From positions 3,945,460 to 4,009,459 of the forward strand of contig CP070695.1 in assembly GCA_020353515.1 (NCBI GenBank): a stretch of DNA of 64,000 bases, written 5' to 3'. Both the position numbers and the translations under genes were made by a program. Source of the stretch: Candidatus Heimdallarchaeota archaeon (GTDB lineage: Archaea; Asgardarchaeota; Heimdallarchaeia; Hodarchaeales; Hodarchaeaceae). Below, piece by piece: positions 1-64,000 of the stretch. Below the pieces are notes generated by a model. It did not search any database, had not been told where the DNA came from, and was given only the letters and a program-made list of their open reading frames with translations. Within the stretch, counting starts at the first letter, position 1. Each line of letters starts with the position of its first letter.

Positions 1-165
1 TTCTTAACAAACCCATTGCTTAAAACCTTTTATCAGAAGTCATATTCCATTGTTAGAGCATTTTACTCTCAGGGATAGTTCTATTGGTAATCCCTTTACT
101 CCTTTTGGGTTGACTCTCAGAAAAATCAGTATATCATCCACCGACTGAATGATGAGGGATCCAAA

Positions 166-810
166 TTAATGATAGCATTCTAGAATTTTATTATTCCATA
201 TTTCTTCCAGAATAAGAGCTAGCCAGCCTACTCTATTAATGAGGCTATTGATATCTTTCCATTCTACTTCCACTAGTAGTTCTAGCAGTTGATCTCCAGT
301 TGTTTTTACCAGTTCTTCTATTAAGGAAATTCGTCTGTTCTCGATTTCTTCAATAAGTTTAAAGATCGAATCTTCTGAAGCTTTTTTGTTCTTAATCATT
401 TGTTCTAGGACAAGTCCTGTTGCTCTTACAATCAAATCAGCTTTATCATGTTTCTCAAGATTGGGAAAATCGCCTTTGAAAAATAGTTTCGCTGTTCTCA
501 CATAGAGAGTTTGACTTTTTAATTGCCCTTTTTCATCCATTGAAACTCTTTTTCCACCAGGAACTACTAATTTCAATTTTTCTAGCGTATTTAAGTATCT
601 GTAAAGTGTAATATCCGATTTCTGTTCTCCTTTTATTCTGTATGCAGCACTTATTTCATTTAATGTCATTGGTCCTTGTTGAAGAATTTTTATGACCTGA
701 ACTAGCTTTTCGTTAGTCCATACTTCTGTTTCTTTCCCACGGAGTACTTTAACAAATTGTTGTTTAACTGAAATTGCGTCTTGTGTTGTATCTGACATGA
801 TTAATACCAA
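166..810 (-). CDS. winged helix-turn-helix protein (ArsR-like, Asgard-type)
   Basis: GPMTLNEI...TLYRYLNTLEKLKLV wHTH pattern followed by a helical C-terminal domain. Confidence 0.65.
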   Translation of the reverse strand: MVLIMSDTTQDAISVKQQFVKVLRGKETEVWTNEKLVQVIKILQQGPMTLNEISAAYRIKGEQKSDITLYRYLNTLEKLKLVVPGGKRVSMDEKGQLKSQTLYVRTAKLFFKGDFPNLEKHDKADLIVRATGLVLEQMIKNKKASEDSIFKLIEEIENRRISLIEELVKTTGDQLLELLVEVEWKDINSLINRVGWLALILEEIWNNKILECYH

Positions 811-1249
811 TTTTCAATACTTTGGTAAATTTATTTTATTGGTCATTTCAAATTGTTGGTGAGTTTTTTTTCATTCTGATGAAAAATAAATGTTATTACA
901 CCGATAATAAATACTTAGCACTTCAAAATGTAAATCTTCTTATCCTTCCTCTCTGACCCTCTAATTTCTTGTCAATTTTTCTCCTTATTTGTTTATGTAA
1001 TTTATCTCTTGTTAAGGAAGCAATTTGTATATAACCAGCCAGGAGCGAAGAATGTAATTCTCGATCGAATCTGAACTTTTTACCAAGATTATAGCAATTG
1101 TAAGTTTTAACTTTCGTTTTGGTCACTTTATTTTTGAAAAATAGTGTTTATGAGAATTCCTAGTTCATAAATACAGCAATTCATTGATAATCTTTTTTCA
1201 TTGCCGTAACAATAGGCTATTAATAAAATGAAATTATAGTTTCACTTAT

Positions 1250-2629
1250 TTGAAAAGGGGGTTTTTCATGGAATTATTTCAACCAAAAGCCGATAGTCCT
1301 CAAAGAGTTAGATCTAAATTAGTATCTTCTTCGTTTATGCGCTTTTTAGGTGTTAATGAGCTTCCATGGCGTTCTCAGTGGTTAATTCAGAAATTTCTTC
1401 TTATTGCCAATTTACAGACGTCTTTATTTATTGTTTCTAGTACTTTCTATGTCTTGTTTGTCATTGATCGAATTGGGTTCAGTACTTTGGGCATGCTTCT
1501 TGCGATTAGTTTTATTACACAAGCGATTCTAGACTATCCAACTGGTGTTATTGGGGATTGGATTGGCCAACGTTGGAGTCTAGCTATTGCTTTTTGTGGC
1601 TATGGACTTTCTTATTCAGTTATTATCCATGCTACATCTGTTCCAGATTTTTTGTTGGTGTATCTCCTAAATGCTTTTGCTAGTTCTCAGCAATCTGGTG
1701 CTTTAGGGTCTTGGTTTGATAACAATTACAAGGTATCAGTGGGGAAAACAGATAGTGATCGAAAAACTTATCGAGAGCTGCTTGGGAAGCAAGCAATTGT
1801 TTCGAGGTTTGTCATAGCGGCCATGATAATTTTGGGTGGAGTCGTAGCAACAGCATTTTTTCGGGAGTTAGTATTTATTGTACAAGCATTTGGTATGTTT
1901 GGATTAGCTGTTTTATGTTTGATTCTTGTAAAAGATTATCCTGAGATTTCTAAGCCCGAATTATCTTTTAGAAAGTATTTCAATCTTTTGGGAGAAGGAT
2001 TACGATTCAGTTTTGGTTCTAAACACATGTTTTTTTTTATTACTGGTGTAAGCATTGCTAGTCCTACTTTTTTAATTTGGGGTAATATGATTCTTTTTCC
2101 TATGTATTTTGGATATACTGGATCTGATGGGGGAGCTGCATTTGTTCGCTTTAGTTTTTATGTTCTAACTGCTTTCACTATGCCAAGAGCTGGAAACTGG
2201 AGTAAAAATCTTCATACTCGTAAATGGCTCCCCCGTTTACGACTGATTCATACAGTTGTTTTTTATGTCAGTTTTATATTGATTTTTACCATTTTTCCCT
2301 TTGCAAATTCTTTGAACTTATTAGCAATTGTATTAGTAGGATTTATTTTCCTTCTTACCGAATGGTTATTAGCTTCTGAACTTTTTCTAAGACAACGATT
2401 ACTTGTTGACGTGGTTCCTGATACTAACCGAAATTCTGTCTATAGTTTACTCCCAACGTTGAATCTTTTAGTTTCAGCTCCATTTATATTCATATCTGGT
2501 ACTATTATTGAATTAATAGGTGTCCCATTAACTTTAATTGGTTGTATGTTATTGGGTGTTATCTCTTCTGGCTTCCTCTTTCTTTCTCTTCGCTCTTTAC
2601 CCACAGGTGTTTTAAAAGAAGAAGACTAA
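1250..2629 (+). CDS. MFS transporter (start probably ATG 1268)
   Basis: About 12 hydrophobic segments; motif A-like DYPTGVIGDWIGQR. Confidence 0.85.
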   Translation: MKRGFFMELFQPKADSPQRVRSKLVSSSFMRFLGVNELPWRSQWLIQKFLLIANLQTSLFIVSSTFYVLFVIDRIGFSTLGMLLAISFITQAILDYPTGVIGDWIGQRWSLAIAFCGYGLSYSVIIHATSVPDFLLVYLLNAFASSQQSGALGSWFDNNYKVSVGKTDSDRKTYRELLGKQAIVSRFVIAAMIILGGVVATAFFRELVFIVQAFGMFGLAVLCLILVKDYPEISKPELSFRKYFNLLGEGLRFSFGSKHMFFFITGVSIASPTFLIWGNMILFPMYFGYTGSDGGAAFVRFSFYVLTAFTMPRAGNWSKNLHTRKWLPRLRLIHTVVFYVSFILIFTIFPFANSLNLLAIVLVGFIFLLTEWLLASELFLRQRLLVDVVPDTNRNSVYSLLPTLNLLVSAPFIFISGTIIELIGVPLTLIGCMLLGVISSGFLFLSLRSLPTGVLKEED

Positions 2630-2749
2630 GGCGCCTAACCATTCACAGTAGCCAACCCCGTTTTTTTCTGATCAATTGGTAGTAGTATGAACCTTTCTTA
2701 TCTTCGACCGAATTGAATTCTAAATTGGTTAATGGAAAATGTTTTTCTC

Positions 2750-3102
2750 CTAGTCGTTTTTGGGTTTCCCTGATATCTTTGTTTCAATTTGATCTAGCTC
2801 CTCTTTACAGGTGTTATGAATCTCTTTCCCTTTAGCTAGACTTTGAGGTGCGTAATCTTTAAAGTGATCCTCTTCAAACCCATATCCAGCCAAATGTCTT
2901 TCCTGGGTTAATTGGATTAACCACTCAGCGAATTTCTAGCCAGATTTTTGGTATAATATAAGACATTTACTATACTTTCGTACACCTCCCCTTTTAAGTT
3001 TGTTGAATATTGAATTGTAAGATGTAATAATTCAATTCGAATTTGTGTGAAATCAGCTTTAAATTCGATAGCTTTTAGTTTTGAAATTGTTTCTTTTTTC
3101 CG
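2750..3102 (-). pseudogene. Degraded ORF remnant, possibly HEPN-like
   Basis: Two protein-like open frames (...KADFTQIRIELL...TKNLAR and KFAEWLIQLTQERHLAGYGFEED...) joined by a 1-nt frameshift near 2935; no usable start. Confidence 0.3.
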
Positions 3103-3264
3103 TTAAATTTAGTCTAAATGAAGATCCTCCTTTTTTTTTGCCTTAACTTTTACAGTTGAATTAAAGAAAAGTAATTTAATTTAATAAAATAAAAATCCGT
3201 CGTGAATCAATAATAAGAAGAAGAGTCGGTTGGAAAATCGTTGAATGAACATGAGGGGATCTCC

Positions 3265-3792
3265 ATGAATTATAAAATAGTCCTAGCGGGAGATGAAGGG
3301 GTTGGGAAGACTTCTTTAATCAATCGTTTTGTACATGGATACTTCAAAGGTGATTACAAAGCAACAATTGGAGTTAATATTTATACTAAACAACTTCTTA
3401 TTGATTCTTCTGAAGTGAATTTACAGATCTGGGATGTGGCAGGTCAAACCTCGTTTCGTCAATTTCGCCAAAGATTTTTCAGTGGTACCCGAGGAGCATT
3501 CTTAGTGTTCGACTTAACAGTGTCTAAAAGTCTTGACAATCTTCATGTATCCTGGATAGAGGATCTCCAAAACATTGCAGGGGAAATTCCGTTAGTTTTA
3601 ATCGGAAACAAATCAGATCTAAGAGAATCAGTTACTGTTTCCTATCAGGAGGTGAATGATTTTTTATATCTTCATTCTAATATTGGAGACCATTTCATCA
3701 CTTCGGCTCTGACTGGTGAAAATGTGGAGAATGCCTTTCATAAATTGACAACATTAATGAATGTGATGATAGATAGTAAATCAAAGGACTAA
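3265..3792 (+). CDS. Rab/Ras-like small GTPase
   Basis: G1 GDEGVGKTS, G2 YKATIG, G3 WDVAGQ, G4 NKSD, G5 SAL; SD-like gagggg before ATG 3265. Confidence 0.93.
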   Translation: MNYKIVLAGDEGVGKTSLINRFVHGYFKGDYKATIGVNIYTKQLLIDSSEVNLQIWDVAGQTSFRQFRQRFFSGTRGAFLVFDLTVSKSLDNLHVSWIEDLQNIAGEIPLVLIGNKSDLRESVTVSYQEVNDFLYLHSNIGDHFITSALTGENVENAFHKLTTLMNVMIDSKSKD

Positions 3793-3898
3793 GAATTTTT
3801 GGGGTTAATATTACTCCTACGTCTATCCTTGCCCTATTATTACACGAATACTTTGGTACTATTTTTCTAAGAATTCCTTTTTTAATTTGAGCTATACT

Positions 3899-4342
3899 TC
3901 AAATAGCCTTCAAATTGAATAGAATTCGCATTAGATAATCCTCAAATTGATTGATCTCTTTCTCGGAAAAATTTTTGTAATATATATCTTTCATATCTAA
4001 TGATACTTGGTAATAGATGTCTTGAAGTTGTTTATTCTTCTCAGTTAGGTAAACCAGCTTTTTTCGGCGGTCTCCTTCTGAGTCAACTCGTTTTAGGTGA
4101 CCAATCTCTTCTAATCGATCAAGCATAGGTGTTAAGGTCGATTTACTCAATGATGTTGCTTTTGCGAGTTCAATAATCGGTAGGCCATCTTTTTTCCATA
4201 ATGCAAAAAGGATGCGCCCTTGTGCGGGATTAATATCACTGATCTGATATTTTTTAAGCTTTTTAGCAAATATCCGTTGACCTAGTTGATGGATTTGAGC
4301 AATAAGAAACCCCCCTGCTTTTAAATCTTGCATCGTTTTCAC
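3899..4342 (-). CDS. MarR-family transcriptional regulator
   Basis: QGRILFALW...LSKSTLTPMLDRLEE...DRRKKLVYLT. Confidence 0.9.
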   Translation of the reverse strand: MKTMQDLKAGGFLIAQIHQLGQRIFAKKLKKYQISDINPAQGRILFALWKKDGLPIIELAKATSLSKSTLTPMLDRLEEIGHLKRVDSEGDRRKKLVYLTEKNKQLQDIYYQVSLDMKDIYYKNFSEKEINQFEDYLMRILFNLKAI

Positions 4343-4803
4343 ATCAGTTGTAATACATGTTTCTGAAGCTTATAATAGATCTCTATGAACCGTGGTTTCA
4401 ATTTTAGAATTGTATAGTCTTCATCTTCAACGCCTTTGGGGTAGTATTTCTTCCACCAATCAAGATATAATTCTCTCTTAATTGCCATATCCTCAACAAT
4501 TTCTATATTTCCGCTTAACATTACACCACGAAAATCCTCGGGATCGTGATAATAGAGAGACACCGCAGAATGTGATCTAATATGAGTTACCTTCGAAGAA
4601 GAAGTATTGGTTGAAATATAGACTAAAAAGTCATCATTATGATCCTCAAATACTCGAGTTAGCTCTGGAAAAGTTTTTGGGTCGCGTAAATTAAATACCG
4701 CACGAGTGTATGGGAACTCATCAGAGCCAATCGTTGTTAAGCATACTGTTTTCATGGAATTTATTACTTTAAGACAGAAGTCTCTCATTTCTTGTTCTTT
4801 CAT
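4339..4803 (-). CDS. Pyridoxamine 5'-phosphate oxidase-like FMN-binding split-barrel protein (general stress protein 26-like)
   Basis: LTTIGSDEFPYTR, STNTSSSKV, YYPKGVEDEDYTILK; ATGA overlap with marR. Confidence 0.85.
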   Translation of the reverse strand: MKEQEMRDFCLKVINSMKTVCLTTIGSDEFPYTRAVFNLRDPKTFPELTRVFEDHNDDFLVYISTNTSSSKVTHIRSHSAVSLYYHDPEDFRGVMLSGNIEIVEDMAIKRELYLDWWKKYYPKGVEDEDYTILKLKPRFIEIYYKLQKHVLQLM

Positions 4804-4928
4804 GTTTTTCCACCTAATAAACCAAACAAATCAGATTAGTCCTATATGAGATAGTTTTATATAGGACTATTTTTACTTTTCCATAATTATCTAAAATGAT
4901 TTTTTAATCTTTAAAAGAGCTGATTTGC

Positions 4929-5432
4929 ATGAGTTCAACTAAAATTCTTTCATTAATGCTTGATGAGCTTCATAAACGCTTTTTAGCAGTTACTACCGAC
5001 TTATCGGAGGACGATTTTACTTTTAAGACCGATAAGAATTCTCCAGCGATTGGATGGACAATTGGGCACTTGACTGGGGGTCAACATGTGTACCTTCGAT
5101 TAATCTTTCTAGGGGAACCACCCTCACAGATACAAGAATATGAATCCTTTAACACAGGAACCGACAGTCTTTATACGAATGTACCTTCTTTTAAGAAAAT
5201 AGTTGCCTTTTATGAGTCGGAATTCGAAGAATTAAAGAAATTCATTGAAACTTTAACGGAAAACGATTTGAATTCTCCTACTCCTCATCGAGAAAAGGTC
5301 CCACCCTTTTTTCAGGATACTCCTCTTCGTGAAATCCTAGTGAGCTATATAGCTCATGCATTCACACATCTTGGCCAAATAATTGAGATCCGACGAATGT
5401 TAGGTAAAGATATTTCAAAAATCAATGAATGA
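4929..5432 (+). CDS. DinB/YfiT-family protein
   Basis: IGWTIGHL and HAFTHLGQI His triad. Confidence 0.85.
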   Translation: MSSTKILSLMLDELHKRFLAVTTDLSEDDFTFKTDKNSPAIGWTIGHLTGGQHVYLRLIFLGEPPSQIQEYESFNTGTDSLYTNVPSFKKIVAFYESEFEELKKFIETLTENDLNSPTPHREKVPPFFQDTPLREILVSYIAHAFTHLGQIIEIRRMLGKDISKINE

Positions 5433-5459
5433 GTGTATAATTCTTCTAAAGTATAAGCA

Positions 5460-6173
5460 TTATTGTTTTTCTTCTACTGCTCTTTTTTGGTATTTCTCTG
5501 CTTTTTTCTTGCACACTTCTGCTCTTTCTGGATCATTCAAATTTCCATATACTTGAACAAGAAGTCCATTTACTTGAGCTATTCCCGCATAATTTTCAAT
5601 AGATAAACATATCCCTTCTGCTTCTTCTAATACGGTTAACGCCTGAGTATAAAGTGATTTTCCATTTAGAATATGCCCTCTGACGATAAGGGCCCAACCT
5701 AACGTCTGTTGAATGTCCTTATCGTTTGGATATCTCTCTGCTAGCTCATATACCAGTTTGAACTGTGATTCAGCTGCAGGAAGGTCACCAGAATTTAGCA
5801 ATCGTGTCCCATAAGCTAGGGAGCATCTAGCGAGTTGAACATCATTCCCCGATCTTTGAGCAACCTCAAATGCTTCTCTAGCCCGATCCACAGCATTAGT
5901 ATTGTCACCTAATTCAACAAGGGTATTATCAATTCTCATAAGACAATATGAAAGGATACGATCTCGCTCTTGAGCAAGATCTGATTGTAGGTTTAACAGA
6001 GAAAGAAGGAAATCTCTCACCTCCTTGTATAGTTGAAGTTCTTCCTCGTGGTTCGAATCCTTTACAGCTTGCCACAACGCAGATTCTATCTTATCTTCTG
6101 CGCGCCTCAATTTGCCTAGAATTTCTTCTTTAGTTTGAGTATCCTTCATCTTTTGACCAATTATTTGGCTCAA
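5460..6173 (-). CDS. TPR-repeat protein (start possibly 6149)
   Basis: Helical repeats with TPR-like A/G/Y spacing. Confidence 0.7.
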   Translation of the reverse strand: MSQIIGQKMKDTQTKEEILGKLRRAEDKIESALWQAVKDSNHEEELQLYKEVRDFLLSLLNLQSDLAQERDRILSYCLMRIDNTLVELGDNTNAVDRAREAFEVAQRSGNDVQLARCSLAYGTRLLNSGDLPAAESQFKLVYELAERYPNDKDIQQTLGWALIVRGHILNGKSLYTQALTVLEEAEGICLSIENYAGIAQVNGLLVQVYGNLNDPERAEVCKKKAEKYQKRAVEEKQ

Positions 6174-6219
6174 AAGAATAATGAGTATATAATATTATCT
6201 ATGATTCAGAGGTTTATTA

Positions 6220-6804
6220 TTGACAAAGAGATTATTAGATCTTCCTACAAAGATTAAGACTAAGAGATTAATTCTTAGGAGATACAAAGAAGGTGATGGG
6301 GCGGCGTTATTTAACTTACTCGAATCTCATGACAATCGTAACTATTTGAGAGATCATATTGATGAAGCAACTGATATTAAAACCGAAGAAGAAGCTGAAA
6401 TAAGAATTAGGCAATTAGCTGCTGATTGGATAACGCAAAAGAAATTTATCATGGGCATCTGGAATAAGAATACTGGATTATACATTGGTCAAATCTGGAT
6501 AAGTCCAAATAAGTGGGAAGTGCCTTCATTTGAGCTGGGTTGGTTTTTAGACCGGACTCATCAGGGGCAGGGTTTTGCAGGTGAAGCAGTTAATGCAGCG
6601 CTTCAATTTCTTTTCGATCACCTTCAGGCTCATAAAGTCATTGTATTAACTCGAGATGATAATGTAAAGAGTTTCAAACTAGCAGAAAGATGTGGATTTG
6701 TGAAAGAAGGCCATCTTAGGAATCACAATATTAAAGATGGGCAAAGATTTGGTTTATTTTATTACAGTATACTGAAATCTGAATATCAAGACCAAAAAAA
6801 GTGA
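6220..6804 (+). CDS. GNAT acetyltransferase, RimJ/RimL type
   Basis: TKRLILR, ELGWFL...HQGQGFAGEA, NVKSFKLAERCGFVKEG. Confidence 0.9.
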   Translation: MTKRLLDLPTKIKTKRLILRRYKEGDGAALFNLLESHDNRNYLRDHIDEATDIKTEEEAEIRIRQLAADWITQKKFIMGIWNKNTGLYIGQIWISPNKWEVPSFELGWFLDRTHQGQGFAGEAVNAALQFLFDHLQAHKVIVLTRDDNVKSFKLAERCGFVKEGHLRNHNIKDGQRFGLFYYSILKSEYQDQKK

Positions 6805-7010
6805 TATGGAAAAAAGGTTCGTCCTTTGGTCAAAACCAGTCACCATCATGAGAAATTAGTTCTATAAATCCATAAGCTTTAAGAAAGGACTAGTGATAAA
6901 TTTAGATTTGAACTTCACTCTAAACCAAAAATCGAAGACTATAGAAATTTAAAACTAGTGACCCGATATAAGACAGCTATCAAATTTTATTACTAAAGGA
7001 AGTAAGAAAT

Positions 7011-8456
7011 GTGGCAAACGTAATACCAGATCCAGTTTTGGCAACTGCACCAGGTGTTGCTGCTGGACTCCTTGCAGCCTTTAATTGGTGGCAAATGCGT
7101 CGAGGCGCAGTTATAAAACTAGGAAAACCTGTTAATTATGCCATAGAAAAGGATGAAGAAAAAGATGGGGTTGTCAAATATTATTTTCCCGTTCTAATGC
7201 ACAATACAGGTAAGAAAGCTGGAATGATTACAGAAATTGTGATAACATTCAAATCTAAAAGCACAGAAAAGATAATCGATATTAATAGACGTGTAGAAAT
7301 GAGTCAAGAAGAGGGAGAGGAAGAAGTGACTTCTTCAATCTTGGGTATAGAACCAATTTTCCCCTTCTTTGTCTCAGCGGACGAAGGTGCTGTAGTAATA
7401 TTTGAGTGCTTAGATTCCGATCACGATGTTATACCAATTGATGAAGTGTTAACCTGTAGAATTCTAATTAAATACGATAATAAGAAGAAAACAGACATAG
7501 AATTTCCATTTCGACTGTTACCCGAGGATATTTCCTTGTTATTACGGGGTACTATGAAATGGCTTAAACCAACGGTTCAGGATGTTCATCTACCTGGTAT
7601 TACGGACAGAGACCGATTATTAGCACTCCTTGAGGAGTTAGATCTTGATAACCAATTTGAAACTATTCTTGATAGTGAAGGGACGCATTTTGATAGAACT
7701 GTACAATATGGGGGTACAAAAATAACTCGTCTCGATTTATCTGAGTTAAAAATTCCATCCCTACCTGAAAGTATTGGAGATTTTGAGATACTTTAGTACC
7801 TTGATCTAGGGAATAATCTTTTACAGTCTCTTCCAAGGAGTATTGGAAATTTAAAGAATTTAATCGAATTAGATCTCCGTAATAACAAGAGGTTTGAATC
7901 CCTCCCCGATTCTATCAGTCAATTGACTAAGTTAAAAACTCTTAATGTTTCTCGATGTAATCTTGCAGCCCTTCCAGATAATATTGGAAATCTGAGCTCC
8001 CTTACCTGGTTAAAAGTTTCTGGTAATCACCTCACGTCTCTTCCTGATAGCCTAGGTGATTTAACCAATCTTAAGAGATTAGATATTGAGGATAATCAAC
8101 TAGAAGCCCTTCCTGGAAGTATTGGTTCCTTACAAAAGCTAAGAAAGCTAACAGTATATAAAAATAGACTGAAATCTGTCCCTATGGGGATTCTAAAGAT
8201 CAAGAAATTTACACAACTGGAATTTAAGGAAAATGAGATAACCGCGTTACCAGCTAATCTCATCGAAGATGGAGGGCATGTAACAGGGCTATTCTTCGAG
8301 AATAACCAGATCTACTCTTTACCTGAAGGATTAGAAAAACTTGATCGGCTAACAACTCTCAGCTTACGAAATAATCCCTTAGCATTACAAACTGAGTCTG
8401 TTCATGCCTCTCTTCAAGCATTGAAAGATAGAGGATGCAATGTTTTCTTAGATTAA
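7011..8456 (+). pseudogene. Membrane-anchored leucine-rich-repeat protein interrupted by a single in-frame TAG (7794-7796); pseudogene, sequencing error or readthrough
   Basis: ORFs 7011-7796 and 7923-8456 share a frame; the gap reads *YLDLGNNLLQSLPRSIGNLKNLIELDLRNNKRFESLPDSISQ, which is intact LRR. Confidence 0.8.
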
Positions 8457-8611
8457 TAATTTTTGAAATTTATCCCTTTATTAAATACCAACCTTTGCTA
8501 AAATAGTTCCTGATTAACTATTAGGAGTTCTCAGTATGCTTGATATAAACCAAACTCAAAATCCTTCATATCTTGATGATTAGCAAAATATTCAATTCTC
8601 AGTGATTCGAA

Positions 8612-9925
8612 ATGGAACCAGAGATAACTCTAATTCTAGAAATCGGTTTAATTCTCACTTTTGGGGTCTTGGGTTCTAATGGACTTAAAAAACTTAAATT
8701 TCCTGAAATTCTGGGTTTTATTCTTGTAGGCATTATAGCTGGGCTTATACTCCGACCATTCGGCTTATTTCAAGATCATTACGTAAGTATAACGAATGTT
8801 ATTGTTGCTGTTGCCCTTGGTTTTATTGGTTTTCATTTAGGATCGGAAATTGATTGGAATACATTGAAAACGATGTCTTCCAAAGTTATCGTCATCATAG
8901 TTATTGAAGCATTTTTCACGTTCTTTTTTGTTGCATTTCTTGTCTTTTTGATTACTCAGGAGCTCTATCTTGCTCTTCTATTTGGAGCTTTATCTTCTGC
9001 AACAGCTCCAGCAGGAACCGCAGCAGTATTTTGGGAATATGATTGTAAAGGCCCACTCACGTCTACTACTATGATAATTCTCGCCCTTGATGATATTTTT
9101 GCTATCGTTCTCACCGATTTTGCAATTGATTATGCATCAATCCATTTAAAGGGCGGTAAACTTGATTTATTCAGCTTATTTGTTCCTATGATCGTTGATA
9201 TAGGTTTCTCTATTGCTCTTGGATTAATAGCAGGGATATTATTTTCGTTCATACTGAACCGTGAGGAGGAACATGGTGAATATGTCAATCTTATCATTGG
9301 AGCTGTACTTGTATGCATTGGAATTTCAGGATTCTTGGGTATTTCATATATCCTCCCTACAATGGTTTTTGGGATCACAATTGCCAGTCTTTGTAAGAAA
9401 CCAGAAATAGATCCACAGAAGAAAGCTTGGATCTCTGAAATTTTTGGTCCCTCAACTGAAGGGGTTATAAGTATTATTGATAAAGAGCTGCTTGAGGCCA
9501 GTGAAGATGAAACCCATCAAATTTTTCATGAAGTATACCGAATCGCGTCTCCATTGGTGGCTTTATTTTTCGTCTTAATTGGTTTAAATCTTGATATCTC
9601 ATCGTTGGTGCAAATAGGTCTCCTAGGTTTCCTCTATCTTATCGGTCGGACTGTAGCGAAATCAGTTGGAGCGTTTATAGGTACCAGTATCGTTAAAGCT
9701 GAACCTACGGTTCGGAAATACTTAGGACCATGCCTTTATTCGCAAGCAGGCGTGGCACTTGGATTAGCTGTTCTCATTTCCGATAAACTTGCATCTTTTG
9801 GAGTACCTGAGATGGGATTTTTGATTCTTAACACAATCACTGCAACAACTATTGTATTTCAAATTTTTGGCCCTCTTGCAATAAAATGGGCCGTTCAAAG
9901 ATCAGGAGAAGCTCGATCCTGCTAA
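8612..9925 (+). CDS. Cation:proton antiporter (CPA2/Kef-like membrane domain)
   Basis: About 12 TM; SATAPA and ALDD motifs; QAGVALGL. Confidence 0.88.
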   Translation: MEPEITLILEIGLILTFGVLGSNGLKKLKFPEILGFILVGIIAGLILRPFGLFQDHYVSITNVIVAVALGFIGFHLGSEIDWNTLKTMSSKVIVIIVIEAFFTFFFVAFLVFLITQELYLALLFGALSSATAPAGTAAVFWEYDCKGPLTSTTMIILALDDIFAIVLTDFAIDYASIHLKGGKLDLFSLFVPMIVDIGFSIALGLIAGILFSFILNREEEHGEYVNLIIGAVLVCIGISGFLGISYILPTMVFGITIASLCKKPEIDPQKKAWISEIFGPSTEGVISIIDKELLEASEDETHQIFHEVYRIASPLVALFFVLIGLNLDISSLVQIGLLGFLYLIGRTVAKSVGAFIGTSIVKAEPTVRKYLGPCLYSQAGVALGLAVLISDKLASFGVPEMGFLILNTITATTIVFQIFGPLAIKWAVQRSGEARSC

Positions 9926-10133
9926 TTTTCTAGGAAATTGATCTCAGAAAATAAGGTGTAACGATAAATAAGTTTTTAGTAATTAATTGAATCGTAAACC
10001 AATACTTCTAGAGAGCCATATAAGGGTTTAACGGCAATCCTCCCTCATTTTTCACCACTATCATTTCCATAGTTGCATTCAAGTCATACTTTTTATATTT
10101 TTTAGATTTAATTTGAGATATTGATGGTATATA

Positions 10134-11102
10134 GTGAAAACTGAGGAAAGAAGTATGGATGAAGAAAACTATCAGCGGATTCGTCAAAAATTACAGGAAA
10201 GCTTTGAAAAGCAAGAATACGAGCAGGGATTGATAATTGCGAAAGAGATTAAAGAGAAATTTCCTGATCATGCTAGTGCTGCTTACTTTAATTTAGCCTT
10301 TTTTCAAGCACAACTCAATTTAATCGATGATACAGTTGACACGTTAAAAGAGGGATATAGAAAAGGGCTTTGGTGGGACGAATCAGCAATACGTATGTTT
10401 CCGAATTTTGATCAGTTGATTCAGCATGACGAATTCAATGAAGTTGTAAATAATTATTTTAAACGTTATAAAAAGATTCGAGAAGCTACTTCTTTTGAAT
10501 GGGAGGTCTGTACTCCTGAAAATTTCGATTCAAGCCAAAAATATCCCGCCTTATTTGCACTTCATCAAGGTGCAGGGAATATTGAAGTGGCAAAACAAAA
10601 CTGGAAATCAGCTTTAGAACATGATTTATTCTTAGCTTTACCTCAATCATCTCAAATTGTCGAACCAAACAGATTTACCTGGTTGGATATAGAAAGTGGG
10701 TTAAAAGAACTCAATGAAATGTATTCACAAATTCTCACTAAATATCAAATTGACCTAACCAAAGTTTTTCTGTCTGGTTTTTCGATTGGAGGAACTTTAG
10801 CCTTAGAGGCGACTTTTTCTCAACCCCAGTTCTCTGTAAAAGGATGTATTGTTGTGAATCCTACGTTTATTTCCCCTTATTCTATTCCAAGGAATTTCGA
10901 GAGAGCCAAAAAGGACGGTGTCAAGTGTTGTATATTAGTAGGGACAAAAGATCCAAGTTATGAACAGATAAAAGAATTTATAAGTCTTCTTAATCAAGAA
11001 AATGTTGAGAATCAGGTTTATGAAATTCCTGAGTTAGCACATGCTTTTCCCGATAATTTTAACGAAATTCTGGCTGAAATGACAGACTTTATGAGAGCTT
11101 GA
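10134..11102 (+). CDS. TPR-like + alpha/beta hydrolase (esterase) protein
   Basis: ALHQ, GFSIGG nucleophile elbow, GTKD, AHAFP. Confidence 0.8.
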   Translation: MKTEERSMDEENYQRIRQKLQESFEKQEYEQGLIIAKEIKEKFPDHASAAYFNLAFFQAQLNLIDDTVDTLKEGYRKGLWWDESAIRMFPNFDQLIQHDEFNEVVNNYFKRYKKIREATSFEWEVCTPENFDSSQKYPALFALHQGAGNIEVAKQNWKSALEHDLFLALPQSSQIVEPNRFTWLDIESGLKELNEMYSQILTKYQIDLTKVFLSGFSIGGTLALEATFSQPQFSVKGCIVVNPTFISPYSIPRNFERAKKDGVKCCILVGTKDPSYEQIKEFISLLNQENVENQVYEIPELAHAFPDNFNEILAEMTDFMRA

Positions 11103-11139
11103 TTTGATAATGATTATAGAATTGTCCTTGTAATCAGCC

Positions 11140-12150
11140 TTAATTTTCATTTATCAGCCATTCTTTTGGGAATAAACCGAAACGATGGTTGATCAATGCA
11201 ATTTTATATGTCAAAGTAGGTGATGACTCTTTTTTCTGACCAAAATCATATGAGTTATAAGCTCTCCAAATGGATTCTGGTATAAAACCTCCTTCTTCCC
11301 TTTGTTTTCTATTCACAATAGCTAACATCTCTTGAAAAGCTTGTGTTTTTCGTGCATCTTCATATAAACTTAACACATCAAGAACATGTATGATATTATA
11401 GTAAATATTCGGATATTTCAACTTCTTGAAATCTGTTCCGATTCCAAATAAGTAGATCTTTCTTTGTTTCCTATTTTCCCAGAAATCTAATTGGGCTTGA
11501 AGTGCATTTTCACACACCTTCCTCACCCTTTGTGTATTATGAAATGCTAATGCTTTCAATGCTAGTAAATTACCATAAGGGCAATGGTCGTCTTTCCTTC
11601 CAGGACCACGGAATTTAGGTATTGAACTGAAACATCCAAACCCATTCTCGCGAGCTAAATTAATTAGATGATTAACAGCCTTTTTAATCCGTTCATCAGT
11701 CTTGTATCCCATATAACTAAGAAAGTAGATTAGAATTGGAATATCACATGTCATCCAATCCCATGATGGTTCACCACTCCCTCTGAATCGCTTTGGTACC
11801 AATATGTTTGTTAACAATGCTCCCTCTGATGACTGATGATTAAGGATTTGTTCACAGATTTGTGAAATTCCTGGATCTTCTCGGTTAAGACCAAATTCAA
11901 CGAGAATCTCAAGATGGTGAATGGGATGTTTAGCATCATTATGTCGCTTTAAAGGTATATTTTCCCATTTTTTGCTACTTTCAATGCAATTCTTGATGAA
12001 TAAGTCCTTTAACATGATTTTCTTATGTTTTAAAAGCTCATCTTCGTCAATATTGTTAGTTAACAGGTTTTTATGTAAATTATAACGCACCCACGGCTGC
12101 GAGGCGTTTAATAAAGAAGGGAATGGATTATATTTCAGCATGAAGATCAT
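11140..12150 (-). CDS. Alpha/alpha-toroid (prenyltransferase/terpene cyclase repeat-like) protein
   Basis: QSSEGA, ARENGFGC and QREEGGF repeat-like motifs. Confidence 0.55.
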   Translation of the reverse strand: MIFMLKYNPFPSLLNASQPWVRYNLHKNLLTNNIDEDELLKHKKIMLKDLFIKNCIESSKKWENIPLKRHNDAKHPIHHLEILVEFGLNREDPGISQICEQILNHQSSEGALLTNILVPKRFRGSGEPSWDWMTCDIPILIYFLSYMGYKTDERIKKAVNHLINLARENGFGCFSSIPKFRGPGRKDDHCPYGNLLALKALAFHNTQRVRKVCENALQAQLDFWENRKQRKIYLFGIGTDFKKLKYPNIYYNIIHVLDVLSLYEDARKTQAFQEMLAIVNRKQREEGGFIPESIWRAYNSYDFGQKKESSPTLTYKIALINHRFGLFPKEWLINEN

Positions 12151-12245
12151 TAACCCGAAAGTCTAAGAATGGAAATAAGATTTGACTTATCAATCCCAGG
12201 AAATTATTATCGTTTAAGATTATACGACTTGCATAATGATCGACA

Positions 12246-13039
12246 ATGAAGACTGAAATCTCTCTAAGTGATTACCTATCGCAAGATGAAGTAGAAAAGA
12301 TCGCAAATTTTATACTAGCATATGAACAGGATGGTGGGGATTCAGTTTTTCAAAATATACTCCTGCTACTCGAGAAGATACGTATTATGCCGTAAAAGGC
12401 CTAAATCTGATTAATTATCGGTATCAGGGAGAGAAAATAATAAAATATATCAAAAATCTTCTTCCAAAGCAAATTATTAGCTATAAATATTTCTTTCAAC
12501 TACTTTATTTGGTTCTTACTTATGATCTTAAGTCTCAAAGAAATCTCATGGCAACTCTGATAAAACGATCCGAATCTCAATATCACAACATATCGGATCT
12601 TTATTATTACGTATTATCCATGAATGCACTTAACCTTCGCTTGCCCCAACGAATCTATGAAATTATTGCTGACTATTGTATTGAATCCCTTAAAGATTTA
12701 CCAAACACTGTTAAATATCTTCTCCTCTTATCGGCTCTTAATATTTCATATGATAAGGATTTTTATCTCTCTTATCTAAACCGTTGTCAATCTGGGGATG
12801 GAGGTTATGGTTTTTTACCTGGTTCAACCTCCTTCCTTGAGAATGTCTGTTATGCATTAAGAGCGTATCAGAATCTACAGTTCCCTCCAAAGCATACAGA
12901 TAAAATTTTTGCATTCATTCAGCGGTGTCAAGGCCGAAGAGGAGGTTTGGGGAGAAAAGATATAACTCTCCCCACGATTAAGTCTACCTCTCATGCCCTT
13001 GAAAGTTTGTCAATTCTCCGAACTTTCGAAGTTAAATGA
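12246..13039 (+). pseudogene. Prenyltransferase/squalene-cyclase repeat protein with a 1-nt frameshift in a G run (12336-12339)
   Basis: ATG 12246 frame gives ...ILAYEQDGG; the other frame continues FSFSKYTPATREDTYYAV into ORF 12509-13039 (CQSGDGGYG, CQGRRGGLG repeats). Confidence 0.7.
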
Positions 13040-13055
13040 AATGAGCTTTATGTGT

Positions 13056-13832
13056 TTAAATATAATAACCTGGTCCTTGATCTTTCGCTTCGTCTTCTCC
13101 TTGTTCGAGTACTTCTCGTGCAAGGCTTGTTATCCGTTCATTTTTAGCTTGTGCTTCTTCTATCGTCAAATCTAGATCCTTGAGTTCGATTTTTAAGGGG
13201 TAGAGTTTGGTTAATTTAGTTAAAAGGGCTTTACTTGCTTTGGGGTCTGTTCCAGCCAGAGTGAGTTTTCCTAGTAAGCCAAAGCTTTTCATATTTCGTT
13301 CGGCTGCTAGTGCTGAGAGGACTCCTACTGCTCCCGTTACTTCTCCTCCCTTTAAGAGGGTGACATCATGTTCTTCCAACCAGTCGAGAGTGGGCTTATC
13401 GTACCCGAATCCTGCGACTTCGGGGCCCTCTTCGTGGACACGTAATCCTCCTAGGCAGATCAATGTATCTGCTTTTAGGTCAATTACATAATCGAGTACG
13501 CTATTTAAGACTTGGATGATTCCGATATCATGAGGTTGAGCATCTCCCGTCAGAATTAGCAAATTAGGTGTTGTTTCTGTAATCGCGTAGATTTCCATTC
13601 GTGCTAATCGTCCCATACTGGTTTTACTATCGATCTGAACGACTGGAGGAAAGAATGAGCTATAAATTCGGGCAATTTCTTGTGCATTAAAATGTTTGAT
13701 TAAAAAATTAGCTGCAATTTTTCCTATTAGGCCCATTCCTGGTAATCCTTGAATAACCACTGCAGATGGCTTGACCTTAACGTCTGATACCTTATGTAAA
13801 TATGTAAACGAATTTCCATTTGGTTGGCGCAA
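13056..13832 (-). CDS. PAC2-family proteasome assembly chaperone
   Basis: GLPGMGLIGKIAA, YSSFFPP, LTGDAQP, ICLGG, DPKASK. Confidence 0.88.
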   Translation of the reverse strand: MRQPNGNSFTYLHKVSDVKVKPSAVVIQGLPGMGLIGKIAANFLIKHFNAQEIARIYSSFFPPVVQIDSKTSMGRLARMEIYAITETTPNLLILTGDAQPHDIGIIQVLNSVLDYVIDLKADTLICLGGLRVHEEGPEVAGFGYDKPTLDWLEEHDVTLLKGGEVTGAVGVLSALAAERNMKSFGLLGKLTLAGTDPKASKALLTKLTKLYPLKIELKDLDLTIEEAQAKNERITSLAREVLEQGEDEAKDQGPGYYI

Positions 13833-13903
13833 TAATGTCTCCTCGATTAACCATCATGGTCATTAATTTTATTGACTAGCTTTCTCTTAAAAAGAGCGAT
13901 TCT

Positions 13904-15934
13904 TCACTGATTTGCAATTTCTGAGGTTGGATTCACCCAGGTTTCTTGTATTTTCTTTGCTTCCACTAGCCAACTAGCTATTCGTGCATGTTCTACTCGT
14001 TCTTGAATCGTTGCTTTCCGTTGTATCAATTCATTCCATTTATCGAGTTCTGCCTGTACTGTTTCTTGTTCCGCTTTGATTTGGGCAAGAAGATTGACTA
14101 GATTCTTATCTGACGCAATTTTTTTGGCATCACTTAGCAGTTGACTTGCTCCTTCAACATCCCCTCGAACTAAGGCTAGTTTTGTTTGTAAAAGGAGTGC
14201 CATTATGGTCATCGAGGAGGATTCTTGGTTTTGAGAGATTTTGTGAAGTTTTTCTCCGAGATGACTTACTTCTTGGAAAAGATCCTCTGCGGTATCAGAG
14301 TATTTTGTCTCCAGAATGAGTAATTCACACAGGTTTAACATTGATAAGACGGTGATGTTATGGTCTATGATTTCATCTTCGATAATTGTTTGAAAAATCT
14401 GTTGGGCTTGGAATTTCTTTACCATCCGCTTACTCATCTTCAACACAATAGCTTCTGAAAACTGGATACGTAAATGTACAAATTTATTTTTACTTGTCTC
14501 TTTTAGTTCTTGCATTTGTTTCAGATAATCTTCTGCTAACTCTAGAGATTGTAGATCTTGAGCCACTAATATCAGAAAAAACAGAACATATGACATCCAT
14601 AAGCCTATATTTGCTCCTACAATTGTTTCTTTAACGAGAGCTAATCCTGCTTCTAGAGCTTTTATTGCTTGATCATATTTCCCTTGAAGTTTATAGACAC
14701 GACCTAACTGCACAGAACACTGTCCAATTCCGATTTTTAGATCTATTTTAGTGAAAATAGTCTCGCTTTGTTTAATCTTATTCAAGGCTAGTTCAGGTTC
14801 CCCTTGGAGGATGTATGTCATTGCAAATCTTAGGAACGTCCATGCAACGCCTGGATCACTGCCCATCTCCTTGTATATTGATAAGGACTGCTGATAATAA
14901 TCTAAACCAATGTTAAGTTCCCCCTTCCAGATTGAATAAAGATCTCCCAGAGATGATAGTACAAATCCTTCTCCAGATTTGTTACCCAACTCTTTATTAA
15001 GTCTCAAGCTCTGGTCAAAATGTTTTTCAGCCGTAGATAACTCCCCTTTATGAGCATAAAGCCACCCAATGTTATTATGATTAATTATCATCCCATTCCT
15101 GTCCCCAATTTCTTCAGATATTGCTAAAGCTCTTTCTAAATAATTTAGTGTCAAATCATAATTTTCTTTTTCACGATATACGATAGAGATGTTATTATAT
15201 AAACCTCCTATCCACATTTTGTTATCGAGCCCTTGATATAGTGCCAAACTTTTCTCAAGAAAAGGAAGTGCTTTATCGTAATTATCCATGGAAACATAAT
15301 AACAACCCAATCGATTAAGTGAGTGAGCAATTGCAGTTTGGTTTTCTAGCTGTTCACTAATTGTTAAACTTCGATTAAAAAGATCTAGGGCAAGTGCGTT
15401 CTTCCCTGTGAAATTTAGATGGAGAAAACCTATTTCAGTTAATGACTCTACAATGTCATGTTTATATGGAAGTGCTTGTCTTATTACTAAACTTCTCTCC
15501 AACAGCTCTAATGCCTTGTTGATATTTCCATTAACATGATTAAGACCTCCCTGTAGAAACGTAAACAATCCCTGACATTCTTGGATATCAGCTTGAGATT
15601 CTTTTATTCCCGAAAATATCTCTTCTGCTTCTCGGAGGACGTCAGTTTGTTCAGGAATGTTTCGAAGGGTAAAATGAATCGATCCCAACATCAAGTTCGC
15701 CCTCAATACTTGGATGACATCTCCTTTTGAACGAATTTCTTCAAGAACTCCTTCTGCTACTGTTAATGCTTCTTTCAGTTCACCTTTTCGTTCCAAAACA
15801 CGACTTTTAAGAATCAATCCCTCTAATCTCTCTTCTCCTTCTAAGTTGTCTATCGCTTCAAGTGCTTGAGGGTATTTCCCTAAGTCAATGAGTTGCTTAA
15901 TTTCAGATATTTCCATAAGTGATACTCCAGCCAA
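13904..15934 (-). CDS. Large TPR-repeat protein (Asgard-expanded type)
   Basis: Multiple NNIG/ALxYYQQSL TPR repeats. Confidence 0.88.
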   Translation of the reverse strand: MAGVSLMEISEIKQLIDLGKYPQALEAIDNLEGEERLEGLILKSRVLERKGELKEALTVAEGVLEEIRSKGDVIQVLRANLMLGSIHFTLRNIPEQTDVLREAEEIFSGIKESQADIQECQGLFTFLQGGLNHVNGNINKALELLERSLVIRQALPYKHDIVESLTEIGFLHLNFTGKNALALDLFNRSLTISEQLENQTAIAHSLNRLGCYYVSMDNYDKALPFLEKSLALYQGLDNKMWIGGLYNNISIVYREKENYDLTLNYLERALAISEEIGDRNGMIINHNNIGWLYAHKGELSTAEKHFDQSLRLNKELGNKSGEGFVLSSLGDLYSIWKGELNIGLDYYQQSLSIYKEMGSDPGVAWTFLRFAMTYILQGEPELALNKIKQSETIFTKIDLKIGIGQCSVQLGRVYKLQGKYDQAIKALEAGLALVKETIVGANIGLWMSYVLFFLILVAQDLQSLELAEDYLKQMQELKETSKNKFVHLRIQFSEAIVLKMSKRMVKKFQAQQIFQTIIEDEIIDHNITVLSMLNLCELLILETKYSDTAEDLFQEVSHLGEKLHKISQNQESSSMTIMALLLQTKLALVRGDVEGASQLLSDAKKIASDKNLVNLLAQIKAEQETVQAELDKWNELIQRKATIQERVEHARIASWLVEAKKIQETWVNPTSEIANQ

Positions 15935-16007
15935 TACACAGGTTTTTCATGTCTTTTCGTACCTTACTATGAAAAGCTTTCGAAAGGATGTTAAGATAAT
16001 CTCTTTT

Positions 16008-16970
16008 TCAATAATCCAGCGGTGGGCCATCTCGTATCCCTTGGGGGGTGATATGAAACACTGCTTCTCTTTCTGCTAGTTCTGGAGAATCAAAAATTCT
16101 AGCAATCCGTATTGTCCCCCGGGATTTCCGTAATAGTATTCTATGGGTTGGTCTGTGCCCCCACGCAAATCCTAGTGCTGGTTCTAGGCTTCCTGATCCT
16201 GAAAAAATGCTATCTGGGTTACTTAGGATTTGATTCGTTGTCATAATTGCTAATTCGTATGACTCGGCTAAGCGTTGCAGTGTCTCTGCATGGGCCATTA
16301 ACATTTGTTGTCTTCTAGGTAAATTATCTTTTCCTGGGAACTCAGCACGAAAGTGTGATGCCATTGAATCAACAACAATTAATCGTATTTCGTTTGTCTG
16401 AATTAACCTATCTGCTTTTTGAACAATCTGTATCTGATGGTCTGCATTATAGGCTCTAGTTACAAAGATATTTTCTAGAAACTCTTTCGGTTCATCCGTA
16501 TAAGAATAGCTCATCTCTGCAACACGAGTAGGTGCGAATGTGTTTTCGGTATCAATGAATAGAGCTTTCCCATTTAATCCCCCTTCTTCTAAAGGTTGTT
16601 GGACATTGATGCATAACTGAAATGCTAATTGTGTTTTTCCTGTAGAGAATGCTCCGCTAAATTCGGTAATTGCACCAACTGCGATTCCACCTCCGAGAAT
16701 CTCGTCTAATTGTTGGGATGAGGTAGTAATTCGTGGTTTCGTCATTCTTTTCTCGAGGAGTTCCGCTGCTGTTATTGGTTCGGACATTCCAATGAGTTTT
16801 CGTGCCTGGTGTACTGCTCTTTCAGCAGAGCTTTTATTTATCTCACAACGGCGTACCACTTCGTCTGGTGGGGTTGTAGCTAGTGCCATAAGTGTTGGAA
16901 ATTCTTCTTCTATACGTTGCTTTATTTCTTTGGCAATTTTTAAGGAAGAGAAGTCATTTTTCTTTGCCAT
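16008..16970 (-). CDS. radA: RadA/Rad51-family recombinase (RadA or paralog)
   Basis: N-terminal HhH-like domain, Walker A GAFSTGKTQ, FIDTENTF, IVVDS, DSPELAEREA. Confidence 0.8.
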   Translation of the reverse strand: MAKKNDFSSLKIAKEIKQRIEEEFPTLMALATTPPDEVVRRCEINKSSAERAVHQARKLIGMSEPITAAELLEKRMTKPRITTSSQQLDEILGGGIAVGAITEFSGAFSTGKTQLAFQLCINVQQPLEEGGLNGKALFIDTENTFAPTRVAEMSYSYTDEPKEFLENIFVTRAYNADHQIQIVQKADRLIQTNEIRLIVVDSMASHFRAEFPGKDNLPRRQQMLMAHAETLQRLAESYELAIMTTNQILSNPDSIFSGSGSLEPALGFAWGHRPTHRILLRKSRGTIRIARIFDSPELAEREAVFHITPQGIRDGPPLDY

Positions 16971-17083
16971 GATTATCCCTTTTAGGGGTATTCCATTTTT
17001 CGCGCCGTTATCCCAACATCTGCTACAGGGGTTTGATAGGATTCACTTTTTAACATTTTTTGTTTTTTCGAGAAAAAGGGGTT

Positions 17084-17989
17084 TCACTGGTGAATCTTCA
17101 TAAGAATATAATCAATAATATTTTTTGCCACATTAATTTTCGGTTGAGCTTGTTCGAATGCCCTCCATCCTGGACAAGCATTTACTTCAAGTAGGTAGAG
17201 GCCCTTTTCTGTTGGAAATAAATCAATTCCTGCCACCTCGATTCCTATGCGTTCTACAATTCGTAATACTAATTCCTGTTCTTCCGAGTTTAATTCATGG
17301 GCAACACAAGTAGCTCCTTGGGCATAGTTTGTACGCCACTCACCTTTCGGTGCTATTCGACGCATAGCTCCTAATATGGTTTCTCCAACAACTAAGACTC
17401 GGATATCTTCAATCAACTCTTTATTATCATCTGAAACCCCTTGGAGGTATTCTTGTACCATTATTGGTGAATTATAGCGTAGGAATAATGCTTCAATTAT
17501 CTCTTGAGCTACTCTTCTGCTTGGAACAAGTATTGTTCCTAATCCCTGAGTAGCATTAGGAATTTTAATCACAACGGGGAACTTAAAGTTTTCCATCAGT
17601 TTTTCAAACAGATATGAGTTACTAATTAATACAGTCTTGGGAAGTTGAACGCCTGGAATGTTGGATAATTCCTGATAACACCGGAACTTATCTCGAGCAA
17701 TGAATAGTGCCTTAGTAGAAATGGTTGTGGGGATCCCCATTAATTCAAACTGTTTGAGACATAATAATCCAATTTCTGTCTGAGTTCTGCCAATTCTCGG
17801 GATAACACCATCTAAACTTTTTAATGATTGGTTAGCAAATAATGCATCTATAACTGAATTATTGACCAATGGGAAAACAAAACGAGTTGATAAAAAGACA
17901 CCACGGGTGTTATTCCGACGACCTATTTCATTCAGGAGTTGGGCTGTTGGAAAAAATTCTCTATTTTTACTTAATACACCCAAATACAT
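17084..17989 (-). CDS. RimK-family ATP-grasp ligase
   Basis: VIPRIG, RDKF, QGLGT, DIRVLVVG, WRTNYAQG, LEVNACPG. Confidence 0.88.
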   Translation of the reverse strand: MYLGVLSKNREFFPTAQLLNEIGRRNNTRGVFLSTRFVFPLVNNSVIDALFANQSLKSLDGVIPRIGRTQTEIGLLCLKQFELMGIPTTISTKALFIARDKFRCYQELSNIPGVQLPKTVLISNSYLFEKLMENFKFPVVIKIPNATQGLGTILVPSRRVAQEIIEALFLRYNSPIMVQEYLQGVSDDNKELIEDIRVLVVGETILGAMRRIAPKGEWRTNYAQGATCVAHELNSEEQELVLRIVERIGIEVAGIDLFPTEKGLYLLEVNACPGWRAFEQAQPKINVAKNIIDYILMKIHQ

Positions 17990-18122
17990 GGAGCTCTCTC
18001 TATCATGATCTTTGATGGCCTAATATATTTTTCATTCAGATACTATACTAAAAATTTTGTGTAGGCTGTTACTGAACAAAATCATTTCCTAGGAGATACT
18101 TCTTTCAATATTAAAGCAAAAA

Positions 18123-18230
18123 TAGCCCCGCCCAGATTCGAACTGGGGTCGGAGGATTTCACCACGTGTTCCTGTTTATGTGGGAACTCGTTCCAGGGCC
18201 CTCCATGATGGACCGCTACACTACGGGGCT
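18123..18230 (-). tRNA. tRNA-Gln(CUG) with 35-nt intron at 37/38
   Basis: AGCCCCG/CGGGGCU acceptor stem, GAGGG-CCCUGG^A-UCCUC anticodon arm, GUUCGAAUC T-loop, relaxed BHB. Confidence 0.88.
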
Positions 18231-18234
18231 AGTG

Positions 18235-18438
18235 TTAGCGAGTAGGGCTGGAGAATGTAAGAATATTATCAATCAATTCCACATGAGTTATCAGCATTCG
18301 TCTGCAACAATACCGAGTTAATCCGAAAGAATCGAGAAGCTCATTTGATTCTTTACCTTCTTTTAGGCCTTCAACATACTCATCATATAGATGAGCTATA
18401 ACCTTTCCACAGGTATAACACCGTATAGGAATCATCAT
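18235..18438 (-). CDS. rpoN: RNA polymerase subunit N (Rpo10)
   Basis: MIPIRCYTCGK...RYCCRRMLITHV. Confidence 0.97.
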   Translation of the reverse strand: MMIPIRCYTCGKVIAHLYDEYVEGLKEGKESNELLDSFGLTRYCCRRMLITHVELIDNILTFSSPTR

Positions 18439-18456
18439 TGGCTACATTCACCTCTG

Positions 18457-19116
18457 TTAGTATCCAGCATCACTAGCTGGTGTTGGCCGACGCCCTCGTG
18501 GAGCTCTAAAATACTCCACTCGTAATTGGGCATCTCTTTCTGGAGTTAACTCACCTTTTTCTTTCAACACTTCTTTTGTGAGGAGCCAAAAGATCATTGC
18601 GAGCGAGTTTCGACCCTTATTATTGCAAGGGATCGCTAAGTCGATATATTTAGTTACATTGTCTGTGTCTACTAGCGATATGACAGGAATTCCCACTCGT
18701 GCTGCTTCTTTCAATGCTTGTCGGTCAAAATGAGGATCTGAAATCAATACAGTACTTGGTTCAAGATAATGATATCGTCCTTTTATATTGGGATTAGTAA
18801 ATATTCCAGGGATAAAGCGACCAGTTATCGGAACTGCTCCTGTCACTTTACAGAACATCTCTACAGGAAATATTCCATATGCTCGGACACTACACACCAC
18901 TACCTGGTTTATATTCTGTCGGGCAAGAAATTTAGCAGCTGTACGGATTCGTTCATCTGTTTTATGGACGTCTAAGACATAAAGGCCATCGCTTCTTGTC
19001 CTATAAATTGCCCACTCCATACTCTTCATCCCAGAAGAGGTTCCAATGTGAACGCCCGCCTTTAAATAATCCTCTAGGGGTGCAAGGAGCTCCCCTTCTG
19101 TCTCTAAAAGTGACAT
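18457..19116 (-). CDS. rps2: 30S ribosomal protein uS2
   Basis: YLKAGVHIG, GRFIPGIFTN, DTDN, PCNNKGR. Confidence 0.96.
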   Translation of the reverse strand: MSLLETEGELLAPLEDYLKAGVHIGTSSGMKSMEWAIYRTRSDGLYVLDVHKTDERIRTAAKFLARQNINQVVVCSVRAYGIFPVEMFCKVTGAVPITGRFIPGIFTNPNIKGRYHYLEPSTVLISDPHFDRQALKEAARVGIPVISLVDTDNVTKYIDLAIPCNNKGRNSLAMIFWLLTKEVLKEKGELTPERDAQLRVEYFRAPRGRRPTPASDAGY

Positions 19117-19226
19117 TTGATGTAAATTCCTCTAAATAATCATCTTTTCCTGCTTTAAGAGCCAATGAGGGTTCTTAAAACTAAGGTTAAGAAGCTTTGG
19201 AGTATTTTTCAAGAATAAACTGGCCA

Positions 19227-19994
19227 TTAATCATAGATAAATAGAATTGTTTTTTGGTCGGAATCAGCCCAAGAAGCTCGTTTCGATTCTACCATCATTT
19301 TCATGATCATACGAATATCTGGGGGGGGTAATGATGACCAAGATTGTTTCATTTTAACAATATCGAACATTGTAACCATATCATAGCCATTTTGAAAAGC
19401 ATACTCAAATAATTCATCAGTGTGAGACTTCAGAGTTTTCCAGTATATTCGGAGTCGTGTTTTTTCGTCATCCCACCATGCTGCCTTCTCAATTTCAATG
19501 AGGTATTCAGAAATCAAAACTAATTGTGGAAGTGTTAATTTCTTCTTTAGTAGAGGGTTTTTAAATGGATAAACAAGCGCTACTTCTTGGAGATCAAGAA
19601 CATGAAAATTTAGTACTCGTGCAAAATCCAGCATAAATTCTCCCCACGTGGTTAACCATTGTTGTTTCAACTGGGGATCGTCAGGCACCATCCAACGCCA
19701 TGGTTTTCCCACCCATGAAGGAAGAACCGGTTTTACTCGAGGATCAACAGTCCCGGGTTGAAGGTGTGCGGGTTTAACAGGCGTTGGTTTAACAGCAACC
19801 TGAGGAGTCTGAACTTTTGGTACAGCTGTGTGCTGAGAAATAGAGGATTGTGAAACATTAGCGCGGATCTGCACGAAATCTGGAGAGAGAGGCTTGTTTT
19901 GTTCTTTCGTAACCTCATCTAAGACTGATCCAAGTATATCAGCTGATTCTGTCTTTTTCTTCTCTTTTTCTCTTTTTCGTTGCATTTCAGCCAT
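19227..19994 (-). CDS. vps25: ESCRT-II Vps25-like winged-helix protein with disordered N-terminal extension
   Basis: Trp-rich QQWLTTWGEF...PFKN...AAWWD..RLRIYWKT tandem WH pattern; position in ESCRT cluster. Confidence 0.75.
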   Translation of the reverse strand: MAEMQRKREKEKKKTESADILGSVLDEVTKEQNKPLSPDFVQIRANVSQSSISQHTAVPKVQTPQVAVKPTPVKPAHLQPGTVDPRVKPVLPSWVGKPWRWMVPDDPQLKQQWLTTWGEFMLDFARVLNFHVLDLQEVALVYPFKNPLLKKKLTLPQLVLISEYLIEIEKAAWWDDEKTRLRIYWKTLKSHTDELFEYAFQNGYDMVTMFDIVKMKQSWSSLPPPDIRMIMKMMVESKRASWADSDQKTILFIYD

Positions 19995-20035
19995 GAAATT
20001 TCAACTTACCATGTCCCACAGCCTACTCGGAATAA

Positions 20036-21184
20036 TTATCCTCCAAATCGGTCCTTCCACTCTTCATAGCGTGTGAGTTCTTTAGGTGACACAGAAGGTT
20101 TGATACTTTCCATACCAACCAGAAAATCTTTGATACCAGGAGCCCGAGGTTGAATACTAGCATCTTTCAAAGCTCCTTCTGCGTCAAGTTCGCGAATAGG
20201 GTGCATCAAAGCTTCTCGACAAAGAAGAGCTATATCTGCAGCGGTGTATCCAGCAGTGTACTTCGCTAACTCTTCAAAACTGACATCAGAAGCCAACTCT
20301 ACACCACGAGTGTGGATCTGAAACATTTTCTCTCTAGCTTCAATTGTTGGCAAAGTAACATAAACTCGTCTCTCAAACCGTCGCCGCATTGCTGCATCAA
20401 TGTCCCATGGGGTATTGGTTGCTCCAACTGTAACCAACAGTTCTTCTCCTGTACCAAATCCCTCAACTGCCTGCAAAAGCTGAGTTTTAACCCGACGCAT
20501 TGCTTCTCCCTCGGAACTACCACCCCTTGCCCCTGCTAATGAGTCTATTTCGTCAAAAAATATAATTGAAGGAGATTCTTCAACAGCGCGATCATATAAC
20601 TCCTTTACTAATTTCTCTGACTCTCCAAGCCACTTACTAATCAGATTCGCAGCGCTTACTGAAAAAAAAGTAGAATCAACTTCTGATGCAACTGCTTTAC
20701 AAAGGTACGTTTTTCCACAGCCTGGGGGTCCATACATCAAGATTCCTTTCCACGGTTTACGAGCACCCTTAAACAGATCTGGTCGAGACATTGGAAGAAT
20801 GATCGCTTCTCGTAACGCACGCTTTGCACCTTCCATTCCAGCGACATCTTCCCATTTTACATTGGGTTTTTCTCGAACAATAACACTCGAGATTGCCCCT
20901 GAAATTTCTTCATCCTCTTCTGGTGATACTGCGGCTGAGGAACTCTTTTTGACATCAGAAGACTCTATAATCCCGCGAATTTCTTTCACACGTAAAATAT
21001 ATTCCATTGCTTTTTGGTAGTAAAGATTTTTCATATTAGGGTCGTCTGTGAAATTAATCAGCTTCTGTAATTGTTCAGCAGCACTCACATAATAACGAAC
21101 AGCTTGTTGCGCCTGCCCACCTTGATCAAGCTTGTAGGCCATTGCTGCATTTTTTTTAGCAGCATCAAATAACGGGGAGCTCAT
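20036..21184 (-). CDS. vps4: Vps4 AAA ATPase (MIT + AAA)
   Basis: N-terminal MIT, PNVKWEDVAG, GPPGCGKT, SKWLGESEK, FFDEID, RRRFERR. Confidence 0.95.
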   Translation of the reverse strand: MSSPLFDAAKKNAAMAYKLDQGGQAQQAVRYYVSAAEQLQKLINFTDDPNMKNLYYQKAMEYILRVKEIRGIIESSDVKKSSSAAVSPEEDEEISGAISSVIVREKPNVKWEDVAGMEGAKRALREAIILPMSRPDLFKGARKPWKGILMYGPPGCGKTYLCKAVASEVDSTFFSVSAANLISKWLGESEKLVKELYDRAVEESPSIIFFDEIDSLAGARGGSSEGEAMRRVKTQLLQAVEGFGTGEELLVTVGATNTPWDIDAAMRRRFERRVYVTLPTIEAREKMFQIHTRGVELASDVSFEELAKYTAGYTAADIALLCREALMHPIRELDAEGALKDASIQPRAPGIKDFLVGMESIKPSVSPKELTRYEEWKDRFGG

Positions 21185-21243
21185 GTTCTCATCTCTAAAA
21201 AGTACCTTTATTTGACAGGAATGGAAAATTTAGGGGAATTTGT

Positions 21244-21861
21244 TTACCCCTTCTTAATTTTCTCTAATTCTTTCTGTAACTCTTGGGATCGAATGTCGGG
21301 ACTTGGAAGTCCAAAATCTGCCGCAGCTGCTTTTGAAGCACTTAATTCCCCTATTATCTTATCCACCATTTCATCCTCCTCAACATCGGACGTCATCATT
21401 TCAAAACCTTCATCCATGGCTTCTGTAGCCATATCCACCCTCTCAGTCTCAATTTCCATTTGTTGAAGGACACCTTCGAGCTGAGGGATCTTAAGTTGTC
21501 TATTCATGGTGTGCAGGGTCTTTACAAGTCCTTTGAGGTCTTGACCAATTGCCTGTGTGGCTGCAGCTTGCTCTAACTTGAATTTAATGCCTTTCACTCG
21601 ACTAGCCATTTGTTGGCATCCCCGAGCCATGGTTCGATTTTTAGCTACATCTTTAGCTAATAAACGTGCCGTTGTCATATCACCAGCTTCAATAGATCGT
21701 TCAACTTCCTTAAGCATTCGTTTCTCTTCTTTGATGAGTTTATTTCGCTGTCGGTTCATCCGTTTCTCGACCATACGGAGGCGAACAATCCATCTACGAG
21801 TAGATCTAACATCGCTACCTCCACCGCCTTTTAACCAATTTCCGAATTTGTCGAAGACCAT
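21244..21861 (-). CDS. ESCRT-III, Vps2/24/46 class
   Basis: Basic N-terminal hairpin, ARLLAKD, acidic C-terminus, terminal MIM1-like ELQKELEKIK. Confidence 0.88.
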   Translation of the reverse strand: MVFDKFGNWLKGGGGSDVRSTRRWIVRLRMVEKRMNRQRNKLIKEEKRMLKEVERSIEAGDMTTARLLAKDVAKNRTMARGCQQMASRVKGIKFKLEQAAATQAIGQDLKGLVKTLHTMNRQLKIPQLEGVLQQMEIETERVDMATEAMDEGFEMMTSDVEEDEMVDKIIGELSASKAAAADFGLPSPDIRSQELQKELEKIKKG

Positions 21862-21862
21862 C

Positions 21863-22534
21863 TTAAGACCTCAATCCTTCTTCAATCTGACGCCGCATTT
21901 CGTCGAGCTTCTTTTTATCAGCTTCACGTTTTTCAGTAACTGGTGCTTCTGATACAGGGGTGACTGGAGTGGGTGTTTCCGTTGCTGGTAAAGAACTTGT
22001 TGTCAATTCCGCTTCTAATTCGGCCATTTGTTGAGCAATTCTATCATCAGCTTCTACATCCATCCCGATTTCAGTGATCGAAGTATCAGTTAATGCTTCT
22101 TCCATGCCTGAAACCATTTCGATGGAATCTTCCAATGACATCATTACTTCTTCTGTTCTTTCAGGGGAAGCTGCATCAATATTGGCTTCAATAGCCGTTT
22201 GAGCTGAAGCTAAAGTTTCAGTTAGAGTAACATTATCTGCCGATACGTCTAGAGTATCAATCGTACGTTGTAGATTTGCAATTTTATTATGAGTATTTGA
22301 TACTTGGGTTAAGTAGAGTTCACGACGTTTTAGTGCTTGTTGAGCTCCCATTTTATTTCCAGATTTCATCAAAGTTCGAGCAAGTTCATATTGTTCATCA
22401 GCTTGCCGTTGATAATTACGAATTTTAACTTCCATTTGGTTGATGGTACGTTTGAGTTTAGCTTTCGTTTCAGTACTACCAGAGGGCTTTTTACCTGTTA
22501 GGAAACCTTTAAATCGTTTCACGGGGTAATTCAT
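21863..22534 (-). CDS. ESCRT-III, Vps20/32/60 (Snf7) class
   Basis: GNKMGAQQALKRR, acidic helices, MIM2-like LPATETPTPVTP. Confidence 0.88.
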   Translation of the reverse strand: MNYPVKRFKGFLTGKKPSGSTETKAKLKRTINQMEVKIRNYQRQADEQYELARTLMKSGNKMGAQQALKRRELYLTQVSNTHNKIANLQRTIDTLDVSADNVTLTETLASAQTAIEANIDAASPERTEEVMMSLEDSIEMVSGMEEALTDTSITEIGMDVEADDRIAQQMAELEAELTTSSLPATETPTPVTPVSEAPVTEKREADKKKLDEMRRQIEEGLRS

Positions 22535-22736
22535 CTCACTAAGTTCTTAATACTTAATTATAGTTCTTCTTAATTATAATTATAATTCTTTTTAGTTATA
22601 AACTTTCAGATGGTATTACTTAAAACTTTCCCATATGTACCCCTTAAAGACTGCAGATGTCTTGAATAAGCTGTTTATACAATGAAATAAACTTAGATTT
22701 TTTCGAGATCAAGTTAAAGAAGAATGTGACTGTAAC

Positions 22737-23465
22737 TCAGATCCCAGGAAAGGATAATACTATTCCGTCTAATGTTTCTGTCTTAATAGCTATTTTTTGT
22801 TTGGTTAATTGCGTGAGTGCTTGATTGACACGTTCTAATGTCCATGAAGTCTCTCGAACCAAATCAGTTAAACCAATTTCCCCCCGAAAACGAGCTGCTA
22901 GTTCTAAGATGATTTGATGATCTTGATTAAGGTTTGGATCAACAAAAATAATGACTTTCATCCCAGATAATTGACGGATTTCATGAATCATTCCATTTTT
23001 TACTAGCAGATTTAGTGCTTTTGTGATATCACCAAAGGGGGCTGTGATTCCTTGACTTTCATCGCTTAATTTTAAAGCCAATTCCGAGACACTTAAGAGA
23101 CCACCTGTTTGATTACGTAGCTGTTTTCCGATCTCAAGGATTCTTAACGCTAAGAAATTATGATATTCATCCTTTCCTTTCAATCGTTGCTTCAACCCAG
23201 GTTGTTTCCCTACCTCATAGATCCCAATCGCACGAGGAAGTCCCAATTCTTCCCGTAGTGCCATTAATTGTCGTGCTAATTCAGGATTTTTCTTAAGATC
23301 TGTCTGATATCGTTTTTCTAATTTCTGTAAATCCCTGTGCAGCTCTTGTACTTTTGAGCTCATCTCAGCTAAGGATTTCAGTGCTAGTTCTGCACCTTTA
23401 CGTTTCATTTCCGCTTCCTTAGTGAGTTTTTCTTCGATTCTACGTAATCCCATTCTTGTAATCAT
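22737..23465 (-). CDS. vps22: ESCRT-II Vps22/Vps36 (EAP30 domain) protein
   Basis: MGLRRI N-terminus, coiled coil, TGGLLSVSEL, LNQDHQIILELA, WTLERV. Confidence 0.85.
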   Translation of the reverse strand: MITRMGLRRIEEKLTKEAEMKRKGAELALKSLAEMSSKVQELHRDLQKLEKRYQTDLKKNPELARQLMALREELGLPRAIGIYEVGKQPGLKQRLKGKDEYHNFLALRILEIGKQLRNQTGGLLSVSELALKLSDESQGITAPFGDITKALNLLVKNGMIHEIRQLSGMKVIIFVDPNLNQDHQIILELAARFRGEIGLTDLVRETSWTLERVNQALTQLTKQKIAIKTETLDGIVLSFPGI

Positions 23466-23762
23466 CCCATCTATGTTTTCAAGTGGATCTTACACGATTT
23501 CATTTATAATTCTTTATAATCCGAACCCAAAAAATCATGTTTAGGATATTGTATTCTTGAATATCCGATTAACATTATATGGTTTCACCGCTAACAACAA
23601 TAAAATGGTTATTCACTTAGCTACTGTTTAAGTTCAGTTTTTTTATGTAGATATTTGATTATTCCATCTTTTAAAGACTGAGGCATATCATGTCCAGAGT
23701 TCGTATGCTTATAAACTTAATTTTACAGTTTTTACTTACTGGGATTGTACATAACGCTAGAG

Positions 23763-25088
23763 ATGACTTCACGGATGACAAGTCTTTATTGTTCATTTTG
23801 TGGCACAATGACTCATGAGTTGGATTCCCAGAAGTGTTCTGATTGTGGTGCGGCATTTTGTCCCCAATGTGCTTCTCAATTAAGAAACACTGGTTCACAA
23901 ATTAAATGTCCCTGTGGTTCAATTAATATCAAGGGTAGGTCCTCTGGACAAAACTCGAAAAGTGAAACTTTAGAACAAATTTTTGATTTAAAGCGATCCC
24001 TAAAGCAAGTTGCTTACCGTCCAGTCCTTGTACTCAAACGAACTGGTCATCTCGAATCAAGATTACGATCTTTTCGGAAACAATTTCTAATTCCAGGAAA
24101 TCAAATTGACAAGATTTTTCTTGAAACTAAAAAAATTGAAAATTTTACATTATCGGAATTTCAGGAATATTCAGCTAAATTAAATCGATTATATCGGAAT
24201 TTAATGGGATTAAATTCTTCCTTTACTGACCATCGGAACTTTTCCTTGCAACTGACTCTTTTTCAGAAACAAATTAGAAGCTTTGATCAGACTGTACAAG
24301 ACAAACTCCTACCAATTTATGATTTGATTGAACAAATGGAAAATAAATGTGATCAGTTTGAAGAAATGGCGCGACATCTTGGACGATGTTTTGATGCCTT
24401 TGTTTTCGTCCCTGGGGAATTAGTTATTGGTTATTTTGCTAATATAGAGTTACAGAATAGTCGGATCAGAAAGACTACCATTGATATTGTGATTACCACA
24501 GACAGAATTGTGCTACTCAAATGGAAGAGATTCAATCTAAGAGGTCAAAGAACAAAAAAATTTGATGAATTTCCTCCAGAAGATCTAATTGATGTTCAAA
24601 AAACGAAAATAGGCTTCTTTAAGCGTGATAAACTACAAATCACAACCATTCAACATGATTATGAGTTACGTACTGACGGAGATACCCTAATGCGGATTTT
24701 TGATGGCCTACAACTTAGTTATTACGGTAGGCCTAGTGAAATTTACGTCCATGAGCCCTTTCGTGATTGGTCCTCAGAAATTTATCAAGAAAAAATCCTT
24801 TCAGGACTCAATTTTCATAATAACAATAATGGATCTCCTGAACATTCTTCCAACCAAAATAAGGAACCTGACTTTGTAACTGGTGTACTAGATGATCGTC
24901 TTCGTGACCTCCGTCTACGTAAGCTAGCGAATGAAAAAGCGTTACAAGAACTAAAAGAAGGACGGAAAAAAGTATCTAGTCGAGATTACTTCGATTTGAT
25001 AAAGCAATTTGAATTAGAGCTAGCTAAAATTAATGAAGCAATTACTGAACTTCTTGTTAGAACTGGAAAAACAAATCTCTTAGGATGA
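23763..25088 (+). CDS. Zn-finger + coiled-coil + PH-like + helical C-terminal protein inside the ESCRT cluster
   Basis: CSFC/CSDC/CPQC/CPC; PGELVI...IVITTDRIVL PH-like core; C-terminal helical hairpin. Confidence 0.7.
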   Translation: MTSRMTSLYCSFCGTMTHELDSQKCSDCGAAFCPQCASQLRNTGSQIKCPCGSINIKGRSSGQNSKSETLEQIFDLKRSLKQVAYRPVLVLKRTGHLESRLRSFRKQFLIPGNQIDKIFLETKKIENFTLSEFQEYSAKLNRLYRNLMGLNSSFTDHRNFSLQLTLFQKQIRSFDQTVQDKLLPIYDLIEQMENKCDQFEEMARHLGRCFDAFVFVPGELVIGYFANIELQNSRIRKTTIDIVITTDRIVLLKWKRFNLRGQRTKKFDEFPPEDLIDVQKTKIGFFKRDKLQITTIQHDYELRTDGDTLMRIFDGLQLSYYGRPSEIYVHEPFRDWSSEIYQEKILSGLNFHNNNNGSPEHSSNQNKEPDFVTGVLDDRLRDLRLRKLANEKALQELKEGRKKVSSRDYFDLIKQFELELAKINEAITELLVRTGKTNLLG

Positions 25089-25113
25089 AAGAACTAATCC
25101 TACTGAAAATATT

Positions 25114-25743
25114 TTAGAGATTGCTCAACTCTCGTCGAAAATCTGAAAGCCATCTTGAAGTTTGTAACTCTAATTTTTGTAATTCATCTCTTTGTAAGAG
25201 TTGGCCTGGTTTTTGTGTATCCATCCACTTAATCCACTGATCGATGTCTTGAGTCACCCAGTGATTAGGACCATAAACACGAGATGATGTTAGAATGGAT
25301 ATAAGCTCATCTAAATACGGGAGAATTCGATCAACTGTAGCAATAGCTTCTAAACGAAGAAGATCAAGTAATTCAATCGCATTGGCCACGAATTCGGCAG
25401 CTATACGAGGTAACTTCTTAATTTGAGTATAATCAATCCGGTTGTGAGGTGTGTCATCAGTCCCCTCGGTTATACGAAGTTTCTCCAAACCATAAGGGAA
25501 TTGTTGGTCGAGCTTCTCAGATCGAATAAAGTCGTCTAAATCAAAATGAGATTCTGCTAACTTTGCTCTAATTGAAACAATCGTTGATAAAAGATTTTTA
25601 TGCTGTTTATGGAAAATATTAGGATCTAATTCACCTTGCTCATAAGATCGTGAAAGGAGATCTAGGGTTCCAATACTTGCATATAGCCGTCCTTCTAATT
25701 CCCAACGTTTCTCTAAATTAGGAGGAAATGTCATGGGTCTCAT
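25114..25743 (-). CDS. vps28: ESCRT-I Vps28-like protein
   Basis: LYASIGTLDLLSRSY, AEFVANAIELLDLLRL, VDRILPYLDEL. Confidence 0.82.
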   Translation of the reverse strand: MRPMTFPPNLEKRWELEGRLYASIGTLDLLSRSYEQGELDPNIFHKQHKNLLSTIVSIRAKLAESHFDLDDFIRSEKLDQQFPYGLEKLRITEGTDDTPHNRIDYTQIKKLPRIAAEFVANAIELLDLLRLEAIATVDRILPYLDELISILTSSRVYGPNHWVTQDIDQWIKWMDTQKPGQLLQRDELQKLELQTSRWLSDFRRELSNL

Positions 25744-25744
25744 C

Positions 25745-26485
25745 CTATCTTAAGTATTCTTCCTGTTTTTTAAGCATGTACAATTCTTTTGTATATTTTT
25801 TGTACAATCGAGAGTATTCAAAAATTGATATTTCCCCTGCTGCGTAACGGTCTTCTAATGACGCGAGGAGATCAGAAATAGCAATACGTTCTGTTTCAAG
25901 ATCATCTCGTTTTGATAGACTTGCTTGATCTAGACTCCGTGATGGTTGTGCCTGAACTACTTGTTGTGCACGAAATCGTGCTAATTCTTCATCTTTTTTC
26001 TGAATTTGTTGAGTTAGTGATTCTACTTCTGTTCGTAAAACTGTAGTTTCAGCAGAAGTTGTCTGAGGTTCAACGACAGGAGGCGTTTCAGTTAGCCTAG
26101 CAACTGTTTCTCGAGCTGATTTAGCCACTTCTCCTCGCGGAGTAGGAGGCACTCTTGACATCAAATTCTTTAATGCTATAACAACCTGATAAAGATGGAA
26201 TTCTGCACGCCAATTGTCTAAGATTCGTAATTGCACAAAGGAATCTTCATCAATGTTTGGGTGATCCATGTAACCAACTGCTGTTACAACAGGTGGAACA
26301 TTTGGAAAGTATTCTGGTAAAAAGATTTCAAAAGTAAACATATTCCTTCCCCGACTTGTTGTATAGGTCAATGTTCCTTGCCATCGTGCCAAGGAATCCC
26401 CTACAGGATTAAAACCAGAGGCAGCAGAATTGGAATAAACCAGTTGGGCCTCTCTAGCTAAGATAAAATCTCTATCCATGTTCAT
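25745..26485 (-). CDS. vps23: ESCRT-I Vps23/TSG101-like (UEV + coiled coil + steadiness box)
   Basis: E2 fold LPEYFPNVPP/HPNI without catalytic Cys; C-terminal LEDRYAAGEISIFEYSRLY. Confidence 0.85.
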   Translation of the reverse strand: MNMDRDFILAREAQLVYSNSAASGFNPVGDSLARWQGTLTYTTSRGRNMFTFEIFLPEYFPNVPPVVTAVGYMDHPNIDEDSFVQLRILDNWRAEFHLYQVVIALKNLMSRVPPTPRGEVAKSARETVARLTETPPVVEPQTTSAETTVLRTEVESLTQQIQKKDEELARFRAQQVVQAQPSRSLDQASLSKRDDLETERIAISDLLASLEDRYAAGEISIFEYSRLYKKYTKELYMLKKQEEYLR

Positions 26486-26812
26486 TTTAGCTCCTTTTTT
26501 CAAATTTAAGTTGAAATATTAATCGTGAGGTTTTTAATTTAAGTAAATGGTTTCTTTAGTTTGTGTACATCTGTACAAGATCTCTTAAAAAAGCCTCACA
26601 ATAAGGAACATTTAAAAGCTGTTGGTTCGTCTGAATATTGATTTTCTCCTATATGATCACTGTAATCACTGTAATATTCTATTTTCTGTTCCTTAAGAAG
26701 ATCACGACCCAAATATTAATGATTATCACTTTGAAAACTTAAGACTTCGCTTTAATCAATAATTTATATTCTTAAATTAAGTACTTTAAGAAAATAAACA
26801 TTTAGGAAGTGC

Positions 26813-28030
26813 TTACTTTCCTCTAGGTGGTTGTACAGAAGCTAGGAAATCAATAATTGCTTCACCTAGTAGTTCAAACGCCTTTTCTATATTTTCACCT
26901 GTTTTAGCACTACTTTGAAGAAAGTAAATTTTGAATCCGCGATATCTCTCTGAAATCTGCGATAATCGAGAAACAAACGCATGAGCTTTTGATTCAGACA
27001 CACATGGCATTCCTACTGAACATAAATCTGTTTTATTTCCTAAAACAATTAAAGGGACAGGACCTCTACCATTGTTACGCCATAGCTCATTCATCCATTT
27101 TACGATATTTTGGAAACTTTCAGGACGAGTCATGTCGAAAACGACCAGTGCACCTACCGCGGACATGTAATAAATTTTTCTGACATTATGAAAGCGTGGT
27201 TGTCCAGCCAAATCCCAAATCAAATATTTGATCTGTTTTCCTCCAGCATATACGATGTCAGATGTCTTGGCTGCTAGATCAGCACCTATAGTCATTTGAT
27301 AGTCGACTTTGAATCCTTCACCAAGGTATTGTCGTCGAATAGATGTCTTTCCTACAGCGCCATCCCCGATCAAGATAACTTTTAAGGTGTGATGTTCTTG
27401 AATAAGGGTTGCTTTGGCTGATGCAATTGCACGATCGATTTCAGTCCGTAATTCTGTGTTCTTCTGGATATTTCTTTCTGTATGCCTTTTTATAGCCTTT
27501 CCAATTTGAATTGCTAGTGTACTGACTTTATCTCGAGGAATATGTTTTGAAGTGACAATAGAAACAATAAATATCTCTTCAACTACAAAAAAATGGATTG
27601 TTTGAGATTCAAGAGTTAAAACTTCTACCAATTCACCCAATTTATACTGAGTATAATTTTTTATCACGTTCGACATAAAATTTCGTGATTCTTGGTAGTC
27701 GATCTTAGTTAATAATGGATAGTCAAATATCGGAGTACCACTGTACATGAAACACGAAATCAAGTAGATATCTTCCGTTTTTCTTGCTTCTAACCCAAAT
27801 TGCCTAAAATCTTCCAAATGATCCTTCTCTGTCTTTTCAGCTTCCGAATATGCTTCATCTAAGATACTTAGGTAATCTTTACGTCCAGACATGGCATCTT
27901 CGAGATTGACACGAACCTTGAGATAAAATTCTTCCATTTCATCAGCCCTTGCCTCATCAAGAACTTTATCCTCAAGGGATTTACTCCTAACTTCCTTTTT
28001 ATCCCTGTTTATGGGATTATTATTGTCCAT
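26813..28030 (-). CDS. Longin-like domain fused to Rab-like GTPase
   Basis: CFMYSGTPIF longin-like N-domain; GDGAVGKTS, WDLAGQ, NKTD, SAK. Confidence 0.85.
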   Translation of the reverse strand: MDNNNPINRDKKEVRSKSLEDKVLDEARADEMEEFYLKVRVNLEDAMSGRKDYLSILDEAYSEAEKTEKDHLEDFRQFGLEARKTEDIYLISCFMYSGTPIFDYPLLTKIDYQESRNFMSNVIKNYTQYKLGELVEVLTLESQTIHFFVVEEIFIVSIVTSKHIPRDKVSTLAIQIGKAIKRHTERNIQKNTELRTEIDRAIASAKATLIQEHHTLKVILIGDGAVGKTSIRRQYLGEGFKVDYQMTIGADLAAKTSDIVYAGGKQIKYLIWDLAGQPRFHNVRKIYYMSAVGALVVFDMTRPESFQNIVKWMNELWRNNGRGPVPLIVLGNKTDLCSVGMPCVSESKAHAFVSRLSQISERYRGFKIYFLQSSAKTGENIEKAFELLGEAIIDFLASVQPPRGK

Positions 28031-28235
28031 ATGAAGGAATAACTCCGATATTCGTTCAACAAGGGATTAGTATGTTTTTTTTTGACAATTATCTTAAAGA
28101 CACACAATCATCTTAAAGGCTTTATCTTTTAGTCTATAATTATGATGTTATAATTTATCTCAACATATTGAAGAAAACTAAAACTTTATGAAGAAAAGTA
28201 ATTTTATTACCCTCTCTCTAATCTAGAAAACGGAA

Positions 28236-29240
28236 ATGGAAGGAAAAAAGATGGGTGAACTTCTAGGTTCTTTAGATGATCAAATCATTATTTTTTTACA
28301 AACTTTCAGTCCATTACTCGATCCTATATTTGGATTAATCACTTTTTTTGGAGATAAACTGTTCGTTATAGGAATTTTAATCATAATTTTTTACTGTATT
28401 GATAAAAAGGTTGCTTTCCGTGCTGCCATTTTAGTAATATTTACTGCATTTGTTACATACTCATTAAAGGGAATATTTGCTCTTGAACGACCTTATCTTG
28501 AATATGAGAGATTGAATAAATCAGGAATAAAAGGAACTAAAGACATTTTAGGACAATTACCAACAGATTATACTTTTCCAAGTGGACATTCTTCAAATGC
28601 TGGATCCTTTTGGACATTTTTAGCCTCACGATGGCGTCATCTTGGTTTTGGGATTGTAGCGGTTGTTATGATAATAATGATTCCCCTTTCCCGCAGCTAT
28701 TTAGGTGTCCATTGGCCAACGGACATAATTGTTGGTGTCTTGTTGGGAATTTTGATCTCGTTACTCTTTATTTATTTGTTACCTAGAATTGAACAAATTA
28801 CTGCGAAATCTTCTACTTTAATTTTATTCTTGGTTGCTATAATAGCTCCAATATTAGCAGTTGTTATGTCATATGTATTTATAGTCTTATCAGGTCACGA
28901 TTTTGGACTTGCTGACACTACTACCTATGGAGGTTTATTTACAGGGTTATCATTGGGTTATATGTTTGAGGAACGATTCATCAATCTAAAAGTAAAAGAA
29001 TTTCGAAGGAATAAAAAGGTACTTATTTATCGAGGCATATTAGGGCTCAGTATTATCTTAGGTTTATATTTCAGTATGAGTGCAATATTTGAAGTACTGT
29101 TTAAAGGATTTCCACTTGAATATATTGCACGATTCTGCAGATATGCGATTCTAGCCTTTGCAGGGATCTTTTGTCTTCCATGGCTATTTGTCGTTATTGA
29201 ACGAAGACTTTCATTGGAACCTGGAGCTCCTACGGAATAG
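28236..29240 (+). CDS. PAP2-family membrane phosphatase
   Basis: KGIFALERP, FPSGH, SRSYLGVHWPTD. Confidence 0.92.
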   Translation: MEGKKMGELLGSLDDQIIIFLQTFSPLLDPIFGLITFFGDKLFVIGILIIIFYCIDKKVAFRAAILVIFTAFVTYSLKGIFALERPYLEYERLNKSGIKGTKDILGQLPTDYTFPSGHSSNAGSFWTFLASRWRHLGFGIVAVVMIIMIPLSRSYLGVHWPTDIIVGVLLGILISLLFIYLLPRIEQITAKSSTLILFLVAIIAPILAVVMSYVFIVLSGHDFGLADTTTYGGLFTGLSLGYMFEERFINLKVKEFRRNKKVLIYRGILGLSIILGLYFSMSAIFEVLFKGFPLEYIARFCRYAILAFAGIFCLPWLFVVIERRLSLEPGAPTE

Positions 29241-29345
29241 CGTGTTGATTTAAGTCCCAAAAGAAAACAGTTAAGAATATCCGTACAAAAAGTAATTTAA
29301 GCGTAATGAAATACGAAGATTTTATTATCCATTGAGAGGAAACGT

Positions 29346-30092
29346 ATGTCCGAGTCCGAATCTCTTCTTTGTCCCAATTGCAGTGAAAGAAGTCCAGGAG
29401 GCTATATTCTCTGCCCATACTGTGGCTTTGATTTAACAAAGATTGTACGTGAGAGAGAGCGGGTTCGGGTTACTTTTAGGGAAAAATTTTCAAGAATCTT
29501 CCGGAGCCTTGTTGATCCCAGAGAAAGTAAACGACTTTTTAATGAGATTGGAGTCAATCCAGATCGTTTAGGAGCCATTCTCGTTCTTTATTTTCTTTCA
29601 GTGGGCTATGGCTTAAGAGTCTCCGCATTATTCGCCAAAGGCGCGAATCCCTCTTGGCATGGGTGGGATTTCATGTTTTTCTTCATTGCACCTTGGTTCG
29701 TTGCAATTGGTTTTATTATTTTAGCTATATTTGGCTGGTTTATCTGTAGTTTAATCATCTGGTTGATTGCAAAAACCCTTGGGGGCAAAGCTAGCTTTCG
29801 TGACACTCAAGGAATTGTTGGGTACTCACTCGGACCTCTTATTCCTGCTTCTGTTATCATAAATGTCATAATTACTTTTATAGGACCTGGATTAGGAACA
29901 ATCACTACAACAACCTACACAAATTATACAATATTTGAATTATTATATATCCCCTTTCTGGTGCTTACGGCCTATCATTGTGGAAATGGAATACGAACAG
30001 CCCACTTACTTAACGAGTATTATTCTTATGGTATTGCAGGTGGCCTTACTCTTGTTTATACTTTACTTTTCCTAATACCAAATATTTTATAA
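29346..30092 (+). CDS. Zinc-ribbon + Yip1-domain membrane protein
   Basis: CPNC..CPYCG; LGGKASFRDTQGIVGYSLGP Yip1 motif; 5 TM. Confidence 0.82.
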   Translation: MSESESLLCPNCSERSPGGYILCPYCGFDLTKIVRERERVRVTFREKFSRIFRSLVDPRESKRLFNEIGVNPDRLGAILVLYFLSVGYGLRVSALFAKGANPSWHGWDFMFFFIAPWFVAIGFIILAIFGWFICSLIIWLIAKTLGGKASFRDTQGIVGYSLGPLIPASVIINVIITFIGPGLGTITTTTYTNYTIFELLYIPFLVLTAYHCGNGIRTAHLLNEYYSYGIAGGLTLVYTLLFLIPNIL

Positions 30093-30185
30093 TTTCAAAA
30101 ACAGAGTAGTTCATTCATTGGGCAGTAGAGATCAGCGTAAGCCATTTAAAGAGTAAAAAGGAATTTCTCTATAATAGACCAAATG

Positions 30186-31193
30186 CTAGTCCAAATTAAT
30201 CACGAATTTCAACGGAGCTGATAACGTGGGGTCAACGATTCGGAAAATCGCTCCTGATTCGAGGATATCCCCTACCTTCTCTTCAGAAAGAGTTATTTTC
30301 TGAGTCTGATGAAGTAGTGCCATTTCTGAGCTTAGATTGAAAGAGTATCGAAGTTGAGTCATAAAGTCACTAATTTGTTGGTCGGTTGGAGAACGAATAG
30401 GAATTGCTTGAAGTTGATAACGAGGTGAACATACAATACAGTCTTCACGACGTTCAAGAGGAACAGGAGTGAATATTCCTGCCTCCCCATCCCAAAACAG
30501 ATAGTTTTCTAATGGAGGTAATTCGAGAAGGATTTTAAGGGCTTCCTGAGCCATAAGACCGCCAATAACAAAAGATACACTAGACACGTAAGGAATATAT
30601 TCATCATTATCTTCATCTGATTGATTTTCTTTTCTCATGTCTCCAAAGGGAGTACAGGCTTTTTGAAGTTTCTCTTCAGGAATCAATGACTGACATTCCA
30701 AACAAGGGGTTTTTTGAGGAATGACTACTTGAAGATTCCCAAGAAAACTAAACATTCCTCCAGAAATTAATGGAATATTAGCCCCCACGGTAAAAGAGTT
30801 CACCCAACGTCGTGTTTGAAATGTGTCCAAACCATCAAGGATGACATTTGAAGCTTCGAGGACGTGTCGTGGAGCTTTTTCAATAGGCATGAATAATTCG
30901 ATAACATTTACTTCAGAGTTGAGTTCTTGAATAATTTGCGCACTGACTTTAACTTTCGGTTTTCCTATATCCCCCGCCCGATAAAATAATTGTCTATTTA
31001 AATTACTTAATTCGATAGTGTCCATATCGATTAGTATGAGTGTTCCTACTCCTGCCATAGCTAATGATGCAGCAGCAACACTACCCAGCGCTCCGAGCCC
31101 AACTAGAGACACGGTACTTTGTTTTATTTTTTCCTGATTCCAATGTTTGATCAGAAGCTGTCGATTATACCGTTCACTCATGAGGTTTCCCAA
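30186..31193 (-). CDS. Ubiquitin-activating E1-like enzyme with C-terminal Ub-fold domain
   Basis: RYNRQ, GLGALG, DMDTIELSNLNRQ, PCLEC...ACT, CIVC. Confidence 0.92.
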   Translation of the reverse strand: MGNLMSERYNRQLLIKHWNQEKIKQSTVSLVGLGALGSVAAASLAMAGVGTLILIDMDTIELSNLNRQLFYRAGDIGKPKVKVSAQIIQELNSEVNVIELFMPIEKAPRHVLEASNVILDGLDTFQTRRWVNSFTVGANIPLISGGMFSFLGNLQVVIPQKTPCLECQSLIPEEKLQKACTPFGDMRKENQSDEDNDEYIPYVSSVSFVIGGLMAQEALKILLELPPLENYLFWDGEAGIFTPVPLERREDCIVCSPRYQLQAIPIRSPTDQQISDFMTQLRYSFNLSSEMALLHQTQKITLSEEKVGDILESGAIFRIVDPTLSAPLKFVINLD

Positions 31194-31275
31194 CCTCCAC
31201 TTCAGCTTAAGGATTTAAAAGTACTTCACTGGATTTGTGGAGCAAGTTGCGAAACACTGTTCTGGGGACAGAGTA

Positions 31276-31521
31276 TTAGTTTGGAAAACCACCGGTAGTT
31301 CGTGTGATCATGTACAACTTATCCATGTCTTCTATTCCCGCAGACTTGAGAGTCTCGCTCTCATCTAGTTGTTTACCTTGGAAGACAAGAATAACTGAAC
31401 GAGCAGGGATTCGCTTTTCTTGAGCTACTCGTTCTTTAATAGCGGCCACAGAATCGGTTTTTTCGCATGGTAGAGTGATTTCTCCACCCCCAATGGCTTG
31501 AACAACATTAATCTGCATCAT
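31276..31521 (-). CDS. Ubiquitin-like protein (precursor ending GG-FPN)
   Basis: DSVAAIKERV, LVFQGKQLDESETL, RTTGG followed by FPN; start likely ATG 31521. Confidence 0.9.
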   Translation of the reverse strand: MMQINVVQAIGGGEITLPCEKTDSVAAIKERVAQEKRIPARSVILVFQGKQLDESETLKSAGIEDMDKLYMITRTTGGFPN

Positions 31522-31611
31522 GAATTCCTTCGTTACTTTGTCTAAGTAGACTATTTCCAACCTTTAAAATATATTGAATGTGGAACCTGAATGTGTATTC
31601 TGTCCCTTTGG

Positions 31612-32403
31612 TTAGTCATTATCTGAATCCAGAAACGTGATTCCGTGATTATTAATCTCAAATCGCAAAGTCTTTGTAGTGTGATTAGTCCCCCTCATTT
31701 TACTGATCCGTAGTATCCGAATTGTCTCCCCACGAACAGAAAGCATATCTAAGTTGATTATAGAATCGGCAATATATTCTTCCCCAAAAAGCGAATGATC
31801 CATACTCCCTGCCAATTCGGATATTGCGACAGTAGTCACATTTAGTGCAGCAATATTCGCGAGGAAGCCCGTTGTAAGCTTTCTGAGAAAACCAGAATCA
31901 TTACCATAATCATAAAATTGAAACGCGGCTAAAGGGTCGATTACAATCCTTTCTATCTTTTTTTCCTCTACAACTTGACTAATATGGTAGAATATTTTAT
32001 GAAGGAAGGTGGGGAGAGAGGTCTCATCATATGGAACTCCTTCCGCCTCAATCATCAGTTCCGATTCTTCTGCATATGTCAAACTGTCTGGATCCCACAG
32101 TTCCCACCCTGATGGAGTGAAATCGAGCATAGTAATCTTCTGAGGTTCTGCAAAAAAACTAGGATCAAAGAATGAAAAACCACTCGCATCCCTACGAATG
32201 GCCCAAGGTGGTTCTTGCATTGCAACCAATAATCCGTTTTCATTACGACGTGCTCCTTCAAACAAAAAATGTAAGCCAAAAATAGTCTTCCCTGCTCCAG
32301 CAGGACCAATCACTAAATTTGTTGTGCCCCGAATAAACCCACCTGATGTTAACGCATCTAAATAAGGAATACCTGAAGTTACTCGAATTTTTTGCTCAAA
32401 CAT
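31612..32403 (-). CDS. KaiC-like (RAD55) ATPase, single domain
   Basis: SGIPYLD, GPAGAGKT, RIVIDP, EEYIAD, ISKMRGTNH. Confidence 0.9.
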   Translation of the reverse strand: MFEQKIRVTSGIPYLDALTSGGFIRGTTNLVIGPAGAGKTIFGLHFLFEGARRNENGLLVAMQEPPWAIRRDASGFSFFDPSFFAEPQKITMLDFTPSGWELWDPDSLTYAEESELMIEAEGVPYDETSLPTFLHKIFYHISQVVEEKKIERIVIDPLAAFQFYDYGNDSGFLRKLTTGFLANIAALNVTTVAISELAGSMDHSLFGEEYIADSIINLDMLSVRGETIRILRISKMRGTNHTTKTLRFEINNHGITFLDSDND

Positions 32404-32406
32404 TTT

Positions 32407-33048
32407 TCATACTTGCCGTTGTTTGATCACGACTTTTCGGTTCCGTCTTACTTTGTTAATTAGGTACTTAAATGCTTGTTCAACATTCTCTCCACTCCGA
32501 ACTCCTCCTGGGTCAGCAGCAACCGTGCCAAAAATGTGATAAGAGTAATTTTTCATTATTTTATCAAAAATATTTGTTTTTAAGAATTTAGGTGAAAGGG
32601 CATTGGGCAAATCTTGCTTATTTGCAATAACAACAATTGGGATATTGTCAGAAATCAACTCTAGTGCATCTTCTAACCATTGTTCATCATATTTGAAATT
32701 TCGTTGTGAACTATCCACAACGAAAATTAATCCGTCTGCGGTGCGCACAAAACGCTCGTGATAACGCATGTCTAAGAATTTTCGTTGCCCACCCACATCG
32801 ATTAATCCTATCACCGACTTCTCGACGACAATATGAGATATTCCAAAAGCTATTGTTGGTTTAATACTTCGAGGAGGAGGGTAACCATGTTCTAGGTAAA
32901 ACGCAATTGAAGATTTCCCTACACCACTGGTACCTAATAAGACGACGGTGTAAAGACCTTTTGAACCGCTTTGCATTCCAAGATAGATCCTTGTGTGATT
33001 TCTATTACATAGAGATTTTGAGAAATGCAGTTTCTGTATATTAATCAC
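32407..33048 (-). CDS. Arf/Sar-like small GTPase (start probably later, MQSG)
   Basis: GTSGVGKS, PTIAF, DVGGQ, FVVDSS, ANKQDLP. Confidence 0.88.
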   Translation of the reverse strand: MINIQKLHFSKSLCNRNHTRIYLGMQSGSKGLYTVVLLGTSGVGKSSIAFYLEHGYPPPRSIKPTIAFGISHIVVEKSVIGLIDVGGQRKFLDMRYHERFVRTADGLIFVVDSSQRNFKYDEQWLEDALELISDNIPIVVIANKQDLPNALSPKFLKTNIFDKIMKNYSYHIFGTVAADPGGVRSGENVEQAFKYLINKVRRNRKVVIKQRQV

Positions 33049-33209
33049 GAAAAATACGGTATCGATTGATAATTTTAGATTTTGACGTTTATAACATCTT
33101 CGGAATGCATAGATATCAAATCCAGTGATTTTTGTCCAGGGGTCACGAATTTTTTTTAATTAGATTGTATATATAATACCAAAAGATAATAGGATTCATG
33201 TGATAAATA

Positions 33210-33614
33210 ATGCCTTTAAAACCTCGAGAAATCGAGATTGAAACCCTCAAAACCCCTAAAGGTGACGTTGTGACAGTAAAAGGTCTTGAGACCACTATTA
33301 ATACAGTATATTCAGAGATGGCTTTATTAGACAAACATCTCGATCAAATAAACGAGTCTCAGAAACAAATCAACCAAGCTCTCAATGCCATAAACACCCA
33401 ATTAGCTGAATACAATAAAAAGATTCTAGATTTGGGTGAAACCTTCTCTGACCTGATTGTTTACTTGTCTAAAATCGAATCACAACAAGAACAGCGGCGA
33501 AAATTGTCAAAAAAACAAATGATTACTGAAAAAGCGGATCTAGTAGCATTAAAAGAGGAGTTATCAATCATCCTAGAGCAGTTAAAAGGTCGTGTGACCG
33601 AAAATGAACCCTAA
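33210..33614 (+). CDS. Coiled-coil hypothetical protein
   Basis: Long heptad pattern; overlaps the RING gene start. Confidence 0.7.
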   Translation: MPLKPREIEIETLKTPKGDVVTVKGLETTINTVYSEMALLDKHLDQINESQKQINQALNAINTQLAEYNKKILDLGETFSDLIVYLSKIESQQEQRRKLSKKQMITEKADLVALKEELSIILEQLKGRVTENEP

Positions 33615-33933
33615 GATTTTTACAAAATTTCGTCTTCGGTCAACTCCTGTTGAGAAAGGTTCTGGTAACAACAAAATTCCTTTATCTAGATTAATAACTC
33701 CTTCAGATCCCATTACTTCTTCGTTACTCAAATTAAAGAAGAAAACCATTGGAGAATGGAATCCTTTTGAGTTAATTAAATGTGTAATTTGTTGGAAACC
33801 CATCGATATTTATGGAAAAGATGCGCATACTTATATGGAATGTCCTCATTGCCATCAAAAAGCGCATCAAGATCATATGCTCCGTTGGCTTGCTAAACAT
33901 CATACATGTCCATATTGCCGTGGGAAGATGTAA
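33604..33933 (+). CDS. RING-finger protein (putative E3 ligase)
   Basis: CVIC...CPHC...H..H...W...CPYC. Confidence 0.85.
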   Translation: MNPKIFTKFRLRSTPVEKGSGNNKIPLSRLITPSDPITSSLLKLKKKTIGEWNPFELIKCVICWKPIDIYGKDAHTYMECPHCHQKAHQDHMLRWLAKHHTCPYCRGKM

Positions 33934-33937
33934 TTTC

Positions 33938-34384
33938 TTGAGTCTAGAAATTTTACCCAAGGTTCTTCAACAATTAACTTCAAAGATTGAAGCCCTTGTT
34001 GATTTATATTATCCTGATCGGTCCCAAACACTACCTGTGAGAATTAATAAACGAAAACAGAACATCATTGTTACATGGAACATTTATCCTTCAGAGAGAC
34101 ATCAACTCGATGAATTATTTCCTATTCTTTCAAATACAATTGAAGAGAACCTGAAAGGTATTAATGGAGAAATAATCCATTGTTCTCTTATAAATGGTGA
34201 AATTCGCGACAGGGGAATCCAGGAATTTCAAATTCACATGGGAAAAACTTGGGAGATTTATTTATATGATCCTGAGACTTATATTGATGTACGACTTCTC
34301 CAAGAATCGCGAATAACCCAGCCTCTTGACAAATGGCTTTCTATTGATATCGATATTGTTACAGAATCTGCTTGGTTTGATTAA
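33938..34384 (+). CDS. Hypothetical protein (start likely TTG 33938)
   Basis: Open frame directly after the RING gene; the upstream part of ORF 33812 overlaps RING. Confidence 0.55.
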   Translation: MSLEILPKVLQQLTSKIEALVDLYYPDRSQTLPVRINKRKQNIIVTWNIYPSERHQLDELFPILSNTIEENLKGINGEIIHCSLINGEIRDRGIQEFQIHMGKTWEIYLYDPETYIDVRLLQESRITQPLDKWLSIDIDIVTESAWFD

Positions 34385-34395
34385 TTGGTTTCTAA

Positions 34396-35343
34396 TTACA
34401 GAATACTCCAACGTTTGGTATGTGTCTCGTAATGCACCTTTCCTTCTTTTTCTAATTCTTTAAGAAAAGCAGTAACAGTTGTTTCAGCAACTCCCAATTC
34501 CTTGAATGGAGTTTCCCAGGAAAAACCAAGAATACGCTGATATTCTTCTGCGACATAGAAAGCTTTGGCCTCACCTGCACTAACTACAAGATCATAGATA
34601 GTATCCTTAGTATGTTTATGCTCAAAAGTGAGGTTTTGTATATAAAGTTCCACGGGTCTGGGAACAGGACTCTGATGAGCAGGACAAATGACTTCGGTTT
34701 TAAGCTTACCAACCAGCTCTAACAGTTTCATTCGTTTCTCTGAACTTCCTGTACCATCAATGTAGAATGCAGCGCCTTGATCGGGGTATATATTTCCCTC
34801 GTCCCCAATAAATGTGCATCCACCTCTATAAGCTTGAATTAAGATAGAATCGACAGAATGTCCCCCAGAATTTTGCAGTATAAGCTCCTCACCACCTAGA
34901 TCAATTGTTTCACTTTTTTCAAAGGGATGAATGAATTCTTCTTTAATTTTCCCAATTTTTGAGAATAACGAGGATTTCATGGCCAAACTGAATTTGGAGG
35001 GAAAAGGAAATTGCTTTTCTAAGATATACTTCTTCCCCTCCTTTAAGGCATCCACTCCTGATTCATGAAGCCAGACTTGTGGCTTGATTTTTTTCATTGA
35101 ATCTATTCCTGCCCAATGGTCTGGATGCGTATGTGTTAGAATGAGATATCTGATTTCCGAGGGATCACGATCAGCCTTCTTCACAAAAGAAATAATCTCT
35201 TTTCCAATTGAACGCGATGGAAGGTCAATAATTGCAATCTTTTCATCGCCCAAAACAAGGTAACTAGCATATTCTTCACCTTGTTTTCCGATATCATCTA
35301 CCACCCGATAAATTCCTGAAGCCCACTCAACAAAATTAACCAT
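34396..35343 (-). CDS. MBL-fold metallo-hydrolase with C-terminal wHTH
   Basis: THTHPDH, GGHS, GD, CPAH. Confidence 0.88.
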   Translation of the reverse strand: MVNFVEWASGIYRVVDDIGKQGEEYASYLVLGDEKIAIIDLPSRSIGKEIISFVKKADRDPSEIRYLILTHTHPDHWAGIDSMKKIKPQVWLHESGVDALKEGKKYILEKQFPFPSKFSLAMKSSLFSKIGKIKEEFIHPFEKSETIDLGGEELILQNSGGHSVDSILIQAYRGGCTFIGDEGNIYPDQGAAFYIDGTGSSEKRMKLLELVGKLKTEVICPAHQSPVPRPVELYIQNLTFEHKHTKDTIYDLVVSAGEAKAFYVAEEYQRILGFSWETPFKELGVAETTVTAFLKELEKEGKVHYETHTKRWSIL

Positions 35344-35560
35344 TTGTTTACACCACTTTTCATGAAGTTGCGTATTTTACTCTCTTTCTAATCTTCGAAT
35401 ATTTAATGGTTTTCGGTGGAGGAGGACATTTTTCGTTCTTAAGTATCAAATGAGAAATACAAGGATAATTTTTAAAAGCGTAACAAAAAAAAAAGCTTCT
35501 AATAATTACCTCGTGTTAAGTGTTCAAAGCAAAGTTGGTTGAAGAAGAGTTGAACTAATC

Positions 35561-36577
35561 TTGAACATCGATCAATTAATTGACCATAATTTTATACCAG
35601 TTATCGATCCCACAGCCAAGGATTCTCCAGCCGAGAAAGGGGCAAATGCTTTTCTTGCCGAGTATGGCGGGATAGTAGAAGAAGTAGCTTTGGTATGTAA
35701 AAAAGAAGATGGATTGGTGACATATCGATCTGGCGCTGCGCCCAGTGATCGCAACTATGAGAATTTCTTCACAGATTTTACCGAACTAGCAAATGATCTA
35801 GGTCTTAGAACCCATGCTATTGCTTATGCTTTTGGAGATTCCTATCTTGGAATGGATCCAAATTATTCTATTGGTCGTTCTGATGGAACTATCATCCATG
35901 ATTATGTCGATCCCTCTATGGAAGGTTACTGGAAACACCTCAATTTCATTTCGCGGGAGGTAGCTACAAAGCCTATAAAGTCGTTAATCCTCCAAGAATT
36001 TCTTTTCCCAAGGCAGGAATACTCATTTGCGCGTAGAAGTGTTAGGAAGTTCGCTGAAATCTCAGGAGTGAGTCTAGACGTAACTTATCTTGACATACAA
36101 AAAGATCCAGCAATTCAAAGGATGTTTGAAGATTGGCGAGCAGAGCTTATTACTACAGCATTTCGAGAAGCAACTGAGATGGCTAAAGGAGAAACCCCAG
36201 ATCTTGACGTTGGAATGATTGTTCCTGTTGACCCAGAAACCGAGTGGAACGAGGGATATATCCGTCATTTCGGAATTAATATCGACCAGATTATTGAAAT
36301 CAGTGGCTACATTATTTATCATCTCATGCCATATTCGCCAATGTACCCTGAACCTGACACTCCAGGGTGGGATATTCTACTGCAATCGATCCGGAGTTCT
36401 GCTTTGTATGAAGAAAGTGGATATAAGAAAGCGTTATTCATTTGGGGTCTTGAAAACGAAGAGGATGTTGCTTGGTTAGACGCTTTGAAGGAGGAAGTCC
36501 GAGCTGACCATGTTTTTGGACGGTTAGAACACCCCCCAAAGTACACAGTCAAACGAGAAATTCATCGTGGTGTTTAA
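35561..36577 (+). CDS. Glycoside-hydrolase-like TIM-barrel protein
   Basis: YVDPS, EFLFP, WRAELIT, LMPY pattern reminiscent of GHL10/DUF4015 families. Confidence 0.5.
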   Translation: MNIDQLIDHNFIPVIDPTAKDSPAEKGANAFLAEYGGIVEEVALVCKKEDGLVTYRSGAAPSDRNYENFFTDFTELANDLGLRTHAIAYAFGDSYLGMDPNYSIGRSDGTIIHDYVDPSMEGYWKHLNFISREVATKPIKSLILQEFLFPRQEYSFARRSVRKFAEISGVSLDVTYLDIQKDPAIQRMFEDWRAELITTAFREATEMAKGETPDLDVGMIVPVDPETEWNEGYIRHFGINIDQIIEISGYIIYHLMPYSPMYPEPDTPGWDILLQSIRSSALYEESGYKKALFIWGLENEEDVAWLDALKEEVRADHVFGRLEHPPKYTVKREIHRGV

Positions 36578-36596
36578 GGGCTTTTTGGAAACCAGA

Positions 36597-37052
36597 TTAA
36601 TATTTTTGATTCCAGTGAGCGTATTTTTTCACATAATCCACAGCTTGGATTCTGAAGGCCTCGCGATCCCGTTTCCATTGACGGGAGGCTGTAGCATTCA
36701 AAGGATCATCTGGATTAGGGCTGTTTAAGAGAAATCTGATTGTTTCCACGATTTGAACAAGGCTGTAAGCTGGACTCCACTCCTTACCCAAAATACCAAC
36801 ACAGACCTTTTCCTTAAAAATGTTCACATGCCAAATAGGGGTTTTAAAACGAACTTTAGGTGGTTCAAAGGGATATTTTCGGGGAATATTGATTTCAATG
36901 AAGAAAACACCTCCTTCATACAGCCCTGAACCTAATATTTCCCCTCGCCAGTGAGTGAGGTTATTGCTAACCGTCCGAAAAGTCGGCTGTTCCCGAGCAA
37001 GTTCTTGAGCTTCAATTGCTAACCTATCTAACCATTCATCCTCTGTAAGCAT
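36597..37052 (-). CDS. Ubiquitin-conjugating enzyme E2
   Basis: YEGGVF, YPFEPPKVRF, WHVNI...VCVGIL..WSPA, PNPDDPLN; catalytic Cys present. Confidence 0.95.
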   Translation of the reverse strand: MLTEDEWLDRLAIEAQELAREQPTFRTVSNNLTHWRGEILGSGLYEGGVFFIEINIPRKYPFEPPKVRFKTPIWHVNIFKEKVCVGILGKEWSPAYSLVQIVETIRFLLNSPNPDDPLNATASRQWKRDREAFRIQAVDYVKKYAHWNQKY

Positions 37053-37333
37053 AATTCGATCCGGCTTTTTTTCGAAAATAATCTTGTTCTCATAAGATTT
37101 CCAAGGAGTTCAATAAAGCATCACTAATGAAAGTGATTTTCTAGGGATCTTATGTAAATTGGTAGGTTTAATGGGCTAAATATGATATATGGATAATATA
37201 ATAAAATTTTTTATATTCCGTTTAAACCTGTAACGAAAATATAACAACTACTTTAAAATGTGCCAATTTCTTGTTTAAAGCCTAAGAGATAAATATATTC
37301 AGATTCTATCGAGAAAAAAGAGGATAAAAGAGA

Positions 37334-37627
37334 ATGTCCGAAGCCTATTTAGATGTATTTGAGCGCTTTGTGAAACTTCAAGAATTTATGACTGCGGATG
37401 ATAAAAAATTTCGCAAAGATCCACGTAAAACGGCACGAATAGCATCACTACTAGCGATGGCAAGTTTATACTCCAAATATCCACTTGACAAACAGTATGC
37501 TGTGTATAAAGCAATGATCCAAACAATGAGGGAGAAAATGCCTAATTTTAAAGCATTAGGGGAGTCAGTGGACGATATTGCAGCAACATTAATTCTTGCG
37601 TCAGAAATAAACAAAACTGTAAAATAA
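37334..37627 (+). CDS. Small helical hypothetical protein
   Basis: 97-aa ORF with ATG and upstream agagga. Confidence 0.65.
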   Translation: MSEAYLDVFERFVKLQEFMTADDKKFRKDPRKTARIASLLAMASLYSKYPLDKQYAVYKAMIQTMREKMPNFKALGESVDDIAATLILASEINKTVK

Positions 37628-37862
37628 AGAATTCTTCTAACTAACTCTCAAACACCCACCTCAGTTTAAGGCCAAAGATTTCGACAGAGTTCACTGTAAA
37701 TCTGAAGATGATCTCATTTCTTTTCGTTTCTTTTATCAAAAAGGATTTGTTCCAGAGAAATTTATCAAAAAAGTAGTAATAAACTTGTCGCTACCTAAAA
37801 CTAGAAAGTCAATATCTTGTAAGAGAAAAAGAAATTACCAAATAAAGGATTAAAGTGGTTCA

Positions 37863-37996
37863 TTTGTCAAAAGAAGGCGCGTGAGGGGGGAGGGAGGGAG
37901 TCCCAACGTCTAGAAAAAAAGTTTTTTCGGTTCGTCGGAACTCCAAAGTATTCAAAATTTATTTGCGTTGCTGCACTCCTCTCATTGTTCAGCTAC
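37863..37996 (-). ncRNA. Putative structured ncRNA, copy A (homolog of 44614-44751)
   Basis: Two hairpins plus a C/U tract; TATATAAA box 23 nt upstream on the minus strand (38020-38027). Confidence 0.6.
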
Positions 37997-38468
37997 TGTA
38001 CGTACGATTTTTTATGATCTTTATATATGTTTTTCTACGTTATTTCGTAATTACGTATCAGTTACTCTTACATCCTTCCTATTTATAAGGCGTATATAAG
38101 GAGAAAAATCCTGTTGGTCCTCTTATTGAGTTTTTTTTGTCAGCTAGATTCTTCTTTGATTGATTTATTTTTAAAAACTATAGTGTATTTTTGAAGATAA
38201 ATTCACTCGGTTCATTTTCTTCTCTATTCTAGGGGGATTCTACTTTGTTATTATCGAAAGGCATTTATATGGTCGGAGAGCGGAGTGATTTGAGGCGATA
38301 AACAATGTGGGATTGCCAAATGGCTTACTCAAAGTAAAGCTTCTAGTTTTTCTCCACCCTCCCGCTGCAGTTTTCGTCATTTATCTCAAACTTTGGAACT
38401 TTCTGGTTTTTCCTCATTTAATGGATTATACTTTTATAGATTTTCTAATGTCTCTCAAATTATAGGAT

Positions 38469-40565
38469 GTGTCACAAATGGAAGATCTTAGGAACAAGAA
38501 ATATGTGATATGCCCAGCATGGCCTTACGTTAATGCAGTCCCTCATCTTGGAACCGTTCTCCATCTATTAGGGGCAGATATTTTTCTTCGCTATTTAGAA
38601 CTCCGAGGAGCTGATGCAATCTCGGCGACTGGTTCTGATTGTCATGGTACCCCGATTGAAGTAGCTGCTATTGAAAAAGGTGTCTCTCCCCAGAAACTCG
38701 TTGATAAAAATCATGAACGAATTGTTGATCTGCTTAAAAAGTGGAATATTAATTTGAACTATTCTAAGACTGCAAATTCCTTTCATTACAAATGGGTTCA
38801 AGATTTCTATAGACGTTGTTATGAGAATGGGTATATTTTTGCTAAAGAAGTCCAACAATTGTATTGTGAACATGATAAACGATTCCTCCCTGACCGTTTC
38901 GTTGAAGGCACCTGTCCTCATTGTGGAGTAATTGGTGCTAGAGGGGATCAGTGTGATGCACCTGCATGTGGCAAACCTCTAAGTCCAGTCGAGTTAATCG
39001 ATCCTTATTGCCGGATTTGTAAGAATCCACCAATCAATAAAAGCACGACTCAATGGTATTTTGATTTTAGTGCTTTTCAGGAAGAACTCACTCGGTACAT
39101 TCGTCAGAATAAACAACTACCTGAAAATGCCCTGAAGTTTTCTATCAATATATTAGAAGATGGATTACAAGCTCGTACATTAACACGGGATTTAGCATGG
39201 GGTATTCCTGCTGATAAGGCGATTCCAGAAGCTAAAGGGAAATCGATTTACGTGTGGCTTGAAGCGGTTTTAGGCTATGTCTCTGCTTCTGCAGAATTAG
39301 GTGAAAGAAAACACAATGATCCTGACTTTTGGAAAACATTCTGGCTGGATCAAGATACGAGAACTGTGTTCTTTATTGGTAAAGACAACATTTTTTTCCA
39401 CACATTATTATTCCCTGGGCTCCTTTTAGGAACAAAAGAAAGCTATGGAAAACCTTTTGTCCTTCCATATAATGTAAGTACAACAGAATTTCTAACCTTT
39501 GAGGGAAAAAAGTTTAGTAAATCAAAGGGAATCGGGATTTGGATTGATGATGCCACTACTCTTCTTCCTACAGATTATTGGCGTTATTATCTAGCGGCAA
39601 CTCGACCTGAGACTAAAGATACTTCTTTTACATGGGAAGAATTCGAGCAGCGAGTTAATATCGATCTCAATGATGTTTTGGGAAATTATATTCATCGTGT
39701 CTTTGTCTTACTTCATAAGTACTGTGAGGGAAAAATTCCAGAGTGTCACCGTCTTGATGAGACTGATCGAGGGTTTGTAACCGCCATAAATGAAATTCCT
39801 GAGATAGTCGCAGATTTTTTTGACCAATTTGAATTTAAGAAGGCGGTCGCTTCAATCATTGATTTTGCACGCACAGCTAATACTTATCTTAGTACGAAGG
39901 AGCCATGGAAAATAGTGGAAACCGATTTTACCGCTGTTGAAACAACCTTATATCTCTGTACTCAGTCTCTTCTTACTCTGAGTGTTATTTTATCACCTAT
40001 TTTACCTGAAACTAGTGAGAAAATCTGGAATACTCTTGATCAAGAGGGAAATGTAGCGGACCAGGAATTCGAAGAAGCAGGAAAACTAAAACTCCAACCT
40101 GGTGGAATTGTCAAAGAATCCACCCCTTTGTTTTCAAAAATAGATATTGAAGAACTTCAGACACAACTTAAAGAATTAAGAACGAAAGGTCAAATTGATT
40201 CTACAGAGGAAACAACATTGTCAGAAGAGAAACCAAGCTCTATTCCTTTTGAGGACTTTCAGAAATTGGATATTCGGATCGGAACCATTTTAACAGCTGA
40301 AAAGATTCCCAAAACAGAGAAATTATTGAAACTTAAGGTTGATTTGGGCTCAGAAATTGGCCAGCGTCAATTAGTTGCGGGTCTAGCCACTCATAGAAAC
40401 GTAGATGACTTGATTGGCCAACGATTAACCGTTGTTGTGAACTTAGAACCCGCTACCATTCGTGGTGTTCGTTCCGAGGGAATGTTGTTAGCTGCTGTTG
40501 AAGGGGACAAACTGGGATTAATTATTCCTGATAAAGATGTATCTAATGGTACTCAGATAAGCTGA
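38469..40565 (+). CDS. metG: Methionyl-tRNA synthetase with C-terminal tRNA-binding OB domain
   Basis: AWPYVNAVPHLG, Zn knuckles, IGKDN, KFSKS, LDIRIG...SEGMLL. Confidence 0.96.
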   Translation: MSQMEDLRNKKYVICPAWPYVNAVPHLGTVLHLLGADIFLRYLELRGADAISATGSDCHGTPIEVAAIEKGVSPQKLVDKNHERIVDLLKKWNINLNYSKTANSFHYKWVQDFYRRCYENGYIFAKEVQQLYCEHDKRFLPDRFVEGTCPHCGVIGARGDQCDAPACGKPLSPVELIDPYCRICKNPPINKSTTQWYFDFSAFQEELTRYIRQNKQLPENALKFSINILEDGLQARTLTRDLAWGIPADKAIPEAKGKSIYVWLEAVLGYVSASAELGERKHNDPDFWKTFWLDQDTRTVFFIGKDNIFFHTLLFPGLLLGTKESYGKPFVLPYNVSTTEFLTFEGKKFSKSKGIGIWIDDATTLLPTDYWRYYLAATRPETKDTSFTWEEFEQRVNIDLNDVLGNYIHRVFVLLHKYCEGKIPECHRLDETDRGFVTAINEIPEIVADFFDQFEFKKAVASIIDFARTANTYLSTKEPWKIVETDFTAVETTLYLCTQSLLTLSVILSPILPETSEKIWNTLDQEGNVADQEFEEAGKLKLQPGGIVKESTPLFSKIDIEELQTQLKELRTKGQIDSTEETTLSEEKPSSIPFEDFQKLDIRIGTILTAEKIPKTEKLLKLKVDLGSEIGQRQLVAGLATHRNVDDLIGQRLTVVVNLEPATIRGVRSEGMLLAAVEGDKLGLIIPDKDVSNGTQIS

Positions 40566-40592
40566 GTTGTTTAATCTCCAAAGATAAGCCCT

Positions 40593-43500
40593 TTAACTCA
40601 AAAATAACATTCTCCCCTTTCCACTTATTTCTACAATCTTGCTTTTCCCTTTTTTATGTTCATGCAGATAACCTGTAAGTATTAACTGTTTTATCCGCTT
40701 TCTTACAGTTGGCCGGCTGATCTTTAACCCCTCACCAATCCCAGAATATGATGGTTTCAATCCGAGATTATTCTGTTGATAGACGAATCTCAGAATTTCT
40801 AAATATTCTTCAGCGATTTTAGCCATAAAACGAGGCTCTATTTGGTGTGTTTCTTTTTCTAAGATAAGTAATTCCCGTTCTGATATAGTGGCGCTATCTA
40901 TAGACAAAATAACGACTAAATTTCTTAGATAGGTTATTTCTTTTAATTTATAGACAAATTGAATCGCGTTTTCGAGACCTTCTTTTAAAAAAAGGTATTC
41001 TAGACGATCAATCAGGATCACACTTTTGCTAGGTGTGTTCTTTATAAGATTTATAAGTCTATTATATCCTTTCTCTTCTGTTAGCCAAAAAAAATCGTAC
41101 TCTCCTTCCATATATGCTCTAAAGTCTTTATTTGGAGTTCTGGAGGCAACAAATCCTTTGTACCCAATAGTAGTAAGCTCGGAAAACACTGTTTTTGATA
41201 CTGTTGGAACTTCTTCTGTGATGAGATAAACATTACCATCTTGAATTTTATATTTTAGGAATTCTTTCTTTAATTCTTCTTCGCGTTGTTTAATTGCAGT
41301 TATGTCTTCTACCATCAGTAGGAAATTCAGTGGATTACCTTTATCGTCTTTCAAAAGGGATAATGCTACCCGAACCCAAAGAATATCTTCATTTTTCTTG
41401 AGATATCTTTTCTCTGTTTGAAATGAAGAAATTTCATTATTTAGTAATTTTTTAATATGTTCTTCATCTCGTTCACGATGTTCTTCATGAGTTATATCAA
41501 GAATAGTCCTTTGAGTCAGCTCATTTCCTTGGTATCCTAACATTTCCTTAAAAACGTCATTTACTTCAGTAAAACTGAAATTTAGATCCGTTAAAGCTAT
41601 CCCAAGTGGCGAATTTTCAAAAACTGACCGAAATTTTTCTTCACTCTCCCGAAGTGCCTCTTCAGTTCTTTTATAATCAGTAATATCAGACCAAAAGCCT
41701 ACAATCTCGAGAGGTTTCCCTTTTTCGTCTTTAACAAGATTTGCTTCATCAAGCATCCAACGATAGGATCCCTTCTTATGTTGAAATCTATAAGTATTAC
41801 TATAATTCCCTTCCTCCAGAATATCTTTAAATGTGGTAGAAACTTGTTCTTTTTCATCAGGGTGTAATTTCTGTTCCCAAAACTCTGGAGTATCAATGAA
41901 GCTCTTAGCCTGATATCCTAGGATATCCTTGATGTTCTCACTCATAAAAGTGGTTGAAAAATGACCACCAGGAGTACACGAGTAGATCACTGCTGGACAT
42001 GACTTAAGTAGATATTCGAGTCTGAATTTCGTACTTCTCAGCTCATCCTCTACGATTTTTCGTTTGGTTATATCTGTGGAGATCAAACCTAATCCTTCTT
42101 CAGTCTTGAAGGCTTTTACTGAAACGATTCTTTCACCTGTAAGTGGATGACGAAAAATACGATCTGAGAGATATGGTTTTCCTGTTCTAAGGACTTCTTC
42201 ATATTTTCCAAGATGTTGTTTATCAAATTCTTCTATATTTTTCCCAATAATATCCTCTTTTTTAGTTCCTACAGGAAGCATTCCTAAACCTGTCTTATTT
42301 ATATCAATTAAATTGAATTCAGAATCCCAAATAGTAAAAGAATCGGTCGCTGCATCCATAAATCTTCTTAATCTTTCCTCACTCTTACGAAGCGCGTTTT
42401 CCATATTTTTTCGATCAGTTATATCGGCTGCTACTATCCCTAAGCCGTCTCCTACTTTAAACGCTTTCACAGATAGAGTCATATCTCCATAATTTTGAGG
42501 TGGAGCCACTCTCTCCGCGATATAGGGAATTCCTGTTTTTAGAACTTCTTTATAACGGAGAATATCTTCATGGTTGGTATGAAACTCAGTTATATTCCTC
42601 CCTAAAACCTCTGTTTTCTCAATCCCAAGTAAAAAAGTCTTCAATCCAGTTTTATTTATATCTATTAGATTTAGATCAGAATCAAAAAGAGAAAATGAGT
42701 CTGTTGCTCCATCCATAAAACTACGCAGCCTTTCCTCACTATTAAATAGAGCTTTTTGTGCGTTAATCCGATCTGTGATGTCTTCTACGCTGCCTTCGTA
42801 ATATTGCATTTTTCCATGTTTATCCTTTATTGATCGTGCATTCTCTCGAAAATGAATAACAGATCCATCAGGTCGTTCAAGATGGAATTCTAATCCCATT
42901 ACCTCTCCTTTTTCTTCAATTTCCCTTAAAAATCGATCTCTCGGATACTTCCTAATAATCGCTAGATGATTGGAATCAATCTCGATTAACTCGTCGAAGG
43001 AAGATAATCCAACTAGATTAAGGAATGCAGGATTTGCTGCGAGAAATTTGTGATCAGGTGTGCTGCGATAAAGACCAATGGGGATGTTTTCAAACAAAGT
43101 TCGATATTTTTCTTCACTTTCTTGTACTGCTTTTTTCATCCGCTTTTGATCAGTAATGTTTCTTATACCAAAGACAATTTTTAGATTATTCTCATGCTCA
43201 ATGGCTTTTCCTGAGGCTGTGACCCAAATATAATGACCCTTATTATGTTTTATTCGATATTCAAATTCAAATCTCTGTTTTCCAGACAGACATTCCGTCA
43301 GAATTCTAAAAGCATTTTCTATATCATTAGGGTGAATAAAATCATAACTATTTTTCCCGATCAATTCTCTAGGTTTATACCCAAAAAGATCAAAAATCTG
43401 TGGACTGACAAAGATGAATTTTCCCTCTTCGTCAACTTCTGCTACAACATCTGTAAGATTACTTATTAACTCACGATAATTCTTCTCACTTTCTCGTAAT

Positions 43501-44258
43501 TGTTCTTCAATGTGTGTACGTTCAGTAATGTCACGAATAATCGTAATGACTTGCACGACTGATTCATCATGCAAAATTGGGATTTTACGAGTTTCTGTGA
43601 AAAATTTCTTACCATTAATCGTAGTAGCTTCTTCAGTGACTAGAGTTTGGCCTGAGGAAAATACAGTGTGGTACTCATTTAGAACGAGATCGGATAAGAA
43701 AGGGAATGCCTCACGAATGGTTTTCCCCACTAAAGGTGTTTCAAAATTGAGTTCTTTGAGCCACTCAGAAAAAGCTGGGTTTGCTAAGATTATTACGAAA
43801 TCTCGGTCAATGACGTGAAGTGGATCTCCTAGAGATTCAATAATGGTACGATATTGCTGTTCTGATGATCGTAGTAATTCTTCAGATTGCTTACGTTCTG
43901 TTATATCTCTTGCAATCCCTAAATATCCAGTGATTTGCCCATTAATGACTTGGGGGGTAGATTTTGCCTCTAAAGTTATAATATCCCCTGACTTGCCAAA
44001 AATTCGAGCTTCATAAGGTGGGACTGTTTCTCCATCGATAGTCGCCTCGAAGCCATTAACTACCACCGACGTATCTTCAGGATGAACAATCTCGAGAAAA
44101 TGTTTTCCAATCCATTCCTCCCGAGACCATCCTGTGACTTTTTCAAATTCTTTAGTAACTGACGTAATCATGCCATCAGAAGACAGAGAAAAGATAATAT
44201 CACGAATATTATCTAAAATAAACTGACTTTGCTCCTCAATAAGGGATAGAGTATCCAA
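40593..44258 (-). CDS. Multi-PAS (about 8) + DUF835-like + wHTH one-component sensor
   Basis: Repeated HP.D and DIT.RK PAS/PAC motifs; VILIDRLEYL; ISRPTVRKRI HTH; no kinase domain. Confidence 0.88.
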   Translation of the reverse strand: MDTLSLIEEQSQFILDNIRDIIFSLSSDGMITSVTKEFEKVTGWSREEWIGKHFLEIVHPEDTSVVVNGFEATIDGETVPPYEARIFGKSGDIITLEAKSTPQVINGQITGYLGIARDITERKQSEELLRSSEQQYRTIIESLGDPLHVIDRDFVIILANPAFSEWLKELNFETPLVGKTIREAFPFLSDLVLNEYHTVFSSGQTLVTEEATTINGKKFFTETRKIPILHDESVVQVITIIRDITERTHIEEQLRESEKNYRELISNLTDVVAEVDEEGKFIFVSPQIFDLFGYKPRELIGKNSYDFIHPNDIENAFRILTECLSGKQRFEFEYRIKHNKGHYIWVTASGKAIEHENNLKIVFGIRNITDQKRMKKAVQESEEKYRTLFENIPIGLYRSTPDHKFLAANPAFLNLVGLSSFDELIEIDSNHLAIIRKYPRDRFLREIEEKGEVMGLEFHLERPDGSVIHFRENARSIKDKHGKMQYYEGSVEDITDRINAQKALFNSEERLRSFMDGATDSFSLFDSDLNLIDINKTGLKTFLLGIEKTEVLGRNITEFHTNHEDILRYKEVLKTGIPYIAERVAPPQNYGDMTLSVKAFKVGDGLGIVAADITDRKNMENALRKSEERLRRFMDAATDSFTIWDSEFNLIDINKTGLGMLPVGTKKEDIIGKNIEEFDKQHLGKYEEVLRTGKPYLSDRIFRHPLTGERIVSVKAFKTEEGLGLISTDITKRKIVEDELRSTKFRLEYLLKSCPAVIYSCTPGGHFSTTFMSENIKDILGYQAKSFIDTPEFWEQKLHPDEKEQVSTTFKDILEEGNYSNTYRFQHKKGSYRWMLDEANLVKDEKGKPLEIVGFWSDITDYKRTEEALRESEEKFRSVFENSPLGIALTDLNFSFTEVNDVFKEMLGYQGNELTQRTILDITHEEHRERDEEHIKKLLNNEISSFQTEKRYLKKNEDILWVRVALSLLKDDKGNPLNFLLMVEDITAIKQREEELKKEFLKYKIQDGNVYLITEEVPTVSKTVFSELTTIGYKGFVASRTPNKDFRAYMEGEYDFFWLTEEKGYNRLINLIKNTPSKSVILIDRLEYLFLKEGLENAIQFVYKLKEITYLRNLVVILSIDSATISERELLILEKETHQIEPRFMAKIAEEYLEILRFVYQQNNLGLKPSYSGIGEGLKISRPTVRKRIKQLILTGYLHEHKKGKSKIVEISGKGRMLFLS

Positions 44259-44613
44259 AAAACCCTCATCTCCATAATTAAATTGATTAAAAGATTCGGG
44301 AATAGTAAAGCTATACTAGGTTTTAAAGTCTGTTAACAGATGAGGAGTGTTTTCTAAACCGACAAGAAAAAGAGGAGATTTTAGAATCAAACAATATATT
44401 CGCAAGGATGGTAAGAATCTCTCATTAAACCCCAATCTCAAGGAAAAAAATAGAAACATTATACGATCCATCCTTTTAAAACCTCAACTAAAAAGCCAAT
44501 ACTCGCCAATTACGTTTCCATGTTTTGCCGCGAAAATTGCCTAAAGTTTATATGTATGAAAATGAATATCTTGGATGGATGGAAAAGTGGGTGAAGTAGG
44601 AAAAGAATAATTA

Positions 44614-44751
44614 GTAGCTGAATGATGAAACGAGTGCAGCCACGCAATTAAAAACACCCCGAAAGCCATGGTGTTCCAACGAACCGAAAAAACTTTTTTT
44701 CTAAACGTTGGGACACCCTCCCTCCCCCCTCACACCTCTTATTTTGGCAAA
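44614..44751 (+). ncRNA. Putative structured ncRNA, copy B
   Basis: GGUGUUCCAACG (44670-81) pairs with CGUUGGGACACC (44706-17); compensatory change relative to copy A. Confidence 0.6.
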
Positions 44752-45009
44752 CTGACTTAATAAACTGCCCAATTTTGTCCTTAACTTTCTATATCTCCCT
44801 TATCATTTAATCATCTTTTCACGAGTTCTCTCTCTCCTAGAGCTTGTGATGTTAAGAAAGAATCTACTCGTTCCCTACCTTTGTAAAACTTTTTTAATCC
44901 CATTTCTTGTCATTATGTAATTCTTTGAATTAAGCGACGATTTGTCGCAGGAAGGGTTTTTCACCCCTTTTTCCTGCATTTGTATGATTAAATTCAGAAG
45001 TTGATTAGA

Positions 45010-46137
45010 ATGGCAAAATGGGATCTTACTATTTATGAATCTTCGGATAAAAAAGAAATCCGTAATCGTTTTCGGCTTACTAAGAAAACCATGACCGCGG
45101 CTGGTCAACATGGTAAGGCGATTATTTTAGAAGACGAAAAGAAGAAGGAATGGCTTCTCAAGACCTTTGCGAATATTATTGATTTTGAACTGAAAGAGAT
45201 TCAAGATTTAGAGGTTGATCTAAAAGAATCTCCTGAGGATAGTCGTGGTCGGATGCATTTATGGCGTACCTTTAATGAATTGACTGCTTCTCGCCTTGGC
45301 CGCTGTTTACACTTAAATGTCCCTGAGGCTATCATTGTATGTTCTCAACAGGTTGCTGATCATCCTCTCACCCAGACTACAACGTTACCTCTTGGTGATG
45401 TAATCATACTGGATGAGGATGAAGAAGGGGAGACTGCTGAAGAATACTATCAACTTTCTGGGCGAGAACCGTATACATTAGAGACCTCCTCCAAATTTGA
45501 AAAGATATTATCAGAGAAAGGGGGTCGTGGGGATCCTACGTCTGTCCTCGCAATTCTTCTCGAAAAAATCCCCGACACTATCAATCTTGACGAATTTTTG
45601 GACTCCTATGACGATGTGGATGAAGCCTTTCAAATTGTTCAGCAAATTGATGATGGATACACTCTTCTCCCCTTTGATGTTTGGTTGAATGACCCTGATC
45701 GAAATGCAGGCAACTACCTAGTCCAATTCGATAAATCAAAACAAGCACAAAAGATTTGGGGGATTGATTATGAGATGTGGGCACTAGGATCTGATATCTG
45801 GATGGAAGAAGATGAAATAACTAAAGGTAGAAGTTATCTTACTGCGATTATTCATCCTAAAAGTAATATTTTTGATCCACGAGTTAACGAAACTGTCTAT
45901 CGGATCCGTGAATTATCCGATGAATCCCTCTCTGCAATGACACGTACTCCTCAGCTAGCATGTAAATTCTTTGAATATCACATTAGCAAGCAAGGCCTTG
46001 ACCCTGATGAGAGAGTAAAGCTAAAACAAGCCGAAACCAACCTTGAAGACTTTCTCATTGAATCTCGACCTCGCTCCGACAAACTTAGCGATATCCTTGT
46101 CCGACAGATTGGTCTTCCAAAAGATTTCAAACCTTAA
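45010..46137 (+). CDS. HipA/PI3K-PI4K-like atypical kinase
   Basis: WLLK, NELTASRLG..L.LNVP, FDVWLNDPDRNAGN, WGIDYE. Confidence 0.75.
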   Translation: MAKWDLTIYESSDKKEIRNRFRLTKKTMTAAGQHGKAIILEDEKKKEWLLKTFANIIDFELKEIQDLEVDLKESPEDSRGRMHLWRTFNELTASRLGRCLHLNVPEAIIVCSQQVADHPLTQTTTLPLGDVIILDEDEEGETAEEYYQLSGREPYTLETSSKFEKILSEKGGRGDPTSVLAILLEKIPDTINLDEFLDSYDDVDEAFQIVQQIDDGYTLLPFDVWLNDPDRNAGNYLVQFDKSKQAQKIWGIDYEMWALGSDIWMEEDEITKGRSYLTAIIHPKSNIFDPRVNETVYRIRELSDESLSAMTRTPQLACKFFEYHISKQGLDPDERVKLKQAETNLEDFLIESRPRSDKLSDILVRQIGLPKDFKP

Positions 46138-46172
46138 CAAGGCTTCAATGAAAACCGTTTTCTTTTCCTTTT

Positions 46173-47606
46173 TTAATACTTTCCATCTGATGAGGATGTT
46201 CCCTTAACAATTGATACTGAGGCTGAGGCTCCAATACGGGTTGCGCCAGCCTTAATCATTTCTTCTGCTGCTTCGTGAGTTCTTATCCCTCCTGCTGCTT
46301 TAATTCCCATTTCAGGGCCAACAGTTTCTCTCATTAATGCTACATCCTCAACAAGTGCTCCTGCTGTACTAAACCCAGTGGACGTTTTAACGAAGTCTGC
46401 TCCTCCTAACTTAGATAAAAGACTTCCTTTAATTATCTCTTCCTTTGATAATAGCGCGGTTTCTAAAATGACTTTAACAAGAGCTTTTCCTTCTGCTGCT
46501 TGGACAACTGCTTCGATATCTTTTCTAACGAGATCATCATTCCCTGATTTTAACGCCCCCACATTAATGACCATATCAACTTCCTCTGCTCCATTTGCAA
46601 TCGCATCACGAGTTTCTATTGCTTTCACGGTTGGGGTAGTTGCCCCTAAGGGAAATCCAATGACTGTGCACACCTTCACAGGACTATCTTGGAGAAAGGA
46701 TTTGGCCAGTTTGACATTGGTTGGATTGACACAAACTGAAGCAAATTCATATTCTTTGGCTTCTTCACAGAGTTTTCTTATCTCTTCTTCTGTTGCATCA
46801 GCTTTTAGTACAGTGTGATCGATATATCTTGCTAAAGCTTGGTCAAAATTAGTCTGTCCAGGTTCCACTCCTATTCGTGATGCTCCACCATTAACTAAAA
46901 TTTGATACGCTGCTGTATATTCGTTAGCCACTTCTTTTCCAGCTGAACTAACAGTATATGGTAATTCCATTGATGGAATCGCCCGTACGGGGATTTCTCT
47001 AGTCATTTCACGTATATCAAGTACTGTTATCCCGATCTCTCTCAATTGGTTAATAATCTGGGTTATTCGTTGTATTACTGGTTGAGGAATATCTTCTGGT
47101 GATTTCTGACAACAAAAGATTGAATTCTTTGCAGCTATGACTGGAACGCCATTCATAAGGGCAAAAACCATGGTAATGGTTCCAAGGGAATCAGCATTCA
47201 ATGCTGCTACTTTTGCAGCGGTATTTAAGGATAAGACAGGAACATACAAAGTATCTGTATATGGTAATATTTTCTCATGAAATTCTTGAGTATACTCGGT
47301 GACGATTGTTCCTCCCTCGGAGAGACCTCTTATTTTTGGAATTCCAATTATTTGTTCTGCGGATTTTGTCATAACAACATAGATATTCGAGTAACGACTC
47401 ACAATAATAGCAATTTGACGATAAACTTCTTCTAGTTCCATATCACCCCCACAAAGTAAGATTATGACTGAATTATAGGTACTTACTGATCTTTTTGGGC
47501 CTTGGATAGGTGAAAGCACTGACTCCTTTTGAACAGCTCTTTCTTGACCTAATTTCGACAATACCTGCTCTGATATTCTTCGAACTAGCTCTTCATCTAT
47601 TTCCAT
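46173..47606 (-). CDS. deoC: Encapsulation peptide + flavoprotein-like domain + deoxyribose-phosphate aldolase
   Basis: [35 protein letters not shown]; N-domain [14 protein letters not shown]. Confidence 0.92.
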
Positions 47607-47608
47607 TA

Positions 47609-47917
47609 CTAACTTCTCCTATAACTTTCAGTTAAATCCCGTTGTTCTCCTTTGGTTTTGATAAAGTCCACAATTCCTACTACTAACGCATCGACCGCCC
47701 CTTTATCATCTTTCATAATACCACGAATAGAATTTCCTTCTTGTATTATAAGTACACAATCTCCTATTCCAGCTTGAGCAGTATCAAGAGCTATGAATGA
47801 ATCACCAGAAAATTTGCCATTTAAATCTACAGGACGAACGACTAGAATTTTATAATTCTCATGACTCTCTGTCTTAATGGTTGCCACAAGTGTACCAATT
47901 ACTCTAGCCAAAATCAT
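47609..47917 (-). CDS. BMC-P vertex protein (EutN/CcmL family)
   Basis: [15 protein letters not shown]...[11 protein letters not shown]...DALVVGIVD. Confidence 0.95.
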
Positions 47918-47925
47918 TGTTTTTT

Positions 47926-48366
47926 CTACTCCGAAGGTTTCTTCGTTTGAGGAGGTTTGGTTTTAGCGATTGTTTTCCTAGGGGCCCTTCTCCTTGAAGG
48001 TTTTTTCTTTGGAGGTTCTCTTGTTTTCGCAGGTTCTATATCTTCACTCACTATTTCTACTTTCTCTTTGATTGGTTTAGTTTTCTTTTTTGCAGCTTCA
48101 ACCACAGTATATTCCTCAACAAAACCAACAACGCATTCATCTATAGGAACTAATTCTCTAGGTATCGCAATAGCAGCCTCCTTCTTACTGACGATATAAA
48201 CTATATCTCCCTCTCCTGCAGTATATATTCCATCAGCAGCCACATAAGGGTTCCCAATAGGTTGGAAATTATCATCCAAACCTTGAATAATAAGGAAGCG
48301 CAATCCTTCAAGTCCAGGGTCTTTCACAGTAGCTACGACATTACCAATGACTTTTCCAAGCTTCAA
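47926..48366 (-). CDS. BMC-P vertex protein with basic C-terminal tail
   Basis: MKLGKVIGNVVATVK...AADG..AGEGD...DECVVGFVE plus Lys/Pro tail. Confidence 0.93.
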   Translation of the reverse strand: MKLGKVIGNVVATVKDPGLEGLRFLIIQGLDDNFQPIGNPYVAADGIYTAGEGDIVYIVSKKEAAIAIPRELVPIDECVVGFVEEYTVVEAAKKKTKPIKEKVEIVSEDIEPAKTREPPKKKPSRRRAPRKTIAKTKPPQTKKPSE

Positions 48367-48370
48367 GATC

Positions 48371-48823
48371 TTACAACAACTTCTTTTTTTCTAATTCGCG
48401 AATCTTATTTACACGGCGTTCATGACGACCCCCCCCGAAAGGAGTTTTTAACCACATTTTCACGATTTTTTGAGCCGTTTCTGCATCTATTACTCGAGCC
48501 CCAAGAGTTAGAATATTTGAATCATTGTGTTCTCGTGCTGAATGGGCGGTGAATTCGTCTGTACATGGTGTCGCTCTAATATTCTTGATTTTGTTGGCAA
48601 CGATTGCACTTGCCACACCAGTGCCATCAATGATGATCCCTTTACTCTCTAGCGAAACTGCAATATCTTGGGCCACTGATACAGCAATATCGGGGTAGTC
48701 TACTGCATCAGAAGTATAACACCCATAATCTTCTACTTCATAACCAAGACCTCTTATGAAGGCAATAAGATGTTTCTTCAATTCAAATCCACCATGATCG
48801 CTACCAATGATTATCTTTTTCAT
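48371..48823 (-). CDS. rpiB: RpiB/LacAB-family sugar-phosphate isomerase
   Basis: GSDHGG, VDYPD, ANK, AREHNDSN, FGGGRHERRV. Confidence 0.92.
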   Translation of the reverse strand: MKKIIIGSDHGGFELKKHLIAFIRGLGYEVEDYGCYTSDAVDYPDIAVSVAQDIAVSLESKGIIIDGTGVASAIVANKIKNIRATPCTDEFTAHSAREHNDSNILTLGARVIDAETAQKIVKMWLKTPFGGGRHERRVNKIRELEKKKLL

Positions 48824-48853
48824 TTTTATGCCTCACATCGATCATACTTACTA

Positions 48854-49402
48854 TTATAATAAATGTTTTAGCAAATCTTTGTGCGGAGCTGGAATAATTG
48901 TAGTAGACAGAACCAAACCTTCATCTTTTACCCGATTTACAGCTGCACTGATTGCAGCTTTAACTGCTCCTACTTCACCTGTGAATAATGCAAAAGCTTT
49001 ACCCCCCAAGGCACGACTCAGTCGTATCTCGATCAATTTAATTTTGGCACTTTTGACTGCCTCATCAGCAGCCATAACTGCTGAGGGTGCTGAATAAGTT
49101 TCTATCATTCCAATGGCACCAATTTCTTCGACAGAAGTAGTTCCACTAATCGCTGGAAATACTTCAGGATGAACATTAGGGATAATTGTGAACCCAGTTA
49201 CAGTTTCTCCAGCTGTCCTGCTACCTATATCCATTGAGCTTTTTATTGACGAGATTGTACCTTGAATTATGATCAAGTATTTTCCTGGACATACGGGTGT
49301 CGAAACCAATAATTTCACATCAGCAGCTTTAGCCATGGAATCGGCAGCAAGAAGTCCTCTCGCCATGACATTGGTTTCTATGATTCCAATTGCACGCATC
49401 AT
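48854..49402 (-). CDS. pduT: BMC-T tandem shell protein, PduT-like
   Basis: Two BMC domains; CPGKY motif; LGGKAF. Confidence 0.88.
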   Translation of the reverse strand: MMRAIGIIETNVMARGLLAADSMAKAADVKLLVSTPVCPGKYLIIIQGTISSIKSSMDIGSRTAGETVTGFTIIPNVHPEVFPAISGTTSVEEIGAIGMIETYSAPSAVMAADEAVKSAKIKLIEIRLSRALGGKAFALFTGEVGAVKAAISAAVNRVKDEGLVLSTTIIPAPHKDLLKHLL

Positions 49403-49483
49403 AATGACCTATCAAGTCTAAAGCAGAAAAATAGTCTATTGTACAGAGATGCTTAAAAGGCATCCATTCGTACAAATATCAAA

Positions 49484-49759
49484 CTATTTTCCTGGTAATA
49501 TAGTTTCGACTTCTTCGTGTGGACTTGGGATCACATGTGCTGATATTAATTCGCCAACTTTACGACCAGCAAGAGCCCCTGCTTCAACAGATGCTTTTAC
49601 AGCTCCTACATCGCCACGAACCATCACAGTCACATAACCGCCACCTATTATTTCTTTTCCAATAAGGTGGACGTTTGCTGCTTTTACCATCGCATCAGCT
49701 GCTTCAATAGAAGCAACTAAACCCTTAGTTTCAATTAAACCTAATGCTTCTTTAGCCAT
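49484..49759 (-). CDS. BMC-H hexameric shell protein (PduA/EutM-like)
   Basis: [26 protein letters not shown]...[11 protein letters not shown]...HVIPSPH; GGTGA SD. Confidence 0.97.
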
Positions 49760-49784
49760 TTTTGTTCACCAAATCTTTTTTTTT

Positions 49785-51116
49785 CTAGTTTTTGTTTTCT
49801 ATTATTATTTCATCTTGGATCTTTGTGATAGTTCCATCGATACTTGCATGAACCATCGCTCCAAGAGAATCTTCAGGAATTCTTCCTATCACATCACCTT
49901 CAGACACTTTATCCCCAATTTTTACTGTAGGGATCGCCTGAATACCAATGTGCTGTTTTAAGGGAATTCTCACATAATTAATTTTCAATGTTGGTGTTGT
50001 TATTGGAGATTTCAGATGATCATAATCAGTTAACCCTAACCTTGAGACAAGCCTTTTGGTAGGTAATCGTCTTATCCCCCTTTCAGGATGTATTTCTAAT
50101 TCCTTACGTCTATGAGGATTTTTCATTCCTTCAGTAATTAGCTGATTTTTGATTTCCCATACGATTTTGGCTGGGTCAAGTCCCATGGGACATCCATAAT
50201 ATGTACATGCCCCACAAAATACACACAAAAAGCTACCCGTCAAATCACTATTTTTTACCTCTCCTCCGAATGAAACTACTCGCATGATTCTATCAGGATA
50301 TAAATTATGACCAAGTAAATGCCGAGGACAGACTACGGTACATAATTCACACTTTATGCAAGCAGCATTTGAGATAACAACCTTACGTGGCATCATTTGG
50401 GATTTCATTGATATTAAAAAGTGATCTGCAGGTAGTACAATAATGCCAGATGTTGTTTTTACAATTGGTGACCTAAGATCAGGTAATAATTCTCCCATTA
50501 TAGGCCCTCCTACTATGACCTTATAGGAATCTACTGTTGGACCTCCAGCCAATTTAATTGCAGTTTCTATAGGAGTTCCAATGGGAAAATTGATTGTTTG
50601 AGGTTTTTTCACTGCACCTGATATCGTCACATATCGGGAAATAACGGGTTTTCCCTCCGTAGCTTCGGCCATATGAACCAAAGTACCGATATTATTAACG
50701 ACTACTCCAATATCAAGAGGAATTCCTCCTTCAGGAACAGATTTTTGAAGTATATCTTGAACTAGGACGAACTCATCTCCAGCAGGATAATAATCTTCGA
50801 GAAGAAATAGTTCAATATTCTTTTCTTCAGAAATTACCTTTTTAATTGCATTAACTGAAGGAGAAAATTTCTTTTTTATTGCAATAACTCCTTTTTTCGC
50901 TCCTGTTGCCTTCATCCCTAATTTAAGACCTTCTATTACCTTTTCAGGAAACAAAGCCATTAATTGTTGATCTACACTTAATAGAGGTTCACATTCAGCA
51001 CCATTAGCAATATATGTATTGACTCTGGCAGATATCTTGACGTGTGTGGGAAATCCCGCACCTCCAGCTCCAATGATTCCTGCTTTTCTCACCATTTCTA
51101 CCAAGTCAGTACTCAC
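49785..51116 (-). CDS. pduS: PduS/RnfC-like FMN and Fe-S oxidoreductase
   Basis: GAGGAGFPT, NGAECEP, CIKCELC..CP, CVFCGAC..CP, C-terminal QHIG...VHASIDG. Confidence 0.9.
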   Translation of the reverse strand: MSTDLVEMVRKAGIIGAGGAGFPTHVKISARVNTYIANGAECEPLLSVDQQLMALFPEKVIEGLKLGMKATGAKKGVIAIKKKFSPSVNAIKKVISEEKNIELFLLEDYYPAGDEFVLVQDILQKSVPEGGIPLDIGVVVNNIGTLVHMAEATEGKPVISRYVTISGAVKKPQTINFPIGTPIETAIKLAGGPTVDSYKVIVGGPIMGELLPDLRSPIVKTTSGIIVLPADHFLISMKSQMMPRKVVISNAACIKCELCTVVCPRHLLGHNLYPDRIMRVVSFGGEVKNSDLTGSFLCVFCGACTYYGCPMGLDPAKIVWEIKNQLITEGMKNPHRRKELEIHPERGIRRLPTKRLVSRLGLTDYDHLKSPITTPTLKINYVRIPLKQHIGIQAIPTVKIGDKVSEGDVIGRIPEDSLGAMVHASIDGTITKIQDEIIIENKN

Positions 51117-51141
51117 TTTTTTCTATCCTTCTTTTTATGCT

Positions 51142-52569
51142 TTATACTATTCTAAATGCATCAACTAAAACACACCGTCGTTGACGGGTGAAAGTTCGCG
51201 CTGAGGTTAACCCTTCTCCCGTTGGTCCAGCAATCGTCATGGTAGTATAGCCTTCGCCTCCAAATCCAAGCCCAGCATATGAGGGGGCGTTTTTTACAAA
51301 AATAGTGGTTTCAATGTGTTTTGCTACGAGACTCATGTTTCCTAAACTATCGCTCCACATCGTTGCAGTGTGTTTAAAGCCATGTTCTGCTTTTTTCGCC
51401 CTTGCAAGAGCTTCTTCGATAGTATTTACACGAACGATTGGAAGAATAGGCATTAGTTGTTCTGTGACAACAAAAGGATGCGTATCATCGGGTACTTCTG
51501 CTATTATTAACCGAATATCATCTCCTACTCTGATTCCGATCTGTTCCAGAATATCTGGAGCATTTTTACCGATGAATTTCACGTTTTTTATAGGATGTTT
51601 CTCTCCAGTCGCAGTAAAGACAAGTTTTACCAACTCATCAATTTGCCTTCCTTTTACTTCATACGCACCGTACCTTTGCATTTCAGCCATAAGTTCATCA
51701 ATAATGTTCTCAAATGCAAATACTTCTTTTTCTGCTATACATACAATATTGTTATCAAAACTTGCTCCTTCTATAATTCCCCGAGCTGCTTTCTGGATAT
51801 CCGCTGTATCATCAACAATCACAGGTGGATTTCCTGGGCCAGCAGCAACAGTTTTCTTTCCTGACGTCATTGCTGCCTTTACTACTGCTCCTCCTCCAGT
51901 AACAACTAGACAGCGAATTTTCGGGTGCTTCATTACTGCCTGAGCTGTTTGTATTGTCGGATTGATCACAGAAGTTAGGACATTTTCAGGGCCTCCAGCT
52001 TCAATAATGGCCCGATTCATTAAGCGTATTGTTTCGTTTGTAGCCCTCTTTGCTGCGGGATGAGGATTAAATAAAACAGTATTTCCTGCTGAAACCATAG
52101 AGATAGAATTATTAATTATTGTGGCTGTGGGATTTGTAGAGGGAGTTATAGACCCAATCACTCCATATGGTGCCATTTCAACAAGGGTTAACCCCCGATC
52201 CCCTGTCCATGTTGTTGATTCTAAATCCTCAACTCCAGGTGTTTTTCTTGCACATAGAAGATTTTTAGCTGTTTTATCTTCCAAGCGACCTATACCTGTA
52301 TCTTGAACAGCTAATTCTGCTAGATAACGGGCATGCTTAGTTGCCATATCTCTCATGGAATTAATTATCTCTTTCCTCTTCTCCAGTGAAATAGAAGATA
52401 GTGTACTGTACGCTGCTTCTGATGCTGTTATAGCTTCATCAATAGTTTGAAAGATACCTCCTCCTGATGTAATGGGGATGTTGTCTATTCCAGAATAGAC
52501 TTGATATGCACGAATTCTTTTAACAACTGTATTTACAATCTTGGAGATTTCCTGTTCATCAATTGTCAT
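51142..52569 (-). CDS. eutE: CoA-acylating aldehyde dehydrogenase (EutE/PduP family) with N-terminal encapsulation peptide
   Basis: PSTNPT, VTGG, GPGNPP, FDNNIVCIAEKE, TIAGPTGEG, RQRRC. Confidence 0.93.
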   Translation of the reverse strand: MTIDEQEISKIVNTVVKRIRAYQVYSGIDNIPITSGGGIFQTIDEAITASEAAYSTLSSISLEKRKEIINSMRDMATKHARYLAELAVQDTGIGRLEDKTAKNLLCARKTPGVEDLESTTWTGDRGLTLVEMAPYGVIGSITPSTNPTATIINNSISMVSAGNTVLFNPHPAAKRATNETIRLMNRAIIEAGGPENVLTSVINPTIQTAQAVMKHPKIRCLVVTGGGAVVKAAMTSGKKTVAAGPGNPPVIVDDTADIQKAARGIIEGASFDNNIVCIAEKEVFAFENIIDELMAEMQRYGAYEVKGRQIDELVKLVFTATGEKHPIKNVKFIGKNAPDILEQIGIRVGDDIRLIIAEVPDDTHPFVVTEQLMPILPIVRVNTIEEALARAKKAEHGFKHTATMWSDSLGNMSLVAKHIETTIFVKNAPSYAGLGFGGEGYTTMTIAGPTGEGLTSARTFTRQRRCVLVDAFRIV

Positions 52570-52617
52570 CTATCAACCTCTAATTAATGTTTCATAAAAA
52601 CTCAAAGTTATCATCAT

Positions 52618-52908
52618 TTATTTTGCGTAAGTTTGTTTTCCATCAATCTTTATAAAATCAATAATCGCTTGAATTGTCGCATCAACAGGTCGATCTTTAG
52701 TCATGGCTGTTAAACGGGAGGAACTTCCAGAAACTACCATTACAATTTCACCCTCACCTGCACCTACCACATCAACAGCTACAAATGGGGATCCTTCTGG
52801 TCTAAATTCTTTCATATCAACAGGTTGGACAATAAGCAGTTTGAATGCGTTTAAATTCTCATCTTTTTTCGTACTAACTACATTCCCTATTACTCTACAG
52901 ATTTTCAT
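52618..52908 (-). CDS. BMC-P vertex protein (EutN/CcmL family)
   Basis: VIGNVVSTKK, VAVDVVGAGEGE, GSSSR, PVDATIQAIID. Confidence 0.95.
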   Translation of the reverse strand: MKICRVIGNVVSTKKDENLNAFKLLIVQPVDMKEFRPEGSPFVAVDVVGAGEGEIVMVVSGSSSRLTAMTKDRPVDATIQAIIDFIKIDGKQTYAK

Positions 52909-52919
52909 AAGTATTTCAC

Positions 52920-53645
52920 CTAAATTCTCACAATACGTATACCTAAATCCCGAGCTTTCTCTCGTGCCAAAGGAGTAACGATTGCTGTGCGTGGTACCCT
53001 TAACTCGAGGGTTTTTCCATCCAAAGTCTTGATGTATGTCTCTGTTATGAGATCTGGGATTCGGGGGGGACTTTTTAAAAAGCGTTCTTTCAAGTCATTT
53101 TCATCAAGAACGCCAAACCCAATCTTTACAAGGAGAGAAAGTCTTTTTCTTAATTCTTGATTGATTTTACTTAGTGGTTTATATTCAGAAACTAAATCCA
53201 TTAAATTAAACGGTGTTAATATATATACTGGAACATTATAAAGAAGCCCTTGGATCAATACATTTACTATAGGATCCTCATCTTGAAATTGAATTAATTT
53301 ATCTGCTATCTCAAAGCTAAATGCACCAAAGATTATATACTCTAAATCAATAAAATCAGTGAGAATAAAACTATTTCTTTCACCTATAATAACTTTCATT
53401 GATGGCATTGAAGCGCACCTAACTGAGATTTGGAGGAGAAAATCAATTTCCTCTAGTGTCCAAATTAATACTGGAATTTCTTCGCGAGATAATTGAATTA
53501 AAGACTCGAACAACTTGTCAATACCTTTACCCATATGAGTCAAAATTCCTAGGACCTTGAACGAACCTGAAACCTCTTTGTGCTCTGTTTTCAGGGCCTT
53601 TTCGACTTCACGGGCAACAACTGCTGATAGTTGTTCGTCTTCCAT
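52920..53645 (-). CDS. BMC-associated flavoprotein-like protein with encapsulation peptide
   Basis: N-terminal amphipathic helix; degenerate flavoprotein fold; C-terminal LITE...AIVTPLAREKARDLGI motif. Confidence 0.7.
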   Translation of the reverse strand: MEDEQLSAVVAREVEKALKTEHKEVSGSFKVLGILTHMGKGIDKLFESLIQLSREEIPVLIWTLEEIDFLLQISVRCASMPSMKVIIGERNSFILTDFIDLEYIIFGAFSFEIADKLIQFQDEDPIVNVLIQGLLYNVPVYILTPFNLMDLVSEYKPLSKINQELRKRLSLLVKIGFGVLDENDLKERFLKSPPRIPDLITETYIKTLDGKTLELRVPRTAIVTPLAREKARDLGIRIVRI

Positions 53646-53660
53646 TTCTTATAGGACTTC

Positions 53661-53978
53661 CTAATATTTTTTTTCTTTAAATGCCTTCTTTTCCTTTTTA
53701 CTTAACATTTCAATAGTAGTTAGAATATCAGCAGCAGGTTGGGCAATAATATTTGCTGTGACATATGTGCAAATTGTTTTAGCTTCCTTTCGGGCTTTTT
53801 CAATGGCACTATGTACAGCTGCAACGTCTCCCTTAATTATTAATGTTATTAATCCTCCTGAAGTTCTACTAAGAGATATTAACCTCACATTTGCTGTTTT
53901 CAATGCAATGTCAGTAGCCACAATAGCCCCCAATCGTCCAGACGTTTCTATAAACCCTAATGCTGACATTGAATTCAC
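53661..53978 (-). CDS. BMC-H shell protein (divergent)
   Basis: ALGFIETSG...ALKTANV...KGDVAAV. Confidence 0.9.
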   Translation of the reverse strand: MNSMSALGFIETSGRLGAIVATDIALKTANVRLISLSRTSGGLITLIIKGDVAAVHSAIEKARKEAKTICTYVTANIIAQPAADILTTIEMLSKKEKKAFKEKKY

Positions 53979-55819
53979 CTAAATGGAGAAAAAGTGCTTT
54001 GATCAAGATTTGTAATAATATGACCCAAATCACCGTCGTTCAGTGCAAGAGCATTCCCTTCATCAACATCCAGATGCAATTCAAGCTGGGATAGAGGATG
54101 AATTCTTACTATAATTTCATCCAGAATTCCAGCTCGTTTTCCAGGGAAACTTACAGCGACTTTTTGTTTATCTTTCACCCCAAATTTCGCTGCATCATCA
54201 GGACTCATATGAATATGTCTAGCTGCACGGATAACTCCTTTCTTTATTTGGATTGCTCCTTTAGGGCCAATGATATGAATACCGGGTGTACCTGAAAGAT
54301 TTCCAGAATGACGGATAGGGGGATTTATTCCAAGAACATGTCCATCACTAAGAGAAATTTCAACTTGTGTCTGCTCTTTAAATGGTTTTAGAACACATAT
54401 TCCTTTTATTGACCTTCTAGATCCGACAAGTTCTACTCTTAAACCACACGAGGGTGTTTTTGATTGTTTCAATTCGGAATCTAATCCAAATAAGCGTAAA
54501 AAATCACTTTGACTTAAATGAACATGCCGAGCTGAAAGAGCAACGGGTACCAACCTATCCTGAAAAACCCTTTGTAATTCTTGTTTCACAAACCGTTCAA
54601 CTAAAGTAATATCTTCAAAATGTGCTTCTCTCTCTGTCAAAGGAATATACTCACACCCCAAAGGTCCACAATATCTTCCAATATAATCAGCAGAAGGGCG
54701 GTATAGTACAGGTTTTGCACTCGGAGCTTCTGGAAATTTTTCTTCTAGTACGTGAGCAGCCCAACCAGCAGATCTTGACATTGTAAAAATTGGTGTAAAA
54801 AGGTGCATTGGAATGCCCATGGAAGTATAGACTGAAGCACCGTATAAGTCAACATTTGGATAGATTTCTAGTCCTTTTCGTCTTCTAAATTCTTCTTGTG
54901 TAATTACTACCATTTTATTTGTTGTATCATATATCCATTGAGCAAACTCAGTTTTACCTCGGATTAATCTTTTTGCCATCTCTCTTAATATTTTTGCACG
55001 AGGATCAATGGTTTTATATACCGCATGACCCATTCCCATGATACGTGTTCCTGTATCAAACTGCTTCTTTACCCATTCATCAACATTTGACATTTCTTTT
55101 ATTTCTAAAAGATTCATCATGACTCGTGGGCTTGCTCCTCCATGATATTTCCCAGATAGAGAGCCAATTGCTCCTGAAATGGCCGCATAGAGATCTGCTC
55201 CTGTAGATGCGATAACTCTTGCAGTAAAAGTTGAAGCGTTGAAAGAATGCTCAGCATGAAGAATAAGAGCGATATCAAAACATCTAGCAATGTCTTTTGC
55301 TGGTTCTTCCCCCTTTAACATATAAAGAAAATTTGCTGCATGAGATAATTTCTTGTGTGGAACAATTGGCTTTTTTTCATTCCTAATTCTCTCCCAAGCT
55401 GCTACAATGGTAGGGATTTTTGCAATAATCCGAATTGCTATTCTTCTGTGTGATTCTTTAGATTCATCTGTGATTTCAGGGTCAAAACCTGCTAATAGAG
55501 CAAGAGAAGACTGGAGAACATTCATTGTGGGAGTAGTTTCAGGGGATTGGCGGAGTTGTTCTATTACTTCTTGGGGAATTTCCCGTTCTGCTACTAAAGC
55601 TGTATTTAATTCTTCTATTTGAGTAGAATTCGGTAATTGCCCATAAATAAGCAGATATACTATCTCTTCATAAGTTGAATGCTCTGCTAAATCTTGTATG
55701 CTATAACCTCTATAAAAAAGATTTCCAATTTCTCCTTCAATCAAGCATAGATTAGTATCACTAACTTCAACGCCTCGTAAACCGGTCGATTTTAAACTAT
55801 ACTCTTCAACCATTTCCAT
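53975..55819 (-). CDS. Citrate synthase - PduL (phosphotransacylase) fusion
   Basis: Citrate synthase motifs GLRGV, LFYRGY, NASTF, HGGA, GMGHAVYK, PNVD; PduL motifs RHVHLS, TQVEIS, RHIHM, HLDVDEGNA. Confidence 0.9.
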   Translation of the reverse strand: MEMVEEYSLKSTGLRGVEVSDTNLCLIEGEIGNLFYRGYSIQDLAEHSTYEEIVYLLIYGQLPNSTQIEELNTALVAEREIPQEVIEQLRQSPETTPTMNVLQSSLALLAGFDPEITDESKESHRRIAIRIIAKIPTIVAAWERIRNEKKPIVPHKKLSHAANFLYMLKGEEPAKDIARCFDIALILHAEHSFNASTFTARVIASTGADLYAAISGAIGSLSGKYHGGASPRVMMNLLEIKEMSNVDEWVKKQFDTGTRIMGMGHAVYKTIDPRAKILREMAKRLIRGKTEFAQWIYDTTNKMVVITQEEFRRRKGLEIYPNVDLYGASVYTSMGIPMHLFTPIFTMSRSAGWAAHVLEEKFPEAPSAKPVLYRPSADYIGRYCGPLGCEYIPLTEREAHFEDITLVERFVKQELQRVFQDRLVPVALSARHVHLSQSDFLRLFGLDSELKQSKTPSCGLRVELVGSRRSIKGICVLKPFKEQTQVEISLSDGHVLGINPPIRHSGNLSGTPGIHIIGPKGAIQIKKGVIRAARHIHMSPDDAAKFGVKDKQKVAVSFPGKRAGILDEIIVRIHPLSQLELHLDVDEGNALALNDGDLGHIITNLDQSTFSPFR

Positions 55820-56061
55820 ACCAATATTATTTTATCGTTGGTTGTTCTAGAGTCAATAAATTGTATAAGAACGTATCTTCCGTCTTGAAATATTTCTAAG
55901 ACAATAAGAAATTTAAAAACTTTCCACATTTTATTGAAAATATTTTTTCAGAATTTTAAAAAAAAGTTATCAATCAACCTAATAACGTCGTTAGACGCAA
56001 AATGATAACTTGATAACAGAATAATATCAATCATCCTATCGTACTTTTTTTCAAGTACTAA

Positions 56062-57042
56062 ATGGAAATTTGGAGATTTTCGATGATAATAAGAGGTTTC
56101 TCAGAATTTACTTCTTACAATTGCGCTCATTGCCATTCCAAATGCTGTGCAACTGAATATGACCTACCACTTTTTCCTCACGAAAGCGATAAGCTATGTA
56201 AGAATTATGAGTATTCATCTTTTTTCATTCAATCTACAGATAGAGGAAAAAGGCTGATTCGTGGGGATTCCTGCCCTTTTCTAACATCTCAAGGACTGTG
56301 TCTACTTCACAATACTCAGAATAAACCGCTAATGTGTCAAGTTTATCCTCTAATTCTTTGGAGAATAAAACCAGATATTTACTTATGTTGGATTCATCCC
56401 TGTCGTGGAAATGGATTTCAGTGGTTAGGTGGACATGATCATCAAATTACTGATCATTATTTGACTGAACTGATAGTGAATGTTCAGAATTACTTTGAAA
56501 GCTATTGGGGGGATCAAATTGATCTTGAAAACCCATTTACAGATGTATCTTACAAAAGAGTGCAACAGGAATTTAGTTTCTTTAAACAAAGAAGAAACGT
56601 TATTCTAGTAGACAAAATCACAGAAGTTAATGAGTCAGGAGATTTTTCAGACTATTTTCATTCAATTAGAGAAGTCTTACGTCCATCTTCTCAACATCCT
56701 GAACTTAATACAGTTATTAATGCTGTTCTTCATTGGTTAAGCTGGAGTCCAGTCAGTTTAAAACTAACTTTTCCTAATTCTAAGGTTATTTTCATGATAG
56801 CAGCGATGTGGATTGAATTACATGGTTCATTGACTCTTTCTCGTGTATTAAAACCTTCAGACCAGAAACGTTACCTTAATCAGCTAGGTTCCCTCCTCGC
56901 AACGTCAGTGATGCCTTCATTTTGGAGTTATATAGAAAGGAATGGACATAATGAATCAGTTAAGAAATTTTCAATTCGAGTGAGAAAAATCTTATCAGGA
57001 AAGATTCCACAACAATCTCTTAACGATCTTAAAGGAGTTTAA
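56062..57042 (+). CDS. YkgJ-family (CxxCxxxCC) Fe-S/Zn cluster protein
   Basis: CAHCHSKCC, CPFL...C.LH..KPLMCQVYP. Confidence 0.8.
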   Translation: MEIWRFSMIIRGFSEFTSYNCAHCHSKCCATEYDLPLFPHESDKLCKNYEYSSFFIQSTDRGKRLIRGDSCPFLTSQGLCLLHNTQNKPLMCQVYPLILWRIKPDIYLCWIHPCRGNGFQWLGGHDHQITDHYLTELIVNVQNYFESYWGDQIDLENPFTDVSYKRVQQEFSFFKQRRNVILVDKITEVNESGDFSDYFHSIREVLRPSSQHPELNTVINAVLHWLSWSPVSLKLTFPNSKVIFMIAAMWIELHGSLTLSRVLKPSDQKRYLNQLGSLLATSVMPSFWSYIERNGHNESVKKFSIRVRKILSGKIPQQSLNDLKGV

Positions 57043-57118
57043 CCTAATTAGCAAAAGATTATCAATGATCAGGTAAAGCCTTTATATTAGAAGTTAATTA
57101 GTATTTATGTGATTAGTT

Positions 57119-57301
57119 ATGGCAGGTAGTCATGGTTCACTCACAAAAGCTGGAAAAGTCAGAAATCAAACCCCAAAAGTTGAGGCACGACCACGTAAAG
57201 GTCTTACACCTAGTTTACGGAATAAAAAGAATTTCTTCAAGCGTGTGGAAAGAGGGATGCCTTCTGGCCAACCTGAATACCGACCTGAAGGCCGTAGATA
57301 A
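57119..57301 (+). CDS. rps30e: 30S ribosomal protein eS30
   Basis: [18 protein letters not shown]. Confidence 0.95.
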
Positions 57302-57304
57302 TTT

Positions 57305-57541
57305 TTATTTTCTTAATTGAATTCGATGTCCACAGCGTTCACAAAATTTTCCATCAGGTTGAACTGAAGCCCCGCATTTATTACAATAACGTATTTTCCT
57401 GTCTTGATTTTCTTTCTTATCATCCTCAAATTTCCGCCACGCGGATTTATGAGGATCTACCCCTTTTTGTTTAGCGTATTCAAACCAAAATGACTTTTTT
57501 TCTTTTTTTCGTTTTGAATTAGGGCCCTTAGCTTCTGTTAT
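57305..57541 (-). CDS. Zinc-ribbon protein (78 aa) missed by the ORF track; apparent ATA start
   Basis: ITEAKGP...RYCNKCGASVQPDGKFCERCGHRIQLRK*; GGTGG SD 5 nt before ATA. Confidence 0.65.
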   Translation of the reverse strand: MTEAKGPNSKRKKEKKSFWFEYAKQKGVDPHKSAWRKFEDDKKENQDRKIRYCNKCGASVQPDGKFCERCGHRIQLRK

Positions 57542-57757
57542 CTATTCCACCACATTTATTCTCTTTTCTATTTAGATCTATTCCTATCTACTTAAAAAAT
57601 CTTGTTATCACAGAACTTATTATTCTTGAATTTTTATGGAAAAATGATAGAAAACAAATATATGGTTCATTTTTCGAATATATTAGAGTGTCATTTCTTT
57701 TTACAGAGTCGTGACAATTCGTCCCTCAGCAAAAATTTTGAATTATTAAGAAAAGAA

Positions 57758-57855
57758 TGGTAGCGGCCGGAGGATTTGAACCATCCGATCTCGGGGTTTC
57801 TCAAGAAGTATTTCTTTATGAGCCCCGCGGGATAACCTAGCTACCCTAGGCCGCT
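57758..57855 (-). tRNA. Initiator tRNA-Met(CAU) with 19-nt intron and encoded CCA
   Basis: A1:U72, CGGGG/CCCCG anticodon stem, CUCA/UGAG BHB. Confidence 0.9.
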
Positions 57856-58250
57856 AAGCTGTTTGATCTATTATTGACAAGCTTCTTTTTGTTTATAAAC
57901 TCTCACTTATTTTAAACAGTTGTCTGTTTTAATCAATAAACCATTTCCATTGTAAATTCCGTTTTCCATCCTTAAATTATAACTAACAACTTTTTCTTTC
58001 CAAATTAAAAGATGACCTCTCTAGCTTAGTAAACCCAAAATAAAAATGGAATAACGAATGTAACCTGAACAAACTTTTCGAATTTATTAAAAAAAAGACA
58101 AAAAATGAAGTGTACAAGGAGCTCACTTATCTATACCTGTGCCTCGTAAAGAACATCTACTTTTTAATATGAAAATAAAAATGAATCTTTAGCAAGGTGT
58201 GAGAAAATAAAAAGTAATATCGGAATTATTTGGAATGGAGATATTCTGAG

Positions 58251-58553
58251 ATGAAAATACCTGCAAAGATGAGGACATTCTGCCCACATTGTACTAAGCA
58301 CACCGAGCAAGAAGTTAAAATTGAGAAACCAAGACAGCGTGGAGGAGGAATGAGTCAAGGAAGTAGACGAATGGCTCGATGGACAAGTCGAATTGGGAAT
58401 CATGGTAGATATTCCCGTAGGCCTATTGCATCGAGAAATATGACCTCAAAAACTACAAAGAAGGTCGATCTTCGTCTCACATGCTCAGAATGTGGAAAAA
58501 AGTGGATTCGTAGTCGACCTAGGGCTAGAAGAACTGAAATCGCGCGTGTCTAA
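58251..58553 (+). CDS. rpl44e: 50S ribosomal protein eL42 (L44e)
   Basis: MKIPAKMRTFCPHCTKHT...KTTKKVDLRLTCSECGK. Confidence 0.95.
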   Translation: MKIPAKMRTFCPHCTKHTEQEVKIEKPRQRGGGMSQGSRRMARWTSRIGNHGRYSRRPIASRNMTSKTTKKVDLRLTCSECGKKWIRSRPRARRTEIARV

Positions 58554-58580
58554 TTATTATATTGTTATTGAGGAGTAATA

Positions 58581-58919
58581 ATGGCTGAGAAAGAATCCAA
58601 TGAAGTTAATTCTCAAGAATCGCAATCAGAAGAAAGCTCAGATCCCTCGGAGGTTATTAAGAGGCTTGGGAGAACGAAAAAACGGATTCTTATTGAACTA
58701 TATCGCGATTCAGTTGGTTATAAACGGTTAAGTAAAATTATTGGAGTCGGTTTGGACACAATCAGGAGTCATATTCGAACTGGTAAGTATAGTAGATCCC
58801 TCCTTGAACTTGGACTAGTTGAAAGAGGAGAACAAGGCTGGCAATTGACACCTCTTGGCCTTCAGGTGACGGAGTTGCTGCAACAAGATGCCGAGTTTAA
58901 GGCTTTCTTCTTTGAATAA
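58581..58919 (+). CDS. Small winged-helix protein
   Basis: LSKIIGVGLDTIRSHI...LLELGLVE...WQLTPLG. Confidence 0.75.
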   Translation: MAEKESNEVNSQESQSEESSDPSEVIKRLGRTKKRILIELYRDSVGYKRLSKIIGVGLDTIRSHIRTGKYSRSLLELGLVERGEQGWQLTPLGLQVTELLQQDAEFKAFFFE

Positions 58920-59086
58920 TTTTCAGCATCAGTATTTTATAACAATTCTTTTCTGAATGTCTATTATAGGATTGTAGATTTTTAGGGGGGAAGATTCTAC
59001 GCGTTTCAAGGTAATACTCAAGAGGCCAGTAATAATCAAGCGATACTTCTAAAAACTTCTTTCTGGATCCCCTTTCTTGACAAATA

Positions 59087-60205
59087 TTGCCTTTGGATTC
59101 AAGATATAAATCAATTATTGAATTAGGACTCCTTCTGAGCTTAGCGATATTGATGGCAATAGCTCTTTCCATTGGAATCACCATCTTTTTAGGGGGATCG
59201 AGCCATCCAACTGTAGCAGTAACCACAGGTAGTATGCTTCCCATTTACAATGGCTTTCAAGACGATGAATACACTGATATCCATCCTTTCCGAGGAGATA
59301 TTCTACTAGTTAAGAAAGTCCCAATTGAAACAATAGAAGTGGGAGATGTTATCGTATTTGATACTCCCAGCGTTTCTGATCCTGTTGTTCATCGAGTTGC
59401 TGCAAAATGGCAACAGAATGATAGTTTTATCTTTAAAACAAATGGAGATAATAATGAACATGTTGATCCATGGGAGGTCTCTGGTGATGAAATCCATGGA
59501 GTTGTAGTCCTTCGAATCCCTCATATTGGCTGGTTCTTATTAGTAGTACAAACAACTGTTGGAAAAATACTTATATTAGCACTTGCAGTTCTCATTCTAT
59601 TTATGGGAGACGATTCAGAAGAGGAGGCTCCATCAAATGAGAAAGGACTTGATACTGTTCAAAAACAGAAAGAAAATAGTCTGGTATCGAAAACAATTGA
59701 TTTCTTTAATAAAATTATTCGAAAAAAGAGTTATCTCTTTGCCGCACTCGCCCTAACAATCATTATTTTATTTTTAGGAAGTAATCTGATTTATTCATTT
59801 CTTAATCCACCTTCGATCAAGCTTTATCGTATTGATGATGAATTTAAAGCGGCTAATCTCATTTTAGCGCCCTCTCCTCTCGTTTCTAGAGATCCCCGCG
59901 ATTATTGGGATGATTCCACTAACCAAACAGCTTGTTTCTTTCCAATTCAAATTGAAATCCAGTCAGGGGGGATTTTTAACAATATTGATCGATTTGAAAT
60001 TCGTGTAAATGAAACAAAAGGAAAATATTGTTGGAACACCGTCTATAATTTTGTAGGAACGCGTGTTTTCAAAGGAGGAATCATTGCGGTTATGAATACT
60101 AGTTCCATAATTACAGCCTCGGTTTCTGTATCTTTATATTCACGGGGATTGTTTGCATCCTCTCCGCAATTTAAAACTTTTACAATAAGCTTAAGGAGTC
60201 AGTGA
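59087..60205 (+). CDS. sec11: Signal peptidase I (Sec11/S26B) with extra TM and C-terminal domain
   Basis: VTTGSMLP, RGD, VVHRV, TNGDNN..D, IPHIGW. Confidence 0.88.
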   Translation: MPLDSRYKSIIELGLLLSLAILMAIALSIGITIFLGGSSHPTVAVTTGSMLPIYNGFQDDEYTDIHPFRGDILLVKKVPIETIEVGDVIVFDTPSVSDPVVHRVAAKWQQNDSFIFKTNGDNNEHVDPWEVSGDEIHGVVVLRIPHIGWFLLVVQTTVGKILILALAVLILFMGDDSEEEAPSNEKGLDTVQKQKENSLVSKTIDFFNKIIRKKSYLFAALALTIIILFLGSNLIYSFLNPPSIKLYRIDDEFKAANLILAPSPLVSRDPRDYWDDSTNQTACFFPIQIEIQSGGIFNNIDRFEIRVNETKGKYCWNTVYNFVGTRVFKGGIIAVMNTSSIITASVSVSLYSRGLFASSPQFKTFTISLRSQ

Positions 60206-60972
60206 TTGATCCTATGCCTAATATGTGTTATTTAGTGGGAACTGCTGGCTCAGGGAAAACTATTCTCACTTCTTCACTTCAAACATACTTAATTACTAAG
60301 GGAGCCTCCCTCACCACAGTTAACCTTGATCCTGCTGTTAAACATATCCCATACCAAGCTGATGTTGATATTCGAGACTACATTGATTATGACCAATTAA
60401 TTGATGAACATAATTTAGGACCCAATGGTGCAATGATTGCCGCAGTTGATCTAGTTGCTGATCATATTAATGATCTCCGGGATGATATCGAAGAATTAGG
60501 TGAAAGCTCTTCCTTGGTATTAGTTGATACTCCTGGTCAAATGGAGCTTTTTGCTTACCGTCGTTCAGGAACAGAAATCACAAGTAGTTTCCCGTTAGAT
60601 ACCTCGTTTATTGCTTTCCTTTTTGATTCAACACTTGTCTCTCATATAGGTGGATTTCTTTCAGTAAGCTTATTAGCAACCTCAGTTCAACTTCGATTAA
60701 ACCTTCCTATTGCCCATGTTATTACAAAAATTGATCTTCTAAAGCCCCATCAGGTTGAAGATGTTTTAGCATGGAGGGAGAATCCATACGATGCCATTGA
60801 AGAAGACCTAATTGGGATGACTCGCGAGTTTTCTCTCCAAGTGGGCCAGATAATAGAGGGATTAGGACAGATCCCCTTAATACCCGTTAGTGCTTTGTCA
60901 GGGGAAGGATTGGAATTGTTAAGTGCCCAAATAAGTCGTGTGTTTGAAGCGGGAGAAGATTGGTCTATCTAA
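60202..60972 (+). CDS. GPN-loop GTPase
   Basis: GTAGSGKT, NLDP, LGPNGA, DTPGQME, TKID. Confidence 0.93.
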   Translation: MIDPMPNMCYLVGTAGSGKTILTSSLQTYLITKGASLTTVNLDPAVKHIPYQADVDIRDYIDYDQLIDEHNLGPNGAMIAAVDLVADHINDLRDDIEELGESSSLVLVDTPGQMELFAYRRSGTEITSSFPLDTSFIAFLFDSTLVSHIGGFLSVSLLATSVQLRLNLPIAHVITKIDLLKPHQVEDVLAWRENPYDAIEEDLIGMTREFSLQVGQIIEGLGQIPLIPVSALSGEGLELLSAQISRVFEAGEDWSI

Positions 60973-61373
60973 GGAATATTGAAAAACATCCATACCAAAG
61001 AAGTCATTACAATAAAGAGAACTAAAAATGTAAAAGTTCCAGATAACCATAATCTTTTCTGGTCAATTTCTTCTCCTGAGATCTTTAGAACAAACCTGAC
61101 AAAAATAACACAGACAATTAAAGCTACTATGAGAATTAAAAACCACCAATTCAAGAATATGTCTGATAATATAAATAAAAATCCTGTAATTCCTCCCGTA
61201 CTAACACCGAAAGCAACTTTTGTATAATACATTTTTGTGTTGGGGGCTAACCCCTTGGGTTTTGTCTCTGTAGGTTCAGATTCTAGCTTAAAAGTAGAAT
61301 CATCTACAGTACGTTTAATCCGGCGAATCTTGCGTTGACTGATATGTCGTCGTTCTCTACTCAATTTTAACAC
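60969..61373 (-). CDS. 3-TM membrane protein, EMC6/Rab5ip-like
   Basis: YYTKVAFGVSTGGITG...LWLSGTFTFLVLFIVMTSLVW topology. Confidence 0.5.
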   Translation of the reverse strand: MLKLSRERRHISQRKIRRIKRTVDDSTFKLESEPTETKPKGLAPNTKMYYTKVAFGVSTGGITGFLFILSDIFLNWWFLILIVALIVCVIFVRFVLKISGEEIDQKRLWLSGTFTFLVLFIVMTSLVWMFFNIP

Positions 61374-61491
61374 TTATTAATTTTGGTTCAAGATTTTTGA
61401 TGATAGGCTGATTATAACGCCTCTTGCATTTTGATAATAATCCTTTTTACATGAATAAGGCTCAACCTTTAATATCATAGAGAGGATTTAT

Positions 61492-62106
61492 ATGAGTTAT
61501 TCTGGGGAATTTTTAGTCAAGCTAGCCCGTAAGACAATTGAGACTTACCTTAAAGACAAGAAAAAAATCACTATCCCTAATGATGCTCCAAAGGATCTCT
61601 TTGACCACTCAGGGGTATTTGTAACACTCCATCGTGCCACTGAGAGAAAGGATCCTGAATTAAGGGGGTGTATAGGACGAATTGAAAGTCCACATAGCAC
61701 TCTAATTCAATCAACCATCGATTCTGCGATTGATGCTGCTACCCGTGACCCTCGTTTTCCGCCTGTTATTTTTGAGGAAATGGAATCAATCACTGTCGAA
61801 ACCACAATTTTAACTGTTCCAGAAGTACTTGAAGTAAAAGACCCTAGTGAATATTTTAATCTAATCGAAATTGGCAAACATGGCTTAATCGCCCAACGAG
61901 GACCATACCAAAGAGGGTTACTTTTACCACAGGTCCCTGTTGAACAGAACTGGGATCTAGAATATTACCTTAATTATGTTTGTTTGAAGGCAGGACTTCC
62001 TAGTCAAGCGTGGACCGATCTAAACACAAAAATTTCCCGATTTGAAGGTTTTATTTTTTCAGAAGAAACTCCAAATGGTGTCATTGTACGAAAAGAGATA
62101 AAATAG
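61492..62106 (+). CDS. AMMECR1-family protein
   Basis: GVFVTL, LRGCIG, AATRDPRF, GLLLPQV, CLKAGL. Confidence 0.93.
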   Translation: MSYSGEFLVKLARKTIETYLKDKKKITIPNDAPKDLFDHSGVFVTLHRATERKDPELRGCIGRIESPHSTLIQSTIDSAIDAATRDPRFPPVIFEEMESITVETTILTVPEVLEVKDPSEYFNLIEIGKHGLIAQRGPYQRGLLLPQVPVEQNWDLEYYLNYVCLKAGLPSQAWTDLNTKISRFEGFIFSEETPNGVIVRKEIK

Positions 62107-62113
62107 TAGATTT

Positions 62114-63223
62114 TTAACTCTGATCTCTGAAAGAAAGAAATCTATCTACACTTATCGCTGTAAAATCTTCAAGAATTTGTAGAGAAACCTTAGAAATATG
62201 ATTACAACAGGATTTTTGGTCTAAATAATCAATTTTCAACCCTTGACTGAAAAATCCAAACTGAATCGGCCTCAATATAGATAGGGAAGCCCTTTTTTCT
62301 AAGATTTTCAATGCTTCAAATGAAGTAGATTCATTATTATAGTTAAAACATGTTGGAGAAATGATTGTTGTGAGTTTTTTTTCTTCAGCCAATTGTTGAC
62401 ATAATTGCTCACAGTAAATAGTACAAAGTAAACACAAAGAAGCATGACTTTTAAAAGATCCTAACAAGTCCTCAATCGAGATATCAATAGAAATTTGGTT
62501 AAATTCTGATTTAAGATAATTTAAGAATTTTTCTTCAGTTTGTTTTCCTGTTCTGAAAAATACAGGAATAATATCAACTCCCCTTTTCTTCATTAGCCAT
62601 GCTGCTATAAGAGAGTTCATATTAGGTCGAACTAGCGCAATTGCAGTGCCTTGAGAGTGGGTAGGAATTCCGTCCATTCCCCTGAGAGTTTTAGAGAATA
62701 TAAATGCTAATGAACCTCGAATATCAAGAGAAATCTCATAATCGGGGTCGTTAAGATCTACCTTTATTCCTTCTAGTTGTGATGAAAGAATCTTTGCACC
62801 CAATTCTCTAGCAATATGCATTGAACTGAATGGGTGATTCCCTTCTCTACGAACTCTAACTGCAAAACTTCCATATGGTTTAATGATGGCTAAAGCTTCT
62901 GACAATCCACCAGAAATGATGGATGTTTCTGTAGCTTGAACAACATAGGCCACGCTAGTAGATGAAATACCACTTACAGAGTTGGTAATAAGATGTGCTA
63001 CTTCATTAAGATCAGTCTTAGTTTCATGATAGACTAGAATGCGATCACGAAAAATAATGACTCTATACCCCGAGAATTCTCGTAAAATTGTCTTAATATT
63101 CTGCCTCAGAAGATTTACCATATGACGACGAGTTTGTCGACTTTTAATTCCTAATTCTCCTCCCATCCGTACTAAGATAACCTTTTTCTTTATCAAAAAG
63201 GAGTTTTCAGTAGGAGATACCAT
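62114..63223 (-). CDS. THUMP-domain ThiI-like protein with degenerate PP-loop
   Basis: GELGIKS, FAVRVRR, VDLNDPD, GMDGIP; SGGxDS replaced by RPNMNS. Confidence 0.75.
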   Translation of the reverse strand: MVSPTENSFLIKKKVILVRMGGELGIKSRQTRRHMVNLLRQNIKTILREFSGYRVIIFRDRILVYHETKTDLNEVAHLITNSVSGISSTSVAYVVQATETSIISGGLSEALAIIKPYGSFAVRVRREGNHPFSSMHIARELGAKILSSQLEGIKVDLNDPDYEISLDIRGSLAFIFSKTLRGMDGIPTHSQGTAIALVRPNMNSLIAAWLMKKRGVDIIPVFFRTGKQTEEKFLNYLKSEFNQISIDISIEDLLGSFKSHASLCLLCTIYCEQLCQQLAEEKKLTTIISPTCFNYNNESTSFEALKILEKRASLSILRPIQFGFFSQGLKIDYLDQKSCCNHISKVSLQILEDFTAISVDRFLSFRDQS

Positions 63224-63404
63224 ATTGACGACTTTCTTGGAAACACAGCTTATTGAAAGGTATAAGCTTCTGCTAGAAACCCACACTTGGGAGATTTTGA
63301 ATTATCCAAACAGCTAGCGATTCAGAGTAACTATAAGATTTCATCGCTAAGCTCATCCTTGTCAGGTTTCATCATTTCGCAGCTGTATAACCATAATATG
63401 GGGT

Positions 63405-63839
63405 TTAAAGCTCTTCATCTAGCTCTTCTAGCTCTTCTTCTTCCTCTTCTGTGAGTTCTTGTGAGGCTCTGATTAACTCGATGGCATTAAACTGTTGTTC
63501 AAACCGCCGCCAAACCGCCTCTTGTAAATTCTCATTTAATGTCTTGATATTTTCTTCTACTACTTTTTTTGCTTTCTCACGGTCTTCTGGTAACTCCGTG
63601 AAACCCCATGTTGAAGTAGGGGGTGCTTTTGGATCTTTTTTAATCAAGTATACAGAACTTTCCTGTTGTTGGAACGCGAAAAATTCAGGTTGAACGAGGG
63701 GACAATCAATATATCTACATGTGCCTGTAACTGTAAACAGATGGTTACAGCGCATCTTTGGAGAAGTTGCAGCTGATTTGAAGGCGCATTGTCCGTTTGC
63801 AAGGTATCTCCAAGTGGTAATTAGTTGAGATGATTCCAT
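63405..63839 (-). CDS. Mak16/ribosomal eL28-family protein
   Basis: W...CAF...C..LFTVTGTC...CPL pattern and acidic tail matching the Mak16 N-domain. Confidence 0.8.
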   Translation of the reverse strand: MESSQLITTWRYLANGQCAFKSAATSPKMRCNHLFTVTGTCRYIDCPLVQPEFFAFQQQESSVYLIKKDPKAPPTSTWGFTELPEDREKAKKVVEENIKTLNENLQEAVWRRFEQQFNAIELIRASQELTEEEEEELEELDEEL

Positions 63840-63900
63840 TTTTCGTCACGCAATACATTTTGTTTAGATTGAATTATTTTGCTGTTAGAGTAGATGCAAT

Positions 63901-64000
63901 AGCCGCTGGTGGGAATTTCATATAGACCTTACTGGATCTTATATCTTGAACCCACGACCAACAGATTACAAGTCTGTCGCTCTACCAACTAAGCCACAGC
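63901..64000 (-). tRNA. tRNA-Thr(UGU) with non-canonical 30-nt T-loop intron (59/60); 5' end cut by window edge
   Basis: ACAGA-CUUGUAA-UCUGU anticodon arm; BHB GUGGG-UUCA-AG^A...UGAA-AU^U-CCCAC. Confidence 0.88.

Follow-up and report, generated by a model that had tools for sequence, protein, structure and literature searches.

What are the two related elements that lie in inverted orientation around a 6.6-kb segment of a Hodarchaeales MAG, one beside metG and the other beside a PAS gene? They had been read from the sequence alone as a new multi-copy structured RNA family, and cis-regulatory modules, mobile DNA, DNA-level signals and micro-ORFs have to be weighed as well. Both copies lie at the positions assigned to them. 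When copy A was used as a BLAST query against its own genome, copy B was matched along 134 nt (80% identity, E 3.9e-30), which confirms their homology. The search for further copies raised the total in the genome to four, three intact and one decayed, two of them lying outside the window (the whole stretch of 64,000 nucleotides analysed here). The features of copies A and B are as follows.

37863-37996, minus strand: copy A, homologue of copy B
44614-44751, plus strand: copy B, homologue of copy A
37967..37996, minus strand: hairpin 1 of copy A, with a 9-bp interrupted stem and a kink-turn-like loop (bulge AAU; G37983 A37982; 3-nt loop; G37978 A37977)
44614..44643, plus strand: hairpin 1 of copy B, with a kink-turn-like loop (bulge GAU; G44627 A44628; loop AAC; G44632 A44633)
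37897..37944, minus strand: hairpin 2 of copy A, with a 12-bp lower stem, a 4x4 internal loop and an A6/U6 upper stem
44670..44717, plus strand: hairpin 2 of copy B
37881..37896, minus strand: tail of copy A, CUCCCUCCCCCC then UCAC, invariant and single-stranded
44718..44733, plus strand: tail of copy B, CUCCCUCCCCCC then UCAC, invariant
38020..38027, minus strand: TATATAAA, the putative TATA box of copy A, with an A-rich, BRE-like stretch ahead of it
37869..37875, minus strand: probable terminator of copy A, the T-rich tract TTCTTTT after the tail
44547..44553, plus strand: putative TATA box of copy B, TTTATAT, inside a block conserved in B-locus orthologues
44742..44745, plus strand: probable terminator of copy B, the T-tract TTTT after the tail
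44575..44613, plus strand: putative purine-rich 5' leader of copy B, with GGUGAAGUAGGA at 44590-44601
44884..44897, plus strand: BRE/TATA-like block AAAACTTTTTTAAT, separate from and outside the RNA, that belongs to the downstream gene (45001-46137, 378 aa)

Both hairpins of the original reading are present. Hairpin 1, with the arms GUAGCUG/CAGC(x)AC, is found at the positions listed in both copies; in hairpin 2, the predicted compensatory swap from U-A to A-U is at stem position 3 and the change from A-U to G-U at position 9, and the inner stem GAAAAAA-C-UUUUUUUC has the same letters in A and B. Double-sided changes occur at five pairs of the lower stem of hairpin 2 and at three pairs of the hairpin 1 stem, where 94% of cells pair among 13 sequences. 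For the two hairpins together (26 pairs), 95.9% of cells are paired as against 44-49% when the partners are slid, eight pairs carry double changes, and none of 500 shuffles was equally good, so that compensatory changes back both. The stem sequences are wholly different between paralogue types, and of the 66 distinct copies compared between genomes, 65 nevertheless fold into a hairpin abutting the tail. The stems contain 113 G.U pairs (~10% of stem pairs), which fixes the strand of the RNA as originally assigned, and the given strand yields the better fold in 55 of 65 copies.

The exact 14-mer CCCUCCCUCCCCCC, noted earlier as a tract identical in both copies, lies at 37885-37898 in copy A and 44716-44729 in copy B and is restricted to the three intact copies in the 4.94 Mb genome. 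Within the window, tail-like patterns are observed four times against 0.33 expected; the recurrence of the tract thus exceeds chance. The 14-mer opens with two C that are still part of the stem, which leaves CUCCCUCCCCCC(UCAC) as the single-stranded tail. The tail contains CCUCC, forms no pairs in the consensus fold for alignment A2, and is invariant in its columns in both alignments A2 and A4. In the decayed copy D, tail and stem pairs have both been lost, a pattern that would speak for selection on both. The conserved core consists of a hairpin of 10-14 bp, U-rich at its apex, with (C)CUCCCUCCCC after it; the conserved unit is limited to hairpin 2 and the tail, a point that the earlier reading had missed.

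The elements are widespread beyond this genome. Among 21 sister species of the genus, 19 have one to four full-length copies at syntenic sites. Of 83 genomes in the class Heimdallarchaeia, 50, spread over all seven families, have the core with its own TATA box, and outside the class a single family (f9) alone has it. The class belongs to the Asgard archaea, of all known lineages the one most closely related to eukaryotes, a context that the earlier reading had missed. The A locus adjoins metG in 17 loci, and orthologues are closer to each other than to paralogues, both of which indicate vertical inheritance. By sequence comparison the elements form a gene family, not a local repeat, whose 5' domains vary between paralogues, as had not been recognised before; the 5' domain is missing in other families. 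A search of the whole window against Rfam 15 at gathering scores gave no match, and at E up to 10 the six copy-bearing loci gave only four unrelated chance matches, none of them on the element. The absence of an Rfam match, the covariation, the strand fixed by G.U pairs and TATA boxes at the archaeal distance all favour the proposal of a new multi-copy structured RNA family, and it is very probable that the elements are genuine genes of structured non-coding RNA.

Each gene would be transcribed from its own archaeal BRE/TATA promoter and end at an oligo-T tract, giving transcripts of ~130 nt (A) and ~170 nt (B). TATA boxes are found 25-35 nt upstream of the RNA in all families. In copy A, TATATAAA is indeed situated 23 nt upstream of hairpin 1 and G014, G017 and G011 retain it at their A-locus orthologues; with its centre ~26 nt before 37997, it would have the spacing of an archaeal promoter. 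At the copy B promoter, a GGTTTCCATGTTTTGCCGC..CCTAAAGTTTATAT block is kept in G014 and G017, and the position of the TATA box there predicts that copy B probably starts near 44575, ~38 nt upstream of the boundary noted earlier. In most copies, a T-rich tract follows 8-16 nt past the tail, and conservation falls beyond it. In Methanococcus, U-tract strength correlates with termination efficiency, according to one study (PMC8716108). Counting against the scheme, the U6-7 run within the hairpin should itself favour termination by the archaeal RNA polymerase.

The 5' part of the RNA would be an accessory domain specific to the paralogue type, and RNAs of other families without this domain would measure ~70-75 nt. 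In the A/B/C type, the accessory hairpin 1 resembles a kink-turn: its sequence provides a canonical helix, a 3-nt bulge and tandem sheared G.A/A.G pairs. The stem runs out with A-U and C-G, then come the bulge and G16 A17 ... G21 A22; these four purines do not vary in 13 sequences, while the bulge does ((G/A)(A/U)(U/C)), and the last pair of the helix is C-G or U-G, as in a kink-turn or K-loop. Unlike in a kink-turn, where a non-canonical helix extends beyond the G.A pairs, the non-canonical arm consists of just the two G.A pairs, past which there is only a 3-nt loop, and in a K-loop such pairs close a terminal loop of about 7 nt (PMC7991803). An alternative K-loop register (G13.A22, A14.G21, 6-nt loop) is compatible with eight of the 13 sequences. 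Archaeal L7Ae binds kink-turn and K-loop motifs in box C/D and H/ACA sRNAs (PMC5061560; PMC7991803), and the loop of hairpin 1, with its invariant tandem GA, is newly put forward here as a kink-turn-like motif and candidate site at which L7Ae would be recruited. The motif is limited to the A/B/C paralogue type of one genus.

The RNA differs from the L7Ae-bound sRNAs in having no properly placed C/D boxes, pseudouridylation pocket or ACA box. A box C/D sRNA has a 5' C box (RUGAUGA), a 3' D box (CUGA), a terminal stem and guides of 10-12 nt upstream of D/D'; here, UGAUGA is unconserved in hairpin 1 (orthologues show CAAUGA, CAUUGA and CAACGA), the neighbouring CUGA has its CUG in covarying base pairs, and a terminal C/D pair is absent from the aligned copies. 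A box H/ACA sRNA has its pocket 5-6 bp below the k-turn and its ACA box 14-16 nt from the pocket; the stem of hairpin 1 has single-nucleotide mismatches only and no pocket, and no conserved ANA box is found downstream.

It is improbable that the element acts in cis, as a leader, attenuator or terminator module controlling a neighbour such as the PAS sensor genes or metG. In x-type paralogues, the RNA is followed ~95 nt downstream by a PAS-domain gene in the same orientation, B adjoins the PAS gene and A adjoins metG, and the internal U-run together with the second U-tract might provide two termination points. However, A and B are directed away from metG and the PAS gene, so that the fixed, co-oriented site before a related gene that marks a cis-regulatory leader or riboswitch is not seen, and the neighbours are wholly different among families (BpsA-like, ADH, TauE, MFS, Gtr1/RagA-like). 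The gene downstream of A is convergent, and the one after B is preceded by a conserved promoter of its own, a TGTAAAACTTTTTTAATCCC block kept in three B-locus orthologues ~150 nt past the tail, which makes B a separate transcription unit. Mobile DNA, either a MITE or a cassette of which just the RNA end is left, would account for the multiple copies, the inverted arrangement of A and B, the kink-turn-like motif and the 11-nt inverted repeat that flanks copy A (37818-37828 / 38062-38072). This origin is very improbable: terminal inverted repeats or target-site duplications, which the earlier reading had named as signs of a MITE, were sought and none is common to A and B; there are only one to six copies per genome, at sites syntenic in up to 17 genomes, with orthologues more alike than paralogues; and none of the copies examined has a transposase, cas or RAMP gene as a neighbour.

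The G6AG3AG3 run on the opposite strand and the adjoining dyad could be taken for a signal in the DNA, either a quadruplex or a dyad like an origin recognition box, and short ORFs span the hairpin in A and B as if a micro-ORF of about 30 codons were encoded. Both are very improbable. The G.U pairs of the stems are mismatches in DNA, being A.C on the other strand, and the pairing preserved by compensatory changes is that of RNA, which makes the quadruplex unnecessary; no orc1/cdc6 was found among the neighbouring genes scanned. The tail is read in frames 0/1/2 in 30/27/30 of 66 copies, so the original dismissal of the micro-ORF was right; an in-frame ATG is present in just 7/13/12 of the 66, and the distance from stem start to tail shifts in steps of 1-2 nt.

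The best explanation, tentative as a whole, makes A and B paralogues within a hitherto undescribed gene family of Heimdallarchaeia, whose small structured non-coding RNAs would act in trans through the tail. The functional core common to all members would be the stable 10-14 bp hairpin with its U-rich apex, holding out, protecting and presenting a pyrimidine-only single-stranded 3' tail, (C)CUCCCUCCCC(CC), and this tail would most likely pair with purine-rich, G-rich stretches of other RNAs. Such small RNAs are known: C-rich motifs resembling the anti-Shine-Dalgarno sequence occur in the bacterial cuckoo/alpha-r14 family (CCUCCUCCC loops) and RsaE/RoxS, and sRNA41 of the archaeon Methanosarcina masks ribosome-binding sites. 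As with these, the members are small sibling RNAs in multiple copies, each its own predicted transcript, and an invariant C/U-rich single-stranded motif with CCUCC is set on variable hairpins. They differ in their Asgard host, in having no sequence or Rfam kinship with them, and in that the motif is a longer (10-14 nt) 3' tail, not a loop. Unlike for sRNAs of this type, sites complementary to the tail show no enrichment at start codons, and the earlier suggestion that the tail pairs with Shine-Dalgarno sequences found no support: complements of its 9-mers stand at such positions in 6 of 137 cases (4.4%) as against 308 of 4673 (6.6%) in shuffled controls, and start regions are enriched for GGUGA/AGGUG/AGGAG, not for G-runs, with GGAGGG/GGGAGG upstream of 0.5% of starts versus 0.4% in the background. 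These counts leave room for shorter seeds of 5-6 nt. Genome-wide, no long complementary target was detected, the 201 tail-complementary 9-mers compare with about 200 for scrambled sequence, and 16S with flanks and partial 23S of relatives have no special complementarity to the tail. That the tail functions by RNA-RNA pairing is a doubtful possibility, about equally likely as a protein partner.

The same RNA family might instead serve as a scaffold or decoy, its tail bound by a KH-type protein that recognises C-rich single strands, which is rather unlikely as a full account. The target searches that came out empty favour it, and the tail is invariant over 10-14 nt across all paralogues and families while all else changes, which suits the binding of a protein no less than a seed for pairing. 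The genome encodes a Dim2/Pno1-like KH protein, universal in archaea, beside Rio1, as well as a NusA-like KH protein, both of them candidate partners by their specificity; two more KH_1 matches fall in open frames (633 and 247 aa) whose size would suit aCPSF1 and Rrp4. On the other hand, every KH protein found occurs throughout the archaea, the RNA is confined to one class, and no phyletic match indicates a partner. In 16S rRNA, the 3' end comprises helix 45 and then the single-stranded anti-Shine-Dalgarno sequence GAUCACCUCCU. A hairpin directly before a strand with CCUCC could mimic this end: the tail has two overlapping CCUCC cores, the core of the 16S 3' end GGAUCACCUCCU in relatives, and the A/B/C type has UCAC as well. 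The likeness is architectural only, since UCAC and CCUCC stand in reversed order and the hairpin is dissimilar to helix 45. The U-rich apex could also be a site for an Sm-like protein. A report on a mammalian triple-KH poly(C)-binding protein describes a binding assay with an RNA probe containing the identical CCUCCCUCCCC (PMC4432725).

Under the preferred explanation of a trans-acting RNA, the purine-rich 5' leader of the B/C type may mask the tail partly, a feature first described here. In RNAalifold of B and C type copies, GGUGAAGUAGGA of the leader pairs with the UCC...UCAC end of the tail, the predicted partner of GGUGARGUAGGA being UCC..C.UCAC. All eight pairs are invariant and show no covariation, so the pairing is a prediction; it is counted in favour of a tail that would be able to pair with purine-rich RNA.

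Copies A and B of the small RNA lie where the sequence-only reading had placed them and share 80% identity in a BLAST search within the genome (E 3.9e-30). Both contain the hairpins with their compensatory differences, the identical A6/U7 inner stem and the invariant C-rich tract. Their outward orientation around the methionyl-tRNA synthetase gene (metG) and a PAS gene was confirmed, as was the presence of TATATAAA 23 nt upstream of copy A. The E2 gene nearby and the DUF835 domain suggested an Asgard archaeon; promoters were accordingly taken to be archaeal BRE/TATA elements, with oligo-T tracts as terminators. The features concerned are as follows (window positions, or positions on C1, the contig of the window's genome).

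35561-36577, +, 338-aa ORF, no Pfam family
36597-37052, -, ubiquitin-conjugating E2 gene
37334-37627, +, 97-aa ORF without a Pfam match
37863-37996, -, copy A
37869-37875, T-tract of copy A
38020-38027, TATA box of copy A; start predicted at about 37997
38469-40565, +, metG
40593-44258, -, six-PAS/DUF835 gene
44547-44553, TATA box of copy B within a conserved promoter block; start predicted near 44575
44614-44751, +, copy B
about 44884-44897, conserved BRE/TATA-like block belonging to the 378-aa gene after copy B
45001-46137, +, 378-aa ORF, no Pfam family
C1:273789-273923, copy C, intact
C1:1526214-1526339, copy D, decayed (locus L028/L004), flanked by genes for a Gtr1/RagA-like small GTPase and a TauE-like exporter

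This RNA represents a gene family, not a local repeat. In the 4.94 Mb genome, the exact 14-mer CCCTCCCTCCCCCC is found beyond A and B only in the third copy. In agreement with the multi-copy family that had been proposed, nhmmer and R1, a covariance model of the RNA built from 13 sequences, revealed three intact copies (A, B and C) and a decayed one (D), in which the tail is broken to CCCUCCCUUUAACCCCC and several stem pairs are lost. R1 has matches in 19 of the 21 other species of the genus, with one to four copies each, and the genomes of two relatives (G014 and G017) retain the inverted A/B pair, about 6.4 kb apart. The window's B is 89-90% identical to the B copies of these relatives and only 80% identical to its own A, indicating that the A/B duplication is old and that the copies have been evolving independently. 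According to clustering of flanking ORFs, the A locus is divergent from metG in 17 loci and is followed downstream by the conserved convergent 97-aa ORF and then the E2 gene, and the B locus has the PAS gene as its divergent neighbour. Hairpin 2 and the tail are covered by another model, R2 (78 positions), which detects this module in 50 of the 83 class genomes, with all seven sampled families represented. Among 151 genomes sampled from the phylum, family f9 (2/2 genomes) is the only one outside the class to have it; at E 1e-4 or better, it was not found in 121 genomes belonging to 20 other families. The conserved unit of this real small structured RNA family, class-wide in Heimdallarchaeia, consists of hairpin 2 and the tail. 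A search of Rfam returned no matching family, and searches of the full-text literature gave no description of this RNA.

The predicted covariation of the hairpins held up. RNAalifold on the alignment of 13 sequences gives hairpin 1 (8 pairs) and hairpin 2 with a lower stem of 12 bp and an A/U upper stem of 6 bp. By pair counting, 95.9% of cells are paired; sliding the partners by 1-3 columns lowers this to 44-49%. Both sides have changed in eight pairs, and the observed covariation was reached by none of 500 shuffles. When more sequences are included, paralogue types have entirely different lower stems (GGUGUUCCAACG, GGGCAUCCAACG, GGAGAGUCGGCG, GGGAUUCAGCG, GGAGUGUUUGCG and others), which nevertheless always pair. 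The hairpin abuts the tail in 65 of 66 distinct copies. Among about 1100 pairs, 113 are G.U, and in 55 of 65 copies the complement gives a poorer fold than the given strand; together, these counts fix the strand and favour RNA over DNA. Within the window's genus, differing 5' domains have been added: A, B and C share one type of hairpin and the x and y paralogue types have unrelated ones; the y type sits at the metG locus in five species. In distant families, the hairpin has 10-14 bp, carries a U6-7 run in the loop and is preceded at 25-35 nt by a TATA box; (C)CUCCCUCCCC and a T-rich tract come after it in that order, so that the minimal RNA would be about 70-75 nt. The architecture is modular: the 5' domain varies, the hairpin is constant and the C-rich tail is invariant.

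There are some further observations about the neighbourhoods. Among the loci of the genus, 14 keep the 97-aa ORF, in each case convergent with the RNA of the A locus and immediately before the E2 gene; its product may act in the Asgard ubiquitin system as a partner that has gone unrecognised. An x-type paralogue is located about 95 nt upstream of a multi-PAS gene in five species (for example at loci L057, on G002:C25, L058, L059, L040 and L042); the RNA-PAS neighbourhood thus recurs with differing orientation, co-oriented at x-type loci and divergent for the window's B copy. An 11-nt inverted repeat (37818-37828 / 38062-38072; TGTAAGAGAAA / TTACTCTTACA, 91% complementary) brackets copy A and its promoter. 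It is absent around copy B and is probably due to chance.

Several other identities were considered for these copies. A cis-regulatory leader is argued against by the separate transcription units predicted for A and B, by the BRE/TATA-like block that the 378-aa gene downstream of B carries for itself, and by the unrelated neighbouring genes in other families. A micro-ORF had rightly been dismissed, since no reading frame is preferred for the tail, each of the three being used at about the same frequency in the 66 copies, and there is mostly no start codon. A MITE would not account for few copies at syntenic loci with no shared terminal repeats or target duplications. A relic of an ARAMP/CRISPR-derived cassette was rejected because no cas or RAMP genes lie beside copies A-D, the x and y types or the loci of family f4; the ARAMP review makes no mention of an associated RNA. 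An origin-recognition box and a G-quadruplex were set aside, as G.U pairs and covariation act at the level of RNA. The boxes and pocket that define box C/D and H/ACA RNAs are absent. For the loop of hairpin 1, inspection by eye against box C/D, H/ACA, hammerhead, SECIS and sarcin-ricin-like motifs found the required positions unconserved or base-paired.

The same loop has what looks like kink-turn anatomy. The stem ends in A-U and C-G (or U-G), after which comes a 3-nt bulge of variable sequence (GAU, AAU, AUU or AAC). Two invariant GA dinucleotides follow, separated by three nucleotides, and the second of them adjoins the stem directly. Such a GA arrangement is described as the one recognised by L7Ae-family proteins (PMC5061560; PMC7991803), making the loop a candidate L7Ae site, although its non-canonical arm, unlike that of a kink-turn, is reduced to the two G.A pairs. 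The U6-7 run within hairpin 2 should favour termination by archaeal RNA polymerase in its own right. It could be a site for an Sm-like protein or make read-through a regulated step.

The invariant and exposed tail must be the part through which the RNA acts. The sequence-only reading had suggested that it could pair with G-rich Shine-Dalgarno (SD) sequences, for which no support was found: in this genome, the motifs enriched in start regions are GGUGA, AGGUG and AGGAG, matching the 16S 3' end of relatives, GGAUCACCUCCU, and not G-runs, and 4.4% of the tail-complementary 9-mers are placed before start codons, as against 6.6% for shuffled controls. Genome-wide, such 9-mers are no commoner than scrambled controls, and the complementary 14-mer has no extra copy. 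Neither 16S nor 23S rRNA genes were found in the assembly of the window's genome (G000), and rRNA of relatives was therefore used; complementarity of the tail to 16S rRNA with flanks (G002, G016 and G008) and to partial 23S pieces is no better than that of shuffled tails. Pairing with short purine-rich seeds is possible. The predicted start of B adds a purine-rich 5' leader, and the B/C-type leader GGUGARGUAGGA is predicted to pair with the tail end UCC..C.UCAC through pairs that are all invariant; by this model, the tail would be able to pair with an SD-like GGUGA...GGA stretch. On the other hand, the data fit a protein partner of the tail about as well as an RNA. The tail has two overlapping CCUCC cores. 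The genome encodes a Dim2/Pno1-like and a NusA-like KH protein, and has two further KH_1 matches in frames of 633 and 247 aa, whose sizes suggest aCPSF1 and Rrp4. Over 11 nt, the tail is identical to part of an RNA probe with which binding by a mammalian triple-KH poly(C)-binding protein was assayed (PMC4432725). These points are leads. It is conceivable, if unlikely, that the hairpin and CCUCC tail mimic the 3' end of 16S rRNA (helix 45 and the anti-SD strand) in a Heimdallarchaeia-specific RNP tuning small-subunit maturation or translation initiation, with a Dim2/Pno1-type KH protein or another C-rich-strand binder, plus L7Ae in some paralogues. If true, the archaea most closely related to eukaryotes would have a small-RNA layer in the control of their ribosomes.

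Asgard archaea are the closest prokaryotic relatives of eukaryotes. To our knowledge, their genomes are annotated almost solely for proteins, and we know of almost nothing on their regulatory or structural RNAs. The present family is conserved across a class, with several paralogues at fixed loci, and one sequence is unchanged while the rest of the molecule has been rebuilt several times, a pattern implying a partner under strong constraint. Such a short RNA is easily synthesised, and with Hodarchaeales cultures now being reported (bioRxiv 10.1101/2025.02.26.640444), this partner can be fished directly. R1 and R2 could be used for annotating the family in new Asgard genomes.

The 'single contig' of G000, of which the window is C1:3945460-4009459, contains 112 runs of exactly 100 N and a 31-N run at its end. 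It is a scaffolded MAG, not a closed genome, and the window's own contig within the scaffold extends from about C1:3927140 to 4009459. Among the relatives, the 16S rRNA match in G008 (C9:1695-3919, locus L119) spans 2225 nt, as compared with about 1475 nt in G002 and G016, implying an insertion of ~750 nt, either an intron or an expansion segment. G008 (C8:27759-28068 and 46367-46669) and G002 (C65:12431-12734 and 3498-3825) each have two separate matches, both confined to the final ~250 positions of the archaeal 23S model. The two matches of a genome share a contig, with ~9-18 kb between them, and could reflect either duplication of 3'-domain fragments of 23S or an LSU rRNA that is fragmented.

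Follow-up and report, generated by a model that had tools for sequence, protein, structure and literature searches.

Archaeal microcompartments and the locus described here

The sugar-phosphate-utilisation (SPU) class of metabolosomes was reportedly named and catalogued by Sutter et al. in 2021. The bacterial members combine DeoC, RpiB, an acylating aldehyde dehydrogenase (AldDH), PduL, a PduS-like protein and a shell of BMC-H, BMC-T and BMC-P subunits. Du et al. (bioRxiv 10.1101/2025.11.08.687404, November 2025; PMC12747264) described a 'type I archaeal microcompartment' (AMC) in Hodarchaeales, probably from the same genus as the genome studied here, with a model that leads from deoxyribose 5-phosphate (dR5P) to acetaldehyde and a proposed origin in Myxococcota. 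For orthologs, the preprint reports heterologous shell assembly by TEM (from GCA_003144275), recruitment dependent on encapsulation peptides (EP) and DNA binding by the P2 tail. It also reports transcription in the cultured strain SC1 and states that no compartment has so far been observed inside a Hodarchaeales cell.

An operon of this type lies in a window of 64,000 nucleotides (contig CP070695.1, positions 3,945,460 to 4,009,459). Twelve packed minus-strand genes occupy window positions 46173-55819 with intergenic spacings of -4 to 81 nt, and every ORF is present at the coordinates below, which together with the Pfam assignments bears out the gene content proposed by the initial annotation.

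56062..57042, plus strand: 326-aa Cys-rich protein, divergent from the operon; without family, as Pfam and NCBIfam matched nothing above threshold
55820..56061: A+T-rich region of 242 bp between the divergent genes, presumed from sequence reading to hold the operon promoter
53975..55819, minus strand: CS-PTAC, first gene, 614 aa; PF00285 2e-122 and PF06130 3e-57
53661..53978, minus strand: BMC-H1, hexamer shell protein; PF00936 4e-21
52920..53645, minus strand: 241-aa cargo protein, the 'DUF' of the preprint; no Pfam match, fold by model
52618..52908, minus strand: BMC-P1, pentamer vertex protein; PF03319 2e-31
51142..52569, minus strand: CoA-acylating AldDH; PF00171, NCBIfam PRK15398
49785..51116, minus strand: PduS-like metabolosome NADH dehydrogenase (MNdh); PF01512, PF10531, PF13534 and PF13375 (Complex1_51K, SLBB, Fer4 and RnfC_N)
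49484..49759, minus strand: BMC-H2, major hexamer; PF00936 1e-29
48854..49402, minus strand: BMC-T(s), PduT-like tandem-domain trimer; PF00936 in two stretches, TIGR02526 eut_PduT 7e-37
48371..48823, minus strand: RpiB, ribose-5-phosphate isomerase B; PF02502 8e-52
47926..48366, minus strand: BMC-P2, pentamer with a K/R tail and a TTG start; PF03319 at residues 1-83
47609..47917, minus strand: BMC-P3, pentamer; PF03319 1e-22
46173..47606, minus strand: Flav-DERA, last gene; DeoC (Pfam domain residues 260-460), TIGR00126
45001..46137, plus strand: conserved 378-aa ORF at the left border of the slot, without known family

The gene order CS-PTAC, H1, DUF, P1, AldDH, MNdh, H2, T(s), RPI, P2 with its K/R tail, P3 and Flav-DERA is that of the type I AMC. 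The two also share the CPGK motif in T(s), the four EP-like helices, the subunit set of two H, one T(s) and three P, and the absence of TPI and class II aldolase from the 12 genes. The copy described here differs by the lack of acetate kinase in operon and genome and by a lineage-specific deletion in PduL. The signature DeoC and RpiB, acylating AldDH, PduL and shell genes are all confirmed, so that an SPU-type metabolosome in an Asgard host is supported. It is not new: the novelty implied by the initial annotation does not hold, as the preprint already gives the same operon type, gene order and model.

Bacterial SPU loci retrieved in this study also encode the full-length Flav-DERA fusion (L061, L017, L021, L083 and L090). 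However, among their best matches no citrate synthase domain was matched, only the PTAC part being aligned, and no homologue of the 241-aa protein appeared among them; one was found in a Thermoplasmatota locus. The host here, unlike theirs, is archaeal, with host-like codon use and archaeal Shine-Dalgarno sites. At least two such sites had been claimed before; AGGTGA lies upstream of BMC-P1 and TGGTGA upstream of BMC-H2. BMC-H1 has a GTG start and overlaps the upstream stop by 4 nt. Similar to the Salmonella Pdu and Eut systems (PduP/EutE, PduL, PduS-PduT), the operon would couple shell-enclosed conversion of an aldehyde to acyl-CoA with internal cofactor recycling and would export electrons through a PduS/PduT-type pair. 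In contrast, its signature enzyme is an aldolase rather than a B12-dependent diol dehydratase or ammonia lyase, it encodes no alcohol dehydrogenase for NAD+ recycling, and citrate synthase would offer an extra route of CoA release.

Shell and cargo proteins

Two single-domain BMC proteins, one tandem BMC protein and three EutN/CcmL proteins scored above the curated Pfam cut-offs, and these are the only PF00936 and PF03319 genes of the genome. The hexamer BMC-H2 is 88-99% identical across the genus; its dN/dS is 0.027, and its dS, at 0.18, is unusually low. BMC-P1 has a dN/dS of 0.035, and BMC-H1 shows the operon maximum of 0.27. The trimer BMC-T(s) contains VCPGKY, and its CPGK motif is described as an Fe-S site (PMC12747264). 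The C-terminal tail of BMC-P2 comprises 58 residues rich in Lys, Arg and Pro (20 K+R, 9 P, pI 10.4); tails are present in all relatives but divergent.

Four cargo proteins have an amphipathic EP-like helix, which is N-terminal in Flav-DERA, the 241-aa protein and AldDH and forms part of the linker in CS-PTAC. The first gene joins a citrate synthase (residues 13-363) through this linker helix to a PduL-type phosphotransacylase (PTAC, residues 425-593), which matches the solved PduL 5cuo at 1e-42. The AldDH scores 661 bits against PRK15398 (cut-off 403), and its N-terminal helix (residues 6-20) has a hydrophobic moment of 0.72. An FMN site and two 4Fe-4S clusters are predicted from motifs in the PduS-like protein, where all of 18 homologues keep GAGGAGFPT and the cysteine clusters C253/256/259/263 and C298/301/304/309. 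In Flav-DERA an EP-like helix precedes a flavoprotein-like domain (about residues 47-157), which is followed by a deoxyribose-phosphate aldolase (DERA, residues 258-467). The aldolase matches the TIGR00126 deoC equivalog with 290 bits (cut-off 117) and the solved DERA 5dbu at 2e-84, retaining the VKTSTGF motif with the Schiff-base lysine.

The 241-aa protein, with zero matches in Pfam, has an amphipathic helix at its N-terminus, then a core with a flavoprotein fold, and lastly a small C-terminal domain with an invariant TPLA motif; the invariant residues are T201, T224-A227 and A231. The C-terminus matches TIGR02536 eut_hyp weakly. Its AlphaFold2 model (pLDDT 83) retrieved UbiX, EpiD and TvaF in Foldseek at probability 1.0, with TM scores of 0.55-0.61 depending on the target. 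The preprint's 'DUF' is thus predicted by the model to have a UbiX/EpiD flavoprotein fold, which adds to the published description. The earlier label 'flavoprotein-like' for this gene is upheld because of that modelled fold. The count of one such protein is too low, as the operon holds a second module of this kind in the N-terminal half of Flav-DERA (weak PF02441 match, E 0.0078).

Chromosomal slot, inheritance and composition

The operon is present in 8 of the 22 species of the genus, this one included, and in the seven others it sits in the same slot adjoining MetRS, with protein identities of 59-99%. Both junctions recur with the same archaeal neighbours in seven independently assembled genomes, and their divergence tracks that of the flanks. 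Against the nearest relative, dN/dS is 0.02-0.27 for 11 operon genes and 0.056 for the neighbouring MetRS. In every genus genome for which the slot was examined, the 378-aa ORF adjoins MetRS (12 reached by way of its protein, plus the sister species G014).

These observations bear on the possibility that bacterial DNA was misjoined to an archaeal contig or binned with it. BMC genes are otherwise bacterial, the genome has a CheckM-type contamination figure of 7.4%, and the GC content of the operon (38.3%, against 35.8% in the genome) ranks at the 97th percentile among genome tiles of 9.6 kb. However, the genome is a single closed contig of 4.94 Mb. The GC3 of the operon (0.25) lies below the host median of 0.277, and its tetranucleotide distance falls at the 86th percentile. 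Its synonymous-codon distance, at the 88th percentile, is inside the host range. With third-position GC and codon use like those of the host, the extra GC of the operon therefore stems from amino-acid content and not from foreign codon use. The short BMC-H2 has 80% identity to its best bacterial match, and no other protein of the operon exceeds 59%. A chimeric assembly is refuted by the junctions conserved across genomes and by the closed genome, and we give it practically no credence.

The flanks are of Asgard or archaeal type. A family scan recovered MetRS, E2 (UQ_con), eL42, a GPN GTPase, Vps4, two Snf7 proteins, EAP30, eS30, an Arf-like GTPase and an L28e/Mak16-family protein, among them all the metG, eS30, eL42, ESCRT and Mak16 genes named before; the two ORFs bordering the operon had no family match at all. 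The intron-containing tRNAs noted in the flanks come down to a single intron-sized one at 57761-57855 on the minus strand (95 nt against a 71-nt model, in Rfam E-value mode), which was missed by ARAGORN and by Rfam in gathering mode.

Alternatively, the operon could have arrived recently as a mobile island and not be domesticated in this genome. Its presence is patchy across the genus, and in the MetRS tree genomes with and without it are interleaved among close relatives. However, the slot is fixed and the composition ameliorated, and transposase and integrase families, which had not been visible before, were not matched among the scanned window proteins, a subset of the ORFs. In addition, the Hodarchaeales copies form one clade in the AldDH+MNdh tree (SH-aLRT 100), the operon tree is congruent with the species tree according to the preprint (PMC12747264), and a recent insertion is very improbable. 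Among the bacterial loci retrieved, the nearest are those of a Myxococcales MAG and of its sister (SH-aLRT 98). The MNdh homologues closest to this copy carry the names Hodarchaeales or Hodarchaeota. The operon is intact, chromosomally fixed and vertically inherited. The reading of the initial annotation, a domesticated operon and not a contaminant, agrees with the closed genome, the synteny in eight genomes, the purifying selection and the host-range GC3 and codon use.

Ten species of the genus that lack the operon have in its slot a cassette of DERA, aldehyde oxidoreductase (AOR) and a 316-aa protein. This cassette never co-occurs with the operon and is not mentioned in the preprint (PMC12747264). 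The cassette DERA is a deoC equivalog (267 bits), and its AOR matches that of P. furiosus (1aor) at 5e-167. Relatives without the operon thus carry an unshelled aldolase-aldehyde oxidoreductase pair. Similar to the operon, this cytosolic pair of DERA and tungsten AOR would carry out the cleavage and remove the aldehyde. Unlike the operon, it would do so without a shell and without CoA chemistry, because aldehyde oxidation would use ferredoxin in place of NAD+ and yield acetate, not acetyl-CoA. The cassette in this slot therefore ties the locus independently to acetaldehyde made from deoxyribose phosphate. Wherever the operon is present, a homologue of the 326-aa protein adjoins it; in the DERA-AOR genomes the homologue is the last gene of the cassette, on the opposite strand. 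The tree of this protein groups by cassette type, and the protein appears to travel with the cassette.

Acetate kinase loss and proposed function

Of the eight genomes of the genus with the operon, six have acetate kinase as its terminal gene; this genome and G014 lack it. In G015 it is a 412-aa protein (PF00871, 1e-148) placed between the 378-aa ORF and DERA; here the gap at this position, where six relatives have the gene, is 36 nt. PF00871 has no match in this closed genome, and no Pta was found in it. In the same two genomes only, the PTAC domain shares a 6-residue deletion that falls in a conserved motif and the loss of QP(K/G)xFA, and VRVLGPxR is changed to ICVLKPFK.

The PduL domain of this lineage might accordingly be a relic in decay that persists solely for scaffolding or targeting, as the missing acetate kinase and Pta and the changes confined to the two genomes would allow. 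However, its dN/dS between this genome and G014 is 0.07, as low as that of the citrate synthase part (0.09), and both HxH motifs, the Glu of VE(I/V)S and the His of H(L/I)D are retained as ligands, which makes decay unlikely, though it is the most credible of the alternatives weighed here. As additions to the published description, this operon copy and that of the sister species are without acetate kinase, and the PTAC deletion is lineage-specific in a domain under purifying selection. The loss of acetate kinase and the lack of Pta point to citrate synthase as probably the productive CoA-recycling branch in these two species. Acetate kinase is an accessory and not a defining gene; its absence therefore marks a variant without excluding membership of the type I AMC.

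Based on the enzyme families, we propose a reaction scheme for the compartment. Two BMC-H, one PduT-like BMC-T(s) and three BMC-P proteins are the shell components encoded, and the amphipathic helices would target the four cargo proteins to the lumen. There DERA would split 2-deoxyribose 5-phosphate into glyceraldehyde 3-phosphate and acetaldehyde, and the acylating AldDH would convert acetaldehyde, CoA and NAD+ to acetyl-CoA and NADH. By docking on BMC-T(s) with its Fe-S site, the PduS-like flavo-iron-sulfur protein may pass electrons out of the shell and so regenerate lumenal NAD+. CoA would be freed by the fused citrate synthase as citrate is formed, by PduL as acetyl-phosphate is formed, or by both. 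With its K/R tail, BMC-P2 would bind nucleic acid at the vertices of the shell, a property shown for an ortholog in the preprint (PMC12747264).

As the choice of dR5P follows from enzyme families, another sugar phosphate, such as derivatives of ribose 5-phosphate or ribulose 5-phosphate handled through RpiB, might be the main substrate. RpiB is a conserved operon gene for which the dR5P scheme has no use, and two flavoprotein-fold modules have no activity assigned. However, the aldolase is a strong deoC equivalog and the alternative cassette likewise pairs such an equivalog with an acetaldehyde-type AOR, so that a different main substrate is distinctly unlikely. To judge by its sequence, the operon is real, functional and already known in kind. 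The best explanation, mechanism included, is very probably an intact, vertically inherited SPU-type metabolosome operon, the type I AMC of Hodarchaeales, in which acetaldehyde from dR5P would be turned over inside a protein shell.

Organization of the microcompartment operon

Analysis of the open reading frames (ORFs) against Pfam and NCBIfam revealed 12 ORFs at window 46173-55819, all on the minus strand and with intergenic gaps of -4 to 81 nt. The initial annotation had described a tightly packed 12-gene microcompartment operon, and it was right in every central point. The archaeal Shine-Dalgarno sites that it had assigned to at least two of the genes were also found, as AGGTGA before BMC-P1 and TGGTGA before BMC-H2.

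Genes of the operon (window coordinates, strand, product and assignment)
53975-55819, minus: gene 1, citrate synthase fused to a PduL-type phosphotransacylase (CS-PTAC); Pfam
53661-53978, minus: gene 2, BMC-H1; Pfam
52920-53645, minus: gene 3, 241-aa protein; no Pfam match
52618-52908, minus: gene 4, BMC-P1; Pfam, AGGTGA upstream
51142-52569, minus: gene 5, acylating aldehyde dehydrogenase (AldDH); Pfam, NCBIfam
49785-51116, minus: gene 6, PduS-like flavo-iron-sulfur protein; Pfam
49484-49759, minus: gene 7, BMC-H2; Pfam, TGGTGA upstream
48854-49402, minus: gene 8, tandem-domain BMC-T; Pfam, PduT-like by NCBIfam
48371-48823, minus: gene 9, RpiB; Pfam
47926-48366, minus: gene 10, BMC-P2; Pfam
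47609-47917, minus: gene 11, BMC-P3; Pfam
46173-47606, minus: gene 12, 477-aa Flav-DERA, with deoxyribose-phosphate aldolase as its C-terminal half; Pfam

The aldolase domain of Flav-DERA scores as a deoC equivalog in NCBIfam (290 bits against a cut-off of 117), and AldDH matches the EutE/PduP-type model PRK15398 (661 bits against 403). Alignment to solved structures indicated that the catalytic motifs of DERA and PduL are retained, and the FMN motif and double 4Fe-4S motifs of the PduS-like protein are invariant. The operon has the same composition and order as the type I archaeal microcompartment (AMC) of Du et al. 2025 (bioRxiv 10.1101/2025.11.08.687404; PMC12747264), which comprises two H, one T(s) and three P shell proteins, CS and PTAC, a DUF protein, AldDH, MNdh, RPI and Flav-DERA; microcompartment clusters were reported there in 66 of 111 Hodarchaeales genomes. 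In that system, electrons are exported by T(s), which has a CPGK Fe-S motif, together with its partner, the PduS-like MNdh; P2 is fused to a disordered tail rich in Lys and Arg, and four cargo proteins bear encapsulation peptides (PMC12747264). The first two features recur in the window, where the BMC-T protein contains VCPGKY and the BMC-P2 tail has 20 Lys and Arg among 58 residues with a pI of 10.4. As candidate encapsulation peptides, Flav-DERA, the 241-aa protein and AldDH each have an N-terminal amphipathic helix, and a fourth such helix lies in the CS-PTAC linker. Several bacterial sugar-phosphate-utilisation (SPU) loci also carry the Flav-DERA fusion. In the best matches recorded for these loci, alignment to CS-PTAC was confined to its PTAC part, and no citrate synthase domain was matched. 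An Asgard microcompartment operon is already known from the preprint. The additions made here, modest but testable, are the loss of acetate kinase (AK) with a remodelled PduL, a DERA-AOR alternative at the same chromosomal site and a flavoprotein fold for the DUF protein.

The DUF protein of the preprint corresponds to the 241-aa protein. In its predicted model (pLDDT 83), a helix at the N-terminus precedes the core, and a small domain at the C-terminus bears an invariant TPLA motif. A Foldseek search matched the core to UbiX/EpiD-type flavoproteins with a probability of 1.0 and a TM-score of 0.55-0.61 by target length. The N-terminal half of Flav-DERA gave a weak match to PF02441, and the operon is thus predicted to hold two flavoprotein-like modules. 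That the two are recognisable paralogues was rejected, as BLASTP found no significant similarity between them.

The DNA itself shows the set of shell genes, the enzyme families with their conserved catalytic and cofactor motifs, and the helices that are candidates for targeting; it also shows that the operon is fixed in the chromosome and under purifying selection. For the orthologs, experiments have demonstrated that shells assemble in vitro and in E. coli (by TEM), that recruitment depends on the helices, that the P2 tail binds DNA and that the operon is transcribed in the cultured strain SC1 (PMC12747264). We infer that 2-deoxyribose-5-phosphate (dR5P) would be the substrate and that electrons would be exported via the PduS-like protein together with BMC-T(s); any division of work between the CS and PduL branches and any role for RpiB are equally putative. 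BMC-H2 (49484-49759, minus) has a dS of only 0.18 against the sister genome G014, far below the 0.5-1.2 of its neighbours, a value that points to strong selection on codons and agrees with the very high level at which H2 is expressed in SC1 (PMC12747264).

Chromosomal context and origin

The window represents positions 3,945,460-4,009,459 of a genome assembled as a single contig of 4,943,496 bases. The operon is flanked by genes for MetRS, an E2 ubiquitin-conjugating enzyme, eL42 and a GPN GTPase. The flanks also bear the Asgard signature, with genes for Vps4, two proteins of the Snf7 type, an EAP30/Vps36 protein, eS30, an Arf-like GTPase and a member of the L28e/Mak16 family. The archaeal or Asgard flanks claimed in the initial annotation (MetRS, eS30, eL42, ESCRT and a Mak16-family protein) were all recovered. 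The ESCRT genes (Vps4, two Snf7, EAP30/Vps36), the E2 enzyme and the Arf-like GTPase lie upstream of the locus at window 19227-37052, and clusters of this type are known in Asgard archaea.

For the PduS-like protein, the nearest homologues bear the names Hodarchaeales or Hodarchaeota and are 61-91% identical. The operon has a GC content of 38.3% compared with 35.8% for the genome, placing it at the 97th percentile of 9.6-kb tiles. However, its third-position GC (0.25) is below the genome median (0.277), and its synonymous-codon distance is at the 88th percentile of neighbouring-gene sets, indicating that the GC excess comes from amino-acid content and not from foreign codon usage. Codon usage and third-position GC lie within the host range.

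The operon occupies the same place in seven other species of the genus, where a conserved 378-aa ORF lies between it and MetRS, and a Cys-rich ORF of 326 aa between it and eL42. Protein identities among these copies range from 59 to 99% and track those of the flanking genes. With G014, the nearest relative, as reference, dN/dS is 0.02-0.27 for 11 genes of the operon (0.056 for the neighbouring MetRS), indicating that the operon is maintained by purifying selection. On these lines of evidence together, a chimeric assembly, contamination and recent acquisition as an island were all rejected. By evolutionary criteria, the operon is intact and functional, and the initial interpretation of it is correct.

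In a tree of AldDH and MNdh, the Hodarchaeales form a clade (SH-aLRT 100) that groups with a Thermoplasmatota locus (JASLWR01). Its sister group (SH-aLRT 98) is formed by a Myxococcales MAG with a partner MAG, the bacterial donor candidates having been drawn from among the matches listed and donor sampling being incomplete. The tree is consistent with the transfer from Myxococcota proposed for the type I operon (PMC12747264), although it is not independent proof.

Three further observations concern the neighbourhood. Between MetRS and the 378-aa ORF lies the gene for a multi-PAS protein of 1221 aa that carries DUF835 at its C-terminal end (window 40593-44258, minus). Among the genus genomes with the site examined, its gene was found only in the window genome, G014 and G017; it is a lineage-specific insertion, since MetRS adjoins the 378-aa ORF in the others. 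In the window genome and in G014, the segment with eL42 and a 112-aa ORF (window 58230-58919, plus) has the opposite orientation to that in the other genomes of the genus from which it was recovered. The initial annotation had mentioned intron-containing tRNAs in the plural. One was recovered by Rfam in E-value mode (window 57761-57855, minus; 43.9 bits against a gathering score of 29), whose span of 95 nt against a 71-nt model suggests an intron, whereas neither ARAGORN nor Rfam in gathering mode found any tRNA in the window.

Loss of acetate kinase and changes in PduL

Six operon-bearing relatives carry a 412-aa AK (PF00871, 1e-148) between the 378-aa ORF and Flav-DERA. In the window genome this gap is 36 nt, and neither a PF00871 match anywhere in the closed genome nor a Pta was found. 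The loss of AK is common to the window genome and its sister G014. Only these two show a 6-residue deletion in PduL that removes the QP(K/G)xFA motif and a change of VRVLGPxR to ICVLKPFK, whereas both motifs are kept in the AK-bearing relatives and in bacteria. The PTAC part retains the HxH metal ligands and has a dN/dS of 0.07 between the two genomes, a pattern of remodelling and not of decay. Since a second, housekeeping citrate synthase is encoded elsewhere in the window genome, the fused one is an extra, dedicated copy. The citrate synthase branch may therefore be the productive lumenal CoA recycler in this lineage, and the AK-less variant places the unusual fusion at the centre of CoA recycling.

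An alternative DERA-AOR cassette at the same site

In species of the genus that lack the operon, three genes on the opposite strand come after the 378-aa ORF; they encode a 316-aa homologue of the Cys-rich protein, a 592-aa aldehyde:ferredoxin oxidoreductase (AOR) and a 289-aa standalone DERA. The 592-aa protein is a tungsten-type AOR, which aligns to P. furiosus AOR (1aor) at 5e-167 and weakly to the GAPOR model, and the DERA scores as a deoC equivalog (267 bits). The same ten genomes contain an orthologue of this DERA with at least 72% identity and one of the AOR with at least 67%. By its coordinates, at least one member of the pair is on the MetRS contig in nine of them, whereas in G009 the pair is on another contig. 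No shell genes were detected in any of the ten. In four outgroup genomes, the standalone DERA adjoins neither AOR nor MetRS. The preprint does not mention AOR (PMC12747264).

Features accompanying the two cassettes (locus coordinates, strand or position, description)
window 56062-57042, plus: Cys-rich protein on the operon side, divergent from the microcompartment operon
L108 (a DERA-AOR locus) 10080-11030, minus: Cys-rich protein on the DERA-AOR side, last gene of the cassette
L135 (G006:C153) about 5490-6170, between the 378-aa and 326-aa ORFs: relic DERA of G006

The Cys-rich family accompanies both cassettes; it is fast-evolving, with CxxCxxxCC near the N-terminus and no family match, and could be a shared regulator or redox partner. 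Its gene tree groups by cassette type on long branches and does not separate recombination from reciprocal loss.

In G006, only the operon-type DERA domain is left (227 aa, 75% identical) and no shell genes were found in the genome, which we take as direct evidence for loss of the operon in place. The site is empty in G001 and G016, and in G007 an AMC-type DERA is followed by a 200-N scaffold gap. Matches to the operon-type citrate synthase were seen away from the site in G001 (C1:303326-304411) and in G007 (C1:691909-692964), the latter as part of an open frame of 615 aa that resembles the CS-PTAC fusion; no shell genes were detected in either genome, and the matches may be relics or scaffold misplacements. 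On the MetRS tree, the states of the site are interleaved and sister pairs differ (G002 and G013; G014 and G017). This tree, of a gene adjoining the site and of relatives that are not independent and mostly MAGs, requires at least 9 changes of state.

Based on these comparisons, we lean slightly towards the view that the shelled operon and the cassette of DERA, AOR and the 316-aa protein behave within this single Hodarchaeales genus as mutually exclusive alternatives at one site, bounded by the conserved 378-aa ORF beside MetRS on one side and the eS30/eL42 region on the other, with an AK-less, PduL-remodelled sub-lineage possibly relying on citrate synthase. The alternation gives independent support for a function of the locus in converting deoxyribose-phosphate to acetaldehyde.

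The presence of microcompartments in the archaeal lineage nearest to eukaryotes is relevant to the internal organisation of the relatives of the eukaryotic ancestor, a point already in print. The window adds a closed genome in which the operon is intact and kept by purifying selection. The alternation provides comparison pairs for what encapsulation buys the cell. If repeated replacement or reciprocal loss of equivalent modules is true, these would be natural matched pairs with and without the organelle, from which the selective value of the compartment would be directly testable.

Follow-up and report, generated by a model that had tools for sequence, protein, structure and literature searches.

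A citrate synthase–PduL fusion in a Hodarchaeales sugar-phosphate microcompartment operon: a probable CoA-recycling enzyme, with an altered PduL active site in one clade

The first gene of a 12-gene microcompartment operon of the sugar-phosphate (SPU) type in a Hodarchaeales genome (closed, one contig, 4.94 Mb) encodes a citrate synthase (CS), an amphipathic linker helix and a PduL domain in one uninterrupted open reading frame (CS-EP-PduL). Taken as a whole, the protein is best explained, and we consider this quite likely, as the CoA-recycling enzyme of the compartment, targeted by its helix, with the citrate branch as the main one here and a changed role for PduL. An earlier note on this DNA had proposed CoA recycling via citrate, and the computational evidence supports that proposal: the CS residues are invariant, the helix is homologous to the encapsulation peptide of split archaeal PduLs, the CS tracks the compartment, and acetate kinase is absent. 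The note also saw the route as possibly new and was aware of no such fusion in described microcompartment types. This claim to novelty fails, because a preprint of November 2025 on archaeal microcompartments already describes two ways of recycling CoA, one by CS and one by phosphotransacylase (PTAC), the two enzymes being fused in some lineages. It predicts an encapsulation peptide in the CS-PTAC linker and reports that recruitment to shells in E. coli depends on the peptide (Du et al., 2025; bioRxiv 10.1101/2025.11.08.687404; PMC12747264). Since the citrate-synthase route is already public, the present finding is mainly an independent confirmation from raw sequence; it adds that the fusion appears to be limited to Hodarchaeales, that the CS tracks the compartment, and that there is a subclade without acetate kinase whose PduL phosphate site is altered. 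The features of the window, the whole 64,000-nt stretch of DNA that was analysed, are as follows.

53975..55819, minus strand: whole CS-EP-PduL gene, from the open reading frame listing and translation, with two Pfam domains
54629..55783, minus strand: citrate synthase domain (residues 13–397), short archaeal/type II form, with C-terminal arm
54563..54616, minus strand: amphipathic linker helix EDITLVERFVKQELQRVF (residues 402–419), predicted encapsulation peptide
54041..54547, minus strand: PduL (PTAC) domain (residues 425–593), PF06130
54377..54397, minus strand: altered PduL motif ICVLKPFK (canonical VRVLGPxR), with Cys475 at the position of Arg97 and Lys481 at that of Arg103 of the R. palustris PduL (rPduL)
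46173..53978, minus strand: rest of the microcompartment operon, from Pfam scans, the TIGR00126 deoC match and a gene order shared with relatives

Counted from its first ATG, the reading frame spans 614 aa; the public gene call starts at Met3 (window position 55813) and so has 612 aa, and a 612-aa cluster representative is 100% identical to it. The earlier description of the gene held up in its particulars: CS, helix and PduL share a single frame in which both Pfam domains are full length, the CS motifs are in place (HGGA at residues 226–229, GMGHAVYK at 262–269, PNVD at 321–324), and the coordinates given for the helix are exact. A single frame of this kind could have arisen by an assembly or frameshift error merging two neighbouring genes, as CS and PduL are separate and adjacent, 80 bp apart, in the close relative CP070760.1, with which the locus is syntenic. 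However, of the nine PduL-bearing genomes in the order, eight have the same fused frame open (615–625 aa), it recurs in independent assemblies that make up about 30 protein clusters, and the linker is kept across the fusions, where the CS-PduL junction is conserved and under purifying selection. Because of this recurrence and selection, the fusion is, as judged from these comparisons, not an assembly artefact, and we give almost no weight to the alternative.

The CS half matches its family in profile, fold and active-site residues. Pfam PF00285 (Citrate_synt) matches residues 13–363 (E 2.1e-122; profile positions 1–349 of 357), residues 12–398 align end to end with the CS structures of T. thermophilus and P. 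furiosus (1IOM, 1AJ8), and this half of an AF2 model of the whole fusion has pLDDT 80–95. The catalytic triad His226, His265 and Asp324, which we take to correspond to His274, His320 and Asp375 of pig CS, is invariant among 28 fusions, as are the oxaloacetate/citrate-binding residues His191, Asn194, Arg274, Arg349 and Arg374 (presumably pig His238, Asn242, Arg329, Arg401 and Arg421). By sequence the domain could prefer either acetyl-CoA or propionyl-CoA, because the best NCBIfam match is to a mixed "2-methylcitrate synthase/citrate synthase II" subfamily and scores slightly below its cut-off (418.8 vs 421.3 bits). If the domain were a 2-methylcitrate synthase acting on propionyl-CoA, the compartment would handle propionaldehyde instead of acetaldehyde. 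Apart from that mixed model, methylcitrate synthases do occur among the PDB relatives, yet they score below the citrate synthases, which are also the best-scoring NCBIfam equivalog models. The signature enzyme of the operon, a DeoC-type DERA (TIGR00126, E 1e-86), gives acetaldehyde, and Pfam scans of the operon turned up neither a diol dehydratase nor any other enzyme that would supply propionaldehyde. Furthermore, when the genome was checked for a second citrate synthase, one other full-length CS was found, 41% identical, and this paralogue lies within a prpB-prpC-prpD operon. A propionyl-CoA enzyme is therefore distinctly improbable.

Between the two domains, residues 402–419 form a predicted encapsulation peptide, as judged by both sequence and structural models. 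The 18-residue helical hydrophobic moment is 0.525, about 2 sd above the protein mean of 0.253 (sd 0.134), which ranks this window 28th of 597, and two AlphaFold models place a helix flanked by coil at residues 403–419 and 398–418. By alignment, the helix is a homologue of the encapsulation peptide at the N-terminus of stand-alone (split) archaeal PduLs, and long forms of CS carry a similar helix after the CS domain. For homologues from GCA_003144275, the linker peptide is reported as required for recruitment to shells in E. coli (PMC12747264).

The operon occupies one strand (46173–55819), and CS-EP-PduL is followed in order by BMC-H, a 241-aa DUF protein, BMC-P, AldDH, an RnfC/PduS-like NADH dehydrogenase, BMC-H, BMC-T, RpiB, BMC-P with a K/R-rich tail, BMC-P, and DERA with an N-terminal extension. 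In Pfam terms, the locus holds two BMC-H, one tandem BMC and three EutN/CcmL shell proteins together with DeoC, RpiB, Aldedh and RnfC-like enzymes; BMC-H, BMC-T and BMC-P thus stand at one locus with the DeoC-type aldolase, RpiB and AldDH that mark SPU-type metabolosomes. The host is recognizably archaeal from the flanking genes for eL42 (Ribosomal_L44), a GPN-loop ATPase and DUF835 proteins, and close homologues of CS-EP-PduL are labelled Hodarchaeales or Heimdallarchaeota.

Presence of the CS follows presence of the compartment. All nine PduL-bearing (compartment) genomes have the CS orthologue (62–100% identity), always fused or adjacent to PduL at the operon, while just one of the 13 genomes of the same genus that have no compartment carries it, and there it has an in-frame TAG. 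The fusion itself appears, from sequence searches, to be restricted to Hodarchaeales. Among 1.84 billion cluster representatives, a single one extends across the junction, and the fusion searches found no bacterial CS-PduL. The earlier note had allowed that the fusion might be common in bacterial SPU loci; the searches do not bear this out, since they found it only in Hodarchaeales. Split CS and PduL architectures occur in relatives, and covalent linkage is therefore dispensable for the compartment. In a CS tree from a quick search, with a very long PrpC outgroup branch, the compartment-linked CSs stand apart from a clade of 73 stand-alone CSs, of which five carry source names, all of them archaeal. 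The CS was probably an archaeal addition, and a stand-alone orthologue beside sucCD and fumarase in genome G014 suggests recruitment from the TCA gene of the host.

These features suggest a route in which the helix would bring the fused protein into the compartment, where it would free CoA from acetyl-CoA. Acetyl-CoA made by AldDH would be condensed with oxaloacetate by the CS domain, in or at the compartment, and the resulting citrate would leave for cytosolic aconitase and IDH, or for ATP-citrate lyase. The PduL domain would represent the ancestral route, from acetyl-CoA and phosphate to acetyl-phosphate, and would be kept here for a reduced or modified role, acting perhaps as an overflow valve, in the manner of a thioesterase or in the assembly of the core. 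We infer both catalytic activities, the direction of flux, that oxaloacetate and citrate can cross the shell, and that PduL has a changed role; we know of no carrier for citrate export across a microcompartment shell. Enzymes that could act downstream are encoded in the genome, namely aconitases, IDH and an AclB/AclA-like cluster. The idea that ATP-citrate lyase tracks the compartment was rejected, as 19 of the 22 genomes of the genus have AclB, irrespective of the compartment.

What sets this lineage apart is the acetyl-phosphate branch. Acetate kinase was said to be missing from the locus, and indeed PF00871 has no match there or anywhere else in the closed 4.94-Mb genome. The same genome has no match to Pta (PF01515), and no phosphoketolase was found in it. 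PF00871 likewise has no match in genomes G010 and G020. In relatives, acetate kinase occupies one fixed slot, after DERA; this slot is empty in precisely the clade with the altered PduL described below, including two further contigs of that clade. The fusion as such is not coupled to the loss, a possibility that was rejected because five fused genomes of the order survey and loci L017 and L018 keep acetate kinase; among the fused lineages, only the altered-PduL subclade is without it. Two acylphosphatase domains in the genome could consume acetyl-phosphate, and these are uninformative because such domains are common in most genomes.

The fold of the PduL domain is retained. PF06130 (PTAC) matches residues 425–593 (E 2.7e-57; profile positions 1–175 of 176), and phmmer against 5CUO gives E 1e-42. 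The first AlphaFold model of the whole fusion, made from 28 close homologues, had pLDDT below 50 in this half, and the domain was remodelled from a deeper alignment; this second model replaces the first and has pLDDT 86.8 and TM 0.90, with an rmsd of about 2 Å, to 5CUO. In rPduL, zinc is bound by His48, His50, Glu109, His157, His159 and His204, Arg97 binds CoA, and Arg103 contacts phosphate and is said to be present in all PduL homologues (PMC4784909). The six zinc ligands are present here (His432, His434, Glu487, His535, His537 and His582) and kept in 51 of 51 aligned sequences. The two arginines are not: Cys475 and Lys481 replace them in all seven sequences of this genome's clade, whereas Arg stands at both positions in all 44 other PduLs, be they fused, split or bacterial. 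The LSQPGQ(F/Y) loop (Gln74, Gln/Glu77) is also 6–9 residues shorter and reads QSKTPS; Gln74 is possibly retained, depending on the alignment, and the mapping of rPduL Lys70, which adjoins the indel, is ambiguous.

Acetate kinase was lost on the same branch on which PduL changed, so the two count as a single evolutionary event and not as a replicated correlation. Nevertheless, since the kinase is gone and PduL is altered where it contacts phosphate and CoA, the citrate branch is probably the main one, and citrate is probably the main productive exit for acetyl units in this lineage. Within the clade lacking acetate kinase, dN/dS is about 0.07–0.09 for the PduL domain and 0.09–0.14 for CS, which indicates purifying selection on both and argues that PduL does something. 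Lysine can often replace arginine at a phosphate site, and the PduL domain may therefore still work as a phosphotransacylase. A bolder version holds that the subclade has switched fully from substrate-level phosphorylation to citrate-only export through a compartment-tethered sole non-Prp CS, with a PduL that is no longer a phosphotransacylase and now serves instead as a thioesterase-like safety valve or in core assembly; this we regard as conceivable and somewhat doubtful.

The retained selection on a PduL domain that has neither the two conserved arginines nor a kinase partner also fits a retained non-catalytic role, and the fusion could be mainly a structural organiser, in which a dimeric CS, an oligomerising PduL and the peptide cross-link the cargo core and at least one domain is catalytically unimportant. 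Citrate synthases are dimers, and the R. palustris PduL, dimeric when its peptide is removed, is hexameric when the peptide is present (PMC4784909). However, none of the CS catalytic residues or PduL metal ligands varies, which is unexpected for a pure scaffold, and relatives manage with split architectures, so that an organising role as the main function is unlikely. Far less probable still is that the enzyme runs in another direction, from citrate through acetyl-CoA to acetyl-phosphate, or from acetyl-phosphate through acetyl-CoA to citrate, with CoA shuttling between the active sites. Both reactions are reversible in principle and two fused CoA-handling domains could channel CoA, but acetate kinase, Pta and phosphoketolase, through which acetyl-phosphate could be made or used, are all absent from the genome, citrate cleavage is already covered by the ATP-citrate lyase genes and is, if driven by CS, strongly unfavourable by established thermodynamics, and acetyl-CoA is supplied directly by the AldDH of the same operon. 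The CoA-recycling reading, with citrate as the main product, accommodates these observations best.

Comparison with known systems helps to place the enzyme. The Hodarchaeales CS+PTAC system presented in the preprint shares the operon type, the host order, the CS-linker peptide-PTAC layout and the proposal of CoA recycling through citrate; its representative operon has acetate kinase, whereas the clade described here has none and carries the Arg97Cys and Arg103Lys changes and the shortened QPGQF loop. The main text of the preprint makes no mention of acetate kinase loss, of these PduL changes or of ATP-citrate lyase (PMC12747264). The present protein is 60–65% identical to the majority fused clade. 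The R. palustris PduL (5CUO; PMC4784909) is 42% identical, shares the fold and the six zinc ligands, and likewise has an amphipathic helix directly N-terminal to its catalytic domain; here, in contrast, a whole CS precedes the helix, in addition to the replacement of Arg103 by Lys and of Arg97 by Cys. A Myxococcota-type SPU locus (GCA_016218815.1, L009) shares the order PduL, DUF, BMC-P, AldDH, RnfC-like, shell genes, RpiB and DeoC, with a homologous DUF protein and a PduL about 48% identical to this one. This one bacterial locus has no citrate synthase gene, and its PduL carries a Cys-rich C-terminal tail instead of an N-terminal helix. Bacterial AckA-PduL and PduO-PduL proteins similarly join PduL to an acyl-CoA or cofactor enzyme, but the partners are acetate kinase (PF00871) or adenosyltransferase (PF01923), not citrate synthase.

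The discovery of microcompartments in the archaeal order nearest to eukaryotes is recent and notable, and citrate synthase as a second CoA-recycling route is one of the features that distinguish them. An analogy, and an analogy only, can be drawn with the mitochondrial citrate shuttle, in which matrix citrate synthase and cytosolic ATP-citrate lyase serve to export acetyl units as citrate past a CoA-impermeable barrier; the barrier here is a protein shell and not a membrane, the export of citrate is presumed, and the genome has AclB/AclA-like genes. If the bolder, citrate-only version were correct, cytosolic ATP-citrate lyase could regenerate acetyl-CoA and oxaloacetate, and the archaea most closely related to eukaryotes would have a protein-shell analogue of that shuttle. 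The fused enzyme exists in two sister clades, one with and one without the acetyl-phosphate/ATP branch, which constitute a natural experiment; comparing them could reveal the partition of flux between ATP formation and the TCA cycle, and the function of PduL without its kinase partner.

Citrate synthase (CS) and the phosphotransacylase PduL (PTAC) are encoded here by one gene, joined through a putative encapsulation peptide (EP). CS-EP-PduL is the first gene of a densely packed minus-strand operon (46173-55819), transcribed in the order CS-EP-PduL, BMC-H, a 241-aa DUF protein, BMC-P, acylating AldDH, an RnfC/PduS-like Fe-S flavoprotein, BMC-H, a tandem-domain BMC-T, RpiB, BMC-P with a K/R-rich tail, BMC-P and DeoC-type DERA. 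The operon has archaeal flanks (eL42, a GPN-loop ATPase, DUF835), the source genome (G000) is one contig of 4.94 Mb, and close homologues carry Hodarchaeales or Heimdallarchaeota labels.

Features of the operon and of related loci
53975-55819, minus: CS-EP-PduL, single open frame of 614 codons
54563-54616, minus: amphipathic 18-residue linker helix (residues 402-419) between the CS and PduL domains
52920-53645, minus: 241-aa DUF, C-terminal module at about 52938-52982
47926-48366, minus: second BMC-P, Lys/Arg/Pro-rich C-terminal tail of ~60 aa
46173-47606, minus: DERA, 477 aa, N-terminal extension of ~250 aa without Pfam match
G000:C1:508356-512399 (L002): operon of prpB-like (PEP mutase/ICL family), CS-like and PrpD (MmgE/PrpD) genes
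G000:C1:3849499-3856667 (L014, L004): AclB (Citrate_bind), AclA-like and isocitrate dehydrogenase cluster, aconitase nearby, ~93 kb from the window
G000:C1:4058644-4062648 (L003): second AclA-like/citryl-CoA-lyase-like protein, 713 aa, adjoining a CitF homologue
G014:C1:303254-304444 (L013:5243-6442), minus: CS orthologue of a relative without the compartment, 62% identity, adjoining sucC, sucD and fumarase
L015:11426-11470 and L007:9689-9733: ~45-aa module in other loci

The earlier note had read one ORF across both domains, and the frame (612 aa from Met3 in the public gene call) indeed holds a full CS domain (residues 13-363, Pfam E 2e-122) followed by a complete PduL/PTAC domain (residues 425-593, E 3e-57); the three intact CS motifs and the helix lie where that note placed them. 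The helix has a hydrophobic moment of 0.525 (protein mean 0.253, sd 0.134) and is flanked by coil in two predicted models. Along its whole length the CS domain can be aligned with short-type citrate synthases of solved structure (1IOM, E 1e-88; 1AJ8, E 2e-86), and its catalytic His226, His265 and Asp324 are unvaried across 28 fused homologues, as are the binding residues His191, Asn194, Arg274, Arg349 and Arg374.

Similarity of the PduL domain to R. palustris PduL (5CUO) reaches E 1e-42, and the domain model (pLDDT 86.8) superposes on that structure with a TM of 0.90. Mapped through the published residue list (PMC4784909; offset = chain index + 32), the domain keeps all six Zn ligands and Ser45, Leu99, Gln107, Ser127, Arg194 and Asn211. 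Arg103, the phosphate contact said to occur in every PduL homologue, and Arg97, a CoA contact (PMC4784909), are replaced by Lys481 and Cys475, and the conserved LSQPGQ(F/Y) loop is 6-9 residues shorter, beyond recognition. These changes occur in 7/7 members of the clade and in none of 44 other PduLs, which include other fused archaeal, split archaeal and bacterial forms. Within the clade, dN/dS is 0.07-0.09 for the PduL domain versus 0.09-0.14 for the CS domain; PduL is as constrained as CS and is therefore not decaying.

Acetate kinase, which the earlier note did not see in the locus, is absent from the entire closed genome, as are Pta and phosphoketolase. Across the order this kinase is exclusive to compartment-bearing genomes, 8-9 kb from PduL; in relatives its position is constant, flanked by DERA and by a conserved 376-aa gene of convergent orientation. 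The source genome, two near relatives (G010, G020) and two further contigs lack a gene at this position, and these loci are exactly those with the altered PduL. In a CS tree from a quick search, with uncertain root, the altered-PduL clade lies inside the fused forms, sister to the main acetate-kinase-positive clade, and the kinase-less state is therefore derived.

Among longer PduL-containing proteins, the PF00285+PF06130 architecture turned up only in Hodarchaeales/Heimdall-labelled clusters, whereas the bacterial PduL fusions found have acetate kinase or a PduO-type adenosyltransferase as partner instead of CS. A junction query (residues 300-500) against 1.84 billion cluster representatives gave one match across the junction, a Hodarchaeales fusion; the remaining matches listed cover one half each. 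PduL is present in 9/24 genomes of the order (8 fused, 1 split), and three architectures occur: a peptide-less CS adjoining peptide-PduL (CP070760.1, a close relative), CS-peptide with a ~45-aa C-terminal module adjoining PduL, and the full fusion. Under the NCBI label Odinarchaeota, a further contig (L015; GCA_048885365.1, JBHLPY010000010.1) also carries a complete operon (long CS, PduL, shell genes, AldDH, DERA, acetate kinase); its bin has the wrong label, or else the compartment exists beyond Hodarchaeales. DERA is just 235-289 aa in this locus and in CP070760.1.

The ~45-aa module, ending I(V/I)TPLAR(D/E)(R/K)A..LGI.I, forms the C-terminus of the operon's DUF protein and terminates the long CS forms (496-534 aa) of other Hodarchaeales, past a peptide-like helix. 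Without a counterpart in Pfam or NCBIfam, the module is shared with the DUF of a Myxococcota-type SPU locus (L009, GCA_016218815.1; BLASTP E 5e-6) and may serve to bind shell or cargo. The PduL of L009 (10001-10699) and other ~230-aa bacterial PduLs (P0228, P0239, P0255, P0265, P0293, P0307; most without taxon label) lack an N-terminal helix and have a C-terminal tail rich in Cys, SLC..C....C......P(F/Y)C, whereas archaeal PduLs, fused or split, have a conserved (Y/F)SPFR end.

Gene order from PduL onward is the same in L009, the one Myxococcota-type locus examined, but the CS gene is absent there. The closest non-compartment CS relatives with source names are archaeal (55-60% identity). Orthologues of the compartment CS (62-100% identity) occur in 9/9 PduL-bearing genomes, each at the operon, and in 1/13 compartment-less genomes of the genus (G014), where the gene stands on its own and a single in-frame TAG at the position of a Pro in CS-EP-PduL could reflect a pseudogene, a sequencing error or a read-through codon; remaining matches reach at most 48%. 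A further citrate synthase, which the earlier note proposed to look for, lies between PrpB-like and PrpD genes (41% identity); this methylcitrate-cycle operon carries the sole other full-length CS of the genome. The operon probably took up a TCA-type CS of the host, which acquired the peptide and was then fused; this history stays an inference, as the CS tree comes from a quick search and its root is uncertain.

Among citrate-handling enzymes, the source genome carries aconitases, IDH and an AclB/AclA-like cluster, whose AclA-like gene combines CoA_binding, Ligase_CoA and a CS-like C-domain; citrate can therefore enter the TCA cycle or be re-cleaved to cytosolic acetyl-CoA. AclB is present in 19/22 genomes of the genus, and canonical CS is absent from most. 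ACL occurrence is independent of the compartment, so that a 'citrate shuttle' dedicated to it is no more than possible.

Hodarchaeales microcompartments of sugar-phosphate-utilisation type, acquired from Myxococcota, were reported in a preprint in which operon-encoded CS and PTAC provide two CoA-releasing routes, with the genes fused in some lineages and encapsulation peptides predicted 'as linkers between two domains' (Du et al., 2025; PMC12747264). In the same preprint, shells in E. coli are reported to have recruited GFP-tagged enzymes only with the peptide present; the DERA extension is given as a flavoprotein domain, and the second BMC-P tail matches the DNA-binding disordered region given for AMC-P2 (PMC12747264). 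Citrate and archaea are unmentioned in the main text of the 2021 BMC catalogue, and citrate likewise in the 2024 SPU characterisation paper. The proposal in the earlier note of CS as a CoA-recycling route is thus right in substance and already public. The fusion is genuine and of biological interest, and CS-EP-PduL would be, in line with the preprint, the compartment's CoA-recycling enzyme.

In this lineage the acetyl-phosphate/ATP branch has lost both its kinase and its phosphate-site arginine, which, judged from sequence, makes citrate synthesis probably the main exit of acetyl units, with the PduL domain probably retained for a reduced or changed role. Confidence is limited, since kinase loss and the alterations in PduL amount to a single evolutionary event. 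That this lineage lost acetate kinase and has a remodelled phosphate site in PduL is a detail unreported in the main text of Du et al. that deserves a bench test.
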